A stretch of 64,000 nt of DNA from Candidatus Altiarchaeales archaeon (GTDB lineage: Archaea > Altiarchaeota > Altiarchaeia > IMC4 > SCGC-AAA252-I15). How positions within the stretch are numbered: the stretch's first letter is position 1; each line of letters begins with the position of its first letter. Of the stretch, positions 1 through 64,000 are shown one piece after another. The stretch lies in assembly GCA_014727915.1 (NCBI GenBank), contig WJMO01000006.1, forward strand, positions 265,882 through 329,881. Direction: 5' to 3'. The position numbers and the translations under genes were made by a program. Below the pieces are notes generated by a model. That model ran no database searches. It was given only the letters and a program-made list of their open reading frames with translations, and was not told the origin of the DNA.

Positions 1-341
1 TTTTCTTCAGGAACAACATGAAGGTTAGCAAGGCTAAGGCCGCTTTGAACGAGCTGAAGAACTCCGCGGATTTCGTTTACAGCCAGGGAAGCGGCGCCAA
101 AACCAGGGTTTACGTCACCATCCCCGTGGAGACCAACATCACCATAGAAACCCTTTCAACCGGGACAGGTCAGATACAGGCCGAGGTCCTAGTGAACGGG
201 GAGAGGGAGTACTTTGACGTCTACACCGAGGCTAACCTGAGCGGTAGCCTGCCCGAGAAGGGCGGAAGCTACTGCGTGGACATCGAATGCCTCGGCGAGG
301 TGGTCAGCATAACGAGGAGCAGCGGATCATGCTCAACATAG
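1..341 (+). CDS. pilin-like protein, type A (5' end off-window)
   Basis: The frame is open from nt 3. The ATG at 18 is probably internal, because paralogue 20698..21123 has about 40 more N-terminal aa including the class III signal peptide. Both share the (N/S)SADFVY motif and a similar beta-rich tail. The next pilin-like gene follows after 3 nt. Confidence 0.6.
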   Translation, partial: FFRNNMKVSKAKAALNELKNSADFVYSQGSGAKTRVYVTIPVETNITIETLSTGTGQIQAEVLVNGEREYFDVYTEANLSGSLPEKGGSYCVDIECLGEVVSITRSSGSCST

Positions 342-344
342 CTT

Positions 345-770
345 ATGAACTTGAAGATGAGAGTTAGGGGGCAGGTGACTGTAGAGTACGTTGTGGTTTT
401 CGCCATCCTGATGCTGGTTTTCGTGGTGGCCTTCCACTCCGTGAGCGTGGAGCGGAAGCACGCCTCCCAGATGCTGTGGAGCGTGGACGCCCGGGAGAAC
501 ACCTGGGACCTGGCGGAATCCATAAACGCGGCCGTCATAGGAGGTCCTGGGACCAACATGACCATAACAATGCCTGGGAAGCTAGTGGGGGGAGTGAACT
601 ACACCATAACGGTCTACCCGCGCATGGTCGCGTTGGACATACCCTCCTATAACAGGGAGTTCACGTGGAGGATACTCACCAGCAACATAAACGGGTCTGA
701 CGCTGCGCTGACCCTCCATAAAGGGGAGGTCACAATAATGAACAAAGACGACGTCATATACTTGAGCTAA
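345..770 (+). CDS. pilin-like protein, type B (class III signal peptide)
   Basis: The N-terminus MNLKMRVRGQVTVEYVVVFAILMLVFVV has basic residues, G|Q, E at +5 and a ~20-aa hydrophobic helix. It is a paralogue of 21128..22102 (KRGQVSIEFMIVLGIVLTIFII). Confidence 0.75.
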   Translation: MNLKMRVRGQVTVEYVVVFAILMLVFVVAFHSVSVERKHASQMLWSVDARENTWDLAESINAAVIGGPGTNMTITMPGKLVGGVNYTITVYPRMVALDIPSYNREFTWRILTSNINGSDAALTLHKGEVTIMNKDDVIYLS

Positions 771-771
771 G

Positions 772-1281
772 ATGAAGAGGGGAGCGGCTTTCACGTTGGA
801 CATGATAATAGCGGTGTTCCTGTTCGTGGTCATACTCTTGGGCATCCTCTGGCTGTGGAGCGAGACATACAGGCAGGTCTACTACAGCGGGGACGAGAAC
901 GCCAGGTTCCGAAAGTCGGTTGACGTCTCCGACATACTCGTGAAGTCGGGTGGCACACCCGCCAACTGGTACCTGAACGAGGAGGTGACGACAGCCAACA
1001 CGCATTCCATCGGACTGGCGGAGGAGGAGAACGTGCTGGACCGCGTCAGGATCGACAAGTTCAACGCATCGAACACAACAATACTGAGGACAATACTGGG
1101 ACTGACGAGGGAGACGTTCGAGGTGACCATAACAGCCAACTGGACCACCACGCCGAACCTCCTGTACAATGTGAGCGACTTCAACAGCTCCTCCACCAAG
1201 GTGCACGTGGTGGAGAGGATAGCATTGCTGGACGGGGAGAGGGTCAGGTTGAAGGTCAAGGTGGGGTACGCGAGAAGATGA
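772..1281 (+). CDS. pilin-like protein, type C
   Basis: The N-terminus is MKRGAAFTLDMIIAVFLFVVILLGIL. It shares G(T/D)P(A/L)NW ... (I/F)GLAE ... VLD motifs with 22105..24396. It overlaps the next gene by ATGA. Confidence 0.65.
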   Translation: MKRGAAFTLDMIIAVFLFVVILLGILWLWSETYRQVYYSGDENARFRKSVDVSDILVKSGGTPANWYLNEEVTTANTHSIGLAEEENVLDRVRIDKFNASNTTILRTILGLTRETFEVTITANWTTTPNLLYNVSDFNSSSTKVHVVERIALLDGERVRLKVKVGYARR

Positions 1282-1667
1282 GGAGAGGGTTTGTTGTTTC
1301 GCTGGATGTGATGGCAGCCACCATAATAGCGGTGGTGATGATAGTGGCGACATTGACGCTGCTCACAGAGCCCAGCAAGTACCCGGACGAGTACCTCTAC
1401 AGGTATTCGGTGGACTTCCTGACTGTGGCGACTAAGGAGGGAAGCTTCTCCGACGGCATCTCGGGCAACTGGACCCCCGCGGAGGACCTGTTCGACATGG
1501 CCTCCAGCAACGTATGCTTCAACGTCACGCTGAAAGACCAGGATGAGAGCCTGGTATACAATTACACGAGGCCTTGCAGGAGCCCTGACTATGCGGTTGT
1601 TGGGAAGTACGTGGTGACGGACGGGGGCAGGAACTATCTTTCTGAGATGAGGATGTGGTACAAGTGA
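1278..1667 (+). CDS. pilin-like protein, type D
   Basis: The N-terminus MRRGFVVSLDVMAATIIAVVMIV is almost the same motif as 51806..54448 (MRRGYLVTLDAIISLSFILFLML). The gene lies in a tight operon. Confidence 0.65.
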   Translation: MRRGFVVSLDVMAATIIAVVMIVATLTLLTEPSKYPDEYLYRYSVDFLTVATKEGSFSDGISGNWTPAEDLFDMASSNVCFNVTLKDQDESLVYNYTRPCRSPDYAVVGKYVVTDGGRNYLSEMRMWYK

Positions 1668-2845
1668 GGGAGCGCGGATACCTTTTCACGGCTTTGACGT
1701 TCTTCATGCTAATATCAGTGTTCAGCCTGGCCTACTTCTACCATGGCATAAACGCGGACGGGCGGTACTTCGACGTGACGCCCATGAAGAACCGCGCCAT
1801 AAACGACAACATCGGGGAGAACCTGGAGGAGACCCTCGGCCTGGACATATCAGTCAACAGAAGCGGCAACGTGACCGTGGAGTTCGAAGACTATATACCC
1901 TCATCGTATAATGTCACATACGCGGTCGTGAACTACAGCGACTACGTGAACACAAAATACAAGGCGTCGGTGAACTCCAACATAACATTGGACGTCACCC
2001 AGTTCAACCTCCTGTTCCCAATAGACCCCTACAGCTTCACATACGGGTGGGAGAACGACTTCAAGAGGGGGATACTAGCCTATAACACGTCATCCGACAC
2101 TTCAACTTTCATAGGGTACGACATAGTCGCAACGTTCGCCGACGACCGCATATACGATGTGATGTGGTTGGAGGGGGAGAACCTCACCGGCGGAGGGGAC
2201 AACACAGCGAGCGGGAGCGCATCAGGCGGATACTACAAGAGCGGGATAGCAGAGCCGGACGTGTTGACGAGGACCGTGACCTCGCCACTGACAACCAATT
2301 ACACGTTGTGGGTGAGGAGCCTGGACAACCAGTCCACCGACCACCAGTTCATAGTCGGCGTCGGCGGGGTGAACTCGTCCTCCAACTTCGGGGAGCACAC
2401 CGCGGGCGGGTGGGCGTACGGGTGGGAGATGGGAGACAACTTCACCGTGACAGCCGGGCCGTTGGACGTTAAGGTCTATGGGCTGGCTAGCAACACGGCG
2501 GCGGTGGACGTCATCATGCTCGCCTCCGACCCTGACGTTGACCCAAACGACTACGGCGGCTTCGGGAGGCCGCCTGACACTCTGGAGGCCGGGGCGGACA
2601 CTGGAGACCTGGACTTCACGTTCCACATTGAATTCGACAACCTCAAATACTCCTACGCAGGGGACCTGAACAAATCGGGGGAGAGCACGTTCAACTTCAC
2701 CTTCAAAGACAACGACAGCGTCAGGTTCACCATAGGAAAGTACGTGCACGATGGTTTGAGGACCGAGTCTTACAGGGCGAGGTTGAACAACAGCAGGAGC
2801 GGCAGCAGGGGAACGGTCAAGACGATGATGAGGTTCGAAACATAG
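1655..2845 (+). CDS. pilin-like protein, type E, with lectin (CBM6/35-like) domain
   Basis: The N-terminus is RERGYLFTALTFFMLISVFSLAY. Around 2158..2535 the pattern WLEGENL..SGGYY..NYTLWVRS..GWAYGW..VDVIML matches the (I/W)LEAE...SGG...Y.l.vR...W.W...D.i.l pattern of CBM6/35-type sugar-binding jelly rolls. Confidence 0.6.
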   Translation: MVQVRERGYLFTALTFFMLISVFSLAYFYHGINADGRYFDVTPMKNRAINDNIGENLEETLGLDISVNRSGNVTVEFEDYIPSSYNVTYAVVNYSDYVNTKYKASVNSNITLDVTQFNLLFPIDPYSFTYGWENDFKRGILAYNTSSDTSTFIGYDIVATFADDRIYDVMWLEGENLTGGGDNTASGSASGGYYKSGIAEPDVLTRTVTSPLTTNYTLWVRSLDNQSTDHQFIVGVGGVNSSSNFGEHTAGGWAYGWEMGDNFTVTAGPLDVKVYGLASNTAAVDVIMLASDPDVDPNDYGGFGRPPDTLEAGADTGDLDFTFHIEFDNLKYSYAGDLNKSGESTFNFTFKDNDSVRFTIGKYVHDGLRTESYRARLNNSRSGSRGTVKTMMRFET

Positions 2846-2849
2846 AAGG

Positions 2850-3833
2850 ATGAAAGTCAAGGTTTTCGCATTGGTTGTGGTGTTGGCGTGGTTGGCAGCG
2901 TCCATCAGCCAGGAGCAGACGGGGTCCTGCGTGCACCCCAAGAACTCCCCTGACAACCACATAACATGCAGTCTAGGATCGGGGGCGGGGACCGGCAACC
3001 TGCTGGTCACGGCCATATCAACCTCAGGAGACAGCGGACCATACAGCCCGCCCCCTGGATTCACGGTGGTAGACGACTACTCCGGGTCTAAGGTCTCCTG
3101 TGCCCTGGCCTACAAGGTAGCGGACGGGGGGGAGGACGAGTTCACCTGGAACTATGAGGGCAGCGAGATGTCGGTCGCGTGGGTGGGGGAATACAGCGGC
3201 ATGAAGGGAGCCAACCCATTGGACGAGCACAGCGAGAACGACAGCCGGGAGGGGACGGTCTCGTCCCTTGCCAGCGGGACCACCGGAGAAACGATAGTCG
3301 GGGACGAGCTCGCCATCGCAGCATTCGGCATAGGCAGCGGCAGCAAGGGAACAGGCAGGATATGGTCGGACAGCTTCACAGAAGATGAGTATGTAACGGG
3401 CGACAAGTCACCGGGCCTGGCGGTGGGGGAGAGGATACTTACAGACAGGGGACGGTTCCTGACGACGTTGACGTGGAGCCAGCCCGAAAGGGCCTGCGCT
3501 TCTATAGCGACTTTCAAAGCGGACGTTCCTGTCTGCGGGGAGTACGGGTGCGAGCCCGGCGAGGACTACATGAGCTGCCCTGTGGACTGCTGCGAACGGG
3601 ACTGCACGGGAAGGCAGGACAGCATATGCCGCATGGAGTGCATGGGATACAGCGGCTGCGGTCTGGTAAGCATCGAATGCGAGGGGAGCGTGTTCGGGCA
3701 GTGCGAGAGCCCGCTGAAGGAGTGCAGCGGGTGCAGGTGCAAGGTGGGAGAAGTAAGGGTGAACACCAACATACACCTTACCATAGGGGGAGCCTGGAGC
3801 AAGAGTGGCGTGGTATGGCTGGCACGCGGATGA
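2850..3833 (+). CDS. secreted Cys-rich protein
   Basis: The protein has a Sec-type signal peptide (MKVKVFALVVVLAWLAASISQ). The C-terminal ~90 aa contain more than 20 Cys, including VCGEYGCEPGEDYMSCPVDC, which fits the CG.G.C..GE....CP.DC motif common in archaeal surface proteins. Confidence 0.7.
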   Translation: MKVKVFALVVVLAWLAASISQEQTGSCVHPKNSPDNHITCSLGSGAGTGNLLVTAISTSGDSGPYSPPPGFTVVDDYSGSKVSCALAYKVADGGEDEFTWNYEGSEMSVAWVGEYSGMKGANPLDEHSENDSREGTVSSLASGTTGETIVGDELAIAAFGIGSGSKGTGRIWSDSFTEDEYVTGDKSPGLAVGERILTDRGRFLTTLTWSQPERACASIATFKADVPVCGEYGCEPGEDYMSCPVDCCERDCTGRQDSICRMECMGYSGCGLVSIECEGSVFGQCESPLKECSGCRCKVGEVRVNTNIHLTIGGAWSKSGVVWLARG

Positions 3834-3863
3834 AACCCCCAAACTGTCTTGAAGGATGTTCAA

Positions 3864-3874
3864 ATAATTTAAAA
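3864..3874 (+). promoter_or_regulatory. TATA-like box upstream of 3897
   Basis: The sequence ataatttaaaa is centred about 28 nt upstream of the ATG at 3897, which would give a leaderless or short-leader transcript. The same taatttaaa core is present at 20674 and 46135. Confidence 0.35.
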
Positions 3875-3896
3875 TAAATCGTTCGTATATTGTTCT

Positions 3897-4274
3897 ATGA
3901 CTACTGTGTCCAAGGAGAGGGTTGTGAGCCTCCAACTGAGGGACAGGAGCCTCATCGACACCGCAGAGATAAGGATAGACCAGGACCGGAACGTGAGACT
4001 GGACATAACAGGCACGGAAGGTCTGGAGCCTCAGATTATGCGTTTCGGGGACAACGCCAATTCTAGGGAGATCTGGTCGGCGCTCCCGGAGCCCGCGCGC
4101 GACGAGCTGGGAAGGGCCATAGCCAAGGCGGAGCAAAGCTACAGGGGAGGGGTGCCAGGCCTTGAACTCGAACAATACGGCACAAAAGCAGTGGGTCGTT
4201 GGATTTCTGGCGGCGGGAACTCCCAGATAGGATTGAGCGTTATGACCGACTCGAAGATGGTCGAGAGCGAATAA
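3897..4274 (+). CDS. hypothetical cytoplasmic protein upstream of pilus ATPase
   Basis: This 125-aa ORF is the only ORF filling the gap. It has no TM segment and no recognisable motif. It has its own TATA-like box. Confidence 0.5.
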   Translation: MTTVSKERVVSLQLRDRSLIDTAEIRIDQDRNVRLDITGTEGLEPQIMRFGDNANSREIWSALPEPARDELGRAIAKAEQSYRGGVPGLELEQYGTKAVGRWISGGGNSQIGLSVMTDSKMVESE

Positions 4275-4287
4275 CGTTCACAGATGA

Positions 4288-4295
4288 TTTTATAA
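4288..4295 (+). promoter_or_regulatory. TATA-like box upstream of ATPase gene
   Basis: The sequence ttttataa is centred about 29 nt upstream of the ATG at 4321. Confidence 0.35.
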
Positions 4296-4320
4296 CTCCC
4301 TAGTTCAATGCATATATGGG

Positions 4321-6060
4321 ATGGTGGACATCAGAACGCACGTCGACGTACTATTGGACGCTGTCAGGCGTGATGGGGTGGTGGACTTGGACAAGCTCAC
4401 CAAGGAGGTGGGCGAGGACAAGAAGAAGATAAACAACTGGCTCAAACAGTTGGAGAGCGTATTGCACGTAGACTACAGCATAAACCTCCTGAAGAAGCCC
4501 AGCGTGAAAGACAAGGAATTGGAGCGCAAGTACGTGCCGAGCATAAGGGTGGATGTCAAAGGGGAGAAGATCGAGTCCTACAAAATCACCGTTGACGGCG
4601 TGCCTTCCGAGGTAAGCATACTGGACGTCAAAGGAGACGTGATGCGAACCTACAACGTCGACCTGCCAAGGATAGGGGACGGGACCCACGCCCTATTGGA
4701 CAATGTGGTCAAAGAGCTCGCAGTCAAAGCCAGCATCAAGGTCGAGGAGATAGCGGACCCGAAGAAGGCCGCGGGCGTGAAGGAACGGTTCAGGGAGCAG
4801 GCTAAAGCCAGGATACTCGAGGAGATGCCGGTCACAGAGGAACAGAGCAAAATGCTCGCAGGCATCGTATTGCACAGGGTCTACGGCCTGGGAGACCTGG
4901 AGATGATACTCGGCGACGACATGATAGAGGAGATCTGCGTCAACAGCAGCGGACTCCCGATAGTAGTCTACCAGCGGAAGCACGGCTGGCTCAAATCCAA
5001 CATCATACTCCCAGAGGAGAAGGACATATTCGACTACGCCTCGCAGATCGGGCGGAGGGTCGGGAAGGACATAACCAACCTCAACCCTCTCATGGACGCC
5101 CGGCTCATATCAGGGGACCGGGTGGTAGCGTCCATGTTCCCAATATCATCCCAGGGCAACACGATAACCATAAGGAAGTTCGCCCGGGACCCTTGGACTG
5201 TCGTGGACTTCATGAGCCCCGAATACAACACCATCTCCCCCCAGATCGCATCGTTCCTGTGGCTGTGCATACAATACGAGCTGAGCGTCCTCGTAGCCGG
5301 GGGAACGGCCTCGGGGAAGACGAGCATGCTGAACAGCCTCTGCGCATTCATACCCCCCGGGCAGAGGGTTGTGAGCATAGAGGACACGAGAGAGATACAA
5401 TTGCCATCACACCTCCACCTCAACTGGATACAACTGACCACTAGAGAGCCTAACCCCGATGGCCTGGGCGGTGTTACCATGCTCGACCTCATACTGTCCT
5501 CGCTGAGGATGCGGCCGGACAGGATAATCGTCGGGGAGATAAGGGACCGGAACGAGGCTGAGGTATTGTTCGAGGCCATGCACACCGGCCACAGCGTATA
5601 CTCTACCATGCACGCGGACACATGCCAGCACGTCAGACGCAGGGTTACAGAACCCCCCATACAGATACCGGAGGCGGAATTGGAGGCGTTGCAGGTGATA
5701 ATGACCCAGTACCGTGACCGCCTTCACGGGATAAGGAGGACCTTCGAAGTGGCGGAGGTCGTGCCAGGCACCAGGGAGCGGAGGCTGGAGCTGAAATACC
5801 TGTACAGGTGGAGGGTAAAGACGGACACGTTCGACAGGATAGACAAGAGCAGCAGAGTCGCCAACGACCTCAACCTATACACTGGGTTGAGCGCGAAGGA
5901 GATAGAGGAGGACCTGAAGGAGAAGGAGAGCGTGCTACAGTGGCTGCTTGACAACAGCATAAACAAGATGAACGACATAGGCCGGGTGATGAACATGTAC
6001 TACACCGAACACGACGAGCTCATCACCGCAGTAGAGGGTGGCAAGGAGCTGGGAGAATAG
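4321..6060 (+). CDS. type IV filament assembly ATPase (GspE/VirB11/FlaI-PilB superfamily)
   Basis: Motifs present are Walker A AGGTASGKTS, Asp box VVSIEDTREIQL, Walker B RPDRIIVGEIRD and His box GHSVYSTMHA. There is a ~190-aa N-terminal extension. Confidence 0.95.
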   Translation: MVDIRTHVDVLLDAVRRDGVVDLDKLTKEVGEDKKKINNWLKQLESVLHVDYSINLLKKPSVKDKELERKYVPSIRVDVKGEKIESYKITVDGVPSEVSILDVKGDVMRTYNVDLPRIGDGTHALLDNVVKELAVKASIKVEEIADPKKAAGVKERFREQAKARILEEMPVTEEQSKMLAGIVLHRVYGLGDLEMILGDDMIEEICVNSSGLPIVVYQRKHGWLKSNIILPEEKDIFDYASQIGRRVGKDITNLNPLMDARLISGDRVVASMFPISSQGNTITIRKFARDPWTVVDFMSPEYNTISPQIASFLWLCIQYELSVLVAGGTASGKTSMLNSLCAFIPPGQRVVSIEDTREIQLPSHLHLNWIQLTTREPNPDGLGGVTMLDLILSSLRMRPDRIIVGEIRDRNEAEVLFEAMHTGHSVYSTMHADTCQHVRRRVTEPPIQIPEAELEALQVIMTQYRDRLHGIRRTFEVAEVVPGTRERRLELKYLYRWRVKTDTFDRIDKSSRVANDLNLYTGLSAKEIEEDLKEKESVLQWLLDNSINKMNDIGRVMNMYYTEHDELITAVEGGKELGE

Positions 6061-6063
6061 GGT

Positions 6064-6951
6064 ATGAGAGTCTATGCCATGATACTCCCCCAGGAGGCGG
6101 GGAGGAAGCTGGGACGGCGTCTGGAGGACTTCGGAATCTTCCTCACAGAGTTCATGCCCGAGCTGAAGAGCGACATAGTCTACTCTTCCATCGACATGAC
6201 CGCCGAAGAGTACATGGTATCGTCGGTCGCGTCAGCCCTCCTCCTCGGCGCGCTGATGTTCACGTTCACATACATCCCGGTGTCGGTGTTGGAGCTCGCT
6301 CCAGGAAACGAAATGCTCTTCTCAGGGGTGCCGGCACTGGTCGTGATGGGCCTGGACTTCTTCGTCCTGTTGAGATACCCGAAGATACTATCCTTCAAAC
6401 GGGCAGAACTAGTCGACAGAGACCTCGTCTACGCGTTGAAGGACCTCCTTCTGAACATAAGCGCGGGCCTGAGCCTATTCGAGAGCATAAAGAAGATATC
6501 AGACGCCGACTACGGTTTCGTCTCAAGGGACATGAAGACTGTCGTGGAGAACACCAAACAGGGCATGCCATTGGACGACGCCCTCGAAGACCTAGCGTTG
6601 AAGACATCCAGCGAGCACATGAGAAACGCCCTATGGCAGACCATCAACGCCGTAAAAGCAGGGGCCAGCGTCAAAGACGCCCTGGCAGGCATCATAGACG
6701 CGCTTATGAGAGAGCAGAAGAGGAAGATAATGAACTACATACAGGAGCTGAACGTGCTCTCCATGATATACATGCTGTTCGCCGTGGCAGTCCCCACCAT
6801 CATAACAACGGTGCTGGTCGTGCTCACGTCCCTGATGGGAACAGGAGTGGACGAGAACATATACATGTTCGTCATCGGAATATGCATACTGGTCCAGATT
6901 TTCCTAGTGGGCTTCATAAAGAGCAGGCGGCCAGTTGTGACCGTCCTCTAA
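6064..6951 (+). CDS. pilus platform membrane protein, single T2SSF domain (TadB/TadC- or EpdJ/K-like)
   Basis: The 295-aa protein has N-terminal TMs, a cytoplasmic helical domain (..DLVYALKDLLLNISAGLSLFESIKKIS..GMPLDDALEDLA..) and C-terminal TMs. It lies directly after the ATPase gene. Confidence 0.85.
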   Translation: MRVYAMILPQEAGRKLGRRLEDFGIFLTEFMPELKSDIVYSSIDMTAEEYMVSSVASALLLGALMFTFTYIPVSVLELAPGNEMLFSGVPALVVMGLDFFVLLRYPKILSFKRAELVDRDLVYALKDLLLNISAGLSLFESIKKISDADYGFVSRDMKTVVENTKQGMPLDDALEDLALKTSSEHMRNALWQTINAVKAGASVKDALAGIIDALMREQKRKIMNYIQELNVLSMIYMLFAVAVPTIITTVLVVLTSLMGTGVDENIYMFVIGICILVQIFLVGFIKSRRPVVTVL

Positions 6952-7268
6952 GCCTCCGGCTTCCCGAAGAGGTTGGGGCTGCGCGGCTTCTTGTATCCCC
7001 GGTCGTGCACACGATAGGAGTCCTCGCCCAAACCCAGAATGCTTACCAGCTCGGACCTGGCGACTAGGAACCGGCTATGACCGAGGAAAGTTGATAGGTA
7101 GTTGGCAGTCAATCCCGTCATCAGCTTCTCCTTCTCTTCGGCGGTCATGTGCTCCACGTCGGTTATGTTCATCTTCTTAAGCTCGTTGACGAGTATCAAA
7201 GCCCCAGACCTCCCAGACCACTTTATCATGAAATCCAAAAGCTGCTTGCCTATCGCATGCGAAGCCAT
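6948..7268 (-). CDS. hypothetical 106-aa protein coupled to KaiC-like ATPase
   Basis: This is the only plausible ORF in the gap. Its ATG lies 4 nt after the KaiC-like stop (tgataatATG). The protein is soluble and Lys-rich, and I recognise no family. Confidence 0.5.
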   Translation of the reverse strand: MASHAIGKQLLDFMIKWSGRSGALILVNELKKMNITDVEHMTAEEKEKLMTGLTANYLSTFLGHSRFLVARSELVSILGLGEDSYRVHDRGYKKPRSPNLFGKPEA

Positions 7269-7272
7269 ATTA

Positions 7273-7980
7273 TCACTTGTACATCACCTTAAGCCCGTTG
7301 GAGGATATGTCATAGTCCACGAAGTTCTTCACATGGTCCGACCCCCGCATCTTATGGACCTTTATCTGCCGCCCCCACTCCTCAGTCATCTTCAGCAACG
7401 TGACGGAGTCCGAGAGGAAGTCCTCCATCCCGAACCTGCTTATGTCATCAGACGCATAGCTTATCTCGGTTGTGAAAAGGGTGGTCGCGCCCATCTTCTT
7501 CAACGCCATCATGAACCTGAACAGCTCCGACCTGAATATCTGCTCGTCATGGTAGGCGATGGCAAGTGGAACGATGCTGTCCAACCCCACCCTTACGCAG
7601 TCGCTGTAGTTAATCTTTATGAACTCGAACAGGTTGTCCAGCCTCAGGGGGCTCTCCTCGCTCTCCAGCTCGTCCTGGGTTGATATTACATTGGCCCTCA
7701 ACGAGGACATGTCGCATAGTGCGAGCATCTCCTCACCGACCGAGTCCAGATCCAAGCCGATCGTCTTGCAGTCACGCTTGATCTGGGACATGGTCTCCTC
7801 AAGGGTTATGTAGACCGCCTTCTGACCGAACTTCTCCGCGCCGTTCAATAGATAGGACAGGGTGAAGAGGGTCTTGCCGGACCCGCTGCAACCCGCTATC
7901 AGGTTTATGCTCTCAGGTATGTAGCCGCCGCCGAGCAGATTATCATAGCCTTCGATGCCTGTCTTAATCCTGTCACTCAT
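7273..7980 (-). CDS. KaiC/RecA-superfamily single-domain ATPase (FlaH/ArlH-sized)
   Basis: Starting at M29 of the track ORF gives MSDRIKTGIEGYDNLLGGGYIPESINLIAGCSGSGKTLF (Walker A). The Walker B candidate is VRVGLDSIV. A GGTGAT Shine-Dalgarno-like sequence lies just upstream of the ATG at 7980. The product is 236 aa. Confidence 0.85.
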   Translation of the reverse strand: MSDRIKTGIEGYDNLLGGGYIPESINLIAGCSGSGKTLFTLSYLLNGAEKFGQKAVYITLEETMSQIKRDCKTIGLDLDSVGEEMLALCDMSSLRANVISTQDELESEESPLRLDNLFEFIKINYSDCVRVGLDSIVPLAIAYHDEQIFRSELFRFMMALKKMGATTLFTTEISYASDDISRFGMEDFLSDSVTLLKMTEEWGRQIKVHKMRGSDHVKNFVDYDISSNGLKVMYK

Positions 7981-8054
7981 GAGATCACCTTTTGCCAGGT
8001 AACATATTAAGCGGCTATTATAAAAGATGGGTAATATACATAAGATAATCGAAG
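7981..8054. promoter_or_regulatory. divergent promoter region
   Basis: This AT-rich 74-nt spacer carries attataaaag (8017..8026) about 34 nt upstream of the ATG at 8055. On the other strand ttaatatgtt lies about 25 nt from the start at 7980. Confidence 0.35.
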
Positions 8055-9035
8055 ATGAAGGCATACTATATAGCTGCGAAATTCTTCCCGGAAGAAGTTA
8101 AGGAAGAGGTCCGGACGCTGCTACAATACTGCGGCAGCAGGATGAGCCCGGAAGTCTGGGTGGGAAGGGCGCTGCTGGTCAGCATGATGGTCTTCACCTT
8201 AGCCCTGTTCATAGTCCACTATACGATAGAAGACTACTGGAGGGCCGTGTTACTGATGCTGTTGGCATTGACAATCTACCACATAACGACATACCTGCTG
8301 CTCTTCTACAAGGCGGAAGGCCGGGCGAGGGCGGTGGAGAGGGTACTCCCCAACTTCCTGCAGCTGGTGGCGGCGAACCTGAACTCGGGGATGACCCCCT
8401 TCCAGGCGTTCAAGGAGTCCAGCAGGATGGAATTCGGGATACTCAAAGACGAGATAGACAACACCATCGCGCTTTCCATGGGTACCATGCCATTCCACGA
8501 CGCGCTGTTGGACATGCCTAAGAGGGTGAAGTCCACCATGTTCAAGAACGTCATCGAGCTGTTCGTGGAGGGGATGAAGACCGGCGGGCCGCTGGCCACC
8601 CTGCTGGCCGACATCGCCAAGGACATAAACGAGAACCTCGACCTGCGGAGGGAAATCGTGACACGCAGCAGGAGCTACATACTGTTCATATCCTTCATAG
8701 TCGTTTTCGGGTCGCCCCTGCTGACCGCGGTTTCCCTCCATTTCATACGCACAATAGACGAGGTCATCGGGGTCGTGCAGATGGAGATCCCGGAGATACA
8801 GAGCGTAGGGGGCATAAGCTTCGGCGAGCTCGTGCTCACCCCGGAGTTCCTGACCCGCGTGGGCATCGTGAACATCTCGCTCACCTCCCTGATAGCCAGC
8901 TGGCTTCTAGCGATAATCAGCCATGGGAAGGACAAGTACCTGTTCAGGTACGCTGTATTCCTCGTTCCCGCATCTATCGCGGCGTTCTTCATACTCGACT
9001 TCCTGATAAAGACGTTGTTGGGTTCACCGATATAA
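8055..9035 (+). CDS. pilus platform membrane protein 2, single T2SSF domain
   Basis: The 326-aa protein has the same TM-helical domain-TM layout as 6064..6951 (..NFLQLVAANLNSGMTPFQAFKESS..MPFHDALLDMPKRV..). Confidence 0.8.
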   Translation: MKAYYIAAKFFPEEVKEEVRTLLQYCGSRMSPEVWVGRALLVSMMVFTLALFIVHYTIEDYWRAVLLMLLALTIYHITTYLLLFYKAEGRARAVERVLPNFLQLVAANLNSGMTPFQAFKESSRMEFGILKDEIDNTIALSMGTMPFHDALLDMPKRVKSTMFKNVIELFVEGMKTGGPLATLLADIAKDINENLDLRREIVTRSRSYILFISFIVVFGSPLLTAVSLHFIRTIDEVIGVVQMEIPEIQSVGGISFGELVLTPEFLTRVGIVNISLTSLIASWLLAIISHGKDKYLFRYAVFLVPASIAAFFILDFLIKTLLGSPI

Positions 9036-9036
9036 G

Positions 9037-10155
9037 ATGAAGGTTGCACTGGTAAGCGAGTACTTTCCAATGAGCCCCGGCCGGGAGATGCGCGGGGGAG
9101 TGGAAGCCAGGACATACTTCGTGTCAAGACACCTCGCCAAACGCCATGACGTCAAAGTCTACAGCATCATGGAGGATGGGATGAGCGAGGAAAGCGAGTT
9201 CGAGGGCATGAGGGTGGCGAGGGTGAAGCCCGAAGTGTCCTATTCACAGTCGTCGTCTTTGGACAAGCGATTGATGTTCATGCGAAACGCCGCAAAGGAG
9301 ATTAGGAAGGGAGGTTATGACCTGGTGGACGGCTGCAGCGTCACAGGATACCCTCCCGCATGGTGGAGCAAGTGCAGGGGTAGGGTGATAACATACCACG
9401 ACCTCTGGACAGGCAGATGGATCCAGAACATGGGTTGGAAGGGGTTGTTCGGGGAAGTGCTGGAAAGGTACGTCCTGTCAAGGAACTGGGACCACATAAC
9501 GGCCGTCAGCCAGTACACCAAAGACAACCTCGTAGATTATGGGATAGACGCGGATAGGATAACCGTCGCCCACAACGGCATAGACTTGGAAGAGTACAAG
9601 AGCGTGAATTCTGAAAAATACGATTCGCCAACGGTCTGCGCTGTGGCCCGGATGGTGAAGTACAAGCGATTGGAAGACCTGATAAGAGCCCATTCGCTGG
9701 TGAGGGAGGAGGTAGAGGACGCCAGGGTGAGGATAATAGGCACCGGACCCGAGAGAGAAAGGCTCGAATCATTGTCGGAATCCCTGGGAGTCTCCGACTC
9801 CGTGGAGTTCATAGGATACGTGAGGGAGCACGCTGAAGTCCTGAAGACCATCAAGTCCTCCCATTGCCTCTGCCTGCCCAGCGCGGTGGAGGGGTTCGGC
9901 ATAACCGTCGTGGAAGCCATGGCATTGGATGTTCCTTATGTGGCGTCGGACATACCAGCGGTAAGGGAAGCCACGAGAGGCGGGGCTGGCGGATCTCTAT
10001 ACAAGCTGGGAGACGTTGAGGAACTGGCGGAAAAGCTGAAGGCCGCGCTAAACGGCGAGGTAAGGGGAGGGGTGAAGTTCATAGAGGAGTACGATTGGAG
10101 CAGGACGGCGGAGAAGGTGGAGGACGTCTATGAGAGAGTCGTTGAACGGAGTTGA
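9037..10155 (+). CDS. glycosyltransferase family 4 (GT-B)
   Basis: The C-terminal motif PSAVEGFGITVVEAMALDVPYVASD is the E-x7-E region typical of GT4 enzymes. The start lies 1 nt after the platform gene stop. Confidence 0.9.
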   Translation: MKVALVSEYFPMSPGREMRGGVEARTYFVSRHLAKRHDVKVYSIMEDGMSEESEFEGMRVARVKPEVSYSQSSSLDKRLMFMRNAAKEIRKGGYDLVDGCSVTGYPPAWWSKCRGRVITYHDLWTGRWIQNMGWKGLFGEVLERYVLSRNWDHITAVSQYTKDNLVDYGIDADRITVAHNGIDLEEYKSVNSEKYDSPTVCAVARMVKYKRLEDLIRAHSLVREEVEDARVRIIGTGPERERLESLSESLGVSDSVEFIGYVREHAEVLKTIKSSHCLCLPSAVEGFGITVVEAMALDVPYVASDIPAVREATRGGAGGSLYKLGDVEELAEKLKAALNGEVRGGVKFIEEYDWSRTAEKVEDVYERVVERS

Positions 10156-11716
10156 TAGCGGAGCCTGGATGCTAATAGCGCTTATACTTTCTTCCGCGCT
10201 CATGATACCCCAACTTGGAGACGCGTTCGGCGGATTCCACGGCATGAGCGAAGCCTACTTCACACAGCTTGGGCAGAGCCTCCTCGACAACCCGCTGAAG
10301 TATCCCACGAGGCCGGACGGGTCGGCACAGTCGGACAACATACTACTACCATACCTCCTGTACGTGAGCTTCAAGGTGTTCGGCGTGTCGGAGGCCAGCG
10401 CGCGATTTGTGGTGGTGGCGTTCACGCTCGCGGCAATCGCAGCAGTCTACCATATCTGCAAGAGGCTGTACGGTGCCAGGACGGCAGCATATGCGAGCCT
10501 CATACTGGCGGCTACTCCAATGAATGTGCTAGTGGGTAGGAACGTCCAACCGGACACCGTATTCGTATCCCTCGGACTGTCAGCAGTCTGCCTGTTCCTC
10601 AAGGGCGGCAGACGCAACACCATCCTGGCGGGCGCTCTCGCCTTCCTCTCCTTCCTGGCGAAGCTGCCGGGCATACTATTCACAATCGGCATAATAGCCT
10701 ACGTCATATCCGAGAAGAGAAGCGACGTTCTCAACGACCCCCGGCTTAAAACTTTCCTAGTCACATCCCTCCTGATCATGATACCATACCTGGCGTACAA
10801 CCTTGCCTTCCACCAGCAAGGCTTCCTGTCAGCGGTCACGTCAAGGGTGATGCTGGCAGCCTCGGAGGAGGGGAGCAACAACGGACCGGACATGATAGCC
10901 TACGAGACATTCTACGGATTGAGCCCGCTGATAGCATTGGCATTCCTCGCCGGACTTGCATATTCCATTGCAAAGCATCGTGAAAATAACACCCTGCCCC
11001 TCATATTCTCCGCCATGTTCCTCCTGTTCTTCCTCGTCTACAACAAGCACAGCTACTACATCCTACCACTCGCGCCTTTCGCGGCGATGATAGCAGCGAA
11101 TGCACTGGCGGGCATCAGGGAAAAACGTGTTGAAACCGCGCTCATGATATTGCTGGTCTTGTCCGGCGCGTTCTACAGCCTGCTGATGCTCTGCGGCAAC
11201 AAGTACGGGTACAGGGAATACGAGAGGCTGCCGGGAATTTATGGTGAGGAGGACGCGGCCATAGCGGTGTCGGACCACATCTCCGACAACTTCATAGACC
11301 TCGTAACCTACTACAACCCCCGAGCGGAAGTGATCAGGCTGAAGAACGTAAGGGAGGGCGAGGACTGCCTTATGCCGTTGGACTACACCAGACCAACATA
11401 TAACCTGCTACACCGTTCTGAACTGAGCCTGAACGCGTTGAACGAGGACATGAGAGCCCGACTGCTAGAGAGGAGCGCCGCATCCGACGTCTACGCCCTG
11501 TCATTCTTCGGCATCGTGTTCAGCGCCGAGCCAGCCAACCAGCACTTCTTCACCCACGGGAGGCTGCGGATGAACAGGGCAAAAGACGTCAGAGGAACAG
11601 GGCCGGTGAAACTCGGCGAAGCCCCCGAACTCTTCCTCGTCAAACTGAAAGAAGGAGAAAGACTCTACCGCCGCGAAGACGGAGCATACAGCATACGAGG
11701 CCGAGCAGGTTTTTAA
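10130..11716 (+). CDS. GT-C membrane glycosyltransferase, ArnT/PMT_2-like
   Basis: The protein is polytopic. The N-terminal loop is followed by ..FGVSEASARFVVVAFTLAAIAAVYHICKRLYGARTAAYASLILAATPMNV.., a pattern typical of the ArnT / dolichyl-P-mannose mannosyltransferase family. The start could instead be the ATG at 10169. Confidence 0.7.
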   Translation: MRESLNGVDSGAWMLIALILSSALMIPQLGDAFGGFHGMSEAYFTQLGQSLLDNPLKYPTRPDGSAQSDNILLPYLLYVSFKVFGVSEASARFVVVAFTLAAIAAVYHICKRLYGARTAAYASLILAATPMNVLVGRNVQPDTVFVSLGLSAVCLFLKGGRRNTILAGALAFLSFLAKLPGILFTIGIIAYVISEKRSDVLNDPRLKTFLVTSLLIMIPYLAYNLAFHQQGFLSAVTSRVMLAASEEGSNNGPDMIAYETFYGLSPLIALAFLAGLAYSIAKHRENNTLPLIFSAMFLLFFLVYNKHSYYILPLAPFAAMIAANALAGIREKRVETALMILLVLSGAFYSLLMLCGNKYGYREYERLPGIYGEEDAAIAVSDHISDNFIDLVTYYNPRAEVIRLKNVREGEDCLMPLDYTRPTYNLLHRSELSLNALNEDMRARLLERSAASDVYALSFFGIVFSAEPANQHFFTHGRLRMNRAKDVRGTGPVKLGEAPELFLVKLKEGERLYRREDGAYSIRGRAGF

Positions 11717-11755
11717 GGTCTCTGCGAATACTTTACCAAAAATGATATTTTTTCT

Positions 11756-12466
11756 GTGGTGATTGGATTGATTGATCGAGTTCCGAGCGGGATACCAGGC
11801 CTCGACGAACTCCTGGGAGGGGGTTTCGTCAAGCGGAGGCATATCGTCATCTGCGGGGGTCCTGGAAGCGGTAAGACGACACTTGGCTATGAGTTCCTGT
11901 ACCGGGGGGCTGAAGAGTACAATGAGAAGGGCTTGTTCGTTTCCCTTGAGCAGTCCCCGGAGAGGGTGGTGGAGGGCGCGAAGGCCCTCTTCAAGGAGTG
12001 GGACTGGGACAGCCACCTGGACAAGAACATCGTCGTGACGAGGATACAGTTGGAGGACTTCAACAACCTGAAGGACATAATAGGCAGCTATGTGAGGGAG
12101 CACGGGGTCAAGCGGGTAGTGTTGGACAGCCTCACGTTGCTGAAGCTGTACTTCAGGGGGGAGGACGCGTACAGGAACAACCTCTACGAGCTTCTGACGT
12201 TCATGGGCGACCTGGACTGCACCTCCCTGCTCACGTTGGAGAAGGAGATTAACAAGAGGAGCGAGGCCAACTACGACATGGAGGAGTTCGTGGCCGACGG
12301 GGTCATAAACATGTACCTTGTCCCCAAGGACATGGACCGGCTCAGGGTGTTGGAGATAATAAAGATGCGGGACACAGACCACAGCACCAAGCTCTGCCCG
12401 TTCAAGATAACACCCGAGGGGCTTATGATCTCGCCAAAAGCCAGGATGTTCGGCGGCATCGAGTGA
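11756..12466 (+). CDS. KaiC/RecA-superfamily single-domain ATPase
   Basis: The sequence GIPGLDELLGGGFVKRRHIVICGGPGSGKTTLGYEF carries the Walker A motif. The Walker B candidate is KRVVLDSLTLL. The start codon is GTG and the product is 236 aa. Confidence 0.85.
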   Translation: MVIGLIDRVPSGIPGLDELLGGGFVKRRHIVICGGPGSGKTTLGYEFLYRGAEEYNEKGLFVSLEQSPERVVEGAKALFKEWDWDSHLDKNIVVTRIQLEDFNNLKDIIGSYVREHGVKRVVLDSLTLLKLYFRGEDAYRNNLYELLTFMGDLDCTSLLTLEKEINKRSEANYDMEEFVADGVINMYLVPKDMDRLRVLEIIKMRDTDHSTKLCPFKITPEGLMISPKARMFGGIE

Positions 12467-12467
12467 T

Positions 12468-13364
12468 GTGACGATGGATCCGGGTTCTGGAGTCTACGCG
12501 TACCTTTTGAACAAGGTGACAGGGTATTTCAGCGAGGTCAACGGCAGCCTCGCTGAGAAGGCGCTCCAGGACAGCAGGGGAATATTGGATGAAGCGAAGG
12601 TCAAGTACACCATAGACAAGGGGCTTATAACCATCACCGAATCCGAGGAGAAACACATCAATGCACTGTACGATTTCACCCTATCGGTTGCTGAGGTCTT
12701 CGAATCCAAGTACGGCGTGAACGAGGTGTGGGGTAAGCTGAAGAAGGTAATGGTCTCGGTGCTCGTGGACAACAAGACAGAAGTCAAAGAGTACTCGGTC
12801 GAGCTGCCAATAGCCAAGTACAGGATAAGGTACATGAGACAGGACAATGTGGTCGGCTTCAGCACGGCCAAGATAATGGACAAGGACCGGTGGTTGGACG
12901 GGCAGGTGCTGGTCACAAACCATAGGATGGTATTCCAGGAGACGAAGACCGACTATGAGGTCCCGCTCTCTGCGATAGCCACCATAGGGCGTGAGATATA
13001 CCTGAAGGGGGTGAGTTCCCGGGAGCTAGGGGGCGTGATAAGGATGATAGACTTCAGGATGAAACCTGAGCTGCTCTCATGCGCCCTCTTCCTCGCCGAG
13101 AAGGAGTTCATGAGGGAGTTCATGAGGGTCGTGTCCATAGCTAGGGGAGAGTACGCGAGGTTGAACGACGTCGAGACTAGAGTGTTGCTGGCGCTATACA
13201 GGGAGGTTCCCGCCAAGGAGCTTCCCATGATATGCAACATAGGCGAGTGGGAGGCGAAAAAGTCGTTCGAGCGGATTTTGGACCTCGGGTTCGTGGACAA
13301 AGGCGGGCACCTGACTTCATACGGGATAAACACTGCGGAAGGATACTTAAAACAGAACAGGTAA
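12468..13364 (+). CDS. PH/GRAM-like domain plus C-terminal winged-helix protein
   Basis: The gene starts 1 nt after the KaiC-like stop. The central WLDGQVLVTNHRMVFQETKTDYEVPLSAIATIGRE resembles the G.l.lTn.R..F core of GRAM/bacterial-PH domains. The C-terminal LNDVETRVLLALYREVPAKELPMICNIGEWEAKKSFERILDLGFV is wHTH-like. Confidence 0.55.
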   Translation: MTMDPGSGVYAYLLNKVTGYFSEVNGSLAEKALQDSRGILDEAKVKYTIDKGLITITESEEKHINALYDFTLSVAEVFESKYGVNEVWGKLKKVMVSVLVDNKTEVKEYSVELPIAKYRIRYMRQDNVVGFSTAKIMDKDRWLDGQVLVTNHRMVFQETKTDYEVPLSAIATIGREIYLKGVSSRELGGVIRMIDFRMKPELLSCALFLAEKEFMREFMRVVSIARGEYARLNDVETRVLLALYREVPAKELPMICNIGEWEAKKSFERILDLGFVDKGGHLTSYGINTAEGYLKQNR

Positions 13365-13394
13365 AATGGTAAAAGCGGAGGATATTTGGTTAAA

Positions 13395-14090
13395 ATGACA
13401 GTTGATTTGGACAGGAGCATAGTTGTGAACTTCAAGACGTACGAGCAGGCCACTGGAGCGAAAGCGGTGAAACTGGCTGGCATATGCGATGAGGTGGCGG
13501 AGGAGGCGGGAGCCAACATAGTCGTCGCAGTGCAGGCTGTGGACATACGGGCAGTCGCCGAGGCAGTCTCGATCCCGGTGTTCGCCCAGCACATAGACCC
13601 TGTGAAGTACGGGAGCAGCACAGGTTGGATACTCCCGGAGGCTGTATTGGAGGCAGGGGCAGTGGGGACTTTGATAAGCCACAGCGAGCACAAGCTTGCG
13701 GTATTCGACATAGAGCCCCGAGTGAACAAGGCGAGGGAGTTGGGTTTGACCAGCATAGTCTGCTCTGGCATGGAAAGCAACGAGGAAACGATCAAGGAGA
13801 CCAAGGAGATAGCCGCCTTGAAGCCGGACTTCATCGCAGCCGAGCCCCCGGACCTCATAGGAGGTGACGTGTCTGTGACCACCAGGCCGGACCTAGTCAG
13901 GGGCGTGGTAGAAGCCGTCAAAGAAGTGGATCCTGACGTCAGCGTGCTTACTGGAGCCGGTGTCAAGACCGGCGACGACGTCCATGACGCGCTCGAACTA
14001 GGGACCAGGGGAGTGCTGCTCGCATCAGGGGTGACGAAAGCAGAAGACCCCAAGAAAGCGCTGATGGACCTGTGCAAAGGACTCGAATAG
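13395..14090 (+). CDS. tpiA: triosephosphate isomerase, archaeal short type
   Basis: Motifs present are VNFKTYEQATG, ISHSEHKL, AAEPPDLIGG and GAGVKTGDDV. A GGAGGA sequence lies 12 nt upstream of the ATG at 13395 (the track starts at a TTG at 13386). Confidence 0.9.
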   Translation: MTVDLDRSIVVNFKTYEQATGAKAVKLAGICDEVAEEAGANIVVAVQAVDIRAVAEAVSIPVFAQHIDPVKYGSSTGWILPEAVLEAGAVGTLISHSEHKLAVFDIEPRVNKARELGLTSIVCSGMESNEETIKETKEIAALKPDFIAAEPPDLIGGDVSVTTRPDLVRGVVEAVKEVDPDVSVLTGAGVKTGDDVHDALELGTRGVLLASGVTKAEDPKKALMDLCKGLE

Positions 14091-14134
14091 TTTGGGAAAA
14101 AGTATAAACTATTCATACTTTTCCCCATTATTTT

Positions 14135-15148
14135 TTATTTTCTCTTTTTCCGGTATTCGGTGATTATGTCCTCTACCGAGGATCCAGTCTCTGAGAGCTC
14201 ATGCAGTCTCTTGGCCGTTATGTACCTGAACCCTCCGAGTTCTTCAAGCTCGCCGGACTCATAGGAGGGTATGTCGCTGTCATGCAATAGCTCCACTATC
14301 CTCTTCTTGGAGGTGAAGGCAACCTCAACCCCTTCAAGGGAGTCGGGACGATTCTCGATGAGTGTTAGACCTGCGAGCACATGGGGGTAGACGCCCACGG
14401 GAACGACGTCGCCCTGGGAGATCTTCTTCAGCAGAGCCCTGTATTTCTTCAAATCCCTGATCTGCGTCTTCAAAGAGCCGATTCTCTTCTCCACGTTCGA
14501 ATCCCTCACATGAACCACCCTGCGAGAGCCTTTGGACTTATTCAACTCTGCCTTCAACTCATCCAAAAGGGAATCCCGTTCCAGTATCTCCCCCTTCAAC
14601 GCCTTGACCCTCCTCTCCAGGGAGCGTATGCGCCTCTCCTCCGGGGAGGGAGTTTTAGCCCTCTCGGGTTTGGGTTTTTCGCCTTTAACCTCTTCCACAG
14701 GAGCAAACGCTTTCTTGGCGCGGCTTATGCTGTTGCCCTGGAGGACGAAATGCTTCACCCGGTCGCCGAGGCCAAGGGAGTCGATCTTCTCCAGCTTGTT
14801 CCTGTGCTTGCCATACGCATACAATGCGGCGGCCAGGGAGTCGCGCTGATGGGAGTCGGATAGCTCATAATCCGAGGTGAGAGCCTGCTTTTCCGACACG
14901 GACAGGTCCTTCTCTGGAACGTACATTCGAACCCCCAGGTTGGAAGCGACCTTAGAGACCATCTCAGGAGCGGGATTCACATCACAGGCAACCAGGGAGG
15001 GGGAGCCGAATCGTATGATATGGTTCAATATCCTGGACAATCCCATGTCCTTGCTGCTATGCACTTCGACCAGTTCGCCGCCTAGGTCCAACAGCGACAC
15101 CCCGGAAGTGGTCCCAGGGTCGACGCCAACGATCAAATGCCTACTCAT
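14135..15148 (-). CDS. DUF460 / COG2433-type RNase H-fold (RuvC/YqgF-like) predicted nuclease
   Basis: The N-terminus HLIVGVDPGTTSGVSLLDLGGE...SLVACDVNP is followed by a Lys/Glu-rich coiled coil. The gene overlaps the purF stop by 8 nt. Confidence 0.8.
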   Translation of the reverse strand: MSRHLIVGVDPGTTSGVSLLDLGGELVEVHSSKDMGLSRILNHIIRFGSPSLVACDVNPAPEMVSKVASNLGVRMYVPEKDLSVSEKQALTSDYELSDSHQRDSLAAALYAYGKHRNKLEKIDSLGLGDRVKHFVLQGNSISRAKKAFAPVEEVKGEKPKPERAKTPSPEERRIRSLERRVKALKGEILERDSLLDELKAELNKSKGSRRVVHVRDSNVEKRIGSLKTQIRDLKKYRALLKKISQGDVVPVGVYPHVLAGLTLIENRPDSLEGVEVAFTSKKRIVELLHDSDIPSYESGELEELGGFRYITAKRLHELSETGSSVEDIITEYRKKRK

Positions 15149-16499
15149 CTACAAGTTTCCTCTGAGGGTTCTCAAGCGGGTATTCGCCCGTCAGACACGC
15201 AAGGCACAGGTCTCCCCTGCTGTGCCCTATGGCCTCCACCAGGCCGTCGACGCTCAGGTATGCGAGGGTGTCGGCGCCGATTGTCTTCCCGATCTCCTCG
15301 ACGGACTTCTCCGACGCTATGAACTCCCCGCTGGTCTGCATGTCGATGCCGTAGAGACAGGGGTTCCTTATGGGCGGGGATGCAATGCGGACGTGCACCT
15401 CCTTGGCCCCCGATTTCCTGAGGGATTCTATTATCTTCTTCAACGTGGTGCCCCGGACTATGCTGTCATCCAAAAGGACTATGCGCTTGCCCTCGACCTC
15501 CGACCTGATGGGGTTCATCTTCACCCTCACGCCAAGCTCCCTCTGCTTCTGGTCGGGTAGTATGAACGTGCGGCCAACATAGCGGTTCTTCATGAATGCC
15601 TCGCTGTAGGGTATCCCAGAGCCGTTAGCATAGCCTATGGCATGGGTTATGCCCGAGTCGGGAACGGCGCATACTATGTCGGCTTCGACCGGAGACTCCC
15701 TCGCGAGTATCCTGCCCAGGTCCCGCCTGACCTTGTATATTGGCCTCCCGTCTATCACGGAATCGGCCCTGGCGAAGTAGACGTACTCGAACATGCAATG
15801 GCATAGCCTGCCCTTCGGGCCCGAGTATGATTTCATCTGGTCCCCGAACACGACTATCTCCCCAGGCTTTACATCCCTTAAAAGCTCTGCGCCCACTGTG
15901 TCCAACGCGCAGCTCTCGGAGGCGAGATAATGGTGTTCGCCCTTCCTGCCGATGCATAGGGGGCGGACGCCGGAGGGGTCGCGGACGCCGATTACCATAC
16001 CGTCATAGAGTATCGCGAGTGAATATGAACCGACAAGCTGCTTCATGGTGGCCTGGACGGCCTTTATGAAGTCACCGGTCTTGAGATGCTCTTGGGCTAT
16101 CAGGTGGGCGATCAGTTCGGTGTCTGTCGTCGTTGTGAATGTGCCGCCCATCTCCTCGATCATCTTCTTGAGCCCCTCCTGGTTGACTATGTTCCCATTG
16201 TGGGCTATTGCGAAAACGCCCTTCAAGTAGTTTATCAGGAGCGGTTGGGCGTTCTCGGATTTGGAGTCTCCTGTGGTCGAGTAGCGTACATGGCCTATAC
16301 CACAGTTCCCTGAGAGGTAGGCGTTGCGGAATACCTCGCTGACCAGTCCCATTCCCTTATGGATGCGGATCTTGTCGTTGCATGTGGCTATGCCAGCGGA
16401 TTCCTGGCCTCTGTGCTGCATGGCATGCAGGCCATAGTATATGGTCTCGAATACGTCCGTGTCAGATTGAAAGCCGAAAACTGCGCATTTCTCCTTCAT
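15141..16499 (-). CDS. purF: amidophosphoribosyltransferase
   Basis: The N-terminal nucleophile lies in KCAVFGF. The PRPP loop is VLLDDSIVRGTT, and SPPIRNPCLYGID is also present. Confidence 0.95.
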   Translation of the reverse strand: MKEKCAVFGFQSDTDVFETIYYGLHAMQHRGQESAGIATCNDKIRIHKGMGLVSEVFRNAYLSGNCGIGHVRYSTTGDSKSENAQPLLINYLKGVFAIAHNGNIVNQEGLKKMIEEMGGTFTTTTDTELIAHLIAQEHLKTGDFIKAVQATMKQLVGSYSLAILYDGMVIGVRDPSGVRPLCIGRKGEHHYLASESCALDTVGAELLRDVKPGEIVVFGDQMKSYSGPKGRLCHCMFEYVYFARADSVIDGRPIYKVRRDLGRILARESPVEADIVCAVPDSGITHAIGYANGSGIPYSEAFMKNRYVGRTFILPDQKQRELGVRVKMNPIRSEVEGKRIVLLDDSIVRGTTLKKIIESLRKSGAKEVHVRIASPPIRNPCLYGIDMQTSGEFIASEKSVEEIGKTIGADTLAYLSVDGLVEAIGHSRGDLCLACLTGEYPLENPQRKLVDE

Positions 16500-16548
16500 C
16501 TTCTGGAGGTAATAGTTTTTCTACAACCAGGTATAATAATATAAGCTT
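16500..16548. promoter_or_regulatory. divergent purF/argJ promoter region
   Basis: This 49-nt spacer contains tataataatataag. It is not resolved which box serves which gene. Confidence 0.3.
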
Positions 16549-17703
16549 ATGGATTTCAGGAAGACCGGGCATGGAGTATGCCTCCCCGGTTTCAGGGCTG
16601 GAGGCGTGAAACGCGGCAAATACGGGGTGGCGTTGATAGTATCGGACATCGTCTGCGAGGCAGCTGTTGTTTCAACCAGGAACAACGTAAAAGCAGCCCC
16701 CCTAAGATACAACAGCAGGATATTGGAAAGCGGGGTGCAGGCTGTGGTGGCCAACTCCGGGAACGCCAACTGCTGTGTCCGGGAGGGAATCCGAGACGCT
16801 GAGTTGATGGCTGCTGAGGCTTCTGCGGAGTTGGGCGTCAAAGCAAGGGATGTTGCGGTGGCCTCGACCGGGATAATCGGCAGGAGGATGGACATGAAAT
16901 CCGTGAAAGCCCTCATAGTAGAGGCAGCAGCCAAGATCAGTCCAACGCCCAAGGGTAGCCTCCAGGCCGCCAAGGCCATCATGACCACCGACAAGAGGAT
17001 CAAGATGTACTCTGCAGAGTACAGGGGCATACGTGCGGGGGGCATATGCAAGGGCTCAGGCATGATATCACCGAACATGGCAACCATGCTGTGCTTCATC
17101 ACAACCAACGCCTCATTCCCCAAGTCAAAGCTGTCGGCCGCCTTGAAAGAGGCTGTGGAGGACAGCTTCAACATGATAAGCGTTGACGGGGACATGAGCA
17201 CCAACGACACCGTGCTGCTATTGTCGAACCGGACCGAAAAGTGCAGTTACGGGGATTTCAAAGCCTTGCTGAAGCACGTTTGCGTCGAGATGGCGAAGAT
17301 GATACCCCGGGACGGTGAAGGAGCCAGCAAGTTCATCGAAGTCGAGGTAAGAGGCGGCAGGTCCAATGCTGAGGCTAGGAAGGCTGTGAAGTCAGTGATC
17401 GACTCCACAATAACAAAGTGCGCTTTCTACGGTGAGAACCCCAACTGGGGCAGGATACTGTCTTCCATAGGTTCGGCTGTGAAATTCGACGAGATGAACG
17501 TGGACGTGACATTCCAATCGGGTAAGAAGTCCGCCAAGGTCTTTTCGGGGGGTAGATGCCGTCGGCTGGACAGTGCCAGGAAGATACTCGCCAACCGGAA
17601 CATCCGGGTGGTTGTAGACCTCCACAGGGGCAGGCACGGCGCCGTCGGTTGGATGTGCGACATCACCCCCGACTATGTGAGGATAAACGCGGAATACAAC
17701 TGA
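16549..17703 (+). CDS. argJ: glutamate N-acetyltransferase / amino-acid acetyltransferase
   Basis: The sequence is ArgJ-like over its full length. It includes the autoprocessing site PNMATMLCFITTNA. Confidence 0.95.
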   Translation: MDFRKTGHGVCLPGFRAGGVKRGKYGVALIVSDIVCEAAVVSTRNNVKAAPLRYNSRILESGVQAVVANSGNANCCVREGIRDAELMAAEASAELGVKARDVAVASTGIIGRRMDMKSVKALIVEAAAKISPTPKGSLQAAKAIMTTDKRIKMYSAEYRGIRAGGICKGSGMISPNMATMLCFITTNASFPKSKLSAALKEAVEDSFNMISVDGDMSTNDTVLLLSNRTEKCSYGDFKALLKHVCVEMAKMIPRDGEGASKFIEVEVRGGRSNAEARKAVKSVIDSTITKCAFYGENPNWGRILSSIGSAVKFDEMNVDVTFQSGKKSAKVFSGGRCRRLDSARKILANRNIRVVVDLHRGRHGAVGWMCDITPDYVRINAEYN

Positions 17704-17745
17704 AAGGTATTTATAGTAGTTAACGTTTATGTTGTTTGTTGTAAG

Positions 17746-18372
17746 ATGTATCGCATGTTCCGGAGCAGGGTGTTGGAGTATATCATATTGGCGAACGCGT
17801 TCATGTTCATCGTGAGACTGGCCGCTCCCGGTTTTGCCATAGACTATCTCGCCCTGACCCCGGCATATGTTCTGCGTATGCCATGGACGCTTTTGACGAA
17901 CATGTTCATACACGCGGACTTAATGCACATCTTCTTCAACATGTTCTTCGGCGTGTGGATGTTCGGAACATACCTGCAGAGGATAATAGGGGAGAAGGAG
18001 TTCACCAAAGTATACTTCGCGGGGGGTGTGGCTGCCGCCTTCTTCTACATATTCATGAGCCTGGCTTTCGGCATACCAGACCCGCGGACTGCGGCTGTGG
18101 GCGCCAGCGGAGCGGTCTTCGCCGTCATCGGCACGCTGGTGGTGTTGAAGCCGAACATGACCATCTACTTCAACTTCTTCTTCCCCATGCCACTGTGGGT
18201 GTTCGCCTCATTCTACTTGCTCTACAGCATCTTCGCGATCCCTGCGATGGGGGACGGCGGGGGAGTCGCTGTGACAGCTCACCTGGGAGGGCTGATAGCA
18301 GGGTTCATATTCGGGCAGAAGTACAAGAAAGGACACAGGGAGCCTGAGTACACTTACGTCAGATACTACTGA
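17746..18372 (+). CDS. rhomboid-family intramembrane serine protease
   Basis: Motifs present are HADLMHIFFNM (H..H..N), GASGAVFAVIG (GxSG) and AHLGGLIAG (catalytic His). Confidence 0.85.
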   Translation: MYRMFRSRVLEYIILANAFMFIVRLAAPGFAIDYLALTPAYVLRMPWTLLTNMFIHADLMHIFFNMFFGVWMFGTYLQRIIGEKEFTKVYFAGGVAAAFFYIFMSLAFGIPDPRTAAVGASGAVFAVIGTLVVLKPNMTIYFNFFFPMPLWVFASFYLLYSIFAIPAMGDGGGVAVTAHLGGLIAGFIFGQKYKKGHREPEYTYVRYY

Positions 18373-19241
18373 TCGGCAACAAGAGTGACGTTCCCGTTGG
18401 CTTTGTTGAAGTAGACGTGCTTGCCACCGTTATTCCCGTATTCTCCCTCGTATAGGACCCACAAACCGGTAGACCGTCTTCCGGCATCTAGTATCTCGTC
18501 GAGGACCACATCATCGTATGAGGTGAGGTAGGGGTCGTATCGGAGGGTCCAAACCATGCGCTTGCTGAAGTAGGTGGCATAGGAAGGGTTCAGACCGGAC
18601 TCTGAAACCGCCTGGTCGAGCGTCTTGTAGTCGTCACCTGCCATGAAGGAGGCAGCCAGCAACAATGCGAGTATGAAGGCCCCTACGACTGCCGTCTTCC
18701 TCGCCTCCGATCTACTGTCTACCCTCCCTGAAGTGACCTCGACTATCCGGGAGGAGAAGAAGTAGACCAGGCCAAAACCGAACAATATGCCTGTCAACAT
18801 CCTAATCTCATTGTTGGACTCCCTCAGAGAGAGTATCGTCTGGGTCACGCCGTCAACCGCCAGGGGAGTCAGGGATGCAAGGAGGAACAGGGGGGACTTC
18901 ATGGGCTTCGGCAGCCTGACTTTCAGCAAAGGAGCCAATCCACCCATCATGCAGCCGAGGTATATTCCCGTGTCCCGGGCGCAGAATGGCATGGGGTAAC
19001 CGCCGATGAACAGGGTTCGCTGGGGCATCTGATGACAGTTGGATGTGAGATATCCAAAGTTGTAGGCGAGCATTGACACGCCGAACAGCAGCCGGTTATC
19101 GGACGTTGCCAGGACTGGCGTCAGGAAGAACCATGCTAGTATGATGGCGTCCAACATCACATAAACTAGCAGGAGCATGTATAGGGTCTCCAGCACCGCG
19201 CGTCTCTCCAGCTGCCTTGCTATGAATGCGGGATATCTCAT
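18366..19241 (-). CDS. DUF2085-like membrane protein
   Basis: The sequence SNCHQMPQRTLFIGGYPMPFCARDTGIYLG matches the CHQ.p.Rsf...g...P.CARCtGiy signature of DUF2085. Confidence 0.7.
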   Translation of the reverse strand: MRYPAFIARQLERRAVLETLYMLLLVYVMLDAIILAWFFLTPVLATSDNRLLFGVSMLAYNFGYLTSNCHQMPQRTLFIGGYPMPFCARDTGIYLGCMMGGLAPLLKVRLPKPMKSPLFLLASLTPLAVDGVTQTILSLRESNNEIRMLTGILFGFGLVYFFSSRIVEVTSGRVDSRSEARKTAVVGAFILALLLAASFMAGDDYKTLDQAVSESGLNPSYATYFSKRMVWTLRYDPYLTSYDDVVLDEILDAGRRSTGLWVLYEGEYGNNGGKHVYFNKANGNVTLVADQ

Positions 19242-19771
19242 TTGAACCTGTTGTATGAGATCACATCGCCCCGATCTTTCCTGGGCTTGGGTTCAGGATC
19301 TTCATCCGCGTATCCGAAGGCTAGAAGGGCGAGCGGGTCGAACGGAGATTCAATACCTAGAATTTCCATGAACTCCCTCTTCCCGATGCCGTCCATGGGC
19401 GCGGTCATTATCAAACTACCGAGTCCAGAGTCTGCCGCCTGCAATAGCATGTTCTCGCAGGCGAGCATCGTCGACAGCTCAGCCACCGGCTTAGACGAAT
19501 CACAGCATGCCAGAACCAGGGACCCGCGGTCGATGAATGACGAATCCTGTTTGTAGAGTCCCATACGGTCCCTTGCCCTGTCATAGACCGCCCTCACCCT
19601 GGCCTTCAACTGCCTGTCGTCGACTGCAATGAACTTCCAAGGCTGCAGGTTCAAACCGCTGGGAGCCCACCGCCCAGCCTCCAATATCCCATCCAAAACA
19701 TCCCTTGGAACCTCTTTTTCCTTGAATTTTCGGATGCTGCGGCGCTTAAGCGCCAGCTCTTGGAAATCCAT
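19238..19771 (-). CDS. nitroreductase-family protein
   Basis: The N-terminal motif is KRRSIRKFKEKEVP. The size (177 aa) and layout fit the family. The gene overlaps the downstream gene by ATGA. Confidence 0.85.
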   Translation of the reverse strand: MDFQELALKRRSIRKFKEKEVPRDVLDGILEAGRWAPSGLNLQPWKFIAVDDRQLKARVRAVYDRARDRMGLYKQDSSFIDRGSLVLACCDSSKPVAELSTMLACENMLLQAADSGLGSLIMTAPMDGIGKREFMEILGIESPFDPLALLAFGYADEDPEPKPRKDRGDVISYNRFK

Positions 19772-19833
19772 GGAATACCATTTACCTTCTGTTTTTATAA
19801 CAGCAACCCCAATATGTTACTTGGTTGACGGTG

Positions 19834-20067
19834 ATGGATGTCAAGGTTTATTCTACGCCCACATGCCCCTGGTGCAAGCGCGTAAAGGAGTTCCTAAAGG
19901 CCAGGAACGTCGAATTCGAGGATGTTGACGTGGCAGGCAACCAGGAGGCCGCCCAGGAGATGGTGAAGAAGAGCGGGCAGATGGGCGTTCCAGTGATCGA
20001 AGTCGGTGAGACCATTATCGTGGGCTTCGACGAGGAAGCACTGAAGAAGGCATTGAAGCTGGAGTAA
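19834..20067 (+). CDS. glutaredoxin-like protein
   Basis: The sequence MDVKVYSTPTCPWCKRVKEFL carries a CPWC active site. GVPVIEVG is also present. The track starts at a TTG at 19825. Confidence 0.85.
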   Translation: MDVKVYSTPTCPWCKRVKEFLKARNVEFEDVDVAGNQEAAQEMVKKSGQMGVPVIEVGETIIVGFDEEALKKALKLE

Positions 20068-20068
20068 A

Positions 20069-20266
20069 ATGGTGAAGTACGTTATCGAATTCAACAGGGA
20101 TGCTTGTATCGGCTGCGGAGCCTGCGAGAAAGCCTGCGACAACTGGGTAATCCAAGAAGACGGCAAGAGCAAACCCAAAAAGGCGGAATTGGACGAGGTC
20201 GGGTGCAACAAGGACGCCGCCGACATATGCCCCGTCGCCTGCATAAAAATAAACGAGAAAAAGTAA
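20069..20266 (+). CDS. small 4Fe-4S ferredoxin
   Basis: Motifs present are CIGCGACEKAC and a distal CPVACI. The gene starts 1 nt after the glutaredoxin stop. Confidence 0.8.
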   Translation: MVKYVIEFNRDACIGCGACEKACDNWVIQEDGKSKPKKAELDEVGCNKDAADICPVACIKINEKK

Positions 20267-20277
20267 ATAATGAAGGT

Positions 20278-20316
20278 TTGGGGTTTATCCAACCCCAATA
20301 AAAAAAATATTTTTTA
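20278..20316. terminator. bidirectional terminator (hairpin plus oligo-A/T)
   Basis: A perfect 8-bp stem TTGGGGTT / AACCCCAA (20278..20285 and 20291..20298) encloses the loop tatcc. It is followed by taaaaaaaatatttttt. It sits between convergent genes. Confidence 0.5.
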
Positions 20317-20625
20317 GTCTTCTAGGTCTTCGTTCAGGTCTGCCTGGTCGGAGTCCTCTGAGACTGTCTCCTCGTCCGCGCCGGTAGGCCCGCCGTCGTC
20401 GACCGTTATCACAGCCTGCAGTTTCTCGATTAACCCGTTGACTATGTCCTCCTCTGGCGGGAACCCTATGCCGCCCCTGTACCTCCTCTCGCCGTCTGGG
20501 AGGTAGTATCCCTTGGAGATGTTCAGGAAAACAGCGTTGTCTGGTTTGACGCGCTTCTTGCTTACCTCTATGAACTTGTTGCGTCCATAGTCCACGTACT
20601 CGCTTGCAATTGTCTCGTATTCCAT
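20314..20625 (-). CDS. hypothetical small protein with acidic C-terminal tail
   Basis: The 103-aa protein has a beta-rich N-terminal ~70 aa (NKFIEVSKKRVKPDNAVFLNISKGYYLPDGERRYRGGIGFPPEE), faintly PC4/ssDNA-binding-like. The tail is DEETVSEDSDQADLNEDLED. Confidence 0.6.
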   Translation of the reverse strand: MEYETIASEYVDYGRNKFIEVSKKRVKPDNAVFLNISKGYYLPDGERRYRGGIGFPPEEDIVNGLIEKLQAVITVDDGGPTGADEETVSEDSDQADLNEDLED

Positions 20626-20697
20626 TTCAAATACCTCTTCTATAGAGTCTAGTTTATAAGTAATATCCTTTATAATTTAAATAGGAGGGCTGGAAGG
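20626..20697. promoter_or_regulatory. divergent promoter region of pilin locus 2
   Basis: There are two TATA-like boxes, gtttataag (20652..20660) and tttataatttaaata (20669..20683). A GGAGGG sequence (20684..20689) lies 8 nt before the TTG start at 20698. Confidence 0.4.
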
Positions 20698-21123
20698 TTG
20701 GACAAAAGAGGTCAGGCTTCGCTGGAATACATGGTAATGCTGGCATTGTCACTGGTTGTCTTCTCCGCCGTGCTGTATGTAACTGGTATGCTGATAAGCA
20801 CCAGCAGCATACAGGTGGGGGTGGACTCCGCCCACCGGGCGGTGGAGAAGATGAGGAGCTCCGCGGACTTCGTGTACGTCCACGGACACCCCTCAAGGAC
20901 TGAAATAAACGTTTACATGCCTCCGAACATCGAGGAAGTCAGCATCCCGGAGACCAACAACAGCATACGCGCCCGCGTGTCGGTCGGCGACACCTACACG
21001 GACATATACAGCGTCTCCAAGGGAAGCATATACGGCGACCTATCGCAGCTGGACAAGGAAGGCTACTACGTGCTACGCGTTGAATCCACTTCAGAACACG
21101 ACATAAACTTCACGCTGATATAG
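20698..21123 (+). CDS. pilin-like protein, type A' (class III signal peptide)
   Basis: The gene has a TTG start preceded by a Shine-Dalgarno-like sequence. The N-terminus is MDKRGQASLEYMVMLALSLVVFSAVL. It is a paralogue of 1..341. Confidence 0.75.
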   Translation: MDKRGQASLEYMVMLALSLVVFSAVLYVTGMLISTSSIQVGVDSAHRAVEKMRSSADFVYVHGHPSRTEINVYMPPNIEEVSIPETNNSIRARVSVGDTYTDIYSVSKGSIYGDLSQLDKEGYYVLRVESTSEHDINFTLI

Positions 21124-21127
21124 GCTC

Positions 21128-22102
21128 ATGAATAAACCATGGAAGAAGCGGGGACAGGTTAGCATAGAGTTCATGATAGTATTGGGGATAGTACTGACCA
21201 TCTTCATAATACTGGGCTACATCGTCTACAGGAACTACGTCAAGACAAGCGACCTTAAGGTCTACATATACGGCGTGCGATTGGCCAATCACATAGCGGA
21301 CAACATAAACACCATAAACGCCGTGGGAGAAGGTCACAGCACCTCCTTCAGCCTGCCGCCAAGCCTTTACGGAAACAGGGGATACAGCGTCAGCTTCTAC
21401 GAGAACTCTTCAACCGTCTATGTAGTGGGCACCAGCTTCTCACGCGGCGGGGGAGCGGTGACCTTCAGCAGCCCCATATCAACGGCGAACATCAACTGCC
21501 TGCTGGGAGAATGCAATATGGGATGCAATACGAGCCGGGTGGAGCAGTGCATCGCCGTTAACCGGAGCCTTGACATACGGCTTGTGAAGTACCAGGGAGG
21601 GATCTACATGACACAGGAGAACAATGTCATGCAGGCCAGTTCGGAGGGGTCCATCTCACCATTCACGGGAGAGGGGGATGTTACCGTTGGCAGCATACCA
21701 TCTTTCGTCGAGGTTGGAGAGGACTGGAACGTCATGTACGTCCACCATAACAGGTTAGACGACACAGTAAGCCTTGTGATAAGCCTCAACATCACCTCAG
21801 GGGATGCTGCAGAATACAACATATATGATATGGTAGGTGAGGTGTTGGAGGTGCAATCCAACGAGGCAGACCCCCAGAACCCCGAATTCAGCCTTAGCCG
21901 GCCTTTAGAGGGAGCCTGGAACAATGACCTGGGAGGGCTTGGAGACGTTGACGGGGCTGTTCTGAAGTTCAGGGACGGATTCCACCTCTGCATAGAGTCC
22001 GGTAGCGGCACTATGACTTCCAGCGACTGGAAGGTGGTCAGCTCGGACGGCAGTAGCATGCTCTTGGACAAGGAGGAGGACGTGTGCCTAGCATACCCGT
22101 GA
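21128..22102 (+). CDS. pilin-like protein, type B' (expanded)
   Basis: The N-terminus is KKRGQVSIEFMIVLGIVLTIFIIL. The first ~110 aa are collinear with 345..770, followed by a ~200-aa extra C-terminal domain. Confidence 0.75.
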   Translation: MNKPWKKRGQVSIEFMIVLGIVLTIFIILGYIVYRNYVKTSDLKVYIYGVRLANHIADNINTINAVGEGHSTSFSLPPSLYGNRGYSVSFYENSSTVYVVGTSFSRGGGAVTFSSPISTANINCLLGECNMGCNTSRVEQCIAVNRSLDIRLVKYQGGIYMTQENNVMQASSEGSISPFTGEGDVTVGSIPSFVEVGEDWNVMYVHHNRLDDTVSLVISLNITSGDAAEYNIYDMVGEVLEVQSNEADPQNPEFSLSRPLEGAWNNDLGGLGDVDGAVLKFRDGFHLCIESGSGTMTSSDWKVVSSDGSSMLLDKEEDVCLAYP

Positions 22103-22104
22103 AG

Positions 22105-24396
22105 ATGGAGAGAGGACAGATATTCACATGGGACCTGGTGTTCGGGATATCCGTATTCCTGATGACATTGTTCATCGTGACGCACGTGTGGAACAGCTCA
22201 TACAACGACCTAAGGCACGCTGAAGAGGAGTATGAGATGAACTGGCTTGCAGAAACCATCTCAGAACAGCTTGTGAGAACGGCCGGGGACCCGCTGAACT
22301 GGAGTCAAGGGCACGTGTTCGCCTTCGGCCTGGCGGAGGTCAAGGAAGGCCAGAGCAAATACGACAGCAGAGTGCTGGACGCCGACAAGATGCTCAAACT
22401 GGTAAGCAACTTCGGAGAGGACTATGAGGCTGCCAGGAACAACCTGCTAGGATCGAGCAAATACGAGATATACATAGAGTTCTCATGCGTAAACCGATCG
22501 GACCTAACATGCCTTCAGGGGCTTTTCCTGGACGAAATCAACGACCCAGTATCATGTGAGAACTATGTAATCGGGGTGAAGGACATGGTCACCAGCAGCT
22601 ACATATGGCTGGAGGCGGAGGATGAGTGGGGCAACTGGGAGGAATCCTACTGCTGGGAGGGGTGCAGCGGAGGCAACATGAGCCTGGTCCCCGACGGGAT
22701 CGAAGCGGATCTGAGCATGGACCCAGGGCTGTACCAGATGTGGGCTAGGGTGGTAGACCAGCAGACGAGCGCAGAGATGGTAGTGGACGGGCTGGCACAC
22801 CCGCTTCACCCGGATTCCGTGCCCGGGCCTGTCGGTTGGAAGTGGATAGGAGCTCAAGACCTCGGGAAAACAGCCAGGGTCCGCTTTGAGAAGACCGAAG
22901 GGGACATAGTAGACGCCCTGCTATTCACCACTGACCTCTTCTACGACCCCTCTCTGATAAACACCGAAGAATACGGGAACCCCGTTACATCCGACAAGTG
23001 CGTTATAGGGAAGGTCGGCAGGGGCCGCAACCACGTCACCGCAACCAAGAACGCTGTATTCGGGATGCCTGCAAAGGGCAGGGAGGTGATAACAGGGACG
23101 GCGGATAGGCTGGACAAGGAGTTGAACATGAAAGTCGTCGTCTGGACAGGCGAGGAACTGCCAGCCCGGGAGATGACAGGAACCGTAGGGACGAGCTCTA
23201 CGACATCCACCACCCTGCCTAAATGGATAGACTGCGAGGGTAGCCCAACGCCCGTGGAACCGTTGGAGGAATGCGAGTACGATTCTCACTCCATAGACAT
23301 AAGGAACATAACGCTATGGGGCCTCAATGGAATGAGCAGGGTCATCCGATGCGGGAGCGAGAAGAACCTCACAGTAAAGTGGCGTGGTAAGCACAGCAAC
23401 CACCCCAACTACTTCGCATTCTACCTTGACGACAGCCAACAGTACCTCGGGTCATGCCAGAGCGACAACACAGCGGAAGAGCTGATGGGAGAGGTCTACG
23501 ACTATGTCATGAACTGCACCATAGACATACCCGACGGGGACAGCTTCCCAGTCAAGGACGGATACCACGACTTCATAGTTACAGGCGAGGACTACGCAGG
23601 ATACTGCCCGCCAAGCCCCGGCGAGTTCTACGCAGACGATGAGGAGTCGACGAGAGTGGACGTCACGGAATGCATGGACTACACTAGCCTATCCTGCTCT
23701 CAGACCTCAGGAGTCGCGCTTAGGTGCGGAAGCGCAAGCGGTACGGTCGAGGAAGTATACGACGTAGAAGTGAGCGAACTAAACTGCGGATTCTTGAACC
23801 AGGTGGTGGTAAGGTGGGGTGGAACCCACGGAGCAGACAAGGAGGTATACTGGACTTTCGTCGTCGACACAGGAGAGGGTTTCAAGTGCCTTGGAACCTG
23901 CAAGTCGTCGGTGGACCCAGAGGACGGGCCAGGCAGGGAAGACTATGAGATGACATGTGACCTGAACCTGAACAACCTGGACTGTCTCGGAGACCCATAC
24001 AACATAGAAGGGGACTACTGGTTCTACGCAATCGCGGAATCAGACAACAGGGACTACTGCAGCCTGCCCAACAGTCCGGACGCTGAGGCGGTTGGCAGGA
24101 CCGGTAATCAGGTGACGGTGAACTGCATCCTATCCGGGAGCTACGTGCTCGTGAAATACTACGTTGACGTGGCGGTAGCGACCGGGTCGGAGCTGTGGAC
24201 GGACACCTCTGGGACATGGGAGGTGACGGCCACGGTCAGCCCGCTCGACCCGCCGACGGAAGGGGAGCACATGGCATTGATAGACGATATCGAACCCGGG
24301 GTTTACGAGTGGAACATCAAACTCTCCCCCGAGGGTGTGAAGCCGTTGACCAATGATTTCTTATACGATGAAAATCAAGAGTTAATAGTGGAGTAA
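22105..24396 (+). CDS. pilin-like protein, type C' with lectin-like and Cys-rich C-terminal domains
   Basis: The ATG at 22105 lies 2 nt after the B' stop (the track GTG at 22084 overlaps B'). The N-terminus is MERGQIFTWDLVFGISVFLMTLFIV. Motifs DPLNW..FGLAE..VLD are shared with 772..1281. A CBM6/35-like segment YIWLEAEDEW..SGG..LYQMWARV..GWKWIG..DALLFTTD lies at about 22600..22950. Confidence 0.7.
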   Translation: MERGQIFTWDLVFGISVFLMTLFIVTHVWNSSYNDLRHAEEEYEMNWLAETISEQLVRTAGDPLNWSQGHVFAFGLAEVKEGQSKYDSRVLDADKMLKLVSNFGEDYEAARNNLLGSSKYEIYIEFSCVNRSDLTCLQGLFLDEINDPVSCENYVIGVKDMVTSSYIWLEAEDEWGNWEESYCWEGCSGGNMSLVPDGIEADLSMDPGLYQMWARVVDQQTSAEMVVDGLAHPLHPDSVPGPVGWKWIGAQDLGKTARVRFEKTEGDIVDALLFTTDLFYDPSLINTEEYGNPVTSDKCVIGKVGRGRNHVTATKNAVFGMPAKGREVITGTADRLDKELNMKVVVWTGEELPAREMTGTVGTSSTTSTTLPKWIDCEGSPTPVEPLEECEYDSHSIDIRNITLWGLNGMSRVIRCGSEKNLTVKWRGKHSNHPNYFAFYLDDSQQYLGSCQSDNTAEELMGEVYDYVMNCTIDIPDGDSFPVKDGYHDFIVTGEDYAGYCPPSPGEFYADDEESTRVDVTECMDYTSLSCSQTSGVALRCGSASGTVEEVYDVEVSELNCGFLNQVVVRWGGTHGADKEVYWTFVVDTGEGFKCLGTCKSSVDPEDGPGREDYEMTCDLNLNNLDCLGDPYNIEGDYWFYAIAESDNRDYCSLPNSPDAEAVGRTGNQVTVNCILSGSYVLVKYYVDVAVATGSELWTDTSGTWEVTATVSPLDPPTEGEHMALIDDIEPGVYEWNIKLSPEGVKPLTNDFLYDENQELIVE

Positions 24397-24400
24397 TGTC

Positions 24401-27400
24401 ATGAAAAGGGTGGTTTTTTGTGTTTTCTGGCTTTTAACCCTGAGCAGCCTAGCTTCGGCTGACGTCACATACACAATCCACCCCCAGGAGCACACGTTCA
24501 GGCCTGGGGAGACGGTCGAATACTTCATAACAGTCAGCAACACAGGAGGAGCGACCGAGACTGTTGACTTCGACGTCACAGGACTGACCCCCGGATTCTC
24601 CTCTACGGTAGTGTACAGGGACGATGAAATACTAGCAGGAGCCTCCATAGTCGCCACTATGAGGATAACCGCCAACATCGGCGTCTCAGAGGGCACATAC
24701 ACCAACCAGGTAGTGGTGACCCCCAGCAGCCAGGGACCGTTGAGCGTTGACAACATCATACTACCAGGGCGCGGGAACCCCGTGGTAGAGGGGGTGGTGA
24801 ACTTCTGCCGGGACAGCGACAACCTGGTGAAGATGTCCTGCTCTTCCACGGGATACTTCGACTCCGACGCCCTGTGCGGGGGAGCCCAGGTCGGGCATTG
24901 GGTCGAGTTCGGCGATGGAGTGGACGCGGGCAAGTGCACGGAGATCGTGGGGGCAACCTGCGGTAGCGAATGCTGGCCGCTAGGACACCCGTGTCTGGAG
25001 ATAGGCATACCGGTAGTAGCGGAACAGGGCTACGCGTTCATGGTGTGGGAGAGCGGATTAAGCTGCAACGAGTTCGCCACAACAACCACCACATCAACGA
25101 CAGTAACGACCACCTCAAGCACGGTGATAACCACGACCAGCACCAGCACCACGTCGACCACCATATACCAGCCGCCGACCGAGAACTGCTGCAACCAGGT
25201 CGACGACGACGGCGATCCGTGGATCGACGGCGAGGACACCGTAGACTGCCAGAAGGACAGAGGACTGAACGTGGGCTGGAACAACATATGCTGGGCGACT
25301 AGGTGGGACGACTACGCCCCCAGCTCGGACTACCAGTCCGGCGAGTACACCTGCCCGACGGACCACATCGTCTCGGAAGTCGAGATAATCCAGTACATGG
25401 AGGATTGCTGCGACTACTTCCGCATATACGACTCGAGCGACAGCATAGTACACCAGAGCAACGGAGATAACGGGTTCAGGACCATCGACGTCAGGGGGGC
25501 GAGCACCCAGAGCATATACTTCGAGTTCACAAGCGACGGAAGCAACGAATACGACGGCGTGAGGGTGAACAGGATAGAATGCGAGCACGTGTCAGACCAG
25601 TGCCGGGACACGTGCATCTCGGAAGGCTACCTGGACGGACAGTGCAGGGGCATCGACCTCTCGGGCACATCATGCACCAGCTACCTACCGGACAGCTTCT
25701 GCGAAGTGGACTACCTTGGAGAGATGTGCTGTGAAGGGTTCTCCGACGGCACAGACTGCCCGGACAGCTCCTACGATTTCTTCGAGTCATGCTGCGAGAC
25801 AAACGGAAAATTCCTGGGAGGCTACGACCCAATGGCCCCGTTGGACTGCGCCGGTGAGGGAGTAACATTCGAGTGCGTGGATGACAACAACTGCGACGGA
25901 CTAGTATGCCTTGGGACCACCCACATAGGGAGGACTCCCTGCCCGTTCCCCGACCAGCAGCAGTGCTGCTGCAGTGGAACGCCCCAGACCACAACCACTA
26001 CGACCATAGTGTCCGCTCCGGAGGTCTGCTGCAACGACTACGACGACGACTACGACGGCTTGGAGGACGGAGAGGACGAGACGGACTGCAACGGAGACGT
26101 CACCCTGGAGGCTGGAGCGAACAGCGTATGCTGGTGGACGCGGTGGGACAACTACGCCTCTAGCTCGGACTACCAGTCCGGCCTCTACACCTGCCCGGCA
26201 GACCACATAGTTACAGACGTGGACGTCACGCAGGACATGGAAACATGCTGCGACTACTTTGAGATACTAGACGACACCGGAGCAGAGCTTCACAGCAGCT
26301 ACGGCCACTTCGGGGACAGGGTGATAGACCTTTCCACGCACAAGAAGCAGAGCATAAGGTTCCACTTCACCAGCGACATAAGCCAGGAATACGACGGCGT
26401 GAAGATAAACTCGATAACATGCGTGGAATACGTGGGCCCAACGACGACTTCGACCACATCCTCGACGGTGACCACATCAACCCTGCCCGGCGGATGCCTG
26501 GACATGGACGCGACACAGTACTGCGCGGTGACTGGCGGGCGCACGTTCACGGGAGAGTACATAACACGCGTGGACATTCATGGAATAGACCGCTCTTCGG
26601 GGCAGGAACGCTACCTGGACGCTACGGACAGCGTCACGGACCCGCTAGTGAAGACCGGAGTATACATGCTAAGGCTCTACTATCCGGCGGCTACAGGCCA
26701 GGCCGGCGACTGCTTCGCGGCCTGGTTCGACTGGAACCAAGACGACAACTTCGACGACGGAACGGAAAGGATCAGCCTTGGCTGCGCCCACACCGGCTCA
26801 GACCACATAGACGGTTTCGTCGGAGTACCATCGTCCGCGGTGAACGGGCCGACGATGTTCAGGATCATGGGCGAGGACGGCACACCCCCAGGCCCCTGCA
26901 CGGACCCGAGCTTCAACGAGATAGAGGATTACTCGGCATGCATAACGGACACAGGAACCCCGGCAACGACAACGACAACGACATCCACAACCCTGCCAGG
27001 GCCCGAGCTGATAATATCGGACGTCATAGTTTCGCCGAACCCGCCGGTGGCGGGGCAGAACAACGACCTCCAAGTCACCGTAAAGAACCTTGGCGTGGTG
27101 GAGGTCACAAACACTGACCTTTACATTTCATTCAAGGCCCAGGGAACAAGCTGCGGATGGACCAGCAAGTTCGTCTCTTCACTACCTTACAACGGAGAGA
27201 CCGTGTTCAGCGGGTTGTCCTACTTCATCGACACGGCCAGCGTAGGGAACGACCTGCTGATCGACGTCGACGTCAACCCCAACCTATGCGGGAGCGATAG
27301 GAACTATGTCAGCGAGGTCTTCGAGGACAACAACCAGTGGAATGCGGGCGCGGTAGAATCCCCGCCGATGCCGGACCTGATAATAACCGACGTGCAGCCG

Positions 27401-30400
27401 AGCCCGGACCCGCCGGAAGGGGACGCAACGAACAGCTTTGACGTGACAGTCAAGAACGTGGGAAGCGACAGCACAGGATCGGCCACAACATACCTTTCGG
27501 CTGATGTGGCCGGCACCAGCTGCCAGGAGACGAGCATATTCCTGAACGACCTCGCCCCGAACTCCCAGCAGACCTATACGATGAGCTTCTTCATCAACGC
27601 CGGAAGCGCGGGGCAGCCCATATACTTCGACGTCGACTACGGGCCGAATCTATGCGGTTATTTCAGGAGCTACATCACAGAGGAGGATGAGACAAACAAC
27701 GGATTCATAGGGCCGACCGTCCTGCCAGATACCATGGGATTGAGGAACCCTGGCTTCGAATCCGGGAGTGGCGCGGACGCGGACAACTGGGATGAAAGCT
27801 TCGCCAGTGCGGATAGGTCGAGCGACAGGTCGCATGACTCCACATATTCCATGAAGTTCATAGCCCCCAACACACCCCAGTCGGTGTTCCAGGAGACGGT
27901 TAGGGTTCTGCCAAACGTCGAATACCGCCTTGGAGGGTGGATATACGACAGCCTGACATCGGGTAACGCATACCTGGACCTGAACGACATAGGAGAGGAG
28001 TGCGAAGCCGGTTCGACGCTTAACGGCCAGTGGGAGCACGTGGAATGCACGTTCACAACGGGCAGCAGCAGAGAGATCGTCACCGTCCGTATGGTCACCG
28101 ACGGCTCCATCGCAGGGAACACAGGCAACGTATGGTTCGACGACCTGGAGCTGGAGCCTGCCGCGGCGGCGCCGGAGGTCTGCTGCAACGACGCGGACGA
28201 CGACTTCGACTCGTTGGAGGACGGCGAGGACATGGTGGACTGCAGCCAACCAGCCGTTTCGCTCTCCCCAGGATCTAACAGCGTTTGCTGGTGGACGCGG
28301 TGGAACGACTACGAACCGGGTTCAAGCTACAAGTCCTTCACCTTCGAATGCCCGAGCGGATACCACGTGAGCGAGCTGAACATGGACGTCGACACCGAGG
28401 CCAACAATGACGTCATAAGCATCTACGACGACTACACAAACTTCCTGCTGGCGGAGAGGAGCGGGAGCAGGCCCTCGGAGACCGTCGACGTGTCCGAGTT
28501 CAAGAAGGGCAGCGTGCACATGTGGTTCAGCAGCGACAGCAACACACAATACGACGGGGTCAAGGTGAACACGATCACATGCGGCCAGAGCCTGGACACC
28601 TGCGACGCGGAATGCCTGTCAAGGGGTTTCGACTCCGGAACGTGCCGGCCCATAGACTTGTCAGGGACCTTCTGCAGGGAATTCCTCCCTGATACCTGGT
28701 GCACAATAGACGATCCGGGCGGGAACCTCTGCTGCGAGGGCCCCGCGGACACGGACCTGGACTGCGCCAACGACCCGTACATGTTCTACTCGGCATGCTG
28801 CGGGCAGAACGGGGAATACCTGACGGAATACGACCCTATGGGTCCGGCTAACTGCGGCTTTGAGGGAAGCACCTTCTGGTGCGCAGCCACGGACCCTTGC
28901 AACGGCGTCTGCCTCGGGGACAGACACATCGGAAGGACGCCCTGTGCGGACCCGGACAATGAGGTGTGCTGCTGCGCGGGCATCGGTCCCACGACCACAA
29001 CATTGGGTGTGGCAACAGAGATCTGCTGCAACGACTTCGACGACGACACGGACGGGTTGGAGGACGGAGAGGACGAATCAGACTGCGACATGGACGTCAA
29101 CCTGAACACCGGGACAAACAACGTGTGCTGGTGGACGCGGTGGAACGACTACGCATTCGGCTCCAACTACGGGTCGGGATGGTACATATGCCCGGCGGGG
29201 AACATAGTGTCGGAGGTCAGCATAACCCAGGACATGGAAAGCTGCTGCGACTACTTCAGCATATACAATTCAGGCAATACAATCATAGATTCGAGCAACG
29301 GGCAGCAGGGAACTAGGACTTTGGACCTGTCAGCGGACGGCACAGACAGGATAAGGTTCGAGTTCACAAGCGATGGGAGCGTCCAATATGACGGGGTGAA
29401 GGTCCACACGATCACCTGCTTTGAGCCCACGCCAGAGGACTGCTGCAATGGCATAGACGACGACACGGACGGGTTAATGGACGGGGAAGACGAGGCAGAC
29501 TGCGGTGGGGGAGTGGCGATGCTCAGCAACACCGTTAATCCGATATGCTGGTGGACGCGGTGGGACGACTACTCACCTTTCTCAGACTATAACTCCCCCG
29601 TCTACGAGTGCCCTTTGAACAGCAAGGTGACGGATGTCGAGGTGGACCTGCAGACGGAGGGAGGTTATGACTACTTCAGGATATACGATGACGACGGGGA
29701 CGTTCTCTTGGAGGAGTTGGACGGGCAGTTCGGACTGTATACCGCAGACATCTCAAGCGACGACGCCAGGAGCATCTACTTCAACTTCTACAGCAACAGC
29801 GGAATCGAATATGACGGTGTAAAAATCAACAGCATAACCTGCGCGCAGATGACGACTACCACCTCGACCACCCTGCCGACAGCGATAACCGAGGGCGTGG
29901 TGGACGAGTGCGACGACACGGTCGACGGCGCGGGAACGTTCTGCGTCAGCGGGGAGGGCTTCAGCTCGGCAGCCCTGTGCGGCGGAGTCCAGGCAGGCGA
30001 CTGGGTCGGATTCCACACGGGATACGAGAGCGGCAGGTGCCTGGAGGTGGACACGACATTCTGCACTCCCTGCTTCGGAGGCTCCAACGACTGCATATAC
30101 TTCAACGAGGTCTTCCCCTTGACGATACAGCAGGGCGACCAGTTCAAAGTATGGGATAGTCTTACCGACTGCCTCGACGACGTGCCCGCGATACCCGCGG
30201 GGACCAACCTGGAGATAGTGAAGCTGGGCTCGAGCTGGGGGCAGATAGGCACGTACAACTCCGTGGACTTGAACGCGTATGTCAAGAACACCGGCACAGC
30301 CAACGCCGCCGCCACATTGTACGCGGACTTCCTGGTGGAGCACCCCAACGGCGACACCTGCCTCGCGGACACCCGAAGCACGGCATTGAACCCGAGAGAG

Positions 30401-33400
30401 GTCGGAAAGTTCACAGTACTATGGGACACTGACATAGACGTGGGTACTAACACGGTGACTGCATTCATCGACAAGGACAACACCTGCGGCAGCGGCCATG
30501 ACACGAACTCGGAGACTGATGAAACAGACAATTCGATCGTCGAAACGTTCGACGTGGCAGGCCCCGACCTGGTGATAACCGACGTATCAACCTCCCCGGA
30601 CCCTTTGGATGAGGGGAGCAACGACATCACCGTTACGGTCGAGAACATCGGTGGATCGACAGCATACGACCCGATAACGGTTAAGGTAAACGTTCCCGGG
30701 GAGCCGTGCGCCAGCGCGAACACGTTCGGACAGATGGACCCGGGACAGACTGAGACGGTCAGCATAAGCGGGTACGTGCTGAGCGCCAACGCAGGAGGCC
30801 GGCAGCTGAATGCGTCAGTTGACGCTAACCCGGACGTCTGCGGCCAGGACAGCGACAACACCCCATACGAGGAGGACGAGAGCAACAACGAATACGCGGA
30901 CGGCATAGTCGCCGGGGGAGGCCCCGACCTGCAGATAACCGACCTGCAGCTTAGCGACACAACACCCGCGAAAGGAGATTACATAACGTTCACCGCGACC
31001 GTGGAGAACACCGGGTCCTTCGAGACTACCATCGGTTGGATATACGTGGACATGGTCTTGGACGACGGGAGCTGCCTGTGCACGGGCAACGCATACGTGA
31101 ACATGCAGCCGGGTGACGCGAGGACTTTCAGCTGCGGGTGGACCGTGAACAAGGTGGGGACGCGCACAATAACGGCCATCGTCGACGGGCCGAACGACGA
31201 TAACAGCTGCGCCAACCACGATTACATCGACGAGATGAGCGAGACCAACAACGGCTTCCCGTACAACGTGGACATCGCCGGACCCGACCTGGTCATCGAG
31301 AACTTCCAGATGACACCCGCAAGCCCAGCATACAACGAGCAGGTGACGTTGAGCGCGGACGTCCGGAACACCGGGACCACAGCCACGGGTTGGGGCACCA
31401 AGTACATCTACTTCTCGCTCGATGACGGGATATGCCCCAGCATAGGCAACACCTACAGGAACCTCGACATCGCCGCTGGAGGGGTAGAGTCTTTCTCCCG
31501 GACATGGAACGCAAACACGAGGGGAACACGCACGATAACAGCGTCCGTAGACTCTAAAACACCCTGCGCCAACTACGACAACACCCCCGAGACCGACGAA
31601 TCGAACAACAACGCGACCACCGCCCCCTTCCACATACCGGGTCCGGACCTCCAGATAAGCAACCTAGTCATAAGCGACATGACACCCGCCATGGGGGACA
31701 GCGTTACCTTCACGGCTACCGTAGTGAACACCGGCGACGAAGCGACCAGCGGGAACAAGTACATCAAGTACGTGACGAACGAGAGCGAATGCCTCATCGC
31801 CACCTCGAAGAACGTGAACCTCGCCGCGGGCGGAGGCACCGACACCATAACGGGGAACTGGAACGTGAACGTCGCTGGGAAGCAGACGATAACGGCGATG
31901 ATAGACCGGAACCACGTTTGCGCCAACTACGACTACACCGACGAGACCGACGAGGGCAACAACAACTTCACGTCCACGCTGGTGGACATAACGCCCCCCG
32001 ACCTGGTAGTGGAGAGCCTCGAGTTCATACCATCAGACCCGGGAATAGGGGAGAATGTGATACTGAGAGCGACCATCAGGAACGACGGCACCGCAAAGGC
32101 GGTTAACAGTATCTATGTGATGTTCCAGAACGCCACCAGCTGCATAGGATACAGGAGCACCAGTTTGGACATCAACCCAGGGCAGAGCTACCAGATGTCT
32201 GATTACACCTGGAGCATGAAGTGGCCGGGCACCCAGACGATAACAGCCACCGTAGACAGGGACATCGCGGGATGCAATTGGAACTTCGACTACAACGCCG
32301 AAGCGGACGAGACAAACAACGAGCTGGCGAACACGTTCACTGTTTTGCAGCCGGACCTGATAATAGAGTCCCTGCAGGTGGAGCCTGCGAGCCCCGGAAC
32401 CAACGAGTACGTAACGTTCAGGGCTACCGTGGGGAACCAAGGACCGGGCACCGCAGGATACACTATACAGGTAGGATTCAAGAACGCTACAACCTGCATC
32501 GCGACCTCCCTCTCCTCCAATGACATACCTCCAGGCGGGAGCCTCGACATAACGCACAGCAGATACTGGAGGTGGCCCGGGGCGCAGACCCTGACTGCCT
32601 ACGTGGACACGGAAGTGCCAGCTTGCAGCTGGTACTTCGACAACCACCCCGACGAATTGGACGAAGGCAACAACGACTTGTCAACCACGTTCACCGTCCT
32701 CCAACCCGACCTGGAGATAGTCAACGTCGTCCCGGACCCTGACCCCCCGGCGCCGGGAGCCAACTACTTCGACATAACCGTCCGAAACAACGGGCCAGGG
32801 ACCGCGGGCGGGAACATAGTTGTGACTTACAAGTCGCCGGGTACATCCTGTGTGTCAAGGTCCACCGGCACGGACATACCATCGGGCGGGGAGTACACGT
32901 TCAACAACCAATACTACAACATGCAGGCCGCGAGCGCAGGGCAGGGTGTCATGTTCGACGTGGACAAGGCGGACAGCCTATGCGGCAACGACCAAGACAA
33001 CAACATTGAGACCGACGAGACCAACAACGAATACCAGATCGGCTCAGTATCCCTGCCAGACCTGGTGGTAAGCAACGTGGCCACCAGCCCGGACCCGCTT
33101 GCGGCAGGGCAGTGGAACGACCTGGACATAACCATAGAGAACCAGGGAGCCGGGCCGACGGACAGCAGCTACATATACACGTCCGTGATAGCCCAGGGTT
33201 CGAACTGCAACAACTACAACACCCCCTATAACCTACACCTCGCCCCCGGGGAATCATACACGTACAACGTACAATACTACATATACGGGTCAAGCTCTGG
33301 GGAGAACCTAGTCGCGTCGGTGGACGCGAGCCCCAGCGTCTGCGGAGGAACCAGCTACAACTACAACATAGAGTCGGACGAGACCAACAACCAGCACACC

Positions 33401-33418
33401 ATCGGAGTGATAACTTAA
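24401..33418 (+). CDS. giant secreted multidomain surface protein (3005 aa), putative adhesin
   Basis: The ORF is uninterrupted and starts 4 nt after the C' stop. It has a Sec signal peptide (MKRVVFCVFWLLTLSSLASA). Its modular content is listed in the repeat features and findings. Confidence 0.9.
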   Translation: MKRVVFCVFWLLTLSSLASADVTYTIHPQEHTFRPGETVEYFITVSNTGGATETVDFDVTGLTPGFSSTVVYRDDEILAGASIVATMRITANIGVSEGTYTNQVVVTPSSQGPLSVDNIILPGRGNPVVEGVVNFCRDSDNLVKMSCSSTGYFDSDALCGGAQVGHWVEFGDGVDAGKCTEIVGATCGSECWPLGHPCLEIGIPVVAEQGYAFMVWESGLSCNEFATTTTTSTTVTTTSSTVITTTSTSTTSTTIYQPPTENCCNQVDDDGDPWIDGEDTVDCQKDRGLNVGWNNICWATRWDDYAPSSDYQSGEYTCPTDHIVSEVEIIQYMEDCCDYFRIYDSSDSIVHQSNGDNGFRTIDVRGASTQSIYFEFTSDGSNEYDGVRVNRIECEHVSDQCRDTCISEGYLDGQCRGIDLSGTSCTSYLPDSFCEVDYLGEMCCEGFSDGTDCPDSSYDFFESCCETNGKFLGGYDPMAPLDCAGEGVTFECVDDNNCDGLVCLGTTHIGRTPCPFPDQQQCCCSGTPQTTTTTTIVSAPEVCCNDYDDDYDGLEDGEDETDCNGDVTLEAGANSVCWWTRWDNYASSSDYQSGLYTCPADHIVTDVDVTQDMETCCDYFEILDDTGAELHSSYGHFGDRVIDLSTHKKQSIRFHFTSDISQEYDGVKINSITCVEYVGPTTTSTTSSTVTTSTLPGGCLDMDATQYCAVTGGRTFTGEYITRVDIHGIDRSSGQERYLDATDSVTDPLVKTGVYMLRLYYPAATGQAGDCFAAWFDWNQDDNFDDGTERISLGCAHTGSDHIDGFVGVPSSAVNGPTMFRIMGEDGTPPGPCTDPSFNEIEDYSACITDTGTPATTTTTTSTTLPGPELIISDVIVSPNPPVAGQNNDLQVTVKNLGVVEVTNTDLYISFKAQGTSCGWTSKFVSSLPYNGETVFSGLSYFIDTASVGNDLLIDVDVNPNLCGSDRNYVSEVFEDNNQWNAGAVESPPMPDLIITDVQPSPDPPEGDATNSFDVTVKNVGSDSTGSATTYLSADVAGTSCQETSIFLNDLAPNSQQTYTMSFFINAGSAGQPIYFDVDYGPNLCGYFRSYITEEDETNNGFIGPTVLPDTMGLRNPGFESGSGADADNWDESFASADRSSDRSHDSTYSMKFIAPNTPQSVFQETVRVLPNVEYRLGGWIYDSLTSGNAYLDLNDIGEECEAGSTLNGQWEHVECTFTTGSSREIVTVRMVTDGSIAGNTGNVWFDDLELEPAAAAPEVCCNDADDDFDSLEDGEDMVDCSQPAVSLSPGSNSVCWWTRWNDYEPGSSYKSFTFECPSGYHVSELNMDVDTEANNDVISIYDDYTNFLLAERSGSRPSETVDVSEFKKGSVHMWFSSDSNTQYDGVKVNTITCGQSLDTCDAECLSRGFDSGTCRPIDLSGTFCREFLPDTWCTIDDPGGNLCCEGPADTDLDCANDPYMFYSACCGQNGEYLTEYDPMGPANCGFEGSTFWCAATDPCNGVCLGDRHIGRTPCADPDNEVCCCAGIGPTTTTLGVATEICCNDFDDDTDGLEDGEDESDCDMDVNLNTGTNNVCWWTRWNDYAFGSNYGSGWYICPAGNIVSEVSITQDMESCCDYFSIYNSGNTIIDSSNGQQGTRTLDLSADGTDRIRFEFTSDGSVQYDGVKVHTITCFEPTPEDCCNGIDDDTDGLMDGEDEADCGGGVAMLSNTVNPICWWTRWDDYSPFSDYNSPVYECPLNSKVTDVEVDLQTEGGYDYFRIYDDDGDVLLEELDGQFGLYTADISSDDARSIYFNFYSNSGIEYDGVKINSITCAQMTTTTSTTLPTAITEGVVDECDDTVDGAGTFCVSGEGFSSAALCGGVQAGDWVGFHTGYESGRCLEVDTTFCTPCFGGSNDCIYFNEVFPLTIQQGDQFKVWDSLTDCLDDVPAIPAGTNLEIVKLGSSWGQIGTYNSVDLNAYVKNTGTANAAATLYADFLVEHPNGDTCLADTRSTALNPREVGKFTVLWDTDIDVGTNTVTAFIDKDNTCGSGHDTNSETDETDNSIVETFDVAGPDLVITDVSTSPDPLDEGSNDITVTVENIGGSTAYDPITVKVNVPGEPCASANTFGQMDPGQTETVSISGYVLSANAGGRQLNASVDANPDVCGQDSDNTPYEEDESNNEYADGIVAGGGPDLQITDLQLSDTTPAKGDYITFTATVENTGSFETTIGWIYVDMVLDDGSCLCTGNAYVNMQPGDARTFSCGWTVNKVGTRTITAIVDGPNDDNSCANHDYIDEMSETNNGFPYNVDIAGPDLVIENFQMTPASPAYNEQVTLSADVRNTGTTATGWGTKYIYFSLDDGICPSIGNTYRNLDIAAGGVESFSRTWNANTRGTRTITASVDSKTPCANYDNTPETDESNNNATTAPFHIPGPDLQISNLVISDMTPAMGDSVTFTATVVNTGDEATSGNKYIKYVTNESECLIATSKNVNLAAGGGTDTITGNWNVNVAGKQTITAMIDRNHVCANYDYTDETDEGNNNFTSTLVDITPPDLVVESLEFIPSDPGIGENVILRATIRNDGTAKAVNSIYVMFQNATSCIGYRSTSLDINPGQSYQMSDYTWSMKWPGTQTITATVDRDIAGCNWNFDYNAEADETNNELANTFTVLQPDLIIESLQVEPASPGTNEYVTFRATVGNQGPGTAGYTIQVGFKNATTCIATSLSSNDIPPGGSLDITHSRYWRWPGAQTLTAYVDTEVPACSWYFDNHPDELDEGNNDLSTTFTVLQPDLEIVNVVPDPDPPAPGANYFDITVRNNGPGTAGGNIVVTYKSPGTSCVSRSTGTDIPSGGEYTFNNQYYNMQAASAGQGVMFDVDKADSLCGNDQDNNIETDETNNEYQIGSVSLPDLVVSNVATSPDPLAAGQWNDLDITIENQGAGPTDSSYIYTSVIAQGSNCNNYNTPYNLHLAPGESYTYNVQYYIYGSSSGENLVASVDASPSVCGGTSYNYNIESDETNNQHTIGVIT
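25076..25165 (+). repeat. Thr/Ser-rich linker (low complexity)
   Basis: This segment encodes ATTTTTSTTVTTTSSTVITTTSTSTTSTTI. Similar shorter T-rich linkers lie at about 25981..26010, 26441..26480, 26950..26990 and 29851..29880. They also occur at 52430..52487 and 52981..53040 in another gene. Confidence 0.85.
25181..26431 (+). repeat. segmental unit 1: CUB-like module / Cys-rich module / CUB-like module
   Basis: CUB-like copies lie at 25181..25590 and 26015..26431. Each has CCN.(D)DD.D...DGED..DC, then (I/V)CW(A/W)TRW(D/N)(D/N)Y, CP, CCDYF.I(Y/L)D, F.FTSD....YDGV.(V/I)N.I.C. They flank a ~130-aa Cys-rich module (25591..25975). Confidence 0.8.
26485..26948 (+). other. GEVED-like domain within giant protein
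   Basis: The segment contains ..CFAAWFDWNQDDNFDDGTERISLGC.. and ends in FNEIEDYSACI, which compares with the W.D.N.DG.F / GEVEDY signatures of the GEVED domain. Confidence 0.5.
26996..27705 (+). repeat. two CARDB-like Ig repeats
   Basis: The repeats are PELIISDVIVSPNPPVAGQNNDLQVTVKNLG ... EDNNQWN and MPDLIITDVQPSPDPPEGDATNSFDVTVKNVG ... EEDETNNGF. Confidence 0.7.
27726..28165 (+). other. CBM4_9-like carbohydrate-binding jelly roll within giant protein
   Basis: The segment begins LRNPGFESGSGADADNWDE and ends NVWFDDLELE. The N.GFE.G...W start and the final hydrophobic-D-D-h-.l strand are typical of CBM4/9-type modules. Confidence 0.5.
28169..29425 (+). repeat. segmental unit 2: CUB-like module / Cys-rich module / CUB-like module
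   Basis: The order is the same as in unit 1: CUB-like at 28169..28593, Cys-rich at 28594..28985, CUB-like at 29011..29425. The Cys-rich modules align throughout (C.(D/A).C(I/L)S.G(Y/F)(L/D).G.CR.IDLSGT.C...LPD..C ... HIGRTPC..PD...CCC(S/A)G). The DNA string tgctggtggacgcggtgg recurs at about 26129, 28277, 29126 and 29546. Confidence 0.8.
29426..29850 (+). repeat. fifth CUB-like module
   Basis: The module reads PEDCCNGIDDDTDGLMDGEDEADC...ICWWTRWDDY...YDYFRIYDDDG...IYFNFYSNSGIEYDGVKINSITC. Confidence 0.75.
30195..33415 (+). repeat. tandem array of nine CARDB-like Ig repeats
   Basis: Unit starts lie at about 30195, 30560, 30919, 31279, 31639, 31994, 32348, 32702 and 33055, a period of 353-365 nt. 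Each unit begins (G/P/Q)PDL.(I/V), then ..P..G....(T/I)..(V/I).N.G, and ends E(T/S)DE(T/S/G)NN. Confidence 0.8.
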
Positions 33419-33429
33419 AAACTCGACTG

Positions 33430-33435
33430 TTTTTT
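33430..33435 (+). terminator. oligo-T tract after giant gene
   Basis: A T6 run begins 12 nt after the stop codon at 33418. This is archaeal oligo-T terminator logic only. Confidence 0.3.
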
Positions 33436-33459
33436 AGGGATATATCCATTTAATTGTAC

Positions 33460-34980
33460 ATGGGCGGCCATAAGCTCCGATGGGAACTGATAGCAGGGAA
33501 TGGCTTGGGTAAGACTGCTAGGAAGGCTTTCAACACCCTCCCGTACCTAATACTCGTCCTTCAGGTCCTGACTTACATGCTCATATTCACGGCGACCACC
33601 TTCAACGAGTACAACCGGTTCTGGTACGGGAACTTCGACCTGGGAATACCAGACCAGGGCATATGGCTGCTGTCAAGGTTCCAGAACCCCTACCTGACGA
33701 CCAGGGGGCTGCACCTTTTCGGAGACCACGCATCCTACATACACCTGCTCGTCGCGCCCATATACTGGATATGGGACGACGTCAAAGCCCTGCTGCTGCT
33801 GCACACTGCGGCGTTGGCCATAGCGGCGGTTCCGGTATACCTGATCGCCCGGGACAAGTTCGGCAACAACTGGACGCCGCTGGTGTTCAGCCTCTCATAC
33901 ATCATGCTACCGGCGGTACACTACAGCAACCTCGACCAGGGATACCACTATGAGACTTTCATGGTGCCCTTCCTGCTCTTCGGATACTGGTTCCTCACAC
34001 GCAAGATGTACAAGCCATACTATCTTATGATATTCCTCTCCCTCATCTGCAAGGAGGAGATAGCAGTGTCCATAGTGCTGTTCGGGGTCTACGTTGCGTT
34101 GAAGCACGACCGGAAGGCGGGTGTTATTACCTCGGCTGCTGCATTGTTCTACCTGCTCATGGTGATGAAGGTGCTGTTCCCGATATTCAACCAGGAGGGG
34201 GCGTTCTATACCGACCGAACCCTCGGCTCATACGGTAAGACGCCGTTGGACAAGGTGAAGAGCTTCACAAACACCACGTTGATGGAGAAGAAGCTGAACA
34301 CCGAGAAGAACAGGGTTTACGTGAAGAAGCTTCTGGAGTCAACAGGGTACATGGTCTTGCTGGAGCCAATAGCAATGGCGGCATCGGGATCGCTGTGGCT
34401 CAACATGCTCCAGGACTGGTCCTACGCCCACGAGATACAGTACCACTACGTCACGCCCATCATACCGTTCATATACATAGCCCTGATAAACGGGATTGGG
34501 AGGTTCAGGAGGAGCGAGGGTATTATGGCCATGCTCTTGTACCTGATTCTACTTTCCACGTTCTACGGGAACTACCATAACAGCCCCGGGCAGAGCACCC
34601 TACGCCACCCCGAGCGGATGATGACCGAGATAGAGAACTTCGACGAGGTGACGGAGGAGAACGCCGGCATACTGGAGTTGATGGATTCCATACCGGATGA
34701 CGCGTCCGTCTCCGCCACATACGACTTCGTCAGCCATCTCAGCCACCGGAAGACCATATACATGTTCCCCAACCCGTTCAGGATAAACCTGTACGGGATA
34801 GAGGAGCGGGGCGTCCACCCCGACAAGGACGTCGACTACGTGCTGTTGGACATGCGGCTGATAGGGGACGAAGAGCAGAAGCACGGGTCCGTCAGCAAGG
34901 TCACGAAGAGCGGGAAGTACGAGCTGGTGAGAGAGTACAGGTTCGTCCAGCTATGGAAGTACAAGGGAGAGCCCGAATAG
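33460..34980 (+). CDS. DUF2079-like polytopic membrane protein (probable GT-C)
   Basis: The ATG is at 33460. The sequence ..LFGDHASYIHLLVAPIYWIWDDVKALLLLHTAALAIAAVPVYLIA.. fits the lg.H..pi.ll..P.y.l....ll..q....a..a.p.y pattern of DUF2079. There is a large C-terminal extracytoplasmic domain. Confidence 0.65.
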   Translation: MGGHKLRWELIAGNGLGKTARKAFNTLPYLILVLQVLTYMLIFTATTFNEYNRFWYGNFDLGIPDQGIWLLSRFQNPYLTTRGLHLFGDHASYIHLLVAPIYWIWDDVKALLLLHTAALAIAAVPVYLIARDKFGNNWTPLVFSLSYIMLPAVHYSNLDQGYHYETFMVPFLLFGYWFLTRKMYKPYYLMIFLSLICKEEIAVSIVLFGVYVALKHDRKAGVITSAAALFYLLMVMKVLFPIFNQEGAFYTDRTLGSYGKTPLDKVKSFTNTTLMEKKLNTEKNRVYVKKLLESTGYMVLLEPIAMAASGSLWLNMLQDWSYAHEIQYHYVTPIIPFIYIALINGIGRFRRSEGIMAMLLYLILLSTFYGNYHNSPGQSTLRHPERMMTEIENFDEVTEENAGILELMDSIPDDASVSATYDFVSHLSHRKTIYMFPNPFRINLYGIEERGVHPDKDVDYVLLDMRLIGDEEQKHGSVSKVTKSGKYELVREYRFVQLWKYKGEPE

Positions 34981-34994
34981 TAGAAAAAAACAGG

Positions 34995-37226
34995 CTATTT
35001 TCTTAAATAATTCATGATTTTATCAAAATAACCCCTGTATTCCGGTATCAGGGTGTTGTGTCTGTTTGATATGAGAACGTCGGCTGCGAACACCAGACAG
35101 GCCAGGGGGAAGTAGAGGACCCACGAGTGCCATATGTTCAGCTCGTGGTTTATCTGCCAGTAGCCGACGACCAACAAAGGCATGAGCGCGGAATATCGGT
35201 TGTTGAGGAAGAACGCCAGTATTAGGAAGGGCATGCACCATAGGAGATACTGCTCGTGGATGACGTGGGTAGACACGAGGAATAGGGTGAACACCAACGC
35301 CCCCATCGTATACCGGTCCAATCTGATGAAAAGGGATGTTAGGACGATGAGCGCGAAGTAGGACCTGAACATGAGGTTCCTTATGGTAACGTAGTCTTCG
35401 AAACCCCACCCCTCCAATTTGGTCATCCAAGACATGCCTGCGGGCGGGCGGTCCAGGTTAGGGCCTATCAGACGCTCGTACACCAGCAGGGGATCGTCCA
35501 CCAGGAAAGGCAGCATTAGGAGGAACGCCAGCAGCAAAGCCATGAAAGTCCTCTTGTAAAGCCTCTTCTGCAATATCAGCCATGGGAGCAATAGAAGCGC
35601 GAATTGTTTGTGCACGAGAGCATAACCATAGTAGAGAGAGAACCTCGAATGCTCGATGTTCTTCAACGCTAGGAGTATCAAGCCCAGTCCTAGAGCGTCT
35701 GTCTTCCCCTCTGAAGCGCCTATTCTAAGGACCTCGGGGTTGAAGAGGTAGAGGGAGACAGCCAACAACGCCAGGGTCTTGCTCTTGCCTCTGCCACGGA
35801 GTATGGACCAGATGCCGTATGCGACAAGCAGGTCTCCAAGTACGGCAGGCAGCTTTATGAGATAGGGCAGGTATAGGGAGTTGAACCCGAACAATACCCT
35901 GATGATTCCGAGGGGGTACATGGCCCAGCCCGGGGGCTTGGTCAGGTATAGGTTCCCGTTGAAGTTGTAATCCGGATCCAATAGGGTCAGGTGGAGGTCG
36001 GTCTTGTGTATGAGGTTCTCGGTGTAATAGAGTTCCATGTCCTTGACGTCTATGTTGAGGAAGGTGGGCATTATGACGACCCGTATCATCATGGCGAAGA
36101 TGACCACTGCGAGTATCATCCGGTTCTCATGGACGATCCGGCAGAGGCCCCGTAGTGATTCGGAGAAGTCACGCCCTCGAACACAGACATACGAGTAATA
36201 GCATAGCACAATAAGAGATAGCAGTGCGGTGACACGCCATTCGAACGCGTTAAGGCCGTGTTCGACGAAGAAATAGCCACCACCCCTGCCGCGTGTCCTG
36301 ACGGCCAGGGTGTGGATTTCCTCATCCCCCAAATTCGCCCTTAACCTGTACCCTGAAGTGTACTGGACCCTGGACGCGCCATTGTCGAACTCTAGCTCTC
36401 CGTCCAAGTAGACCTTTTCTACGTTAAGGTCCGATACTATGTCGATTTCGACCTCCTCTGCGGAAGATGTGAACTTCACCACGTTGAAGCCGCCACCCCT
36501 GAAGAAGGGGAGATCCACCTCCCTGAAGCCCCTGAGGCCATACCAGGGCTGATACCACCCGCCACCCTCATAGCTGCTGTAGAACGACCCAACCACCTTG
36601 AACTCCCTCGCATTCTGGAATATCATGAACGAGGAGAGGAGGAGCAGAAGCAGCGACAACACGAGGATAGCATGGGGCGCCATTCCCTCCAGGACATGCC
36701 CATAGTCCTCCAGGACCGCGCGGAATAATAGCAGGACGGATGATGCGAGGACAGCAAGCATGAGGAAGATAACCGGTGGTGATTCGCCCGCCAGGTTCAG
36801 CCTGCCCTCCCCCCCGCCTGTGTTCATCACGTGCAGGGCCAGAACATGACCGCCATCATCCTCTCCGCCGGATAGGTTGAGGTCAAGTCCTGCGCAGTGG
36901 GTGCATGAGCCGCAGCTGCTGTTGAATATCATGCGCCCGTCAAAGTATGCCTTGGATAGGCAGTCGTCAACCTTTATTATCCTGAAGACCCCACCGGCTG
37001 GGAGCTTGTCCATGTGTATTCGAAAGTATCCCTCAAGGTTTTCGGTGTAGGAGGAAACGGGAAGCCACATGCCGTCGTCGAATGACCTATCCCGCCATCC
37101 GGGGACCCTGTCTTGGCTGTAGCGTATTTCATACGAGTATTGGCTTCGGTAGTCGTTGAGTGCGTATAAGCTGGCTACCATCAACACCATATAGAGCAGA
37201 ACCTTCAGCTTCTTCCAAGAGCCCAT
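34995..37226 (-). CDS. membrane protein: two jelly-roll ectodomains plus GT-C (DUF2029/GT87-like) domain
   Basis: The true start is the ATG at 37226 (M66 of the track ORF), 2 nt after the asnB stop. The track N-terminus overlaps asnB. The first jelly roll (36792..37115) carries the CGSCTHC cluster. The C-terminal part ..KLPAVLGDLLVAYGIWSIL..LYLFNPEVLRIGASEGKTDALGLGLILLAL.. is GT-C-like. Confidence 0.7.
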   Translation of the reverse strand: MGSWKKLKVLLYMVLMVASLYALNDYRSQYSYEIRYSQDRVPGWRDRSFDDGMWLPVSSYTENLEGYFRIHMDKLPAGGVFRIIKVDDCLSKAYFDGRMIFNSSCGSCTHCAGLDLNLSGGEDDGGHVLALHVMNTGGGEGRLNLAGESPPVIFLMLAVLASSVLLLFRAVLEDYGHVLEGMAPHAILVLSLLLLLLSSFMIFQNAREFKVVGSFYSSYEGGGWYQPWYGLRGFREVDLPFFRGGGFNVVKFTSSAEEVEIDIVSDLNVEKVYLDGELEFDNGASRVQYTSGYRLRANLGDEEIHTLAVRTRGRGGGYFFVEHGLNAFEWRVTALLSLIVLCYYSYVCVRGRDFSESLRGLCRIVHENRMILAVVIFAMMIRVVIMPTFLNIDVKDMELYYTENLIHKTDLHLTLLDPDYNFNGNLYLTKPPGWAMYPLGIIRVLFGFNSLYLPYLIKLPAVLGDLLVAYGIWSILRGRGKSKTLALLAVSLYLFNPEVLRIGASEGKTDALGLGLILLALKNIEHSRFSLYYGYALVHKQFALLLLPWLILQKRLYKRTFMALLLAFLLMLPFLVDDPLLVYERLIGPNLDRPPAGMSWMTKLEGWGFEDYVTIRNLMFRSYFALIVLTSLFIRLDRYTMGALVFTLFLVSTHVIHEQYLLWCMPFLILAFFLNNRYSALMPLLVVGYWQINHELNIWHSWVLYFPLACLVFAADVLISNRHNTLIPEYRGYFDKIMNYLRK

Positions 37227-37228
37227 GT

Positions 37229-39094
37229 TTAAACACCGAACCTTTCCCTCCACATCTGGAACATAAGCAGAGTCCATATTTTCTTGCGGTGGTCTGCTCT
37301 GCCTGTGAAGTGCTCGTCGAGGAGGCCTTGGACGTGGTCGGGGTTGAATATGCCCTCCTCCTCCAGCCTCTCCCTGTCGAATGCCTTCAAAGCCAGCGGT
37401 TTGAGGTCTTTCTTCAGCCATTCAGCCACGGGTATTCCGAACCCCTTCTTACTCCTGTCCACGATGTCTGCAGGTATACTGTCCCTGAACGCGTCCTTCA
37501 ATATGGCCTTAGTCGTCAAGCCCCTGACCTTGTCCCCGTAGGGGATGGAGCACGCGTATTCTATGAAGTAGTGGTCTAGGAAAGGCGACCTGGCCTCCAA
37601 CGACACTGCCATGCTCGCCCGGTCCAACTTCGCCAGGATGTCCCCGCCAAGGTAGAACCTGCTGTAGAAGTAGATAAGCCGGCCATCGAAGCCTTCAACC
37701 CCGGACCCGGCGAACGCATCGTCGATGATGCCATAGGGGTCTTTTGACGTTCTGTTCTTAACATCCGCTGATAGCAGCTTCTCCTGCTCCTCCGGGGTGA
37801 AAGAGCCCAGCCAAGCCTGATGCCGCCTCAAGCCATCGTATCCGTCCCCGGACACGAACCTCTTCAGCTTGAAGTCGAGGCTTATGTTGCTCGTGGAAAC
37901 AGGTAATGAATCCGCAAGACGCTTCAAAACCCTGCGGACAGGCAGAGGCATGATGCGGTAGTATCTGTGGATCTTTTCCGCCTGGAACGTGGGATAGCCG
38001 CAGAACAATTCATCACCGCCGTCGCCGCCCAACGCGACGGTAACATGCTCCCTCGTATACTTTGAGAGCAGGTATGTTGGTATGACTGAAGCGTCTCCGA
38101 ATGGCTCGTCCAGGAAGCCGACCACCTCCTCCAGTATACCCAACATGTCATCCGCCTTGAGGAGGCGCTCATGGTGGTCTGTGCCAAAGTGTTCCGCAAC
38201 CCTCCGCGCATGATTTGACTCGTCGAATGACCTGTCTTCAAAGCCGATTGTGAAGGTCTTGATCCGGTCCGGGGGCACCAGCTCGGACATTAGCGATACT
38301 ATGATGGATGAGTCAAGGCCGCCGCTCAGGAAGACACCAAGCGGGACGTCGCTCACAAGCCTCCGCTCAACCGACGACTTCAGCCTTGAGCGGATCCCCT
38401 CCAGCTTAGCCGAACGGCGTTCACCCGAGTCCTCGAATCTCATGCCCCAGTATCGTCCCACCTTGACGTTCCCATCCTCTAAGGTGAGGGTATGGCCTGG
38501 AGGCAGCTTCCGAACGCCCTCGATTATGGAATATGGCGCCGGCACGAATTCGAAGGCGAGGTACATCCGCAGCGCATCCAAGTCGATACTCCTTTCCAAT
38601 CCGGGGTACTTCAACAGCGCCTTCAGCTCGGAGGCGAACAGAAACCCGTTTCCAAGGAGACAGTAGTAGAGTGGCTTCTGGCCCATCCGGTCACGGGCAA
38701 GCCACAGCCGGTCGTGTCTGCCATCCCACACGGCGAAGGAGAACATCCCATTCAACATGGTCACACACCCGACATCGTATTCTAGGTAGGAGTTCAACAG
38801 AACCTCGGTGTCCGACCCCGTCTTGAACGTGTGTCCTTTGCCTTCAAGTTCGGCCCGGAGCTCCCGGTAGTTGTATATCTCCCCGTTGTATACGAGCTGT
38901 ACTTCCCCTGACTCATCACTCATGGGCTGGTCCGCTCCCCCGCTGAGGTCTATGACCTTTAGCCTGGTGTGCCCGAGGGACATGCGGTCTGAGACGTATA
39001 TTCCGGAGCTGTCAGGGCCCCTGTGAGCCAGTGAACCCCCCATAAGGGAAACGAGTTCCCTGTCCCCCCAGTTGAACCCGCAGATGCCGCACAT
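37229..39094 (-). CDS. asnB: asparagine synthase (glutamine-hydrolysing)-family amidotransferase
   Basis: The N-terminal nucleophile is in MCGICGF and the PP-loop is FLSGGLDSS. The protein is 621 aa. It sits in a glycosyltransferase operon, so it may amidate a sugar rather than make Asn. Confidence 0.9.
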   Translation of the reverse strand: MCGICGFNWGDRELVSLMGGSLAHRGPDSSGIYVSDRMSLGHTRLKVIDLSGGADQPMSDESGEVQLVYNGEIYNYRELRAELEGKGHTFKTGSDTEVLLNSYLEYDVGCVTMLNGMFSFAVWDGRHDRLWLARDRMGQKPLYYCLLGNGFLFASELKALLKYPGLERSIDLDALRMYLAFEFVPAPYSIIEGVRKLPPGHTLTLEDGNVKVGRYWGMRFEDSGERRSAKLEGIRSRLKSSVERRLVSDVPLGVFLSGGLDSSIIVSLMSELVPPDRIKTFTIGFEDRSFDESNHARRVAEHFGTDHHERLLKADDMLGILEEVVGFLDEPFGDASVIPTYLLSKYTREHVTVALGGDGGDELFCGYPTFQAEKIHRYYRIMPLPVRRVLKRLADSLPVSTSNISLDFKLKRFVSGDGYDGLRRHQAWLGSFTPEEQEKLLSADVKNRTSKDPYGIIDDAFAGSGVEGFDGRLIYFYSRFYLGGDILAKLDRASMAVSLEARSPFLDHYFIEYACSIPYGDKVRGLTTKAILKDAFRDSIPADIVDRSKKGFGIPVAEWLKKDLKPLALKAFDRERLEEEGIFNPDHVQGLLDEHFTGRADHRKKIWTLLMFQMWRERFGV

Positions 39095-39100
39095 TTGAGA

Positions 39101-40063
39101 TCAGTCCAATACTTCCTCTACAGAATAGAACTTGAACTTCGACCCTGAGAAGTACGCCCTAATCATTATCTCGCTCAGGAAGCCGAAGATTATCGAGAGC
39201 ATGCCTGTAATCGTCAGCAGGATGCCGAGCATCAGGAGCGGGCCCGCCTCCAACCTCCCGATTATCAGCGCCTTGATTATCTGCTCAACGAATATCAGTC
39301 CTGCAAGCAGGTACTGTGACACTCCGAAATTGCCGAAGAAGTGGAGAGGGCGTGTCGAGTAGTCGCTCCAGAACTTCACGAACAGCAGGTCGAACAACCC
39401 GTTGATGAGCCTTCCACTGGAGTATTTGGTCTTTCCGTGCTCCCGGGGTCGGTGGTTGACCTTGACCTCCCCTAGCTTGAAGCCCTTCCAGGTCAGGAGG
39501 GAGGGTATGTAACGGTGCATCTCCCCGTACAATTCCAGCTCGGACACGGACTCTCGCGTATACGCGCGGAGGGAGCATCCGCTATCGTGTATCTCCTCCC
39601 CGGTGAGGAGCTTCCTCAGTCTGTTGGCGAAAGCGGAGGGAAGTGTCTTGGACAGGGGATCATGGCGCTGGTGCCTCCAACCGCATACCACGTCATATCC
39701 TTCATCCAGCTTTTCCAGTAGCCGGGGTATGTCCGCAGGGTCGTTCTGCAGGTCCGCGTCCATGCTGACTATCACACTGCCGCTCGCGTGGGTGAACCCC
39801 GCGTCTATGGCAGCTGTCTGTCCGAAGTTGCGCCTGAACTTCACGACCCGCACTTGCTCATGCATCTCAGAAAGACTTTTCAGGGCTTCATATGAGCCGT
39901 CGTCTGAGCCGTCGTCTACGAATATTATCTCATAGGGGCTGCCCATCGAGTCAAACACCTTTTTAAGCTGGCTGTGGAGGGGCCCTATGCTTTCCACTTC
40001 ATTGTAGACTGGTATGACGACCGACAGCATATTGTCCTCTTCCGCGATGGCAACCACCCCCAT
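39101..40063 (-). CDS. GT2 polyprenyl-phosphate glycosyltransferase (GtrB/ArnC-like) with C-terminal TMs
   Basis: Motifs present are LSVVIPVYNE, IIFVDDGSDDGS and MDADLQNDP (DxD). There are two C-terminal TM helices. The start could instead be the ATG at 40030. Confidence 0.9.
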   Translation of the reverse strand: MGVVAIAEEDNMLSVVIPVYNEVESIGPLHSQLKKVFDSMGSPYEIIFVDDGSDDGSYEALKSLSEMHEQVRVVKFRRNFGQTAAIDAGFTHASGSVIVSMDADLQNDPADIPRLLEKLDEGYDVVCGWRHQRHDPLSKTLPSAFANRLRKLLTGEEIHDSGCSLRAYTRESVSELELYGEMHRYIPSLLTWKGFKLGEVKVNHRPREHGKTKYSSGRLINGLFDLLFVKFWSDYSTRPLHFFGNFGVSQYLLAGLIFVEQIIKALIIGRLEAGPLLMLGILLTITGMLSIIFGFLSEIMIRAYFSGSKFKFYSVEEVLD

Positions 40064-40180
40064 TAAAGAATGATTTAATAGGAATATACCTTATTAGATA
40101 GTATGAGTTACGGTATATATGCTGGACCCTCTATTCCTCGTTTTACAGCCTTCAAAGCCGCGATCACATCCTGATGGAAC
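40064..40180. promoter_or_regulatory. divergent promoter region of glycosylation island
   Basis: This 117-nt AT-rich spacer (..aatgatttaatagg.., ..tatatatgc..) lies between oppositely oriented operons. Confidence 0.3.
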
Positions 40181-43100
40181 ATGAAAAAGAAGAGAAGAAG
40201 CATGCAAGAGAGGATCTCCCTGTTTTTTCTCGTGCTCGCAGCAGCAGTGACAGCATACTCCCTACTGACCCACCTCAGCACCGAGGACGTTGGGGAGTTC
40301 CAGTGGTACTTCTCGGAGAACGTGACCTGCAACGCGGACAGCAACCTCGGCCAGCCTGGCTGGGAGGAGATAAACGTGCCGTTCACGAGGCAGGAGTCGG
40401 GGAGGAATGTTTGCTTCCTTGGAGTGTCTCATTCCCTCAAAAGCGGGGACGATCTCAGCCTGGAAGTGAGGGTGGACGACAGCATCCGGGGCGTCTACCT
40501 GAACGGGGAGACCGCAAAGTCCATAAGGACCCAGGGCGGTTGGAGGAAGGTCGTGCTGACGGACAGCCTATTGGACGGGGAGAACAGACTGGTGGTCTCC
40601 GGGTATAACATAGCCAAGAACGTGGACCTGAACGTCGTCAGGGAAACCCCAAACAACATGGGATGGTTGTGCCTGGGTCTCGTGTTCGCGTTCATATTGA
40701 CAGCGAAAGACCTTGGCCGAAAACCAGGCTATCTCCTCTTCGCAGCCGCATTGATAATAGTCATATACCTGTTCCCCGCATTCGGGAGGTACAACTACTG
40801 GGGGATAGGGGACTGGAACCAGTTCCAGACCTTCTACCAGTCGGCGAAGAACACCATAGTAAAATACCACCAGTTCCCTCTGTGGAACCCGTACATATGC
40901 GGGGGCAACGTCCAACTGGCCTATCCGCAGCCCGGGTTCCTGTCACCCTACCTCATAACGCTTCTCGTCTTCGATGTGGCCCACGGCATCAAGATAAACC
41001 TAGCCCTCTACTTCATAACCGGCGTAATAGGCTGCTACCTCCTCTCCAGGAAGATGGGGTTGGGCGCCTATTCGACACTCCTGTTCTCCATGACCTTCGT
41101 GTTGAGCGGGTACTTCGCCCACCGCATAAACCAGGGGCACGTGCCCACGCTGATAATCGTCTACCTGCCCTTGATCGTGTACCTTTACTGGAAGACACTG
41201 GAGGACTTCAAATACGCCCCGCTTATGGCGGTGGTGGTCGCCCTCTACGTACTAGAGGCCCACCCGTTCCTCACCACGTTGGTGATGATGTTCCTCGTTT
41301 TCTACAGCGTCTTCCTCTCTGGGACGACCGCCGTGTCCATAACGTTGCGCGGGGAGAAGAGGAGGGCCAGGTCCTGGGCCAAGTACTTGCCTGCCGCGAA
41401 GCCGCTTACTGTCGCGGTGGCCGTGTCCCTGCTCGCAGCCATGCTAGTGGGTTTCAAGGTGGTTCCAGGGTTGGATTTCGCACATGACAACCCGAGGATG
41501 GTTTCGGACGACACCGGATTCAACAGGGGGCTTTTGAAGGATGCGCTGCTGTTGGGTAAGAAGTCAGAGAACCGGCACTCCTGGGGTTGGCACGAGTACA
41601 ACGGCTACATAGGGGTGGTCCCGCTGATTCTCGCCGTTTTGGGAATGCTATTGTCTCTGAGGAAGCCCAAACTTCTCGCTTTGATGATGTTTCTCGCGTT
41701 CATAACGATGTACTCCTTCAACGAGTACTCTCCGGTGAACCTGTGGGAGCTTTTCCACAAGCTGCCGTTGTTCAGCTCCCAGCACCTTCCCATGCGCTCC
41801 ATAGCGTACATAACATTCATACTCTCTTTTTTCGCGGGGTTGGGTTTGGACAGGATAGAGAGGGCCAACTCCCACCTGGCAAAGCTCGTTCTGGTCTTTG
41901 TCGTCGTCAACCTTTTCACCGTTAACACAAACCTCATAGAGGGGACGTTCAGGTACACGCCGAGGATGGACTATGAGAGCTCTATCGGAGCCTTCCACCA
42001 GGCGGAGGACGTGGACGACCGCGGAAGCCCCTCGGACAACATGTACTCCTTCGTGCTCCAGGACGTTGGGGTCACAAACTGCTACGCACCGGGGGGTTTG
42101 AACAACCATGCAACGCCCGTTCAGAGGGCTAACTACAGGGGGGAGGCTTATCTCATGGGCGGAAGCGGAAGCGCTCGGGTGTTTGCGTTCTCCCCCAACC
42201 AGGTGGACGTCATCGTGGACACTCCGGCCCCGAACGTGGTGGTGATAAACCAGAACTACTATGAGGGCTGGTCCGCCGACGGCATAGCCGCGGAGAACAC
42301 TAGGGGGCTGGTGTCTGCGAGGGTGGACGCCGGGAAGAAGATGGTGTCATTCTCCTACGAGCCTCCAGGGCTCAAATTGGGGGTGGCCCTCTCCCTGTTG
42401 GGCCTACTGTTATCTGCGATCATCTACAGGGGCGAGCACAGGAAGATGATAGCCCGGGCTGAATGCTTCGTAAAAGAGCACCTTTTGGATTCGAAGCCTT
42501 TCAGGGGCATGGTGTTGGGGGTGCTGCTGGCTGCGGCCGTCCTATCGACGAACTTCATGGTCGGGGAGGTTATGCAACCCGACGACGTTTGGACGTTCTA
42601 TACGGGCGGGGATGTTGACGGATGGTACGAGCTCGGATTCGACGAGGCCGGGTGGGAGAGGCGGGGCCTTCCCTTCGAAGAGGATAACATAGGGCAGATA
42701 CTCGCAAGGGGCACCGTCTACGTGAGGGATGTGGAAAAGGCCTACGTGGAAATCGTGGGGGACGACTGCATCAGCGAATTCTACATAAACGAGAGGAAGG
42801 CCTATGAGACGAGGAGCTGCGGGCACATGACGCACTGCAACGGAAAGAGGTTCGACCTGAGAAGGCACGTGCAGCCGGGAGCCAACAAGTTCGCATTGAA
42901 GATACTGAACAGCGGAGGAGGCCCGGGACGGTTCAACATCAGATGGGAGGACAGGAGCCTGCGGACCAGGCTGTTCAGGGTTGACAGCCTCCCGTATACT
43001 CTGCTTTTACTATCACTTCTGTGGATCGCGTTCATCCACAGGGAGAAGCCCATGGAGTACCTCGCCAGGAAGGCTAGCAATGCTGTGAAAGCCTCTAAGA

Positions 43101-45292
43101 GGAGGAAGAGGAGGAAAAAGACGGTTGACAGCGTCAGAGATTTCAGGAAGGTAGTCTACGCACTGCTCTTAATATCCCTGATATCATCGGCCTATTTCGG
43201 TTTTGAGGCCCTAAACTCTTCGGATATAAGAGGTTCCTGGAGGTTCCAAACGGGAGCGGAGCCGAAGGGGTGGTACACTGAGGATTTTGAGGACGGGGCG
43301 TGGACTGCCGGGGAGCCGGAGTTCAGGAGAAGCCAGATATCACATATGCTGGTGAGGGGAGAGGTCAGGATAGACAGGGTGAAGGACGCGGTGGCGAGCA
43401 TCGTGGGGGACGACTGCATCAGCGAATTCTACATAAACGACAAGAGGATATTCGAGACGAGGGACTGCGGGCACATGACGCACTGCAACGGAAAGAGGTT
43501 CGACCTTACGGAACATGTCCGCAAGGGAGGTAACACGTTCGCGCTGAAGATACTGAACAGCGGAGGAGGCCCGGGACGGTTCAACATCAGATGGTTGAAT
43601 AGGAGGAACACAACCCCTGCAGTGATATCGATGGCATTGTCCGCGATATTGCTACTTCTCATTTTACAGGATATAACCAAGCTGAAGAGAGTTGATGGAT
43701 ACATACGATTAATCGCGGGTAAGGCTGTCAAAGCCGCGGACAGGATGCTTCCAGTCCTGCTATTGGCCATAATATTGGGTGCGACATTCTTCACGTTGAA
43801 GCACGGTAACACCGGCTACATGGACAAGAAGGTGCGGGACGCCGTCATTGTCTCTTCCGCGGTGGCAGGTGTGCTGTTGGGGGCCGTCATTCACCTGAGG
43901 GGGGGCGAGGTGATCTCGGCCCGGACGTTCAAGGCAGTGTGCATCCTGGGAGCATTGTTCTATATGACGTTGCTATTTCTGCCAAGAGGGTTCAACGCGG
44001 ACGCAGCCATGCAGTCAGTATTCGCCTTCGACATACTCAAAGGGGAGAAGCTGACCCACTACAACGCCACGGGATACCTCGAATACCTGACTTTCATCTA
44101 CCCCCTGCTGCCATTCTACGCGTTGCTGGGGCACCAGGAAGTCCTGATAAAGGCGTTGATAGTCGCGTATGAGCTGGTTTTCATAGTCTTCCTCTACAAG
44201 CTGGTGAGACTGTGGTATGGTGTCAATGCCGCCAGGTACGCCGCGTTCTTCGCGCTGTTCTCCGGCGCCATGACCTTCGTGTTCTCACCATACCTGTCAC
44301 CTGCAACTACGATACCCGTAATAGCGATATACCTCCTGGAAAGCGGCGGCAGGAAACGTCGCTTCCTCGGGTTCGTCCTGGGCGGAGTCTCATACTATTA
44401 CTACTATCACATGCCATTCTACGTGATCCTAGTATATGTGGTGGTAGAGTTCATCTTCAACCCCGGGAGGATTCGGAGGGACTACACCGCATTGGCGGTC
44501 GCTGCGCTGATAGTCTTGCCCGGGTTCCAGGCCACCCTTGCCAACCCCTCCGCGGACAAGACGTTGAACGGCTTCCTTGTGGGAGCTGACACAAGCCACC
44601 TGGGATGGCACGAGTACAGGAAGGACCTGGAGGCCGTGTTCCAGTCCAACTACAAGCTCGCGACCATAAACCCTGTGCTCACAGCCCTAACGGCATTGTC
44701 CATCTTATACTTCATCTTCAAGGCCCTCGAATCAGGTGACAGGGTCAGATTCATATATGAGAACAAGAGTGCCGTTTTCGCGGTTCTCTTCTTCCTGATG
44801 CTGTTCCCCGTGCTGTTCTACGCCCCGTACGTGCAGCCGAGGGTCTACCGCTTCGCATTGCCGGCGTTCTTCATACTCGCGGGGGTCTTCGTTGGCAAAG
44901 TCTCACGCCCGGGAGCGGCGCGTATCATGCTCGTGTCCCTGCTTGTCATCTACGCGGGAGTGGACGTCTACAACCACTTCGACTATGTGACGAGCAGGAA
45001 GTCCATAAGCCCAGGGGAGTTCGAGTACGGCCTTGGAGAGGCTTCGAGTTATCTGATGATGCAGAACCCCAGGAAAGTGTACGTGGACCATAGGATGGAG
45101 CATCAGCTGAGGTTCTACAGCGGGGATAAACTGCCGGTTAGGGAGGTTAACACGATGGGCAAATGCAGCTACTACGTGTTCTGGAGCAACAACAGGGAGA
45201 ACACGTTCGACAGGCCCAACCGGAAGGTTGTGAAGACCATCGACTACCCGTGGGGGGAGCCGGCCATAAGGATACACAGGGAGTGTGGTTGA
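40181..45292 (+). CDS. 1703-aa fusion membrane protein: jelly roll + YfhO-like GT-C + 2 jelly rolls + ArnT/PMT_2-like GT-C
   Basis: The YfhO signature is YHQFPLWNPYICGGNVQLAYPQPGFLSPY, with the family C-terminal element NQNYYEGWSADG...VSFSYEPPGLKLG. The second GT-C-like block is ..YPLLPFYALLG..ALIVAYELVFIVFLYKLVRLWYGVNAARYAAFFALFSGAMTFV... Three W..(F/Y)....GW....FD(D/E).(G/A)W jelly-roll segments are present. Confidence 0.8.
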   Translation: MKKKRRSMQERISLFFLVLAAAVTAYSLLTHLSTEDVGEFQWYFSENVTCNADSNLGQPGWEEINVPFTRQESGRNVCFLGVSHSLKSGDDLSLEVRVDDSIRGVYLNGETAKSIRTQGGWRKVVLTDSLLDGENRLVVSGYNIAKNVDLNVVRETPNNMGWLCLGLVFAFILTAKDLGRKPGYLLFAAALIIVIYLFPAFGRYNYWGIGDWNQFQTFYQSAKNTIVKYHQFPLWNPYICGGNVQLAYPQPGFLSPYLITLLVFDVAHGIKINLALYFITGVIGCYLLSRKMGLGAYSTLLFSMTFVLSGYFAHRINQGHVPTLIIVYLPLIVYLYWKTLEDFKYAPLMAVVVALYVLEAHPFLTTLVMMFLVFYSVFLSGTTAVSITLRGEKRRARSWAKYLPAAKPLTVAVAVSLLAAMLVGFKVVPGLDFAHDNPRMVSDDTGFNRGLLKDALLLGKKSENRHSWGWHEYNGYIGVVPLILAVLGMLLSLRKPKLLALMMFLAFITMYSFNEYSPVNLWELFHKLPLFSSQHLPMRSIAYITFILSFFAGLGLDRIERANSHLAKLVLVFVVVNLFTVNTNLIEGTFRYTPRMDYESSIGAFHQAEDVDDRGSPSDNMYSFVLQDVGVTNCYAPGGLNNHATPVQRANYRGEAYLMGGSGSARVFAFSPNQVDVIVDTPAPNVVVINQNYYEGWSADGIAAENTRGLVSARVDAGKKMVSFSYEPPGLKLGVALSLLGLLLSAIIYRGEHRKMIARAECFVKEHLLDSKPFRGMVLGVLLAAAVLSTNFMVGEVMQPDDVWTFYTGGDVDGWYELGFDEAGWERRGLPFEEDNIGQILARGTVYVRDVEKAYVEIVGDDCISEFYINERKAYETRSCGHMTHCNGKRFDLRRHVQPGANKFALKILNSGGGPGRFNIRWEDRSLRTRLFRVDSLPYTLLLLSLLWIAFIHREKPMEYLARKASNAVKASKRRKRRKKTVDSVRDFRKVVYALLLISLISSAYFGFEALNSSDIRGSWRFQTGAEPKGWYTEDFEDGAWTAGEPEFRRSQISHMLVRGEVRIDRVKDAVASIVGDDCISEFYINDKRIFETRDCGHMTHCNGKRFDLTEHVRKGGNTFALKILNSGGGPGRFNIRWLNRRNTTPAVISMALSAILLLLILQDITKLKRVDGYIRLIAGKAVKAADRMLPVLLLAIILGATFFTLKHGNTGYMDKKVRDAVIVSSAVAGVLLGAVIHLRGGEVISARTFKAVCILGALFYMTLLFLPRGFNADAAMQSVFAFDILKGEKLTHYNATGYLEYLTFIYPLLPFYALLGHQEVLIKALIVAYELVFIVFLYKLVRLWYGVNAARYAAFFALFSGAMTFVFSPYLSPATTIPVIAIYLLESGGRKRRFLGFVLGGVSYYYYYHMPFYVILVYVVVEFIFNPGRIRRDYTALAVAALIVLPGFQATLANPSADKTLNGFLVGADTSHLGWHEYRKDLEAVFQSNYKLATINPVLTALTALSILYFIFKALESGDRVRFIYENKSAVFAVLFFLMLFPVLFYAPYVQPRVYRFALPAFFILAGVFVGKVSRPGAARIMLVSLLVIYAGVDVYNHFDYVTSRKSISPGEFEYGLGEASSYLMMQNPRKVYVDHRMEHQLRFYSGDKLPVREVNTMGKCSYYVFWSNNRENTFDRPNRKVVKTIDYPWGEPAIRIHRECG
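42752..42946 (+). repeat. internal repeat copy 1 (jelly roll 2 core)
   Basis: It shares three perfectly identical runs with copy 2: 42752..42792 (41 nt), 42817..42858 (42 nt) and 42897..42946 (50 nt). Confidence 0.9.
43400..43594 (+). repeat. internal repeat copy 2 (jelly roll 3 core)
   Basis: The identical runs lie at 43400..43440, 43465..43506 and 43545..43594, offset 648 nt from copy 1. Confidence 0.9.
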
Positions 45293-45294
45293 AG

Positions 45295-46116
45295 ATGAGG
45301 GGGAAGACGTATGCGTTCGGCAAGAACTGGAAGGACTTCGTGGACAACCACTTGGACGATAGCAGGGTCGAGGAGGCTGTGAAGTCCCTCTCAGGCTTCA
45401 TAGGCGGTGAGAACATTGGCGGAAGGTTCCTGGACATAGGATGCGGCAGCGGGCTCTTCTCGCTGGCAGCATACCGTCTGGGGTTCAACGAAGTCGTCAG
45501 CTTCGACGTGGACCCCCACTCCGTCGCATGCTGCAAGTACCTCAGGGAGAGGGAAGACAACCCGGAGGGTTGGAGTGTCATGGAAGGCTCCATATTGGAT
45601 GAGGAGTTCGTGGGGGGGCTGGAGTCGTTCGACCTGGTCTACTCATGGGGTGTGCTGCATCACACGGGGGACATGTGGAGGGCGATGGGTAACTCGTGCA
45701 AGCTCGTGAAGGACGGTGGCCTGCTCTACATAGCGATATACAACAAGACAGGCAATTGGGGCTTCCACGGCGACGGACGCTTCGGGCCTTCTAAATTCTG
45801 GGAACGGGAGAAGAGGCTCTACACCAGCATGCCATCCCCCATCCAGAAGATGATAGACTATGCCGTGATGGCGGGGCTGGCATTCACTTATGTCCTAAGC
45901 CTGAAGAACCCGCTGAGGGAGATAAAAGAGCATAGGAGGTACAGGGGCATGTCCTGGTCGGTCGACATAAGGGACTGGCTGGGAGGATACCCATACGAGT
46001 ACGCCACCGCAGAGGAAGTGAACAGGTTCGTTGAAGACCGGGGTTTCGAGACTTTGAAGCAGGCAGTACATGGAGGACTCAGGAACAACGAATTCCTGTG
46101 CAGAAAACTCAAATAG
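45295..46116 (+). CDS. class I SAM-dependent methyltransferase
   Basis: The ATG at 45295 lies 2 nt after the upstream stop (the track start at 45163 overlaps the upstream gene). The SAM motif is FLDIGCGSGLFSLAAYRLGFNEVVSFDVD. Confidence 0.85.
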   Translation: MRGKTYAFGKNWKDFVDNHLDDSRVEEAVKSLSGFIGGENIGGRFLDIGCGSGLFSLAAYRLGFNEVVSFDVDPHSVACCKYLREREDNPEGWSVMEGSILDEEFVGGLESFDLVYSWGVLHHTGDMWRAMGNSCKLVKDGGLLYIAIYNKTGNWGFHGDGRFGPSKFWEREKRLYTSMPSPIQKMIDYAVMAGLAFTYVLSLKNPLREIKEHRRYRGMSWSVDIRDWLGGYPYEYATAEEVNRFVEDRGFETLKQAVHGGLRNNEFLCRKLK

Positions 46117-46126
46117 TTTGTAGAAA

Positions 46127-46144
46127 ATTATAAATAATTTAAAA
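46127..46144 (+). promoter_or_regulatory. TATA-like box upstream of GT2 gene
   Basis: The sequence attataaataatttaaaa is centred about 28 nt upstream of the ATG at 46166. Confidence 0.35.
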
Positions 46145-46165
46145 GAGACCGTATATTCTTTTAAA

Positions 46166-46870
46166 ATGGATGGTTACACAGTTCTCATACCGGTCTACAA
46201 CGAGGAGGACATACTGGAGGATAACATCAGAAAGCTTATGGAGTACCTGGACGACCACATGCCAGGCTATCGGATAATCGTCTGCAGCAACGGGTCCACA
46301 GACCGTACGGACGAGATAGGGTCGGGTATAGACGATCCGAGGGTAAGCTTCATCTCCATACCAGAGCGGGGTGTTGGACGGGCTTTCAAGAGGATGGTCC
46401 TAGAGGCTGAGACTGATAAGCTCGTATCCATCGACGTTGATCTAACAAGCGATTTGAGGTTCATACCGGAGTGCGTGCGGCTCCTGGACGAGAACAGCAT
46501 AGTGATAGGGTCGAAGAGGAAGGGAGAGCAGGAGCGGCAGCCGCACCGAACCCTCATAAGCAACGTTTTCATAAAGTTGGTGAAGGTGCTTCTGGGATTG
46601 AAGTACAGCGACTACAGCATCGGCACCAAGGGGTGGAGGAAGTCAGCTATCTCCGAATACGTCGGGGGAATAGACCACGGATCGTCCTATGTTATAGAGC
46701 TGACATACTATGTGGAAGTGGGCGGCGGCGTGATAGCTGAGGTCCCGGTCTTCTGCTCGGACACCCGGGGAAGCAAGTTCAACATAGTAAATGAGATTTT
46801 CTACAGGCTCTACAATCTGCTGAGGTTGTGGGCCAGGGTAAAGCTGGTCAGAGGGCGAAGAACCTCTTGA
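46166..46870 (+). CDS. GT2 glycosyltransferase, dolichyl-phosphate sugar synthase-like
   Basis: Motifs present are TVLIPVYNEEDIL, IIVCSNGSTDRT and SIDVDLTSD (DxD). The protein is short (234 aa) and soluble or peripheral. Confidence 0.85.
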   Translation: MDGYTVLIPVYNEEDILEDNIRKLMEYLDDHMPGYRIIVCSNGSTDRTDEIGSGIDDPRVSFISIPERGVGRAFKRMVLEAETDKLVSIDVDLTSDLRFIPECVRLLDENSIVIGSKRKGEQERQPHRTLISNVFIKLVKVLLGLKYSDYSIGTKGWRKSAISEYVGGIDHGSSYVIELTYYVEVGGGVIAEVPVFCSDTRGSKFNIVNEIFYRLYNLLRLWARVKLVRGRRTS

Positions 46871-49082
46871 GTTCCCTGTTCTTCCCAAGGTGGGCGTAGG
46901 CTATCACCGACACGGCCGACAGGGTCAGTAGTATGCCGATCCAGTCCACCGGCGTCTTACCGTAGACGATCCTCACATGCTTTTGCGTCGGGTACACGAG
47001 CATGAAGGAAGGTGAGACCAGGTATATCTCGTCGGCGCCTTCCGGCTTCCAGCTCGGGTAGTAGGATATGCTTATTATGTGGGGTGCCCCCACGCAGTCC
47101 GTTGTGAACTCTATGACGTCCGATTGGACTATCTCCCGGACGTTGCACTCCCTGTTCAAAGGCGTCTTGGGCAGGCTATCGAGGTCTGCCATGGAAGGGT
47201 CTCGTATGACGTCTTGGAAAAGGCGCATATCGTCGGTGTCGGCGGACTTCTTGAAGGCTATTGGACTGTCTATCAGGTCCATGTTCCGGAACCACTGGTA
47301 GCTGATGTTCTTCCAGTCGCCGGTCTCGTATAGTACAGGCATGTATTCGGGAACTGTGACATACTGGTTGGGGTTGGTGGTGAGCTCCCACACCTCGAAG
47401 GGCTCGTCCCTGAAGGCCATCCTCCACTCGGGGTGGAGCACCAACGCCTCCTTCAGCTTCTCGCTCCTGGCGACGAGGTACTGGGTGTTGAACATCTTCA
47501 GGTGTTCGGTGCCGTCCTCCAGGTTGAAGCTCGTGCACGGATAGACCGCCCAGAAGGGGCAGGACTGCTGCTCGCTCACCTCAGACTGTATGTAGAAGGT
47601 GAAAGGCGAGGTTATTATGGACTGCATGTACAGGCCTTCGAGTATGCTCCTGCCAGCGAACAATGGTATGCTCTCGAATGCGCGGACCGTGCCTGCGGCG
47701 TTGTGCTTGTCGTTGTGCTCGAACTTGGCGCGTGGGCTGCTGACATCGCCCCCCATGAAGTCGTTGGTGGACTTGAACTGCTTCCAGATGCTCTTCTTCT
47801 CGAAGCCCTCATAGTTCCACTCCACCCAGTAGGGTGTGTACCCGCCGTATTTCCACGTCTTCATCTGTTCCATGAACTTCCCGGGGTGGAATTCTATCTT
47901 GTCGTCCTGCGAGGTTATCAGGACCTTGTTGCTGTTCACCCAGAAGACGGTGAGCAACACGACGATAAGCGGGAGTATCCATTTGCCCTTGAGGGGGCGG
48001 ATGAACTGTGAGAGGCCATATGCCGCGAGCACCATGAGGGTCAGGTAGGTGAAGGGCAGGAACCTTATGTCTACCACGCCTATCTTGGGGGCGAGGACGA
48101 AGAACACCAGAGAGGTCACGATGGAGTATGTCAGGAAGACCACGCGGGAATCCCGGCGGTATGCGCACATGAAAAGGCCGAAGCCGGAGAAGAACAGGAA
48201 AGGCCATAGGATGGGAGGGAGGACCTCCTCTGTTATGTTCCAGGGTATGTCGTATGATGTCGTGTATTTGAGCCTGAGTATGAGGGGTATTATCCAGAAG
48301 CCGGTGAGCATGAACGCCAGGGGAAAGGACTTTCCCATGTACTTGACACGCTCCAAAAGCCTCTTGGGGTTGCGGTCGTAAGATAGTATTAAGGAGGACA
48401 AAACCGCCCATAGCACGGTGTATACGTGGGTCAAGGCCACCAGTGCCAGGATGAACGCGTTGGCGAGCATGTGCTTGTTCCGCTGTATCCCATAATAGAG
48501 CACGCCGAAGAAGAGCATGGTGAGGGAGAGGCTTATGCTGTAGGAGAATTCCCCGGCCAGTGTGCTGGGTATGTTTCCACCCCACATGCTGTGGGACTCC
48601 TGGAACAGGAAAGGGAGGGTGAATATGGCGCCGAAGACGGGGGTGGGGAACTTGAAGCGCATCAGCTTCAAACTGGCGAATACCGTCAGAGGCAGTGAGA
48701 ATATGCCTAGCACCGTAACCAGCTTGAAGGATATCTGCAGGGGTATTATGTAGCCGAGCAGGGCTATCATCACGAAGGGCAGAGTGAAGTAGAACTGGAA
48801 CAATGGCATGCCACCATACCATCCCGGAAGCCAGCCTATAACGTGGCCCTTTGGTATGAGCTCTTCCTTGAGGAACTTGGCGGGATAGTAGTGTGATGCT
48901 GTGTCCCCGCCGGCTGTTATGGTCTTCGCTAGCATAACGTCCGGTGTGAAGACCGAGACGAGGAAGCCATATATGACTATGAAGGCTATGATGTTCACTG
49001 CGAGCTCGAGGGTGAGGTTGAGCGTGCGTTTCCCCATCTGCAGTTCAACTCCCTTAGGCTTTCTCTTTGTTTTCTTCTTCAT
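46848..49082 (-). CDS. large polytopic membrane protein, COG5617/PTPS-related-like (probable GT-C)
   Basis: The sequence GGDTASHYYPAKFLKEELIPKGHVIGWLPGWYGGMPLFQFYFTLPFVM is followed by about 12 TMs and a ~330-aa C-terminal ectodomain. I saw no WWDYG (AglB/STT3) motif. Confidence 0.6.
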   Translation of the reverse strand: MKKKTKRKPKGVELQMGKRTLNLTLELAVNIIAFIVIYGFLVSVFTPDVMLAKTITAGGDTASHYYPAKFLKEELIPKGHVIGWLPGWYGGMPLFQFYFTLPFVMIALLGYIIPLQISFKLVTVLGIFSLPLTVFASLKLMRFKFPTPVFGAIFTLPFLFQESHSMWGGNIPSTLAGEFSYSISLSLTMLFFGVLYYGIQRNKHMLANAFILALVALTHVYTVLWAVLSSLILSYDRNPKRLLERVKYMGKSFPLAFMLTGFWIIPLILRLKYTTSYDIPWNITEEVLPPILWPFLFFSGFGLFMCAYRRDSRVVFLTYSIVTSLVFFVLAPKIGVVDIRFLPFTYLTLMVLAAYGLSQFIRPLKGKWILPLIVVLLTVFWVNSNKVLITSQDDKIEFHPGKFMEQMKTWKYGGYTPYWVEWNYEGFEKKSIWKQFKSTNDFMGGDVSSPRAKFEHNDKHNAAGTVRAFESIPLFAGRSILEGLYMQSIITSPFTFYIQSEVSEQQSCPFWAVYPCTSFNLEDGTEHLKMFNTQYLVARSEKLKEALVLHPEWRMAFRDEPFEVWELTTNPNQYVTVPEYMPVLYETGDWKNISYQWFRNMDLIDSPIAFKKSADTDDMRLFQDVIRDPSMADLDSLPKTPLNRECNVREIVQSDVIEFTTDCVGAPHIISISYYPSWKPEGADEIYLVSPSFMLVYPTQKHVRIVYGKTPVDWIGILLTLSAVSVIAYAHLGKNRELKRFFAL

Positions 49083-49891
49083 TTTTTCACTTGCATGTAC
49101 AGGAACATGCCCACTAGCAATATGAGAGCGGCCATCGGCAGGTATTCTATGGTCTCCTCCTCTTCCTCCTCGACTACCTTGACCATCCCCCCTGAGAGTA
49201 TGCTGTAGTGAAGGCCGGCCTCTTCGTATTCCAGGGATGCGAACACCACATAGGTGGAGCCTGGGAGGGCGCCAAATGCCTTTATTGGTATGGAAACGCT
49301 CCCAGTGCCCTGCGCATCTAGCGATATCTCTGTCTCATACTGGTCCGCGACTATCTCGTCCGGGAGATAGAGCCTGACGGAGACAGTTTGTGGCTTGGCG
49401 TCCAGGTTGGTCACCTCCAATACAAGGTCCCGTTTCTTTTCGGGAGGAAGGCTCACCTCTTTTACGAGCCCCCGCACCTTCGTGGGTGCGGGCTGCTTGT
49501 AGTGCACCACGAACGGGTAGACCGTGGTGAAGGGGTATGCGTTGGCGTCAGCATAGTGTGTTTTGACAACTATAGGGTAGGTTCCAGGTATGTTTGATTC
49601 GTCTATTGATATGGAGAATGCCTGGGTGCTGGGTGTGTTAGGCTGCAGTAGGCCTATGAACACTGGCTGGGCCTGAAATCCGTCGGGTAGAAGAAGGGAT
49701 GCTTGGACATCGTATGCTGGCTCGTCGCCCAGGTTGGTGAACGTGGCCTTAAGGTCCTGGGAACCGGCTGAAATGACCGATATGGGCTCCACTGCCACAT
49801 CTATCCGAATGTAAGCAGCCGATGAAAACCCGGCTAATAGCAGCATAAAAAACGCCGTGATAGTAAGTTTCCTCCTGCCCACACCAACCAC
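49079..49891 (-). CDS. secreted two-Ig-domain (CARDB/S-layer-domain-like) protein with C-terminal TM anchor
   Basis: The protein has a signal peptide, then two ~100-aa units (..DLKATFTNLGDEPAYDVQASLLLPDGF.. and ..DLVLEVTNLDAKPQTVSVRLYLPDEI..). These are followed by an E-rich spacer and the TM segment MAALILLVGMFLYM. It overlaps the downstream gene by ATGA. Confidence 0.7.
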   Translation of the reverse strand: MVGVGRRKLTITAFFMLLLAGFSSAAYIRIDVAVEPISVISAGSQDLKATFTNLGDEPAYDVQASLLLPDGFQAQPVFIGLLQPNTPSTQAFSISIDESNIPGTYPIVVKTHYADANAYPFTTVYPFVVHYKQPAPTKVRGLVKEVSLPPEKKRDLVLEVTNLDAKPQTVSVRLYLPDEIVADQYETEISLDAQGTGSVSIPIKAFGALPGSTYVVFASLEYEEAGLHYSILSGGMVKVVEEEEEETIEYLPMAALILLVGMFLYMQVKK

Positions 49892-49938
49892 TTGCTTTTA
49901 ATTAAAAACTAGTATTATTAAGTAATTTCTATTAAAAG
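49892..49938. promoter_or_regulatory. divergent promoter region
   Basis: This is a 47-nt, very AT-rich spacer (ttttaattaaaaac, tattattaag, tattaaaag). Confidence 0.3.
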
Positions 49939-51792
49939 ATGAGATACTACTCGAAAGCATGTTCTAGAGGCCTTCTTGGTGGTGGAATCGAGAACATGGT
50001 ATTGTTAGCGTTGATTCTCGTGGCCAGCTGGGTCATACTCGGCGTAGTCCTGCCTAGGCTCGGGATACTCGAACCCCCCACATCTGAAAGGGGTTATGTG
50101 GGCTTCAGCGGGATCATACCGGAACATGAGAGGCTGGGATGGCTGATAGACAACGAGAACGACAGGGGATTCTTCGTCTTCAGGAACATAGGCGACTCGA
50201 CCGCAACCATAAGGCCTGGATCGGTTGAGGTGACGATCGGGCAGTTGAAATGCGATCCCGCGCCCGCGGACGAGCCATTGTATGTGAAGCCGGGCGACAA
50301 GGCGTTGGTGGAGGTCAGATGTCCGGAACTCAATGAGAGGTTCTCGAGGATAGGCCAGTACTACGAGGCCTATGTTAACATCGTATACGAGACGCCCGCG
50401 GGCATAAGGCACAACAGCAGCGGGATACTATATGGCCACATCGAGAGGACTGACCCGCGGTTTGAGCCTCCAAATCCCAGTATTACGGGCACAACGCAGC
50501 CGAGAATTCCCCAATGTTTCTACCATGAATGCAACGTTTCAGGCGGCATGGACTACTGGAACTGCGGGGACTTACTATCCCAGTTCGAATGCCTCTACTG
50601 CCCGCAAGAGCCGGACCCAGTGGATGGGAAGCATAAGTGCTGGTACACTGGGACTTGTGGTATGGAGTGCAACTCGGACAAGGAGTGCGACCAGTTCACG
50701 ACAGACCCCTATCTGCTACAGCTGAACAAATGCACGAAATGCAGTGAAGACCCGAACAGCCCAATAGACGATCCTAGGTTCATATGCCAGGAGGTCCCGG
50801 GAGTCATTACCTGCGGGCCATGCCCACCATACGACGCAGGCTCGCTCGACAGCGCATGGTGCGACTACGAGGGATGCCGATACTGCTACTATGAATGGGT
50901 CCAGTTAAGCGAGCTGCCAGACGATGGGGTGATGAGATACAGGTGTGTTGAACAGGGTAACTGCGGAGATTCATGCATAGACTATGGTTTTGACGTATAC
51001 CAGGAATGCCAGGAGAGATGCGTTTTCTGCGAGCCGAACGAGGAGACCCCGGACCCTACAGACGGGACATGCGACCAGGGAAGCTGCGGGGAGCACTGTG
51101 GCCTGACCGGGTTGGACGAGTGCGATGAGGGTTGCATGTGGTGCAACAACACCGGGCCTAACCCCAGCTACACGTGCGAGATGGGAGACTGCGGGAAAGA
51201 TTGCGACCCAACTAACCCCATAGACGAGTGCCAGTTGGGGTGCGACATATGCTATGGGCCCAATCTCTTCGGGGAGTACAAGTGCGTTAAGATGGACATC
51301 GCTGCGGCGATAAACGCCAACAACGGCACCGCATTTGGCAACGTGGTTAGGCCTAATGACCCCATATACGTCGACTTGGAGGGCGAGTGCGAGGATGGGA
51401 TTGACAAGCTGCTTGTGAGCAATAGCATAAGCAACGACCCTGCCACTGAGCCGCCCATAGACTGCCAGGCGATAGCGGATCAGATAAACAGCGACCTGGG
51501 GGAGATAGACGACCCGCTGAGCACGGAAGTGAAGGACTACCTGCAGAACACGTGGGGCATAACGTGGATGTCCGCGCCACACCAGTGCGGAGGCGTAAGG
51601 ATATGCAAGCACAGGTGGGAGACTTCGGAGGCTGACATAAACAGGTACTGCTACTTTGGGATAGCCCAGAAGTTCAGCTCTTCCGGGGATGGCAGATGGA
51701 GTCGGATAGTCGGCGACGACATCATCGTGGGTTACATAGATGTCTACCTGGCATACCCAAAGGCGGAAGGTTACGTCCAGCCGCAGTTTTGA
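49939..51792 (+). CDS. membrane-anchored or secreted protein with tandem 6-Cys modules
   Basis: The N-terminal hydrophobic helix is MVLLALILVASWVILGVV (alternative start at the ATG at 49996). Positions 50587..51295 encode five to six tandem C-x2-C...C-x3-G-x-CG-x2-C...C modules. Confidence 0.7.
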   Translation: MRYYSKACSRGLLGGGIENMVLLALILVASWVILGVVLPRLGILEPPTSERGYVGFSGIIPEHERLGWLIDNENDRGFFVFRNIGDSTATIRPGSVEVTIGQLKCDPAPADEPLYVKPGDKALVEVRCPELNERFSRIGQYYEAYVNIVYETPAGIRHNSSGILYGHIERTDPRFEPPNPSITGTTQPRIPQCFYHECNVSGGMDYWNCGDLLSQFECLYCPQEPDPVDGKHKCWYTGTCGMECNSDKECDQFTTDPYLLQLNKCTKCSEDPNSPIDDPRFICQEVPGVITCGPCPPYDAGSLDSAWCDYEGCRYCYYEWVQLSELPDDGVMRYRCVEQGNCGDSCIDYGFDVYQECQERCVFCEPNEETPDPTDGTCDQGSCGEHCGLTGLDECDEGCMWCNNTGPNPSYTCEMGDCGKDCDPTNPIDECQLGCDICYGPNLFGEYKCVKMDIAAAINANNGTAFGNVVRPNDPIYVDLEGECEDGIDKLLVSNSISNDPATEPPIDCQAIADQINSDLGEIDDPLSTEVKDYLQNTWGITWMSAPHQCGGVRICKHRWETSEADINRYCYFGIAQKFSSSGDGRWSRIVGDDIIVGYIDVYLAYPKAEGYVQPQF

Positions 51793-51805
51793 ACATGGTC
51801 TGAAG

Positions 51806-54448
51806 ATGCGAAGAGGATACCTGGTAACATTGGACGCTATAATTTCTCTTAGTTTCATCCTCTTTCTCATGCTGGGTTTCATTGGGATACAGTACTTCGA
51901 ATACGTTGGCAGGGGAGGGTCTTCGTTCGAGCATCTCCACTCCGTCGCGGAGAACGCAATAGACACCGTTAACAAGAAGGGAGTCCTGGAGGAGATTGGG
52001 AGGCAGTGGGCGTTGGGGAACATGTCCTACGCCGGCAACCTTACAGAAGAGCATTTCGGTTCTCTGATACCAGGGCATGTGGGTTACAGGCTGGAGGCTG
52101 TGGACTCCAACGGGGTTCATGTCATCTATGCGTCAGGCCCTGAACGGCCTGGGGAGGACAGATCCGAGGACGTTACAAGGGCTGTCAGGCTCCTATCGGG
52201 TTACAAGGAGGGCAGCCCCAGAGCTGGTTGGGCTGCCAGGGCATGGCTGGTAGAGAACATGAGCTGGATTACCAATCTTGTGTCGAACGAGAGCGTATGC
52301 TGTGAGGCGTGGGAGGAGGTGATGCTGGAATACAGCCCGGGGGACGAGCAGAACAACGCCTTTTTCATCATGATACCGGGAGACAGGAGCCTCTCAGGGG
52401 CTGAGTTGAACGTTAGCTGGGTCTATGGCAGCACGAGCACCACAACTTCGTCGACGACCACGAGCTCATCTACAACTTCGACCACCCTAGGAGGCTGCCA
52501 TGAGTGCCCGGGTACGGAATGCCCGATACCAGGGTGGTACGGGACTTCGGGAGACGACTACAACTATCACCAGTTCACAACGGACAGGGAATGCGACCTT
52601 GAGGTCATTATCTACACCGGACTGGCAAACAACCAGTTCGGAACCAACCTCTACGACCTCTATGCGAACTGGGAGGAGAACATGGCTGCCCCCGGCTGCG
52701 GCGGCCCCTGCAGTGGGGACGGGGTATTCTACCCCGACTGCCTGTGCAAGTGCGCTCATCCCATGAGCGACCCCCAGCTTTGGCCGTGGGAGTGCAACAC
52801 GCTCATAGACGGGGGGCTTGACACTTACAGGTCATGCATCGTCCCTGAGCTGCCTGCTGGAACATACCAGCTGATGGTGGACTGCTGGAGCCCAGGGGAT
52901 ATAGTCAACCTCTGCCCGGGTGACTATTACATCTACATCCAGTCTACCACGCCGGGTTGCCCGAACTATCAGCCTCCGGGGACCAGCACAACGGTCACGA
53001 CCACGAGCACGACGGACACGACCACCACCTCGACCACGATTCCGCTGCTGGCCAACGGGGAGAGGTGCACGGAGCATGGGGAATGCCAGTCAGGGAACTG
53101 CGCAGTGGACTATGACATGCCCCCGGGCGACGACTGCAGCACGTCCGAGGACTGCTGGTGCGCGCCGGCCGGCAACTGCGCCCACAGCGACGTGGCAACC
53201 TGCGACCAGTCATGCTATGAGGACTATTACTTCGACATGAAGGCTCCGGTATGTCGCTCGGACACGGGGGTGTGGAGGTGCGTCGGAGCAAGGTGGACGG
53301 AGGACTTCTGCCCGGTCTGCGGGTCGAGCGGTAATCCGATAGACATACCGTGCATCGGGATGTGGGAGTGCCAGGCTGGAAGCCCGTATGCAACGTGCGA
53401 CGCGGGTTGCACGAAGGACGGGGACGTCTGCGACTACTGCGGCGGAGGAACCAGCCAGCCCGACTCTGACTCATGGTTCAATGCGGTATGCTTCGAGGGA
53501 TCGTGCAGGTGCGACATGGATGGTGTCCTGCCGGTGGACGAGAACTGCGCGGGCGCAAGGTACGACTGCGACCTGTGCACCTCGTGCTACATACAGAATA
53601 TGGGCTTCGATTGCCTGTTGGCTGGTGGGGATATGTGCTGTGACCCGAGGATGGGGCGGAACGACTACCGCGACGAGGTTCAGGACATCATCGGGCCCAA
53701 CACGTGCACGGCGGACTTCTGTGACGGGGCGGGCAACTGTGTGATGGAGCCGCAGGTTGGCTGCAGCAGCAGGCCGAAGAAGATATACTACGAGTACCGT
53801 GGTTGGGATAGCTGTCCACCTTCACAGTGGGACTATGACTGCATGGACGATGGCACACCGGACGGTAACAATACGAGGCTGAGCCACAGGCGATACACGC
53901 CGGGGTTGACATATGCAAGTACCTACGGGACCCACGAGGGCGGGGGATGGTACTGCTACCCGGAGGAGGTTTGGAGCTACACCAAGGGAGACGATGATGA
54001 CGTGTCCATCGGGAAGTATGAGGCGGGCTGTAATCCGTTCCAGACGAGCCAGTACGTCAAGCACGGGGAGTCGGTGAGGTTCAGCATGGACATCGAATCT
54101 GGTGTTACGGACATTAGGTTCAAGTTCTCGGCGATGCCCCAGGCCAGCTGCCTTGAGACGTTGCAGTTGCTCGATGACACTGGAACGAATACCATCGGGA
54201 CGTGCGTTATCGGAGAGCCGTCGAAGGGTCCGGGCTCGTGCCCTGCGGTACAGATGGACAACTCAATGTGGGACTACTGTGAGGTTCAGGTGGACAGCGG
54301 AGACCCGGAGTGGTCTTATATCACCTTGGGTGCTGAGAACATTTTCACGATAAGATACGATTATGCCTTCGACGGTTATGGCGGGGGCTGCAGCACTAAT
54401 ACCCCGTGTGTCATGTACCTTGACTCGGTTGAGATGGAGTGCAGTTGA
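51806..54448 (+). CDS. pilin-like protein, type D' with large Cys-rich/PPC-like ectodomain (881 aa)
   Basis: The ATG at 51806 lies 13 nt after the upstream stop. The N-terminus MRRGYLVTLDAIISLSFILFLMLGF matches 1278..1667. There are two Thr-rich linkers. Positions 52490..52960 resemble a pre-peptidase C-terminal (PPC) domain (DDYNYHQF..CDLEVIIY..LYDLYAN..LPAGTYQLMVDCW..GDYYIYI). Confidence 0.7.
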   Translation: MRRGYLVTLDAIISLSFILFLMLGFIGIQYFEYVGRGGSSFEHLHSVAENAIDTVNKKGVLEEIGRQWALGNMSYAGNLTEEHFGSLIPGHVGYRLEAVDSNGVHVIYASGPERPGEDRSEDVTRAVRLLSGYKEGSPRAGWAARAWLVENMSWITNLVSNESVCCEAWEEVMLEYSPGDEQNNAFFIMIPGDRSLSGAELNVSWVYGSTSTTTSSTTTSSSTTSTTLGGCHECPGTECPIPGWYGTSGDDYNYHQFTTDRECDLEVIIYTGLANNQFGTNLYDLYANWEENMAAPGCGGPCSGDGVFYPDCLCKCAHPMSDPQLWPWECNTLIDGGLDTYRSCIVPELPAGTYQLMVDCWSPGDIVNLCPGDYYIYIQSTTPGCPNYQPPGTSTTVTTTSTTDTTTTSTTIPLLANGERCTEHGECQSGNCAVDYDMPPGDDCSTSEDCWCAPAGNCAHSDVATCDQSCYEDYYFDMKAPVCRSDTGVWRCVGARWTEDFCPVCGSSGNPIDIPCIGMWECQAGSPYATCDAGCTKDGDVCDYCGGGTSQPDSDSWFNAVCFEGSCRCDMDGVLPVDENCAGARYDCDLCTSCYIQNMGFDCLLAGGDMCCDPRMGRNDYRDEVQDIIGPNTCTADFCDGAGNCVMEPQVGCSSRPKKIYYEYRGWDSCPPSQWDYDCMDDGTPDGNNTRLSHRRYTPGLTYASTYGTHEGGGWYCYPEEVWSYTKGDDDDVSIGKYEAGCNPFQTSQYVKHGESVRFSMDIESGVTDIRFKFSAMPQASCLETLQLLDDTGTNTIGTCVIGEPSKGPGSCPAVQMDNSMWDYCEVQVDSGDPEWSYITLGAENIFTIRYDYAFDGYGGGCSTNTPCVMYLDSVEMECS

Positions 54449-54512
54449 TCGGGGGTTTAAAAGCGTCTGGTGGCGGGTCAAGTATTTAAGCCAGAGTTCC
54501 ATAATATAATGG

Positions 54513-55013
54513 ATGGCTTCGGTTATGAGATCTGATGTTATCCGAAACGTTCTTGCTGAATGCCTGAGTGAAAGTCATGTTAGTGTCCTTGACAAGTTGA
54601 GCGATGAGAAGTATGACGAGGACGTTGCTGCTGACCTCGGACTGAAAGCCACCATCATCCGAACATTGTTGAATGACCTGCATGAGAACAGTCTGGTCGA
54701 GTATCAGAGGACGAAGAACAAGAAGACCGGTTGGTACACGTATCTTTGGGTGAGGCGAGAGGGCAAGATAAAGGAGTACGTGCAGAATTGGCTGAATTTT
54801 CAGCTTTTAGAGCTTAATTCCCGTTTAGAGGATGAGACCAGGAATGTGACTTTCAATTGTGAGTGCATGAGGGTCCCCTATGAGTCCGCCATGGAAGCCA
54901 ACTTCCGGTGCGGCAGCTGCGGCGGTGATTTCGTCGAGTACAACAACAGCGAGCTCATAGATGAGATAGTCAGTGAGGTTGCTCGCATAAACAGTCTGGT
55001 TGAGCAGATTTAA
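54513..55013 (+). CDS. tfe: transcription factor E (TFIIE-alpha homologue)
   Basis: The protein has an N-terminal winged helix (..IIRTLLNDLHENSLVEYQRTKNKKTGWYTYLW..) and a Zn ribbon (FNCEC...FRCGSCGG). Confidence 0.85.
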   Translation: MASVMRSDVIRNVLAECLSESHVSVLDKLSDEKYDEDVAADLGLKATIIRTLLNDLHENSLVEYQRTKNKKTGWYTYLWVRREGKIKEYVQNWLNFQLLELNSRLEDETRNVTFNCECMRVPYESAMEANFRCGSCGGDFVEYNNSELIDEIVSEVARINSLVEQI

Positions 55014-55019
55014 GTTAAG

Positions 55020-55535
55020 ATGTCTTTGTTGACGCGGGATCAGGCACTACAAAAACTCCAATTGAACAATGTACACAGAGATGTTATTGAACATTGTTTA
55101 ACTGTTTCTGGTTTTGCGGTGGAGATCGCAGAGAGGATAAGAGCCAACGGACACCAGGTTGACTTGGACTTCATAGAGACAGCATCACTGCTGCACGACA
55201 TCGGACGATGCAGAACGCACGGGATAGGACATGGAGTGGAAGGGGCCAGGATAATGGAAGACCACCCCCGTTACGCGCGCATCTGCGAGAAACACATCGG
55301 GGGAGGGATCACAAAAGAAGAGGCAGTTGAACTAGGTCTGCCAGCCAGAGACTACCTCCCCGAAACGCTGGAGGAGAAGATAATATGCTACGCGGACAAG
55401 TTGACATCAGGCACAGAAAGACAAAATATCAGCGAAGCAGTGAAGAAGTTCAGCGAACGGCTCGGGCCAGGACACCCAACAATAGAGCGCATAAAAAAGC
55501 TGCATGAGGAGATAACGGAACTAGCAGGATACTAG
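55020..55535 (+). CDS. HD-superfamily hydrolase (HDIG-type)
   Basis: Motifs present are H..V..FAVEIA, LLHDIGRC, GHGVEGARI and ICYADKL. Confidence 0.85.
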   Translation: MSLLTRDQALQKLQLNNVHRDVIEHCLTVSGFAVEIAERIRANGHQVDLDFIETASLLHDIGRCRTHGIGHGVEGARIMEDHPRYARICEKHIGGGITKEEAVELGLPARDYLPETLEEKIICYADKLTSGTERQNISEAVKKFSERLGPGHPTIERIKKLHEEITELAGY

Positions 55536-56752
55536 CCCGCGAGTGGCGTGTTCTCGACGTCCTCTGGAGTCAGCCGTAGGAACCTGTAGATCGTCCGCCT
55601 CTTCATCTCCACGATATTCATCTCAGTGCTGTAGTACTCCCATACGATCTCTTTGTCAGGGGTTATCTCGAAGACATGACCCCGGTCGGATTCGGTTATC
55701 AACGTGTTTCCATTAGGAAGCCGCTGGGCCGCTCCGCGCTTCTCACTGTAGAAGGAGGTCGGCGGCTCGCCCTTGTACTCCCATACTATCTCCCCAGACA
55801 ATGGGTCCACCTCTATCACACGGGAGTAGCCCCAATTCCGCCCATTGTCGAACAATAGTATCCGCCCGCCATCCAACAGGGTCGGATGGTGCTGTCCATC
55901 CAAGACGCCCTGACCCCACGACCACAACACCCTCTCCCCCTCAACGTCGACCAATGCTATGGTGTTTATCTCCCGTATCGATACCAGCAGGGCGCCAGCA
56001 TCACATAAGCCTGGTATCGGCCTGTCAATGACCTCCAAGGTGTTGGAGTGGAAGACGTCGAATATCGTGTCCTTTATGATATTCAACCGTTCGGGCGGGA
56101 CCTGACCCTTTATCTGGGCTATGGTGTCCAAACGGCCCTGAGGGATGAGATGGCTGAAAAGCCCGTAGACCGACAAGGCCTTAACAACGGAACCGTCAGG
56201 TGAGAGCACGGTGATGTAATCGTTCAAAATGGGTATTTCCCCCCCATCATGGTCGATCGTAATCTGTTTTCTCGTGTAAACGTAGACGCTGCCATCCTCT
56301 GAGAAGGCGACATCATGGTGTGCCGGAACTTCAACGCTCCACAGCACATTGGAATCCCAGTCCAGCTTCAAAAGCGCCTTGTCCCTGACGATAGCGTAAA
56401 GGTTCCCCTCGTCGTCCATCCTCACCTGATTCCAACCGTGATCCCGGTAATCGGACCTGTTACGGTGCCATATGTGGACGACTCTACCCTCCATGTCGAG
56501 TATCTGGGCTTGCGTGCCGTCATCGTAGTTGAAGAGGTTATAGCCAGGGTACGCTTTGCCGCGTTCATAATTCACGACACCCTTCAGGCTCTCCTCGCCC
56601 TCCTCCACATCGGACCATTGGACGTAAGGGAGGGACTTCAAACCCTCCAGGGAACTGTCATCCGCCGGGCCGCCGAGGAAAGCGCCTGAGCCGAACACGT
56701 ACAACCCGGCCGAGAAGACCAGTAAAAAGGCCACTATCCATGAATGCCTCAT
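55532..56752 (-). CDS. arylsulfotransferase (ASST)-family beta-propeller protein, N-terminal anchor
   Basis: Motifs present are HHDVAFSEDGSVYVY, FHSNTLEVID, VLWSWGQGVLDGQHHPTLLDGGRILLFDNG and AQRLPNGNTLITES. It is a paralogue of 56793..58061. Confidence 0.7.
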   Translation of the reverse strand: MRHSWIVAFLLVFSAGLYVFGSGAFLGGPADDSSLEGLKSLPYVQWSDVEEGEESLKGVVNYERGKAYPGYNLFNYDDGTQAQILDMEGRVVHIWHRNRSDYRDHGWNQVRMDDEGNLYAIVRDKALLKLDWDSNVLWSVEVPAHHDVAFSEDGSVYVYTRKQITIDHDGGEIPILNDYITVLSPDGSVVKALSVYGLFSHLIPQGRLDTIAQIKGQVPPERLNIIKDTIFDVFHSNTLEVIDRPIPGLCDAGALLVSIREINTIALVDVEGERVLWSWGQGVLDGQHHPTLLDGGRILLFDNGRNWGYSRVIEVDPLSGEIVWEYKGEPPTSFYSEKRGAAQRLPNGNTLITESDRGHVFEITPDKEIVWEYYSTEMNIVEMKRRTIYRFLRLTPEDVENTPLAG

Positions 56753-56792
56753 CCATACAACATAAAATAGAAAAACATAAAAATCAAAAGCA

Positions 56793-58061
56793 TCAGCTCA
56801 AACCGAGCATCTCAGGCTCCAAACGTGCCATGCGGTACATTATCGCCCTGGACTCGTTATCGTCCTTTAGATGTGGGTTGTAGAACTCCCAGACCACAGA
56901 GCCGTCGTATCCGACCTCAAACGCCCAGCCCTGGTCGGACGAGCATATTAAAGTGTTCCCGTTGGGGAGGCGATATGCGGAACCTCGCTTCATGCTATGG
57001 AACCTATTTGGGGGGGTTCCGGTATAGTTCCAAACGACCTCGAGCGTGAGAGGATCTATCTCCAGTACTTGGGAGTATCTCCTGTGGAACCCATTGTCGA
57101 AGACCAGAACGTTACCGTTGTCCAGGAGGGTGGGGTGGTGCGGGTAGTCTAGGACGCCGGGGCCCCAAAGCCAGACTATGCGCTCACGTACAGGGTCTAC
57201 GACGGCTATGATGCTCAGCATCCTGGTGGATACGAGCAAGTCGCCCCTATGGCAGAAGCCTGGGATGTCCCTGTCAAGATACTCTATGGAGTTGGTATGT
57301 ACCACATCATAATATGGGCCACTATTTGCGTTATGGGTCACGTTTTCGTCTAGATGGTGCTCAAGCAGCTTATCCATCGACTCATTGCTTACGAAACCCC
57401 CCAGAAGGGCATACAATGATATGTTCCAGAGCTTCTCGCCGTCGCTTGACAGGACAGTGACGTAGTCTGCCAGGACGGGCACTTCATGGGATGAGTAGTT
57501 CACGCGATCCACGGTCCGGTCCAACGCGTAGATCAGACCGTCTCCGCCGAATGTTATGTCATGGTGAGGCTGCATGCTCACATTCCATATTACGCCGGAA
57601 TCCCAGTCCAGTTTCATCAAAGCCCTGTCCTTAACGATTACGAACAACCCATCGTCGGCGTATTCGACATGGTGCCAGCCACGCCTCGGGTAAGGCGTCA
57701 GGTTGGCATACCATACGTTCACAATGCCACCGTCCATGTCCAATAGCATGGCGAAGTTGCCGTCGTCGTCGTTGTAGAGGTTGTAACCCGGGTATGCGCC
57801 CTCCAGGTTCAACTCGACGCCGTGCTTGTCTTCGGTGCCGTTCTCGACCGGAGACCAGCCAAGATACTGCAAGGCCATAAGCTCGTCGATCTCAGATTCT
57901 GAGCCCATGATGACGCCGTCACCGCTCTCATTCCGGTCTTCGAGCAGGGGAACGCCAGAATCGTCCGCTGACGAGGCCCTTGGGCTTCCAGGACCTGCTA
58001 GGACTATGAGTAAACACAGACCTGCCGCCAAGGCAGTTGCATGCAATGCGTTCAGCCTCAT
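56793..58061 (-). CDS. arylsulfotransferase (ASST)-family beta-propeller protein, signal peptide
   Basis: Motifs present are HHDITFGGDGLIYAL, VHTNSIEYLD, IVWLWGPGVLDYPHHPTLLDNGNVLVFDNG and AYRLPNGNTLICSS. Confidence 0.7.
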   Translation of the reverse strand: MRLNALHATALAAGLCLLIVLAGPGSPRASSADDSGVPLLEDRNESGDGVIMGSESEIDELMALQYLGWSPVENGTEDKHGVELNLEGAYPGYNLYNDDDGNFAMLLDMDGGIVNVWYANLTPYPRRGWHHVEYADDGLFVIVKDRALMKLDWDSGVIWNVSMQPHHDITFGGDGLIYALDRTVDRVNYSSHEVPVLADYVTVLSSDGEKLWNISLYALLGGFVSNESMDKLLEHHLDENVTHNANSGPYYDVVHTNSIEYLDRDIPGFCHRGDLLVSTRMLSIIAVVDPVRERIVWLWGPGVLDYPHHPTLLDNGNVLVFDNGFHRRYSQVLEIDPLTLEVVWNYTGTPPNRFHSMKRGSAYRLPNGNTLICSSDQGWAFEVGYDGSVVWEFYNPHLKDDNESRAIMYRMARLEPEMLGLS

Positions 58062-60013
58062 CTTATCAGGGTTGAACCGTCTATCGAATCCGGCACTCGC
58101 AAGCCAACGGCGTCCAAGACCGTTGGTGCAACGTCCGTCTGAGAGGGTGAATCCGCTGATAACCGGGCATTTGAGAACAATACGCCCGGCACGAACTTCG
58201 GGTCTACTAGGTGGTCTCCACCCCAGCGCTTGCGGTTGTCCGTTAGCACTTCCTTCGTGAACCCTCCGATTGCGGTCTGCCAGGCCATCCTATAACCTGG
58301 GTTGAAGCCTACGATAACGTCAGGGCAGTTTTCCACGTAGTCGCCGCTGTAGACGTCATCGCGGAGGTATGCGCTGTTCACGACGTCCCTGCCATACACG
58401 CCGTCTTTGAGCTTCTTCAGGTCCCGTGCTATGGACTCGGCAACGTATTCCCTGTCCTCCACGACACCATTACCCTCACGGCCCTCTAGGTTGACGTATA
58501 TGCTGTTGAAACCGAGAGAGTAGGCCTGGGTCCCGCTCCAATCGACATTCTGGAACAGCGGGGCCTCGTCACCCTCCCGCAGCTCCTTCTTCAGCTTCAT
58601 GTAATCGTTCTCGACAAGCCAGGTGTTCAAGCTAACAGACCTCTCAAAGGAGGTGAACCCATGGTCGGATATGAGCAGGAACAACGTGTCCTCGTCCAGG
58701 TCGGAAACCAACCCGCCGATGAACTCGTCCTTCCTATCGTAGTAGTCCGCGACAGCATCGTTAACTGACAATCCATCAACCGGGCCGTCGATTACCTTCT
58801 CGTCCCAGAACACGTGCTGGACCCTGTCCGAGCTGTCATATACGAAGGCGAGGACTCCCTCGCCCCGCTTCTTGAACGCGTTGAACTCGCGGTTGAACAT
58901 CCTGTCCCTCTGAGCTTCGATGTCAGCTATCTGAGCGAGGAAGGCGCGGCTGTCCAGCTTCAAGTCCACGTAACCGTCGGTCTCCTCCGGCATGCCCAGC
59001 GTGTAATAGAGCCCTATGTCGCCGGCGAGCTCGGCCCCATACTTTCCCGGCGAGGTTATGTCCACCACAGGGTTCTCAGGGTCTATCTGCACAGCCGACA
59101 CGTACATCTCGAACGGGTCAGTGCCAATGAGATAGGCCTTGAATATGCCTGTGACAGACTTCAACATGCCGACCTTGAACTTCGCCCGGATGAAATCGCT
59201 CCAAAACCCCTTACCCACCCGGGTGGTCTTACCGTCAACTGTGATTTCGCATGCATCAGCAGACAGCTTAACCTCCAGGGGAACCGTGACGTCAACCACC
59301 TCGCCAGACTTCCGGGTCTTCGGGCCCGAAAGCTCTGTATTCACAAAGCCGTCAGCCAACTCGACCTTCACGACCTTGTTGGACTGCTTGTCAGACTCTC
59401 CTGGATCGCCGGACGTGTAGTATGTGTAGCCGCTGAGGAACCCCTTGATGTCCGGGACGCCCAAGCCCCCCAACATGCTTCCCTCGACCTTCTCCGGCGG
59501 GAAAGTGACCGGCCATCTGACGACCGTTGTGGGTATGCCCGCGTCGGAGGTCAGCTTCCAGAAACGGTCGGCCATCACAAAAGACTCATAGCCTGTCCCG
59601 CCCACCCCGGCCTTGGTCTTCGAGAGCGAGAGCTCCGGCATATGGGTTCCAGGGTCCCTGCGTATGAAGTCGAAGATGTTATGCTTGCCCGGGTTCATGC
59701 CCGTAGCGATGGAAGTCCACGCAACAGGGCTGTTAGGCGGATTGCTAGTCGCAAGGGTTGTGAAGGTCCCCGAATCCGCCAGTGCCTGAAGGTTGGGCAG
59801 CCTGCCATCTTCCAACAGCTTGCCTGTTATGTTCGGGTCCATCCCGTCAACGCCCAAGACCAGCACCTTCTTGTACTTTGTCTCCATCCTAGCACCTGAT
59901 GTGACACCTTTGTATAGTGACTTGTATATGAGGCCTCCGCCCGCCAGAGCTGCCGAAGCCGCCAGCCCATACTTCAGGAACTGCCTCCTGGTTATTTCAC
60001 GACCTTCCGCCAT
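58058..60013 (-). CDS. Tat-exported alkaline-phosphatase-superfamily phosphodiesterase/nucleotide pyrophosphatase-like protein
   Basis: The twin-arginine signal is ITRRQFLKYGLAASAALAGG. Other motifs are VLVLGVDGMDPN, NPPNSPVAWTSIATG and LLISDHGF. The gene overlaps the downstream ASST gene by ATGA. Confidence 0.85.
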   Translation of the reverse strand: MAEGREITRRQFLKYGLAASAALAGGGLIYKSLYKGVTSGARMETKYKKVLVLGVDGMDPNITGKLLEDGRLPNLQALADSGTFTTLATSNPPNSPVAWTSIATGMNPGKHNIFDFIRRDPGTHMPELSLSKTKAGVGGTGYESFVMADRFWKLTSDAGIPTTVVRWPVTFPPEKVEGSMLGGLGVPDIKGFLSGYTYYTSGDPGESDKQSNKVVKVELADGFVNTELSGPKTRKSGEVVDVTVPLEVKLSADACEITVDGKTTRVGKGFWSDFIRAKFKVGMLKSVTGIFKAYLIGTDPFEMYVSAVQIDPENPVVDITSPGKYGAELAGDIGLYYTLGMPEETDGYVDLKLDSRAFLAQIADIEAQRDRMFNREFNAFKKRGEGVLAFVYDSSDRVQHVFWDEKVIDGPVDGLSVNDAVADYYDRKDEFIGGLVSDLDEDTLFLLISDHGFTSFERSVSLNTWLVENDYMKLKKELREGDEAPLFQNVDWSGTQAYSLGFNSIYVNLEGREGNGVVEDREYVAESIARDLKKLKDGVYGRDVVNSAYLRDDVYSGDYVENCPDVIVGFNPGYRMAWQTAIGGFTKEVLTDNRKRWGGDHLVDPKFVPGVLFSNARLSADSPSQTDVAPTVLDAVGLRVPDSIDGSTLIR

Positions 60014-60207
60014 ACACTCCTAACCCCTTCCTTGATCTGGGTGAAGAACTTGAGAAAGAATCCTAGAATCCCCGCTGCAATAGCGGCAAGCAACGGCCAA
60101 ATGGACCCGCCGACGATCATGCCCGCAGTCCCCGGGTCGATGTACGCCGACACGCAGCCGACCAAAGGCAGAAAAGCCAATAAACCCAAATAACCCTTTC
60201 GACGCAT
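59992..60207 (-). CDS. small two-TM membrane protein
   Basis: The 71-aa protein begins MRRKGYLGLLAFLPLVGC and has a second TM segment, WPLLAAIAAGILGFFL. It overlaps the start of the phosphodiesterase gene by 22 nt. A coding call is plausible but unproven. Confidence 0.45.
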   Translation of the reverse strand: MRRKGYLGLLAFLPLVGCVSAYIDPGTAGMIVGGSIWPLLAAIAAGILGFFLKFFTQIKEGVRSVWRKVVK

Positions 60208-60245
60208 CCTTAAACATTTAAAATGACAAAATAAAACCGCAGTGG

Positions 60246-61154
60246 TTACCTCTTCAAAAGCGCGACACGGCTCTCGACCTTCTCATCCGCGACCTCATAG
60301 GACAGTTCGCCAGCCAGCTCTCCGGCAAAGGCCCTGACCTCGGAGTGGGAGGGCATGTTGTCCATTGAGAGCCTGTTCCTGCTTCCACCCACGAACATGA
60401 ACGCCTTCACCTCAACGAAGTCCGGGTTGGCCCTGGAGATGAGCCTCGCATAAGCCTGGGGGTCCAGCATATTCCAGCCTTTCACCGCAGTCAATCGGAT
60501 GACCTTCCGGGTGTCAAGGGAGGGAAACAACTCCAACGTGGAGTTTATGCTATCCCAGGCATCAGACACAAGGGGAGCGCAGACCCTCCTATGGGTTTCA
60601 CGGTCGGGGGCGACAAGGGACATGTAAAGCTGTGAAGGCAGAGTGTCTAGGGCTTCAAGCCGCCCGGGTAGAGTGCCGTTGGTGACCAGGTAGGTGGTCA
60701 TAGCCCTCTTTTTGAAGCATTCAATCAAGCCTCCAATGTCGGGGTAGATGGTGGGCTCCCCAGCCAGGCTGATAGCCGCATGACTTGGCTCCTGAGCCTC
60801 CCTGAACCTGTCCATGTCAACGCCGTCGGACCCGCCGAAACCGGAGATGGCCTGCCTTTGAGCGTTGAAACATCCTTCAACAATTTCCTCAGGGTCCTCC
60901 CAGGAATCCATCCCCACGCCCATGGTGTGCTCGGTGTTCCTCCAGCAGAACACGCAAGCGTGGGTGCACCAGCCGACCGCGGGCGTCATCTGCATGCACC
61001 TGTGGCTCTCGATGCCATAGAACCTCTGCTTATAGCAGTGACCCTCCCCCCGCAGGCTCTTCTTCAACCAGAGGCACGGCTTCACCGCACTGTGACCTCC
61101 GACCAGGGAATAGTGCTGTTTAGCCAGCAGGCGCCTTAGGGCTTCGGATATCAT
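60246..61154 (-). CDS. taw1: tRNA 4-demethylwyosine synthase (radical SAM, Taw1/Tyw1)
   Basis: The start is the ATG at 61154 (M80 of the track ORF). The radical-SAM cluster is CTHACVFC. The upstream auxiliary-cluster cysteines are KPCLWL..GHCYKQ..SHRC. The product is 302 aa. Confidence 0.9.
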   Translation of the reverse strand: MISEALRRLLAKQHYSLVGGHSAVKPCLWLKKSLRGEGHCYKQRFYGIESHRCMQMTPAVGWCTHACVFCWRNTEHTMGVGMDSWEDPEEIVEGCFNAQRQAISGFGGSDGVDMDRFREAQEPSHAAISLAGEPTIYPDIGGLIECFKKRAMTTYLVTNGTLPGRLEALDTLPSQLYMSLVAPDRETHRRVCAPLVSDAWDSINSTLELFPSLDTRKVIRLTAVKGWNMLDPQAYARLISRANPDFVEVKAFMFVGGSRNRLSMDNMPSHSEVRAFAGELAGELSYEVADEKVESRVALLKR

Positions 61155-61215
61155 AGGTATTGTTTTTAAAGCTGGATTCTTAATAAACTGTATTGTTTTA
61201 CACGTGGGGTGTACT

Positions 61216-61461
61216 ATGGTTACATACATTATAGCAAGGCAATTGGGCGGGAAACCTGTCATAACGGTTGGCGGCGAGGAGCTAGGCCGCCTCGACGACG
61301 TAATAGTAGACGAGTCCACGGGCGACTTCATATCCTTGATAGTCGAGCCTGTGGTGGAGGCACCCCCGCGTGTCGCATACCCGAAGGACAAGGAAGGAAA
61401 CTACGTCATACCCTTCGACGCAGTCAACGCGGTAAGCAAGGTCGTAGTAGTAAAGGAATAA
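61216..61461 (+). CDS. PRC-barrel domain protein
   Basis: The sequence VTYIIARQLGGKPVITVGGEELGRLDDVIVDESTGDFISLIV..IPFDAV is a typical small archaeal PRC barrel. The ATG is at 61216 (the track starts at a GTG at 61204). Confidence 0.75.
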   Translation: MVTYIIARQLGGKPVITVGGEELGRLDDVIVDESTGDFISLIVEPVVEAPPRVAYPKDKEGNYVIPFDAVNAVSKVVVVKE

Positions 61462-61468
61462 GCGGGTT

Positions 61469-62026
61469 TCACTTCCTCTCCCAGTAGACGCTGACCATGC
61501 CCTCAGCCGTGCTCACGATCCTCCAGGAGGAGTCAACCAGTTCGGCGGCTACCTTATGGTCCTTCTCAGCCACGCCCTCTACCACATGCAATTCGAAGGG
61601 CACGACCTCCACCTCCCCCGCCTTAAGGTCAACGACAACAGGGTTCTCAGACTCGGACCGGAATCCGTTGGGAAGTTTCAACTCCAAAAGCAGTCTCCTG
61701 TCATCAAGAGAGGATAATACCACGTTGAAGGAGAATGACGAGCCATCAGCAACGCGTGGATCATACACAAGTTTCATACCATCCGAACCCAGACCCCTGC
61801 CGCAATCAAGGCAGTCCCCAGTCCAACAGCAACCCTCACATGAGTAGCATATGGCAGGCCCGGGACAGCTGCAGTCATCACAGCATGATGAAAGCCCACC
61901 TTCAAGCACAGCGTATCCTGAGGGCATTTCAGAGGATATCAGGGAGTTTTCGAGGGTCAAAGCAGTCAAAGTAAGCAGCCCCAGCACAAAAACCGTGTAT
62001 TCGAGGGTTTTGATCTCAGAGTCCAT
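61469..62026 (-). CDS. anchored or secreted protein with Cys-cluster and Ig-like domain
   Basis: The N-terminal hydrophobic helix is TLEYTVFVLGLLTLTALTL. It is followed by the cluster SCCDDCSCPGPAICYSCEGCCWTGDCLDCG and then a ~100-aa beta-rich domain. Confidence 0.6.
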   Translation of the reverse strand: MDSEIKTLEYTVFVLGLLTLTALTLENSLISSEMPSGYAVLEGGLSSCCDDCSCPGPAICYSCEGCCWTGDCLDCGRGLGSDGMKLVYDPRVADGSSFSFNVVLSSLDDRRLLLELKLPNGFRSESENPVVVDLKAGEVEVVPFELHVVEGVAEKDHKVAAELVDSSWRIVSTAEGMVSVYWERK

Positions 62027-62062
62027 TACTATTACGTAATTATTGGCTCTGATAGATTATAT

Positions 62063-63331
62063 ATGTTAAAAATGACATTATCTAACGTGAAACCGGTTGT
62101 TCTCTGCGTCGACCGCGACGACGACATAGGAAGGAACGTTGGCATCAAGGGCCCCATTGTCGGGAGGGAGAAGAACCTGGAGGTCGCGCGGAAGCTGGCG
62201 TTGGTTGACCCGGCCGACACGGACGTCAACGCACTGTACGGAGCGTTGAAGCTGGCATACGAGCTGGACACCGAAGTGGTCACGTTGACCGGCGACGAGA
62301 AGGTCGGGCTCATATCGGACAGGGAGATATCAAAGCAGCTGGAGAAGGTCATCAAAGAACTGAAACCCAATTCGGTAATCTTCGTCTCCGACGGATTGGA
62401 CGACGAGCAGGTGATGCCCATAATACAGTCGAGGGTCAAGATAGACTCTGTGGAGACGATAGTGGTTAGGCAGAGCAAAGAATTGGAGAAGGCCTATTTC
62501 AAGCTAACCCACTTCCTCAAGGAGGTCACGGAAGACCCCAACCTCGCAAGGCTCATATTCGGCATACCAGGCATAGTGCTGCTGCTGCTGGCCGTGTTCG
62601 GCACCCAGGCGTTAAGCCTCACCATAGGCGTCATCGGAGTATACCTGATCATAAAGGGTTTCGGATGGGAGGAGGAGTTCTTCCAGAGAACTTCCGAGTT
62701 CTTGAAGTCCCTGTCCGTGGAAAGGATAAGCACCCTCATATACTTCATAGCGTTCATAACCTTCACCCTCGGATTGAGCTACGCCTACGAGAGCATACAG
62801 GTGAACAACCTGAACTTCACGGACTTCAACACCGGAATAAACACATTGGCGGCTTTCATACACAGGTCCAACGCATTGAACCTCATAACCGTCACCTTCC
62901 TACTGGTCATACTGGCCAGGATAGTGGACGAATGGGCAGTGAAGAACTTCATACACGTTCGCAGGTACCTCATACTAGCCGCGTTCATAGTATTGATAAA
63001 CGTGGTCTTGGACGCCGGAGCCGAGTTCATGATAGTGGAGGAATTCGGATTCGGCAACTTCATATTCAACGGGGTAGTTGGCGTCCTGTCACTGTGGATC
63101 TGGACCAAGCTGACAGACTACTTCTTCAGCGAGGAGATAGAGATAATGCACAGGATAATGAGGGACCATGAGGGCAAGGAGATAGTGGACTCCGAGGGGA
63201 ACAGGCTGGGGAGGGCTTCCAAGGCGGTGATCATTAACCTCGAGCTGAAAGAGCTGCGCTACGGGCGGAAGACCATACCCAAGAAGGACATAGCGTCTGT
63301 GGGCGATAAGATAGTGGTAAAGACCAAGTGA
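62063..63331 (+). CDS. DUF373-family archaeal membrane protein
   Basis: The N-terminal soluble domain VLCVDRDDDIGRNVGIKGPIVGREKNLEVARKLALVDPADTDVNALYGALK is followed by 6-7 TMs and a small C-terminal beta domain. Confidence 0.8.
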   Translation: MLKMTLSNVKPVVLCVDRDDDIGRNVGIKGPIVGREKNLEVARKLALVDPADTDVNALYGALKLAYELDTEVVTLTGDEKVGLISDREISKQLEKVIKELKPNSVIFVSDGLDDEQVMPIIQSRVKIDSVETIVVRQSKELEKAYFKLTHFLKEVTEDPNLARLIFGIPGIVLLLLAVFGTQALSLTIGVIGVYLIIKGFGWEEEFFQRTSEFLKSLSVERISTLIYFIAFITFTLGLSYAYESIQVNNLNFTDFNTGINTLAAFIHRSNALNLITVTFLLVILARIVDEWAVKNFIHVRRYLILAAFIVLINVVLDAGAEFMIVEEFGFGNFIFNGVVGVLSLWIWTKLTDYFFSEEIEIMHRIMRDHEGKEIVDSEGNRLGRASKAVIINLELKELRYGRKTIPKKDIASVGDKIVVKTK

Positions 63332-63342
63332 CCAGATCCGGA

Positions 63343-63963
63343 CTAGTCGCAGCAGATCTTCTCTAGCTTGTCCACTGACTCCCGGGCGCCCAAGACTATG
63401 AGCATGTCACCCTCTTTCACAGACGTGTTCTTGCTTGGATTGTATATCCACCTGCCGCTACGCTTTATCGCCCTCACAAAGCATCCGGTCTCGGACAGCA
63501 GCCGGTATTCCCCAAGGGTCTTCCCAGCCAGGTCGGAACTCCCGCTCACTACCAGCTTGACCACCTGCTCCTCGGACTCGTCCAGCATGGTCTGGTATAT
63601 GGGATGGTCGCCCACACCACGCAATACGACGTCAACTATGTCCTCCGCCGCATCGGATACCTTCTCCGCCGCGGACGCCACGTGTATTATCCCGCTCAGG
63701 TCAGCCGCGTCCTCGGGGGTCCTCGCAGCCAGCATTGCCAGTATCTCTATCTCGTATTGGAGGTTGTCCATGAGCTCCTCCAAGTCCTCGACCTCCTCCG
63801 CTATCGACTTGCTGTTGGTCAGCAGTGCGGAATATGCGAGGTCGATCATCAGCTCCGAATTGTCCTTCATCTCAACGAGGATGTCCTTGACGTTCCTCTT
63901 TTTCTGTATCGCGTCCTCTGCAAGCACATCCACTTCCTTGTCTTCTTCAACCATTTCAGTCAA
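63343..63963 (-). CDS. PhoU-like plus TrkA-C (RCK_C) domain protein (COG3273-type)
   Basis: The N-terminal helical PhoU-like repeat is (..MIDLAYSALLTNSKSIAEEV..). The C-terminal part is VVSGSSDLAGKTLGEYRLLSETGCFVRAIKRSGRWIYNPSKNTSVKEGDMLIVLG. Confidence 0.8.
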   Translation of the reverse strand: MTEMVEEDKEVDVLAEDAIQKKRNVKDILVEMKDNSELMIDLAYSALLTNSKSIAEEVEDLEELMDNLQYEIEILAMLAARTPEDAADLSGIIHVASAAEKVSDAAEDIVDVVLRGVGDHPIYQTMLDESEEQVVKLVVSGSSDLAGKTLGEYRLLSETGCFVRAIKRSGRWIYNPSKNTSVKEGDMLIVLGARESVDKLEKICCD

Positions 63964-64000
63964 CCCACATAACTTAATTAGCCCATTGTTTTTATTAAAC

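Follow-up and report, generated by a model that had tools for sequence, protein, structure and literature searches.

A probable second set of type IV pilin-like proteins lacking its own ATPase in an Epd/Tad-like filament system of an Altiarchaeota archaeon

Archaeal filament loci of the 'clade 1 / System 1' (Epd-like) type are described in work on the Epd pilus of Methanococcus maripaludis (PMC3875500), in a 2016 census by Makarova et al. (PMC4858521) and by Sivabalasarma & Albers 2026 (bioRxiv 10.64898/2026.04.22.720090). The census proposed that different pilin sets can share one ATPase/TadC, and assigned PilY-like adhesins to the tips of archaeal pili; for bacterial Tad pili, alternative pilin sets, and adhesins associated with the pilus, have been demonstrated (Herrou et al. 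2025, PMC12075869). Full-text literature searches found no description of Altiarchaeota pili. Here we analysed a 64-kb stretch of DNA (the window) from a member of the Altiarchaeota, and surveyed 11 related lineages for comparison. The window probably holds a second type IV pilin-like set (set 2) that has no ATPase of its own and belongs to an Epd/Tad-like archaeal filament system (Table 1). The initial annotation of this DNA had called such an arrangement undescribed in archaea, which overstates its novelty given the 2016 proposals on pilin-set sharing and tip adhesins.

Several features place the locus, putatively, among the Epd-like loci: a T2SSE ATPase with a platform split over two T2SSF genes, at least five pilin-like genes, QxSxE class III signals (PF04021/UPF0333), KaiC-like ATPases in the locus, some pilin genes lying away from the machinery and, as in published proposals, an accompanying large adhesin-like protein. 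Unlike in those loci, no prepilin peptidase (EppA-type or other) and no short EpdE/Flp-like major pilin (~70 aa in EpdE) is encoded within the window, the adhesin combines CARDB, CUB-like and CBM domains rather than being DUF2341/PilY-like, and the B, C, D3 and D3b families have no Pfam match above the curated threshold. Glycosyltransferase-type genes (GT4, PMT_2, DUF2079, GT2 and PTPS_related) surround the locus.

Table 1. Features of the window, numbered from its first nucleotide.
Feature	Position	Strand	Description
A1	1-341 (cut by window start)	+	Set 1 pilin-like gene
B1	345-770	+	Set 1 pilin-like gene
C1	772-1281	+	Set 1 pilin-like gene
D1	1278-1667	+	Set 1 pilin-like gene
E1	1655-2845	+	Set 1 pilin-like gene
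T2SSE ATPase	4321-6060	+	Assembly machinery; Pfam
T2SSF platform gene 1	6064-6951	+	Pfam
Partner of KaiC-like ATPase	6948-7268	-	106 aa; between the two T2SSF genes
KaiC-like ATPase	7273-8064	-	Between the two T2SSF genes; Pfam
T2SSF platform gene 2	8055-9035	+	Pfam
up1	20314-20625	-	103-aa soluble protein, acidic tail; divergent from A2
Putative divergent promoter region of A2 and up1	20653-20689	+	Two TTTATAA boxes; GGAGG 9-14 nt before A2 TTG
A2	20698-21123	+	141 aa, TTG start; class III signal pilin (Epd/Flp-type)
B2	21128-22102	+	324 aa; class III signal pilin-like protein
C2	22105-24396	+	Modular pilin-like; 763 aa from ATG, 770 aa from GTG at 22084
Giant	24401-33418	+	3005 aa; Sec-exported multidomain protein (predicted)
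T6 run	33430-33435	+	12 nt past giant stop codon; resembles archaeal terminator (sequence reading)
DUF2079 membrane protein	33454-34980	+	Pfam E = 1.5e-60
D3	49939-51792	+	617-aa Q-type pilin-like protein, Cys-rich ectodomain; orthologues RKGQIPIEN...
D3b	51806-54448	+	880-aa pilin-like, MRRG/YLVTLD; Thr-rich linker, large ectodomain

By sequence comparison, each of A2, B2 and C2 is a type IV pilin-like protein paralogous to its counterpart in set 1 (A1, B1 and C1), and the gene order is the same. The recurrence of the A-B-C order of 1..1281 at 20698..24396 had been claimed initially, and BLASTP, shuffle controls and profile comparison agree with it. BLASTP aligned A1/A2 at 30% identity over 96 aa (E = 2e-9), B1/B2 at 25% over 126 aa (E = 2e-9) and C1/C2 at 26% over 84 aa (E = 3e-10), and shuffle controls with the first 35 residues cut off gave z = 13.5 (A), 6.0 (B) and 3.1 (C). 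Profiles that included orthologues, compared by hhalign with and without the N-termini, gave probabilities of 95% for A1/A2 (E = 4e-8; 95%, 2e-8 when trimmed), 97.8% for B1/B2 (E = 1e-12; trimmed 94%, 1.5e-7) and 98.2% for C1/C2 (E = 4e-14; trimmed 81%, 1.2e-5). The similarity thus reaches past the hydrophobic N-terminus. Trimming brought all non-cognate pairs down to 4% probability or lower except E1/C2, which have an ectodomain in common (130 columns, 95.8%, E = 8e-9). The motifs quoted initially exist as well: SADFVY is present in both A1 and A2, and GxPxNW, GLAE and VLD in both C1 and C2, where most of the motif residues (P, W, G-L and D) do not vary among 18 C2-family sequences. In both sets conservation declines from A to E, with identities of 59, 44, 36, 28 and 31% in set 1 and 74, 44, 43, 42 and 54% in set 2. 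Protein sizes had been said to grow from set 1 to set 2; this applies to the ectodomains of B2 and C2, but not to A, because A1 is truncated by the window edge and its orthologue (N-terminus MSG/QASVEW; the slash marks the predicted cleavage site here and below) is 142 aa long. In the relative L016 the set is complete, A(142)-B-C-D-E, with the ATPase after it.

Direct reading of the sequence confirms spacers of 4, 2 and 4 nt between A2, B2, C2 and the giant gene, which follows directly downstream. The only terminator-like T-run in this unit stands after the giant gene and would close it; the 4-nt coupling and the position of the T-run suggest co-transcription of A2, B2, C2 and the giant, from what appears to be a common divergent promoter region with up1. 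The up1 protein, 57-81% identical in L001-L007, L013 and L015, has no match in Pfam or PDB searches, and its gene accompanies A2-type genes in every lineage examined, including the stand-alone A genes of L018 and L020. The arrangement up1-A-B-C, with up1 as a divergent ~100-aa gene, occurs in all 11 lineages.

The A and B proteins carry Epd/Flp-type class III signals (G/QxSxE[YF]). The N-terminus of A2 reads KRG/QASLEY, with a glutamate at +5, and matches PF04021 (Class_IIIsignal) at 25.9 bits against a cut-off of 23.7; that of B2, KRG/QVSIEF, scores 24.8 bits, also above the gathering threshold, and B1 falls below it. For the C/D/E-type N-termini, Pfam gives only DUF7287, below threshold, and homology to TadE is likewise limited to sub-threshold Pfam matches (E = 0.05-0.07). 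AlphaFold2 predicts for A2 (pLDDT 89) a helix at residues 4-62 followed by a seven-strand beta domain. The family comprises 93 clusters labelled 'UPF0333', every named one from Altiarchaeota. A2 is the most conserved member of its set; the 67-74% identity in close relatives and the stand-alone gene in two lineages (L018 and L020) fit a subunit of the filament better than one of the tip, and the earlier assignment of A as a priming or tip pilin is weakened by this conservation and gene context. One could also regard the pilin-like N-termini as cleavable anchors, or as parts of a bindosome-like assembly that keeps the ectodomains near the cell with no extended filament. Class III signals are indeed widespread on archaeal binding proteins (bioRxiv 10.64898/2026.04.22.720090) and four of the five set 2 proteins are very large, but A2 is compact, with a 59-residue predicted helix within 141 aa that is typical of polymerising subunits, no ABC transporter genes are linked, and a full ATPase/platform locus is tied to the set in L015 and L019. 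We consider this explanation very unlikely.

The other set 2 proteins are modular. B2 joins a B1-homologous pilin module to a C-terminal extension of ~190 aa that contains no known domain, and its orthologues are 31-51% identical. The signal of C2 reads ERG/QIFTWD, with an aspartate at +6, and in this protein a C1-like pilin module is joined to a beta domain resembling that of E1 (residues ~153-283) and to beta-sandwich domains rich in Cys; its AlphaFold2 model (pLDDT 78) has a helix at residues 2-57 followed by beta domains, for which Foldseek returned only Ig/macroglobulin-like domain arrays. Sequence and fold searches matched neither A2 nor C2 to a solved pilin. Interchangeable C-terminal modules, as proposed initially, are seen in Peptidase_C1 and F5/8 discoidin add-ons on the C family and in Laminin_G_3 on D3b orthologues, but the supposed PPC-like extensions are not: Pfam-type domain searches found no PPC domain in any of these proteins. 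The fusion of a pilin module to Ig-like, lectin-like or other modules, encoded alongside a small partner pilin, recalls PilB (vWA) and PilC (Ig and ConA-like lectin) of Streptococcus sanguinis type IV pili, where the small pilin is PilA (PMC9934059). The concanavalin-like Laminin_G_3 and, on one C homologue, the galactose-binding discoidin domain extend the likeness, with binding being putative. However, no sequence relationship to PilB/PilC was detected, the ectodomains here are bigger (up to ~850 aa), and the families have no Pfam model.

D3 and D3b had been taken for a separate third locus (49939..54448) carrying an expanded type D. This view is contradicted by the relatives. D3 orthologues lie 3-7 kb past C in L002, L004, L013 and L021, an 873-aa D3b-like gene directly follows A-B-C in L019 (99%, E = 4.5e-18), and C is contiguous with D3/D3b in 7/7 long contigs. 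Given this proximity, loci 2 and 3 represent a single ancestral locus and are not separate cassettes. D3 is a Q-type, A/B-like pilin whose N-terminal domain matches small L019 pilins (137/142 aa). By position, D3b occupies the place of the operon's fourth gene (D), but its likeness to D1 is restricted to a 26-residue N-terminal segment in pairwise alignment and hhalign alike.

The giant protein has a signal peptide (residues 1-20) and a sole hydrophobic segment (residues 4-23), from which it is predicted to be Sec-exported and unanchored. Behind the signal peptide follow, in this order, a DUF11/CARDB-like domain, Cys domains, a run of five CUB-like repeats marked by acidic CCN..DDD..DGED motifs, GEVED, two CARDB domains, a CBM_4_9-like domain and ~10 C-terminal CARDB domains, bringing the CARDB total to ~12 (Pfam: CARDB E = 7.5e-72 across 11 stretches; GEVED 2.5e-12). 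The protein is acidic and rich in Thr and Gly (T 10.8%, D 10.0%, G 9.1%). Having a large secreted non-pilin gene directly behind pilin-like genes resembles type IVa minor pilins with PilY1/PilC, an analogy drawn initially. There are differences: domain searches and a piecewise map found a Sec signal but no pilin N-terminus, no PilY1 beta-propeller and no DUF2341 or vWA domain; the linkage is limited to a sub-clade; and counterparts of the four core minor pilins of the GspH/I/J/K type were not identified here.

Two readings of the giant follow the initial annotation and depart from it, respectively. According to the first, one machine uses A-B-C trios as exchangeable cassettes for priming or for the tip, and the giant is a PilY1-like non-pilin partner at the filament tip. 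Two paralogous trios exist, size rises along the operon, and the largest protein has variable distal modules. This geometry matches the KilL/M/N (TadE/TadF/TadG-like) tips of the Myxococcus xanthus Kil Tad pilus (PMC12075869), where paralogous three-gene clusters at separate loci of one genome likewise encode a short, an extended and a large pilin, the last with a variable distal domain, cysteines are abundant, and a single Tad-type machine is the proposed user of the sets. Kil is bacterial, however, with four sets against two here and without a giant non-pilin partner; TadE matches here are sub-threshold only, and A, alone in two lineages, may be a filament rather than a tip subunit. Translation of the giant itself is coupled to that of C2, the protein lacks an anchor, and the N-terminal domains are the part conserved in its 702-aa L013 orthologue, which starts 1 nt past the C2 stop codon. 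Long C proteins (969-1128 aa) had no separate secreted protein downstream, and all those seen followed a C of 756-801 aa, but the add-ons of C homologues show no homology to the giant. The claimed A-B-C-giant linkage holds for A-B-C in 11/11 lineages and not for the giant: the post-C slot contains a same-strand secreted protein in 4/11, related to the giant in 2-3 and an unrelated PEGA/dockerin protein in one, and is empty in L021 and L022 despite a C of ~760 aa. With PilY1, DUF2341 and vWA domains missing as well, this reading is unlikely.

According to the second reading, the giant is independent of the pilins, a Sec-secreted, glycosylated surface or matrix adhesin that came to lie in a hypervariable slot of a cell-surface gene island and has only regulation in common with them. 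Slot occupants are non-homologous or absent between lineages, and the region is rich in glycosyltransferases and surface proteins. The giant accompanies DUF2079 rather than C: the DUF2079 protein is 67% identical in L013, and it co-occurs with a CARDB protein downstream of C2 in the window, L013 and the P0003 contig. Internal duplications, old judging from the DNA, have enlarged the giant relative to L013. Yet the junctions with C2 (4 nt in the window, 1 nt in L013) are too short for a promoter or terminator, the terminator-like T-run comes solely after the giant, and a protein with no anchor of its own needs some partner to be retained at the cell. We regard such independence as a credible possibility, though not the favoured one.

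A further explanation, which we think highly improbable, treats set 2 as a short T2SS-type pseudopilus or assembly piston that moves Sec-exported proteins such as the giant across the periplasm and outer membrane, with the building of a hamus-like appendage as a related possibility. The cells of Ca. Altiarchaeum hamiconexum are double-membraned, with a periplasm of 32 nm, and their hamus protein, whose mode of assembly is unknown, spans both membranes (PMC4460559); like the giant, it is Sec-dependent, acidic and Thr/Gly-rich, and the giant is unanchored. However, no secretin-like or outer-membrane component is found in the window or related loci, two membranes are an assumption for this high-GC lineage, and outside Alti-1 hami homologues are reportedly missing for the most part (PMC4975002). 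In addition, the trio is kept where no cargo gene is linked, and C2, D3 and D3b have ectodomains of 600-900 aa, which is very large for a pseudopilin.

Within the window there is one T2SSE ATPase and one pair of T2SSF proteins, whose L016 orthologues are 61-78% identical. Set 2 indeed has no ATPase of its own, as the initial annotation stated, but service by a single machine is weakened: a FlaH/FlaI/FlaJ-like operon lies immediately upstream of A1 in a relative, so the genome probably has more than one assembly machine. C2 orthologues share contigs with orthologues of the locus-1 ATPase. The trio sits beside a T2SSE ATPase in two divergent lineages, in one with T2SSF platform genes too; in L015 it adjoins T2SSE and two T2SSF genes, and the operon order in L019 is T2SSE-A-B-C-D3b-like...KaiC-T2SSE-T2SSF.

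Our preferred explanation, a second pilin-like set in an Epd/Tad-like filament system, would operate as follows. Sec would insert the prepilins, and a prepilin peptidase whose gene lies beyond the window would cut them after the glycine of [KR]G. Judging by proximity, the ATPase and two platform proteins at 4321-9035 would polymerise set 2 via its N-terminal helices; possibly, a second machine elsewhere in the genome does so. A2, small, very conserved and sometimes stand-alone, would most likely build the body of the filament or serve as the base for a priming complex, an assignment based on conservation and gene context. B2, C2, D3 and D3b may be low-copy 'modular pilins', with Cys-rich, Thr-linked, enlarged and probably glycosylated ectodomains that would confer the filament's putative binding specificity. 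The giant would be co-transcribed with the pilins and exported on its own through Sec as an adhesin or matrix protein that lacks an anchor, an accessory of one sub-clade in the variable slot after C. The locus would not be a new kind of system; it would carry a known idea, that alternative pilin sets customise pili, over to an archaeal phylum that has been little studied.

Locus 2 lies in a region that is dense in coding sequence (~55% G+C), and the genes relevant here are collected in the table. Direct reading of the sequence bore out the spacers of 4, 2 and 4 nt that the initial annotation had reported between A2, B2, C2 and the 3005-aa secreted ORF that follows them (the giant). Because the spacing is this tight, because two TTTATAA boxes and a GGAGG lie upstream of the A2 start and because a T6 run is located 12 nt past the giant stop codon, the predicted layout is consistent with all four genes forming one transcription unit. 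Scans for Rfam families and tRNAs gave no matches in the window.

Features of the window, with coordinates and the matches or sizes that characterize them
Feature	Position (nt)	Strand	Description
A1	ends at 341	+	pilin-like, locus 1; truncated at window edge
B1	345-770	+	pilin-like, locus 1
C1	772-1281	+	pilin-like, locus 1
D1	1278-1667	+	pilin-like, locus 1
E1	1655-2845	+	pilin-like, locus 1
F1 and G1	2850-4274	+	between E1 and ATPase; F1 327 aa, Sec signal, Cys-rich C-terminus; G1 125 aa, no signal
T2SSE ATPase	4321-6060	+	PF00437 match, 4.5e-32
T2SSF platform genes (two)	6064-6951 and 8055-9035	+	PF00482 matches, 6.8e-17 and 3e-15
KaiC-like ATPase and partner	6948-8064	-	263 aa and 106 aa; between the two T2SSF genes
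Long ORF	7102-7683	+	probably spurious; real gene is KaiC, opposite strand
Second KaiC-like gene	11756-12466		
Long ORF	12953-14128	-	probably spurious; real gene is triosephosphate isomerase, 13386-14090
Long ORF	19894-20298	-	probably spurious; real genes are glutaredoxin, 19825-20067, and ferredoxin-like, 20069-20266
up1	20314-20625	-	103 aa; divergent from A2
A2	20698-21123	+	141 aa
B2	21128-22102	+	324 aa
C2	22105-24396	+	763 aa from ATG at 22105
Giant	24401-33418	+	3005 aa, secreted
Additional block	34995-46116		~11 kb; 808-aa protein, asparagine synthase, GT2, 1703-aa multi-pass membrane protein, methyltransferase
D3	49939-51792	+	pilin-like
D3b	51806-54448	+	pilin-like

The A-B-C gene order of set 1 is reproduced in set 2 by true paralogues. 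BLASTP aligns A1 with A2 at 30% identity over 96 aa (E = 2e-9), B1 with B2 at 25% over 126 aa (E = 2e-9) and C1 with C2 at 26% over 84 aa (E = 3e-10). When the first 35 residues were cut away and 200 shuffles were used as a control, the cognate pairs scored z = 13.5 (A), 6.0 (B) and 3.1 (C), with a non-cognate maximum of z = 2.6. Comparison of orthologue-built profiles with hhalign gave 95% for A1/A2 (E = 4e-8), 97.8% for B1/B2 (1e-12) and 98.2% for C1/C2 (4e-14); removal of the signal and hydrophobic segment left 95% for A, 94% for B and 81% for C, and E1/C2 alone among the trimmed non-cognate pairs exceeded 4%. The likeness could have been confined to the hydrophobic N-terminus shared by such proteins; for A, B and C it is not, because the trimmed cognate pairs stay high in both the shuffles and hhalign. 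The proposed pairing of D-type pilins does not hold: D1 and D3b are alike over 26 N-terminal columns only, and D3, first assigned to type D, is a Q-type, A/B-like pilin whose orthologues begin RKGQIPIEN and RRGQVSIEN. The suggested growth in size from set 1 (142/141/169 aa) to set 2 (141/324/763 aa) applies to B and C and not to A, since the A1 orthologue in a relative, which begins MSG/QASVEW (slashes mark the presumed cleavage position), is 142 aa long.

Residues ~153-283 of C2 are homologous to the E1 ectodomain over ~130 residues (hhalign 95.8%, E = 8e-9), so C2 appears to combine a C-type pilin module with an E-like domain and further beta domains. The shared beta domain, which no Pfam model covers, carries the motifs W.EAED…YxxWVR…VDxxLLTTD and may be a module of the carbohydrate-binding kind.

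Pilin-like proteins of both sets have N-termini with the layout of a class III signal, with a short charged leader ending in [KR]G, ~20 hydrophobic residues and an acidic residue near +5. A2 (KRG/QASLEY), B2 (KRG/QVSIEF) and B1 (VRG/QVTVEY) all have Glu at +5, while C1, C2, D1 and D3b read RG/xxx[TS]xD, with Asp at +6. The Gln at +1 and Glu at +5 of A and B (G/QxSxE[YF]) would correspond to the Epd/Flp pattern, provided that cleavage occurs after the Gly of [KR]G. Both A2 (25.9 bits) and B2 (24.8 bits) exceed the 23.7-bit gathering threshold of PF04021 (Class_IIIsignal / UPF0333); B1 stays under it at 14.6 bits, and the C, D and E types do not match this model. C1 and C2 match DUF7287 weakly, a literature search on DUF7287-7289 returned nothing, an NCBIfam search with ten pilin-like proteins gave nothing meaningful, and no record of the exact B2 sequence was found.

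AlphaFold2 models built from family alignments show the long N-terminal helix (~50-60 residues) followed by a beta domain that is expected of pilins. In A2, a helix spanning residues 4-62 (59 residues) precedes a seven-strand beta domain (pLDDT 89); in C2, a helix spanning residues 2-57 (56 residues) precedes several beta-sandwich domains (pLDDT 78). Neither protein shows recognisable similarity to a solved pilin in structure or sequence. Profile searches of PDB sequences gave no match for the C2 family and noise only for the A2 family. Foldseek returned OB-like folds for the A2 model (best E 0.058, nothing below 0.05) and only generic Ig/macroglobulin arrays for the C2 model (TM ~0.1), so that neither model could be given a fold-level family. 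The assignment as pilins is based on signal, helix and genomic context. The A2-type family comprises 93 clusters, of which every named one is from Altiarchaeota; the source-named homologues of A2 and C2 and the nearest ATPase homologues carry the same label, and the organism belongs to this phylum.

To place the trio in its genomic context, we compared 11 lineages with a C2 homologue. The A-B-C linkage predicted for relatives is present in all of them (11/11), with the order unchanged, and a divergent up1-type gene of ~100 aa precedes A wherever the contig extends upstream. In close relatives the whole neighbourhood is syntenic and shares its contig with an orthologue of the locus-1 ATPase. 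In every contig that is long enough, D3 and D3b come 3-7 kb after C, with GT2, PTPS_related and an NPCBM_assoc protein in between. Loci 2 and 3 are therefore one ancestral locus, and the "third locus" is not the separate cassette it had been taken for; its distance in the window is due to the growth of the giant and to the extra ~11-kb block.

Two arrangements in relatives connect the trio with machinery. In L015, the most divergent lineage, the trio stands back-to-back with T2SSE and two T2SSF genes. Lineage L019, found via a 39%-identical A2 homologue, has the order T2SSE-A-B-C-(D3b-like, 873 aa)-…-KaiC-T2SSE-T2SSF. These arrangements firmly tie the trio to predicted type IV filament machinery and show that A-B-C-D is the ancestral operon order. 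Divergently upstream of the L019 T2SSE-A-B-C-D operon, at 7408-8376 (-), are two tandem small pilins of 137 and 142 aa, which are candidate major pilins there. Both are homologues of the first ~150 residues of the 617-aa D3, which suggests that D3 is a pilin that gained a large Cys-rich extension.

The extra block, made up of glycosylation-type genes, is missing at the matching position in the relative L013, and its 808-aa and 1703-aa proteins have no family match. Together with the GT4, PMT_2, DUF2079, second GT2 and PTPS_related genes elsewhere in the 64-kb region, it gives the impression of an island for glycosylation of the cell surface.

The giant begins with the Sec signal MKRVVFCVFWLLTLSSLASA/DV (ending …LSSLASA/DV) and has no further hydrophobic segment and no pilin N-terminus. 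Behind this signal lie 11 CARDB (PF07705) stretches (Pfam, E = 7.5e-72), the architecture of a CARDB surface protein. Pfam also reports GEVED and a sub-threshold DUF11, and a scan of the protein in ten pieces further revealed a CBM_4_9-like match close to threshold and weakly scoring CUB-like repeats, with acidic CCN..DDD..DGED motifs ahead of them. The protein is rich in Thr, Asp and Gly, its linkers being Thr-rich. From this domain content, adhesin is a reasonable label. The giant differs in its domains from PilY1/PilC tip adhesins: the PilY1 beta-propeller, DUF2341 and vWA were absent from Pfam searches of the whole protein and of the ten pieces.

Linkage of A-B-C to the giant, also put forward initially, extends only to the nearest relatives. 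In L013 and L014 an uninterrupted 702-aa ORF with a Sec signal starts 1 nt past the C2 stop and is followed by DUF2079; the L013 ORF matches giant residues 20-116 once and the domain at 128-225 four times. Public gene calls annotate this orthologue (L013 12273-14381, +) as two genes, one of 458 aa and one of 165 aa on the minus strand, probably owing to its Thr/Ser/Pro-rich low-complexity linker. On contig P0003, the position downstream of C holds an 831-aa CARDB protein, probably related to the giant, and DUF2079, and in lineage L002 it holds an unrelated PEGA/dockerin protein. Nothing comparable to the giant follows C in seven of the 11 lineages. The giant is a sub-clade add-on and not part of the core of the pilin system, which tempers the original claim. 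Long C homologues carry C-terminal add-ons of their own (Peptidase_C1, F5/8 discoidin). An argument that set these fused add-ons against a separate gene, whether the giant or the L002 PEGA protein, was dropped because BLASTP detects no homology between them and because some short C proteins lack a downstream gene. That the giant is a filament-displayed partner of the pilins is possible, if rather unlikely.

The T2SSE ATPase and two separate T2SSF genes of locus 1 have the gene layout of the archaeal TFF clade 1 / System 1 (Epd-like), whose two platform genes are known from methanogens, Thermococcales and DPANN archaea (Sivabalasarma & Albers 2026, bioRxiv 10.64898/2026.04.22.720090). Altiarchaeota orthologues of the ATPase are 59-74% identical to it, DPANN ATPases come next at 47-55%, and its PilB3_C match is sub-threshold. 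The KaiC-like ATPase and its 106-aa partner are kept in the relative L016 (73% and 78% identity), and L017 has the pair too. F1 and G1, which have no family match, are window-specific; they are missing in L016, where the ATPase directly succeeds E.

No Peptidase_A24 or EppA-like prepilin peptidase is present among the window ORFs scanned, and no EppA-type (9-TM) peptidase was found in the 64-kb window or the related loci inspected; one could be encoded elsewhere. A six-frame motif scan of this one window for a short (~70 aa) EpdE-like major pilin retrieved B1, A2 and B2 only. In Methanococcus, the short EpdE-like pilin is encoded away from the locus. With neither a short EpdE/Flp-like pilin nor a prepilin peptidase in the window, essential parts probably lie elsewhere. 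Just upstream of the A1 orthologue, L016 bears an archaellum-like operon (1652-6919, -) that encodes, in transcription order, proteins of 239 aa and 111 aa, a KaiC/FlaH-like protein of 242 aa, a T2SSE/FlaI-like protein of 550 aa and a FlaJ-like membrane protein of 582 aa. Because of this operon, a second type IV filament machine is probably encoded just past the left edge of the window.

The L015 ATPase could be a separate paralogue that serves set 2 only. The identities (38% for L015/window, 54% for L015/L019 and 48% for window/L019) do not split into two clades. That one machine serves both pilin sets is plausible, the basis being their proximity.

The subunits of the trio differ in how strongly they are conserved. 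Across close relatives, identity is 67-74% for A2, 40-51% for B2 and 36-43% for C2, compared with 43-77% for housekeeping neighbours; set 1 shows the same gradient from A1 to E1 (59, 44, 36, 28 and 31%). In two lineages, L018 and L020, A occurs on its own, accompanied by up1 only, and lone pilin genes have been treated as typical of major pilins (Makarova et al., PMC4858521). Because of this high conservation, the matching gradient in set 1 and the stand-alone genes, we favour A as a subunit that forms the filament, or at the minimum its base, and regard B, C, D3 and D3b as modular pilins of low copy number. The up1 gene is kept (57-81% identity) beside A2-type genes in every lineage examined, L018 and L020 included. 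Its 103-aa product is soluble, with a strongly acidic C-terminal tail, and may be a dedicated regulator or chaperone. A conceivable resemblance to PC4-like ssDNA-binding proteins is not supported by Pfam (no match) or PDB sequence searches (no significant match).

Much of this organization has precedents. A census of archaea recorded loci that combine at least five minor pilins with split TadC genes and KaiC-like ATPases; it presented evidence for a given ATPase/TadC pair interacting with more than one pilin set and proposed PilY-like tip adhesins for archaeal pili (Makarova et al. 2016, PMC4858521). Several TFF loci hold large adhesin-like proteins (Sivabalasarma & Albers 2026, bioRxiv 10.64898/2026.04.22.720090), and modular pilins of S. 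sanguinis bear vWA and lectin modules (PMC9934059). In Myxococcus, four paralogous KilL/M/N (TadE/F/G-like) trios provide interchangeable tips for one Tad pilus (PMC12075869). As in those trios, we find a three-gene pilin operon, paralogous clusters and a largest protein with a variable distal domain; unlike them, the trio here does not belong to TadE/TadF/TadG by sequence (PF07811 TadE: B1 E = 0.073, B2 0.054, ~14 bits vs a 22.9 cut-off; TIGR03816: A2 E = 0.22). Since the sequence tests failed, we do not file the locus under the TadE/F/G or PilY1 families; it is predicted to work like the alternative-pilin-set systems of archaea and bacteria. Full-text literature searches turned up no account of pili from Altiarchaeota, hami being their only described appendages; the hamus subunit is Sec-dependent and unrelated to pilins, and its assembly was left open (PMC4460559).

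We conclude that there is good support for reading set 2 as an additional set of pilins in a type IV filament system, and that the locus is a lineage-specific variant of a known system type. A more specific reading, in which one Epd/Tad-like motor is served by alternative pilin sets and C2, D3 and D3b with the co-transcribed, unanchored giant form exchangeable adhesive tips, we consider improbable. If true, archaea would have their own equivalent of the Myxococcus Kil 'Tips', combined with a PilY1-like cargo; in a double-membraned relative of hami-bearing archaea, the arrangement might also account for the outward transport of large Sec-exported surface proteins. The analysis sets out several protein families without a Pfam model, and the locus provides a concrete, phylum-wide Altiarchaeota gene set consisting of up1, A-B-C and D3/D3b. 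With this set, two ideas demonstrated so far only in bacteria could be examined in archaea: that alternative sets of minor pilins customise one and the same type IV machine, and that pilins scaffold exchangeable modules such as protease, discoidin and Laminin-G domains.

Follow-up and report, generated by a model that had tools for sequence, protein, structure and literature searches.

Within the stretch of DNA analyzed here (the window, 64,000 nucleotides) lies the gene for a surface protein of an Altiarchaeota archaeon that is modular, exported, very acidic, rich in Cys and non-catalytic; the protein is a genuine, one-of-a-kind mosaic of binding domains. Five of its modules are, as judged by sequence profiles and structure models, CUB homologues of a rare and very divergent archaeal form; with them the protein defines a CUB-type module family that is missed by Pfam, and extends a canonical "animal" fold for ligand recognition to archaeal lineages. 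The protein is most likely a long, Ca2+-stabilized modular adhesin, co-transcribed with pilin-like proteins and held non-covalently at the cell surface. In uncultivated subsurface archaea (Altiarchaeota and DPANN), most surface proteins are annotated as "hypothetical"; presumably they take part in biofilm formation and host-symbiont attachment.

Architecture of the giant protein

The open reading frame was confirmed from the sequence, as was the Sec signal at its N-terminus (MKRVVFCVFWLLTLSSLASA|DV), where residues 4-22 form the sole hydrophobic 19-mer of the protein; the signal peptide harbors neither a lipobox nor a class III motif. Internal self-comparison agreed with the repeat map of the preliminary description, of which the module coordinates are off by a few codons at most. 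The components are, from the N- to the C-terminus:

24401..33418, + strand: giant open reading frame, 3005 residues, ATG to TAA
24401..24460, + strand: Sec-type signal peptide, read from the sequence
24461..24769, + strand: N-terminal Ig-like beta-sandwich; DUF11, CARDB and NEW3 all below threshold
24770..25078, + strand: Cys module, copy 1; 8 conserved Cys, orphan
25166..25588, + strand: CUB-like module 1; acidic Cys-flanked motif plus CUB-type sandwich, putative Ca site E334/D338/D379
25589..25990, + strand: Cys-rich spacer 1; 18 Cys, orphan, AF2 pLDDT below 50
26006..26428, + strand: CUB-like module 2; putative Ca site E614/D618/D659
26483..26944, + strand: GEVED domain; Pfam match at residues 772-845, terminal FNEIEDY
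26996..27715, + strand: CARDB repeats 1-2, residues 866-1105; Pfam
27728..28150, + strand: borderline CBM_4_9-like jelly roll, starting NPGFESG
28160..28588, + strand: CUB-like module 3; putative Ca site E1333/D1337/D1379, internal CC pair absent
28589..28990, + strand: Cys-rich spacer 2; 18 Cys in the pattern of spacer 1
29003..29425, + strand: CUB-like module 4; putative Ca site E1613/D1617/D1658
29420..29848, + strand: CUB-like module 5; E1753/D1757, third Asp replaced by N1799
29873..30184, + strand: Cys module, copy 2; internal repeat of copy 1
30197..33415, + strand: nine tandem CARDB repeats, residues 1933-3005; Pfam; the array reaches the stop codon

The N-terminal two-thirds of the protein carries the candidate binding modules, with Thr-rich linkers between them, and nine CARDB beta-sandwiches make up the C-terminal third as a rod. 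Thr accounts for 10.8% of the residues, Asp for 10.0% and Cys for 4.0% (121 residues), and 463 acidic residues (D+E) are found against 111 basic residues (K+R). The Thr linker described earlier is present, together with four further ones (Thr-rich linkers at residues 227-254, 530-535, 680-689, 856-864 and 1818-1824). No catalytic domain was found among the Pfam and NCBIfam matches.

The domain assignments proposed earlier were recovered in part by Pfam: CARDB and GEVED stood, CBM_4_9 fell 0.1 bit short, and NEW3/DUF11 and CUB remained below threshold. CARDB (PF07705) matches 11 stretches (238.4 bits, cut-off 22.7, E 7.5e-72), in agreement with the predicted arrangement of two plus nine repeats, the last of which reaches the stop codon. 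In each of the nine C-terminal repeats there is a single pair of Cys spaced by about 44 residues, and all repeats of this array but the first end in E-x-[DS]-E-x-N-N. The GEVED match (PF20009; 55.3 bits, cut-off 24.4) includes the C-terminal G/N-E-[VI]-E-D-Y motif. The CBM_4_9 match (PF02018) spans 125 of the 136 profile positions at 25.8 bits (E 1.5e-5), just short of the cut-off of 25.9, and in a search of PDB sequences the same region gave a weak match to a T9SS protein; this one borderline CBM_4_9 match is the sole basis for the term "glycan-binding" used previously. The N-terminal domain is best described as a generic Ig-like sandwich; it misses the Pfam thresholds for both families originally named, i.e., DUF11 (22.5 bits, cut-off 24.6) and NEW3 (NPCBM_assoc, 13.3 bits, cut-off 24.4); Foldseek returned no match for it at E<=1e-3.

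Two kinds of Cys-rich module complete the mosaic. The Cys module recurs as had been noted, and its two copies (residues 128-222 and 1829-1924) are 36% identical (E 1e-14). The Cys-rich spacers (residues 397-530 and 1397-1530) are about 48-60% identical with an identical 18-Cys pattern. No homologue of the Cys module was detected, and AF2 models of both the spacer and the Cys module remained below pLDDT 50 with no confident fold, such that two Cys modules and two spacers, about 470 residues, have no confident fold. Defensin/gamma-thionin profiles match weakly at the start of the spacer, and a spacer HMM found nothing among the 73 matches of the CUB-like family (see below). With 121 extracellular Cys residues in an anaerobe, it may be asked whether disulfides form among them at all.

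A repeat-rich reading frame in a metagenome-derived genome raises the question of whether the gene is an assembly artefact, i.e., a chimera or repeated modules of several genes collapsed into one. This explanation is very improbable: at the DNA level the most similar repeats are 83% identical over 76 nt and 70-77% over 239 nt, no repeats were called by Tandem Repeats Finder, the frame is open for 9 kb with an even G+C content (0.56-0.59) along the gene, and the contig is recorded at 536,761 bp. Because the repeats are old and divergent at the DNA level, mis-joining of short reads is not expected, and a collapsed-repeat assembly was rejected on the same grounds.

CUB-like modules and predicted calcium sites

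All five CUB-like copies were recovered in the order first described, i.e., a CUB-like/Cys-rich/CUB-like unit that occurs twice and a fifth module. They comprise residues 256-396, 536-676, 1254-1396, 1535-1675 and 1674-1816, and are 37-59% identical to each other (E down to 1e-46). None of the five passes the Pfam CUB threshold (PF00431; scores of 15-17 bits, with 15.9 for the best copy and 15.4 for the whole protein, cut-off 21.4), and of 36 members of the archaeal module family only four match Pfam CUB at E<=0.1 (best 5.9e-5), yet a profile search, hhalign and Foldseek all support the label. A profile built from the protein's own two CUB-spacer-CUB units, searched against 1.84e9 proteins, retrieved, at E 1e-22 to 1e-9, proteins that Pfam verifies as CUB; the CUB scoring of Pfam itself gives these proteins E values of 1e-30 to 0. 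Alignment of the 36 archaeal modules with 43 true CUB domains using hhalign gave a probability of 98.2% and an E value of 5.7e-14 over 85 columns. Neither the whole protein nor the five-copy CUB-like profile gave a match when searched against PDB sequences.

The AF2 models of the CUB-like sandwiches reach pLDDT 75-90, and in Foldseek the top PDB matches are CUB proteins only (probability 1.00, E about 1e-7), including C1r/C1s, neuropilin, PCPE-1, cubilin and MASP-2, with a target-normalized TM-score of about 0.5 for the single-domain CUBs 1sfp and 2wno. Both AF2 models were built on two-row alignments, and because the CUB-like model rests on such an alignment, the evidence for the fold is moderate.

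The metazoan Ca2+-binding CUBs (C1r/C1s, MASPs, cubilin, neuropilins and PCPE-1) have in common with the archaeal modules the beta-sandwich, as seen with AF2 and Foldseek, a significant profile-profile homology and the Glu/Asp/Asp(Ser) Ca2+ and ligand site, which is kept in four of the five copies. The CUB/Cys-rich/CUB order is similar to the CUB1-EGF-CUB2 arrangement of C1r/C1s/MASP, the top Foldseek match. The differences are that the copies fall below the Pfam threshold, that the N-terminal Cys pair of canonical CUBs is replaced, that the host is an archaeon, that a 25-residue acidic, Cys-flanked motif is added to each module and that the place of the EGF domain is taken by a 135-residue, 18-Cys orphan spacer.

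Aligned with C1s Glu45/Asp53/Asp98, the Glu and the first Asp are found in five of five copies and the third Asp in four of five. In addition, every CUB-like module is preceded by the acidic N-terminal motif, CCNDxDDDxDGLEDGEDExDC. In the C-rich domain of teneurin-4 the acidic residues of the stretch CGDSKDNDGDGLVDCMDPDC coordinate three Ca2+ (PMC9058538). The motif, written more generally as C..D.DDD.DG(L).D..D.DC, aligns with that same stretch in a PDB profile match (7plp) that is weak (E 0.17), covers only 25 residues and leaves two of the six teneurin Cys unmatched; neither Pfam TSP_3 nor MopE matched the motif at E<=10. The likeness to teneurin C-rich and thrombospondin type-3 sequences is a lead and not a membership. 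Each CUB-like module may bind Ca2+ at the canonical site (Glu/Asp/Asp, in four of five copies), and the acidic motif, of the thrombospondin type-3/teneurin C-rich kind, may bind further Ca2+. With Ca2+ bound at both predicted sites, the protein would become more rigid and its ligand sites would be given their shape. The Ca2+ dependence put forward initially has therefore gained indirect support, from the aligned site residues and from the motif that precedes each module.

The CUB-like module is rare: at E<=1e-3 it was found in 73 of 1.84 billion representative proteins and in full in about 30, and the named genomes that carry it belong to Altiarchaeia and Aenigmatarchaeota. The relatives hold it in other extracellular mosaics (PA14 with NHL, CARDB with a papain protease, and FG-GAP) in four or fewer copies per protein; judged by this sequence distribution, the module appears to be mobile. 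The view of a mosaic of "bacterial and eukaryotic" domains is half right, given that the CUB-like family occurs in archaeal genomes, and for this reason the module is no obvious recent import; that the archaeal form is so divergent also argues against a recent transfer of the fold. The overall architecture has no full-length relative, and the protein is a singleton in the clustered protein collection. Among GTDB-representative genomes a search with the N-terminal 1930 residues found no close relative, the only match being to the GEVED domain in a Bacteroidales MAG. Word-indexed searches gave nothing useful with the CUB-spacer-CUB unit and the Cys module and two tiny fragments only with the 36-member module alignment; the index missed the giant protein itself.

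Surface retention and the upstream pilin-like genes

The earlier conclusion that no anchor is visible was borne out. There is no hydrophobic stretch outside residues 1-22 and, because the sole hydrophobic 19-mer is the N-terminal signal, no C-terminal transmembrane segment; PGF-CTERM gave no match in NCBIfam, and the C-terminus reads ...ESDETNNQHTIGVIT. The protein is itself not an archaeal type IV pilin, as the class III motif ([KR]G-x followed by a hydrophobic helix) is absent and the N-terminus is of the Sec type, and no Pfam match to HemolysinCabind or related families places it among RTX/T1SS proteins.

An anchorless, very acidic, Cys-rich protein with a long beta-sandwich array could also serve a structural purpose in the matrix or envelope; it would be exported in large amounts, and Ca2+ and Cys chemistry would cross-link it into a biofilm matrix or an outer sheath. 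Beta-sandwich polymers are known from S-layers and from the hami of Altiarchaeum; in the biofilm-forming Ca. Altiarchaeum hamiconexum the hamus subunits show a beta-sandwich fold that resembles S-layer proteins (PMC4460559). We consider a structural role unlikely, since lineages usually conserve their major structural proteins and this protein is a singleton, since CUB, CBM and GEVED domains serve in recognition rather than in lattices, and since neither Pfam nor NCBIfam linked it to S-layer or hamus families.

For a protein that would be an adhesin, the preliminary description had suggested retention through partners or the N-terminal part, and had overlooked the strongest clue, i.e., an operon with three proteins that carry class III (type IV pilin) signals. 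The genes concerned, and those of a pilus-type assembly system about 15 kb upstream (4321..9035, + strand), are:

4321..6060, + strand: FlaI/TadA-like ATPase, type IV pilus-type assembly
6064..6951, + strand: T2SSF platform protein, type IV pilus-type assembly
8055..9035, + strand: T2SSF platform protein, type IV pilus-type assembly
20698..21123, + strand: pilin-like gene 1, 141 residues; class III signal MDKRGQASLEY, then a hydrophobic helix; opens the operon
21128..22102, + strand: pilin-like gene 2, 324 residues; Pfam Class_IIIsignal 24.8 bits, cut-off 23.7
22084..24396, + strand: pilin-like gene 3, 770 residues; N-terminus ERGQIFTWDLVFGISVFLMTLFIV, large Cys-containing extracellular part
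33454..34980, + strand: DUF2079 polytopic membrane protein; adjoins the giant gene, probably with its own promoter

The class III signal motif is present in all three genes that precede the giant gene. Spacings in the four-gene cluster are 4, -19 and 4 nt: genes 2 and 3 overlap by 19 nt, and the giant ATG lies 4 nt past the end of pilin-like gene 3, preceded by an SD-like GGAG. A TATA-like box and AGGAGG are found directly before pilin-like gene 1, and a T6 run (33431-33436) after the giant stop codon. The giant gene would be co-transcribed with the three genes directly upstream, and its product may be kept on the cell surface by non-covalent binding to the pilin-like proteins or their fibre; the operon suggests a retention route for a protein devoid of an anchor.

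The 770-residue pilin-like protein has no Pfam match and no relative in GTDB-representative genomes. The association of the giant gene with pilin-like genes is positional and seen in one genome; in the Aenigmatarchaeota relative, pilin-like ORFs lie no nearer than 4-5 kb. Synteny of the 770-residue gene with that relative's upstream ORF was rejected, as was a conserved pairing of the giant and DUF2079 genes, because the relative's downstream 505-residue ORF is unrelated; the DUF2079 gene is tied to the giant gene by position only.

The cleavable Sec signal and the absence of a retention motif would equally suit a released, soluble protein that captures polysaccharide, metal or a foreign surface, with the pilin-like genes as unrelated neighbours; metals could be chelated by its CC/CCC clusters and its roughly 460 acidic residues. 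Such a role is quite improbable: the 4-nt spacings and the overlap among the four genes favour co-expression, a 3005-residue protein with a CARDB rod is expensive for a diffusible binder, and a stalk plus a head is the usual layout of cell-attached adhesins (PMC7493085).

Comparison with other giant surface proteins

For the preferred reading, that of a surface-held adhesin, we infer an adhesion role, from domain types only, along with Ca2+ dependence and pilus display; the ligand might be a glycan or a protein on a mineral, in the biofilm matrix or on a partner cell, and the contact between cells or with a host put forward initially would be a conjecture. Bacterial giant repeat adhesins of the SiiE, LapA and MpIBP type (PMC7493085, PMC5466336) resemble the protein in size, in the tandem Ig-like rod, in acidic inter-repeat motifs, in ligand-binding modules at one end and in the stiffening by Ca2+ that would be expected. 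In contrast to these RTX/T1SS adhesins, it has no RTX repeats, T1SS signal or retention module and is exported by Sec, its binding modules are N-terminal and its rod C-terminal, and the repeats are CARDB instead of BIg.

A more far-reaching proposal is that the CUB-like module and the acidic Ca2+ motif form a distinct and hitherto unannotated archaeal recognition domain, which Altiarchaeota and DPANN archaea would use in cell-cell (host-episymbiont) contact. The five-module protein would then be displayed on a type IV pilus-like fibre made of the three co-encoded pilin-like proteins, as an archaeal, Sec-exported, pilus-borne counterpart of the bacterial giant adhesins; this we regard as distinctly unlikely. 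Compared with archaeal CARDB surface proteins, the overall architecture is found in no relative, and there is neither a PGF-CTERM nor a transmembrane anchor. CARDB arrays, Thr-rich linkers and Cys-rich modules are common to these proteins and to the large extracellular proteins of DPANN and Altiarchaeota, and the CUB-like module itself is shared with proteins from Aenigmatarchaeota and Altiarchaeia MAGs.

Domain architecture of the giant protein

The open reading frame at 24401..33418 (+) (ATG start, TAA stop, 3005 codons), i.e., that of the giant protein, has an even G+C content of 0.56-0.59 along its length. When the protein was cut into windows and each window was compared with the whole protein, the repeat map proposed in a preliminary description was reproduced, with blocks set apart by Thr-rich linkers.

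Internal repeats of the giant protein (residue numbers)
128-222 and 1829-1924: Cys module, ~100 residues, 36% identity
256-396, 536-676, 1254-1396, 1535-1675 and 1674-1816: five CUB-like modules, ~140 residues, 37-59% identity
397-530 and 1397-1530: Cys-rich spacer, 135 residues, two copies with 18/18 Cys at equivalent positions
866-1105: two CARDB-type repeats
1933-3005: nine CARDB-type repeats

An open reading frame of this kind could be an assembly chimera, which is unlikely because the repeats are divergent (DNA identity of no more than 83% over stretches of up to 86 nt, and of 70-77% over 239 nt) and no tandem array was found in the DNA.

The CARDB repeats (11 stretches, E 7.5e-72) and the GEVED domain (55 bits, cut-off 24.4) are clear Pfam matches, as had been proposed, while the predicted CBM4_9-like jelly roll, beginning NPGFESG, gives E 1.5e-5 with CBM_4_9 but falls just under the cut-off (25.8 vs 25.9 bits). 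The N-terminal domain had been assigned to an Ig-like NEW3/DUF11 type; here, the Ig-like fold is supported by a seven-stranded sandwich in the AlphaFold model (pLDDT 60-78) with only generic Ig-like neighbours in Foldseek, but the Pfam scores for DUF11, CARDB and NEW3 are all sub-threshold. The N-terminal signal is the sole hydrophobic segment and the stop codon coincides with the end of the last CARDB repeat, in line with the earlier view that no anchor is visible. On its Sec-type signal the protein is predicted to be exported; it has neither an anchor nor a catalytic domain, and is made up of recognition-type and rod-type beta-sandwiches. This exported protein contains 121 Cys (4.0%), with CC and CCC clusters; the Cys may form disulfides or bind metal, and the lineage is known from anoxic, often sulfidic groundwater.

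CUB homology and putative Ca2+ sites

The CUB models of Pfam score 15-17 bits on the five modules, i.e., below threshold, but three independent tests, based on sequence profiles and a predicted structure, show these modules to be CUB homologues. In an exhaustive search of 1.84 billion representative proteins, a profile of nothing but the two CUB-spacer-CUB units of the giant protein retrieved, after ~30 close relatives, multi-domain proteins with Pfam CUB at E 1e-30 to 0, including one with 13 CUB and 13 Sushi domains and two T9SS proteins of bacteria that combine CUB and fn3. Alignment of 36 archaeal modules with 43 true CUB domains using hhalign gave a probability of 98.2% (E 5.7e-14, 85 columns). 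Both sandwiches of the first unit were modelled by AlphaFold at pLDDT 75-90, and the best Foldseek matches of this model in the PDB were CUB proteins without exception (C1r/C1s CUB1-EGF-CUB2, neuropilins, PCPE-1, cubilin, MASP-2, enteropeptidase, Kremen, spermadhesin and TSG-6).

In the hhalign columns, E-x3-D and F-x-S-D-x-S of the modules fall on E...(Y)D and F.SD.S of CUB. In C1s, these CUB motifs supply Glu45, Asp53, Asp98 and Ser100, which form the Ca2+ and lysine-binding site (PMC4222235); of the putative site residues in the giant protein, Glu and the first Asp are found in 5/5 copies and the second Asp in 4/5. Every module starts with CCNDxDDDxDGLEDGEDExDC, an acidic motif common to the relatives (consensus ENCCNxxDDDxDGxEDGxDxDCQ). 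The family profile has a single sequence match in the PDB, a weak alignment (E 0.17) of this motif with the C-rich domain of teneurin-4, in which eight acidic residues hold three Ca2+ in a thrombospondin-type-3-like manner (PMC9058538). The motif is of low confidence in the AlphaFold model of the first unit and Pfam short-motif models gave no match to it, and a teneurin C-rich/thrombospondin-type-3-like identity is a lead.

Distribution and orphan Cys-rich parts

The CUB-spacer-CUB profile matched 73 of the 1.84e9 representatives at E<=1e-3 (34 at E<=1e-10). The giant protein forms a singleton cluster in the clustered protein collection (NCBI record, 536,761-bp contig) and has nothing in common with the other 72 outside the CUB-like modules at BLAST E<=1e-5. 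In relatives, other extracellular mosaics combine the module with PA14 and NHL, with CARDB, papain protease and DUF2341, or with papain protease and FG-GAP. Among species-representative genomes it is found in MAGs of Aenigmatarchaeota and Altiarchaeia, one each, and in an unclassified archaeon. In a locus of a Ca. Aenigmatarchaeota MAG (JASEGC010000001.1), a 1004-residue protein (7913..10927) combines a signal-anchor with Cys-rich regions, Thr/Ser linkers of great length and a single CUB-like module, which carries the same motif, ENCCNDVDDDGDGKENGADTDCQ; pilin-like reading frames lie 4-5 kb downstream of its gene. The window belongs to Altiarchaeota: identity of its ArgJ is highest to two Ca. 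Altiarchaeota MAGs (64% and 56%; next best match 45%), and the window also contains the archaeal markers DUF460, DUF373 and a TYW1-type wyosine-formation gene.

No homologue of the Cys-rich spacer was obtained with a spacer-only HMM on the 73 matched proteins, a PDB search or the exhaustive search of 1.84e9 proteins, where, among the matches listed, every best stretch takes in CUB columns; nor was one of the Cys module obtained by word-index or PDB search, and AlphaFold folded neither part. The CUB/Cys-spacer/CUB order recurs in short relatives, there with a short spacer and the ending G.C....CCC, and is therefore a family trait; the long spacer is unique to the giant protein. The spacer starts (25598..25690 and 28598..28690) display the pattern C-x3-C-x3-G-[YF]-x2-G-x-C-R, a putative defensin-like Cys pattern with weak matches to plant gamma-thionin (Pfam, E 0.0027) and a 34-residue Defensin-1 chain (PDB 6bam, E 0.12).

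Neither giant adhesin-like proteins of modular build nor CARDB proteins of archaea are new in kind, and CUB Pfam matches were noted earlier in sponge-associated Thaumarchaeota (PMC7848895). New are a divergent CUB subfamily with a Ca2+-type N-terminal motif, outside Pfam coverage, as well as the two orphan Cys modules, a five-CUB architecture that is unique to this protein and the pilin-operon context.

Pilin-like operon, possible glycosylation and possible role

The giant gene is the fourth in a compact block, with successive gaps of 4, -19 and 4 nt. Upstream of the first gene are a TATA-like TTTATAATTTAAATA and AGGAGG; the giant gene has GGAG ahead of its ATG and a T6 run after its stop.

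Pilus-related and polytopic genes in the window
345..770: fourth small pilin-like reading frame, class-III-signal
4321..6060: FlaI/TadA-like ATPase of a type IV pilus-like assembly
6064..6951 and 8055..9035: two T2SSF platform genes of this assembly
10130..11716: PMT_2
20698..21123: pilin-like gene 1, 141 residues, KRGQASLEY
21128..22102: pilin-like gene 2, 324 residues, Pfam Class_IIIsignal
22084..24396: pilin-like gene 3, 770 residues, ERGQIFTWDL followed by a helix
33454..34980: DUF2079
46848..49082: PTPS_related

As an adhesin, the giant protein would bind Ca2+ at ~4-5 canonical CUB sites and five acidic motifs, the CARDB rod would serve as a spacer and the co-encoded pilin-like proteins would retain it. 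Because the binding modules are N-terminal and the rod C-terminal, our guess is that the protein points its C-terminus towards the cell or fibre. The main rival is a structural matrix or envelope protein, consistent with an acidic, anchorless, Cys-rich protein and with a lineage that forms biofilms (PMC4460559). A capture protein released from the cell is a further possible alternative.

The giant protein is markedly poor in N-X-S/T sequons, with 6 vs 36.4 +/- 5.6 in 500 residue shuffles (z -5.5, minimum 23). The six are confined to residues 2137-2695, within the C-terminal CARDB array, and residues 1-2136 have none despite 6.6% Asn and 19% Ser+Thr. This distribution is suggestive of selection that keeps N-glycosylation out of the binding half, with O-glycosylation as a possible substitute in the Thr-rich linkers. 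Several glycosyltransferase genes (GT2/GT4) surround the putative adhesin locus together with the three polytopic membrane proteins, all of which we take to belong to Pfam's GT-C clan, an arrangement compatible with a dedicated protein-glycosylation neighbourhood.

The type IV pilus-like assembly locus (345..9035) is followed by GT4 and PMT_2 glycosylation genes. Just upstream of its ATPase, a 396-residue reading frame (1655..2845 (+)) without Cys or Pfam match is enriched in N-X-S/T sequons (15 vs 5.2 expected, z +4.8) and may encode a heavily glycosylated surface protein. Two large Cys-rich reading frames at 49939..54448 (+), of 617 residues with 44 Cys and 902 residues with 60 Cys, are without Pfam match; the latter has a class-III-like N-terminus, MRRGYLVTLDAIISLSFILF, and both may be further pilin-like surface proteins. 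A 1703-residue reading frame (40181..45292 (+)) with a signal-anchor-like N-terminus, for which Pfam and NCBIfam gave no match, is 29-30% identical in two segments (E 1e-15 and 1e-10) to an 808-residue one on the opposite strand (34995..37421 (-)), and the two look like a paralogous family of surface proteins.

Follow-up and report, generated by a model that had tools for sequence, protein, structure and literature searches.

A giant ORF in the 64-kb stretch of archaeal DNA analysed here (the window) carries five copies of a ~140-aa module resembling the CUB domain. We ask whether the module belongs to this fold, and what it may do in a giant protein encoded next to pilin-like genes. The features discussed are listed in Table 1.

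Module repeats, host protein and gene neighbourhood

The five modules (M1 to M5) share 39–59% pairwise identity with BLAST E values of 1e-28 to 1e-54, a similarity far beyond chance, and a six-frame HMM scan finds exactly these copies in the window, all within the giant ORF. The repeats described in the earlier note are thus real, and its motif list holds in large part: the CCN..DDD.D...D.ED..DC loop, CW(W/A)TRW..Y, a CP and the C-terminal YDGV(K/R)(V/I).(S/T/R)I.C are present in every copy, but CCDYF occurs only in M1, M2 and M4, with NNDVI in M3 and GYDYF in M5. At positions 80–81 the Cys pair is either kept or lost as a whole, M3 being without it, and the number of cysteines is even in all five modules. 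The 18-nt string TGCTGGTGGACGCGGTGG, previously said to be conserved in four copies, is indeed found in M2 to M5. Three of its six codons specify Trp and TGC accounts for 96% of the Cys codons of the giant ORF; with the amino acid conservation taken into account, four copies would have identical codons with a probability of ~0.004, which is mildly unusual in a stretch that was hand-picked.

The order along the protein is M-X-M ... M-X-M-M. The Cys-rich module of ~130 aa reported between CUB-like copies in both blocks is present as X1 and X2, which are 49% identical with 18 of 18 cysteines aligned. An origin of the blocks from one block duplication, as had been proposed, finds no support in module similarity; M1 and M3, a pair expected to be close under such an event, are the least similar (39–41% amino acid identity), and dS values of 0.7–1.8 between copies reveal no M1/M3 or M2/M4 pairing. 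No homologues of X1 were found, Pfam giving just a weak gamma-thionin match (E 0.009), and its AF2 model has a pLDDT of 37.6. A duplication absent from the earlier note concerns the N domain (N1 and N2; 36% identity, E 6e-14), which has no match in the PDB or NCBIfam.

The giant protein has a pI of 4.05, a net charge of −352 and 4% Cys. A hydrophobicity scan of all 3005 aa shows a sole hydrophobic segment at the N-terminus and no C-terminal anchor, and since the signal peptide is Sec-type and not class III, the protein is not itself a pilin. Pfam identifies 11 CARDB stretches and a GEVED domain, with CUB sub-threshold, and no catalytic domain. It is a secreted archaeal surface protein, with Thr-rich linkers that probably bear glycans. 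Large size, secretion, CARDB arrays, Thr-rich linkers and type IV pilin-like neighbours are features that it shares with CARDB-rich giant archaeal surface proteins and putative adhesins, although its clamp-CUB (M), 18-Cys (X) and 8-Cys (N) modules are without annotated counterparts.

The giant gene is the fourth in a tightly packed co-directional cluster led by pilin-like genes, with three class III-signal genes directly upstream separated by 4-nt gaps or overlaps; 4 nt lie between the end of the third and the start of the giant ORF. Pilus-assembly genes are located about 15 kb upstream. Their NCBIfam matches (NF058587, E 1.6e-79; NF004704; NF004705) are below equivalog cut-offs, so the assignment is at the family level only.

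Table 1. Features of the window, with coordinates in amino acids of the giant protein and in nucleotides of the window.
Feature	Residues (aa)	Nucleotides	Strand	Remarks
Type IV pilus/archaellum-type assembly genes		4321..9035	+	NCBIfam
FlaI-like ATPase		4321-6060	+	
FlaJ/TadC-like membrane proteins		6064-6951 and 8055-9035	+	
Pilin-like gene 1		20698..21123	+	MDKRGQ/ASLEY..., class III signal type; sequence reading
Pilin-like gene 2		21128..22102	+	KKRGQ/VSIEF...; Pfam Class_IIIsignal, E 2e-5
Pilin-like gene 3		22084..24396	+	MERGQ/IFTWD...; 770 aa, acidic; weak DUF7287
Giant ORF		24401..33418	+	3005 aa; contains all five modules; ORF listing
Sec-type signal peptide		24401..24460	+	MKRVVFCVFWLLTLSSLASA/DV; from reading sequence
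N1	128-222	24782..25066	+	~95-aa 8-Cys domain, copy 1
M1	258-396	25172-25588	+	acidic loop 25187-25249, CUB-like sandwich; 8 Cys
X1	397-536	25589..26008	+	18-Cys module, copy 1
M2	538-676	26012-26428	+	loop 26027-26089, CUB-like sandwich; 8 Cys; 18-nt string 26129-26146
GEVED domain	773-845	26717..26935	+	Pfam PF20009, E 2.5e-12
Two CARDB domains	868-982, 991-1103	27002..27709	+	Pfam CARDB
~155-aa region	1100-1255	27698..28165	+	no Pfam or NCBIfam match; one weak PDB match, a T9SS-tail protein, E 0.005
M3	1256-1396	28166-28588	+	loop 28181-28243, CUB-like sandwich; 6 Cys; 18-nt string 28286-28303
X2	1397-1536	28589..29008	+	18-Cys module, copy 2
M4	1537-1675	29009-29425	+	loop 29024-29086, CUB-like sandwich; 8 Cys; 18-nt string 29126-29143
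M5	1676-1817	29426-29851	+	loop 29441-29503, CUB-like sandwich; 6 Cys; 18-nt string 29546-29563
N2	1829-1924	29885..30172	+	~95-aa 8-Cys domain, copy 2
Nine-CARDB array	1936-3001	30206..33403	+	Pfam CARDB, E 7.5e-72 for whole protein
DUF2079 membrane protein		33454..34980	+	Pfam PF09852, E 1.5e-60; last gene of cluster

The predicted sandwich and the acidic loop

An AF2 model of the module (pLDDT 78, with most of residues 31–141 above 80–90) was compared to the PDB using Foldseek, and the best 27 matches are all CUB domains. These include C1r CUB2 (E 7e-5, TM 0.62 on target length) as well as neuropilin, Kremen, TSG-6, PCPE-1, spermadhesin, MASP-1 and cubilin, and the alignments of ~113–126 columns to targets of 110–120 residues cover nearly the full length of the CUB domain (PF00431; especially the Ca2+-binding ones of C1r/C1s, MASPs, cubilin, neuropilin and PCPE-1).

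Profile homology to CUB is seen in both directions. A search with a five-copy profile recovered 341 proteins among 1.84 billion sequences, Pfam-verified CUB proteins included. Within the top 150 matches, 117 are without the full module; an HMM derived exclusively from Pfam-verified CUBs, which also matches all five modules (100 bits), detects 90 of these at E<=1e-5. When aligned to the CUB profile with hhalign, the five-copy profile reached a probability of 98.2% (E 3.6e-14) and the 30-sequence family one of 97.4%, against 0.1% for the family versus CARDB, at most 0.7% in ten column shuffles, and 3.2% for the CUB profile versus CARDB. Modules and Pfam-verified CUBs, both extracellular, have in common the motifs TE.CCDY.EI.DG (or TE..(C)DY.EI.DG) and F.SD.S....G. 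The module also conserves acidic positions equivalent to C1s Glu45, Asp53 and Asp98, whose roles have been described (PMC4222235); among the 30 family sequences these columns (E78/D82/D123) hold E or D in 20, D in 28 and D in 22, respectively. The triad is complete in M1–M4, an Asp of this site is Asn in M5, and four of the five copies, like most of the family, also retain the Tyr/Ser positions next to the triad. The CUB-like jelly roll that the earlier note had proposed is therefore, by prediction, well supported.

The acidic loop is one copy of the NCBIfam "acidic double-disulfide repeat" (NF033662), which matches M5 (E 2.3e-5), M1 (E 1.4e-3) and the loops of two relatives (E 6e-8 and 2e-6), with loop scores of 18–24 bits versus a cut-off of 41. 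Of the 30 family sequences, 29–30 have D/D/D/[DN]/D at ligand positions 1/3/5/9/12, and 26 have Gly6. The sole PDB match of the loop profile, a weak one, is the Teneurin-4 C-rich domain (7PLP; E 0.087), although a free-standing relative of the loop matches it at E 2.4e-4. The alignment is gapless over 20 residues, the Cys brackets coincide, five conserved Asp ligand positions fall on 7PLP D843, D845, D847, D851 and D854, and at two further ligand positions Asp and Asn are swapped. In 7PLP these Asp residues hold three Ca2+, with sites I and II T3-like (PMC9058538), and by this analogy the module loop probably binds calcium. The proposed likeness to thrombospondin type 3 and MopE thus survives in part; the T3 resemblance (C...D.D.DG..D..D.DC spacing and Cys bracket) is indirect, through NF033662 and Teneurin-4, but none of the Pfam models for TSP_3, MopE and EF-hand matches the window's loops.

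In contrast to NF033662 and 7PLP, the module loop is single and CUB-fused rather than tandem or free-standing, and the window copies have one additional residue before the closing Cys. It opens with two adjacent cysteines (CC), and Gly takes the place of Teneurin-4 Cys852, so its second disulfide must have a different partner, presumably sandwich residue C41. Because the loop is below pLDDT 50 in the AF2 model, we infer its calcium sites and the disulfide map, which would be C7–C27, C8–C41, C62–C138 and a vicinal C80–C81.

Relatives and possible function of the module

The full module is present in about 30 cluster representatives, mostly from DPANN-type archaea, and constitutes a real, rare and unannotated family. 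As in the window, type IV pilin-like genes are often neighbours of, or joined to, the family genes. In one relative (P0007) a pilin N-terminus is followed by four modules within a single protein; pilin-like genes lie directly upstream of another (L011), and pilin-like small ORFs downstream of L003, L009 and L010. In P0003, P0004 and L002 the module is fused to a papain-family peptidase C1, L001 and L002 encode papain-like proteases with no pilin neighbours, P0013 is a GH12 fusion, and other relatives have PA14 or NHL domains.

We consider it fairly likely that the modules serve a giant, pilus-associated adhesin as Ca2+-stabilised units for ligand binding. The Sec signal peptide would export the very acidic, disulfide-rich protein. 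Within each module, residues ~5–27 would form one disulfide-closed acidic double-disulfide repeat unit with EF-hand/T3-type spacing (D-x-D-x-D-G-x-x-[DN]-x-x-D), which by analogy to the Teneurin-4 C-rich domain may bind two or three Ca2+, and residues ~27–141 a divergent CUB beta-sandwich, in four of the five copies retaining the Glu/Asp/Asp that, in Ca-binding CUBs, make up the site for Ca2+ and ligand. With the CARDB array as a stalk, the Ca2+-rigidified adhesin would be displayed on, or alongside, a pilus-like surface structure (for archaeal pilins in general, see PMC6098224), and its CUB modules would recognise a partner cell, surface or polymer. The GH12, PA14 and NHL fusions are more in keeping with a module for binding in general than with one dedicated to pili.

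A possible but clearly less probable reading is that the modules are purely structural, Ca2+/disulfide-rigidified spacers of a surface fibre, sheath or wall-like layer with no specific ligand, the CUB fold being reused merely as a stable beta-sandwich like the CARDB array. Repeated beta-sandwich domains do dominate the protein (11 CARDB and five CUB-like), dN/dS between module copies is 0.3–0.6 with no sign of strong diversifying selection, M5 has lost its CUB-site Asp, and Ca2+ in the Teneurin-4 C-rich domain stabilises conformation without binding ligand (PMC9058538). However, a pure spacer would have no need of the conserved acidic triad and adjoining Tyr/Ser, and for the single modules in proteases and a glycoside hydrolase a binding role makes more sense.

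The fusions to peptidase C1, GH12, PA14 or NHL, together with the GEVED domain and the weak likeness of the surrounding aa 677–867 to a Leptospira thermolysin C-terminus (NF047971, E 3.7e-5), raise another alternative of about the same, lower probability, in which the module would direct extracellular hydrolases to their substrates in the manner of a CBM, and the window protein would be a scaffold for binding polymers and not an adhesin between cells. It sits poorly with a window protein that has no catalytic domain and is encoded in a pilin operon, and with the pilin-fused P0007, also devoid of an enzyme domain.

Relationship to known CUB domains

Bacterial and archaeal CUBs have been published for a Bdellovibrio subtilisin-CUB, bacterial alpha2-macroglobulins and sponge-associated Thaumarchaeota (PMC2605481, PMC9848320, PMC7848895), so the window module is not the first prokaryotic CUB, and the earlier description of the domain as essentially metazoan was overstated. 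Our search also recovered an evidently bacterial-type CUB, fn3 and T9SS-tail protein (P0016). Going by their descriptions, the published examples differ in being recognised by the standard Pfam model, and none is described with an acidic-repeat fusion, five-fold arrays or pilin operons.

The modules score 15.4–15.9 bits with Pfam CUB, under its gathering score of 21.4 (M3, E 0.016; CUB_M02D8_5_3rd on M4, E 3.9e-4), and are 17–24% identical to real CUBs. Compared with PF00431, the last strand is extended with a Cys at its end, the acidic Cys-clamped loop comes before the sandwich in every case, and the contexts are CARDB, papain-like, PA14 and pilin instead of EGF, Sushi and protease-zymogen. 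Canonical Cys2 and Cys4 are missing, yet six other cysteines (C7, C8, C27, C41, C62 and C138) are invariant; the cysteine check proposed earlier thus reveals a family-specific topology that does not conflict with a CUB fold.

It is improbable that the CUB part was recently acquired from animals, as a eukaryote-like domain of the kind proposed for sponge-symbiont Thaumarchaeota (PMC7848895), rather than belonging to an indigenous prokaryotic lineage. The best-scoring non-family relatives do include multi-CUB proteins of animal-type architecture (CUB+Sushi, CUB+VWA) sharing TE.CCDY, but the ~30 divergent representatives carry the same prokaryote-specific acidic-repeat fusion, every placeable one is on an archaeal contig from differing lineages or samples, related CUBs occur in bacterial-type T9SS proteins, and identity to animal-type CUBs is low. 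Very improbable is a convergent jelly roll (PPC-, GOLD-, Cry-domain-III- or CBM-like) sharing short motifs by chance, a reading to which the sub-threshold Pfam score, low identity, missing Cys2 and Cys4 and Foldseek matches at E about 1e-3 to PPC, GOLD, Cry domain III and the Clostridium perfringens enterotoxin (CPE) C-terminal domain could be credited, but these matches all rank below the 27 CUBs with lower TM (0.36–0.42 versus 0.43–0.54), the reciprocal HMM and hhalign comparisons reach high significance and their controls are clean, and the aligned motifs fall on CUB signature positions.

Prokaryotic CUB domains, archaeal ones among them, were thus already known; what is new here is the combination of a clamp loop with a divergent CUB.

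Five modules in one giant surface protein

The giant ORF encodes a 3005-aa protein in which five ~140-aa modules (M1 to M5) were located by motif searches and self-BLAST of segments. Each consists of an acidic loop followed by a CUB-like β-sandwich, a combination that we term clamp-CUB. The modules share 39–59% pairwise identity (BLAST E 1e-28 to 1e-54), each has an even number of cysteines, and scanning all six frames of the window with an HMM gave no further copies. The five ~140-aa copies described in an earlier note are thus borne out, all within a single ORF, although the CCDYF element listed there among the module motifs does not hold as a general feature, being present in just three of the five. 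Coordinates of the modules and of neighboring genes are shown in the table; the FlaI- and FlaJ-like genes and TYW1 indicate that the window is archaeal.

Features of the giant ORF and its surroundings (nucleotide positions in the window)
Feature	Nucleotides	Strand	Residues	Remarks
FlaI-like ATPase	4321-6060	+		type IV pilus/archaellum-type assembly set
FlaJ-like membrane protein	6064-6951	+		type IV pilus/archaellum-type assembly set
FlaJ-like membrane protein	8055-9035	+		type IV pilus/archaellum-type assembly set
Class III (prepilin-type) signal gene	20698-21123	+		start of cluster
Class III (prepilin-type) signal gene	21128-22102	+		start of cluster
Class III (prepilin-type) signal gene	22084-24396	+		start of cluster
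Giant ORF	24401-33418	+	1-3005	
N1	24782-25066	+		8-Cys domain, ~95 aa, before M1
M1	25172-25588	+	258-396	
X1	25589-26008	+	397-536	~140 aa, between M1 and M2
M2	26012-26428	+	538-676	
M3	28166-28588	+	1256-1396	
X2	28589-29008	+	1397-1536	~140 aa, between M3 and M4
M4	29009-29425	+	1537-1675	
M5	29426-29851	+	1676-1817	
N2	29885-30172	+		8-Cys domain, ~95 aa, after M5
DUF2079 membrane protein	33454-34980	+		cluster gene after giant ORF
TYW1	60.2-61.4 kb			

From its N-terminus the protein comprises a Sec-type signal peptide, an Ig-like region, the domain N1, a Thr-rich linker, M1-X1-M2, a GEVED region, two CARDB domains, a region of ~155 aa, M3-X2-M4-M5, the domain N2, and nine CARDB domains; the C-terminus carries no anchor. 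The segment around GEVED (aa 677–867, nt 26429–27001) is weakly similar to the last ~140 residues of an M4 thermolysin model from Leptospira (NF047971, E 3.7e-5) and contains no catalytic domain, and a PDB search with aa 1100–1255 was uninformative.

The X1 and X2 modules are 49% identical with all 18 cysteines in register, including the CC, CC and CCC runs, in agreement with the alignable Cys-rich module noted previously between two CUB-like copies. No homologue was detected by a word-indexed homologue search or among the 150 relatives, the AF2 model is of low confidence (pLDDT 37.6), and the start of the module is weakly gamma-thionin-like (C..C...G...G.C, E 0.009); it is possibly an orphan disulfide-knot domain. 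N1 and N2 (36% identity, E 6e-14) represent a second internal duplication that had previously gone unlisted, and since N1 precedes M1 and N2 follows M5, the repeat region is bracketed by this pair. The N domain has no match in PDB, Pfam or NCBIfam.

A simple duplication of M1-X1-M2 to give M3-X2-M4, as proposed earlier from the shared order, is not supported by the similarities among the modules: M1 and M3 are the least similar pair, and dS values of 0.7–1.8 pair neither M1 with M3 nor M2 with M4. The 18-nt string reported to be conserved in four copies is present at positions 26129, 28286, 29126 and 29546. Half of it consists of Trp codons, TGC makes up 96% of the Cys codons in the giant ORF, and given the amino acids, four identical codon sets have a probability of ~0.004. 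For a hand-picked stretch this is a weak sign of anything more than amino acid conservation and codon bias, and the identity is a modest oddity.

The β-sandwich and its cysteine framework

Structural modeling and profile comparisons provide good support for the sandwich part of the module being a divergent CUB domain. AF2 applied to the five-copy alignment predicts an eight-strand sandwich at residues ~27–141, with most of 31–141 at pLDDT >80–90. When this model was compared to the PDB with Foldseek, matches 1–27 were all CUB domains (E 7e-5 to 1.3e-3; TM ≤0.62 by target length), with alignments covering nearly the whole of each target; they include C1r CUB2, neuropilin-1/2, Kremen, enteropeptidase, TSG-6, PCPE-1, spermadhesins, MASP-1, TMPRSS6, Gpr126, and cubilin. 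The earlier note had proposed this structural comparison as a check, with top matches to other folds counting against its CUB-like assignment, and for the predicted model the outcome favors CUB. The rival reading is that the sandwich is a jelly roll non-homologous to CUB, and non-CUB jelly rolls (Cry domain III, PPC, GOLD, and the Clostridium perfringens enterotoxin C-terminal domain) are indeed among the Foldseek matches, ranking later and with lower TM.

The sequence comparisons also favor a CUB assignment. When 1.84 billion representatives were searched exhaustively by HMMER with a profile of M1 to M5 (the five-copy profile), 341 proteins were retrieved at E≤1e-3; besides ~30 with the full module, most of these are multi-repeat proteins aligned to the sandwich alone. 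Pfam confirms the sandwich-only proteins tested as genuine CUB proteins: P0018 has 13 CUB and 13 Sushi domains, P0022 and P0025 combine CUB with VWA, P0027 consists entirely of CUB domains, and P0016 has CUB, fn3 and a T9SS sorting tail. A CUB-only HMM scores 100 bits on the window modules (E 7e-24), and hhalign matches the five copies to the CUB profile at 98.2% (E 3.6e-14) and the 30-sequence family alignment at 97.4%, compared to 0.1% for the family against CARDB, 3.2% for CUB against CARDB, and ≤0.7% for ten column shuffles. Other searches returned little: PF00431 (CUB) is sub-threshold on the window modules (15.4–15.9 bits versus a gathering threshold of 21.4 bits), as is the CUB-related PF23062 (16–21 bits versus a cut-off of 32; best E 3.9e-4), the five-copy profile had no match among PDB sequences, and the word-indexed search found nothing with that profile and one truncated relative with an 8-sequence profile.

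The motifs TE.CCDY(L/V)EI.DG and F.SD.S....GF are common to the modules and to genuine CUBs of the comparison set. In a global alignment, C27 (numbered within the module) falls on CUB Cys1 and W46..Y49 on the CUB (Y/W)P..Y motif without a large insertion. The local hhalign register, in which C41-W42 corresponds to CUB Cys2-x-W at the cost of a 15-residue insertion, was rejected because the global one better fits the eight predicted strands and the near full-length Foldseek alignments.

The cysteines depart from the canonical CUB pattern of Cys1-Cys2 and Cys3-Cys4 disulfides: in the alignment Cys2 and Cys4 have no counterpart in the modules, and C80 corresponds to Cys3 in just three of the five copies. 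Some canonical cysteines are also missing from several Pfam-verified CUBs of the comparison set. Invariant across the 30 family sequences are C7, C8, C27, C41, C62, and C138, and in bacterial-type relatives without C41 the loop cysteines are missing too, but C62 and C138 are retained. From these patterns we infer the disulfides C7-C27, C8-C41 and C62-C138, together with a vicinal C80-C81 where present, the latter because the CC pair is gained or lost together. The vicinal CC in TE.CCDY is common to three window modules and several Pfam-verified CUBs (CUB + VWA and T9SS proteins), none of which has a further free partner cysteine, a hint that the Ca-site loop of CUB may contain a vicinal disulfide.

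Putative calcium-binding sites

The acidic loop has the spacing D-x-D-x-D-G-x-x-(D/N)-x-x-D, with loop positions 1, 3, 5, 9 and 12 being D, D, D, [DN] and D in 29–30 of the 30 family sequences and Gly6 conserved in 26. In the AF2 model the loop is placed at pLDDT <50. Dx[DN]xDG is a recurrent Ca2+-binding device across many structural contexts (PMC3123361). When the family loop profile was compared to the PDB (177,635 sequences), the sole match was 7PLP, the Teneurin-4 C-rich domain (E 0.087, gapless over 20 residues), with CCNgiDDDgDGleDGaDsdC of the family aligned to C838-GDSKDNDGDGLVDCMDPD-C857, such that C7 corresponds to C838 and C27 to C857. In 7PLP three Ca2+ are bound via E835, D840, D843, N844, D845, D847, D851, D854, and D856, C838 and C857 form a disulfide, and Ca sites I and II resemble thrombospondin type 3 repeats (PMC9058538). 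Five of these nine side-chain ligands are kept as Asp in the module (D12, D14, D16, D20, and D23 for D843, D845, D847, D851, and D854), two are Asn/Asp swaps (N9 for D840 and D13 for N844), and D856 is matched by D26 in most, though not all, family sequences. The module differs in having Gly at the position of C852, in missing the cysteines of C852-C863 and C858-C869, and in lacking the conotoxin-like C-terminal half. Because the Cys bracket and Asp ligand positions of 7PLP are kept in the alignment, the loop is predicted to bind Ca2+. A thrombospondin type 3 or MopE-like loop had been suggested earlier; isolated window loops match no Pfam TSP_3, MopE, dockerin or EF-hand model (E≤10), and it is the type 3 likeness that gains indirect support, through the Asp spacing and bracket aligned to 7PLP.

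The loop also appears to be related to NF033662, the NCBIfam acidic double-disulfide repeat. This model reports M5 (E 2.3e-5, 24 bits) and M1 (E 1.4e-3, 18 bits) and none of M2, M3 or M4, and gives E 6e-8 and 2e-6 for the family loops of two relatives; these family and window scores lie below its cut-off of 41 bits, which applies to whole proteins and was set for multi-repeat ones. The five-copy profile also retrieves loop-only proteins with tandem or free-standing E(I/V)C.NG.DDD.DG..D..D.DC units, and NF033662 scores these more strongly (E 1e-12 for P0144; 5e-12 and 7e-12 for isolated free-standing loops). Free-standing repeats of this type are seen in relatives P0054, P0138, P0141, P0142 and P0144. 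A free-standing loop matches 7PLP without gaps at E 2.4e-4. This alignment suggests that the prokaryotic NF033662 repeat clamps several Ca2+ ions and that, like the rest of teneurin, the C-rich domain has relatives in prokaryotes. Pfam has no model for either the NF033662-type repeat or the teneurin C-rich domain.

A second putative Ca2+/ligand site lies in the sandwich, at E78, D82, and D123, as in the cbCUB subset. Together with S125, these residues lie at the alignment positions of the CUB TE, (C)D(Y) and SD.S motifs. In C1s CUB1, Glu45, Asp53, Asp98 and Ser100 build a Ca2+ site and hold a ligand lysine (PMC4222235). The E78/D82/D123 set is complete in M1 to M4, and M1, M2 and M4 also have S125. 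At position 125 M3 carries Asn and M5 Gly, and M5 further differs in carrying Asn at 123. Across the family, position 78 is E or D in 20 of the 30 sequences, 82 is D in 28, and 123 is D in 22.

Relatives, gene neighborhood and interpretation

The full module is rare, forming ~30 clusters at 50% identity among the 1.84 billion representatives, and neither Pfam nor NCBIfam models reach threshold on it. In most proteins the copy number is one or two, with four in P0007 and, as the maximum seen, five in the window protein. Among the matches listed with the 8-sequence profile are a Ca. Nanohalarchaeota MAG, a Ca. Aenigmatarchaeota MAG and an "uncultured archaeon" (at least three species-representative genomes), and other placeable members are on contigs with archaeal markers (TBP, MJ0711_N or class III signals). 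One archaeal contig (L004, JGI 3300016457, 8.2 kb) has three separate module ORFs beside a TBP gene and a DUF2341 protein, which suggests a local paralogous expansion in that organism. A divergent subgroup (CCNN.DDD.DGMIDAQDSDCNQ; P0086 and P0098 of locus L008) occurs in ~1300-aa proteins ending in a T4SS-pilin/TrbC-like transmembrane segment, and may extend the family beyond archaea.

In the window, the giant gene is the fourth of a tight co-directional cluster that starts with three class III signal genes. The giant protein is pilin-associated and is itself no pilin: the class III motif ((K/R)G(Q/A) plus hydrophobic helix) is present in those three genes and in P0007, where it is fused to four modules, and is absent from the giant protein. 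Pilin-like genes also lie immediately upstream of a 2139-aa module protein at locus L011, and an Aenigmatarchaeota MAG and two metagenome contigs (L003, L009, L010) share a single synteny of module protein, ~500-aa PPC-domain protein, 700-aa protein and, after it, a series of small ORFs resembling class III signal genes. PibD-type peptidases process type IV pilins and pilin-like proteins, which PilB/PilC-type components then assemble (PMC6098224). A GT4 glycosyltransferase gene and surface-glycopolymer genes come after the FlaI- and FlaJ-like genes in the assembly set (4321–11716), and AsnB-like and GT2 genes are at 37–40 kb. With the pilin-adhesin cluster at 20.7–35 kb, these look like one large cell-surface biogenesis island.

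The giant protein is extremely acidic (pI 4.05, net charge −352). Halophily was rejected as the cause: cytoplasmic proteins in the window have pI 5.6–9.6, and the acidity thus belongs to surface proteins. Just downstream of the glycosyltransferase genes is a very large ORF (40181–45292; 1703 aa, pI 9.3) with no Pfam match, and a run of large ORFs at 46848–60013 (744, 617, 902, 406, 422, and 651 aa) has no NCBIfam match. With a pI of 4.2, the 902-aa product (51740–54448) matches the surface proteins in acidity and is a further candidate for secretion.

A composite extracellular module that joins a putative acidic double-disulfide Ca-clamp to a divergent CUB, and that has been multiplied to five copies in a giant surface protein of an archaeon, is well supported. 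In the mechanism that we propose, both the clamp and the CUB site would be stabilized by Ca2+, with the CUBs as recognition units of an adhesin working with a type IV pilus-like structure. The modules could instead be a purely structural, Ca-rigidified spacer; the putative ligand site in the CUB part sits more easily with recognition. They could also be substrate-targeting units for hydrolases: partner domains in relatives include CARDB with a papain-like peptidase and DUF2341, peptidase C1 with FG-GAP, PA14 with NHL, and GH12, and the protease-bearing L001 and L002 have no pilin neighbors, so the pilin association is not universal, although the window, L011 and the three syntenic loci do show it. 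A recent animal-to-archaeon transfer of the module CUB seems unlikely beside the members on archaeal contigs and the bacterial-type CUB protein with a T9SS tail (P0016).

The statement made earlier that CUB domains are essentially metazoan is overstated, bacterial and archaeal CUBs having been published in a Bdellovibrio subtilisin-CUB (PMC2605481), bacterial alpha2-macroglobulins (PMC9848320), and sponge-symbiont Thaumarchaeota (PMC7848895). Since prokaryotic CUBs are already on record, nothing is overturned by the clamp-CUB family. Among the papers searched, none combines "CUB domain" with DPANN. What appears to be new is a family beyond the reach of any curated model, its obligatory CUB fusion to an acidic repeat, its non-canonical cysteine framework and, as far as alignment indicates, the link between NF033662 and the Teneurin C-rich structure. 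Taken together, we tentatively entertain, as possible rather than probable, that this is an indigenous, undescribed prokaryotic CUB branch with a Teneurin-C-rich/T3-type multi-Ca2+ clamp disulfide-stapled onto the sandwich, which would provide giant, pilus-associated adhesins of DPANN-type (episymbiotic) archaea with a recognition head that depends on Ca2+.

The family adds evidence that CUB-type domains are no animal invention, and ties the uncharacterized curated NF033662 repeat by sequence evidence to a solved Ca2+-binding structure, 7PLP. If the tentative reading is true, two hallmarks of animal extracellular matrix, CUB and the Teneurin C-rich motif, would derive from modules of prokaryotic surface proteins, and a defined domain would make it possible to test host attachment in DPANN-type archaea. 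For the giant "hypothetical" surface proteins of poorly known archaea, the module offers a concrete candidate for a binding unit that can be mutated.
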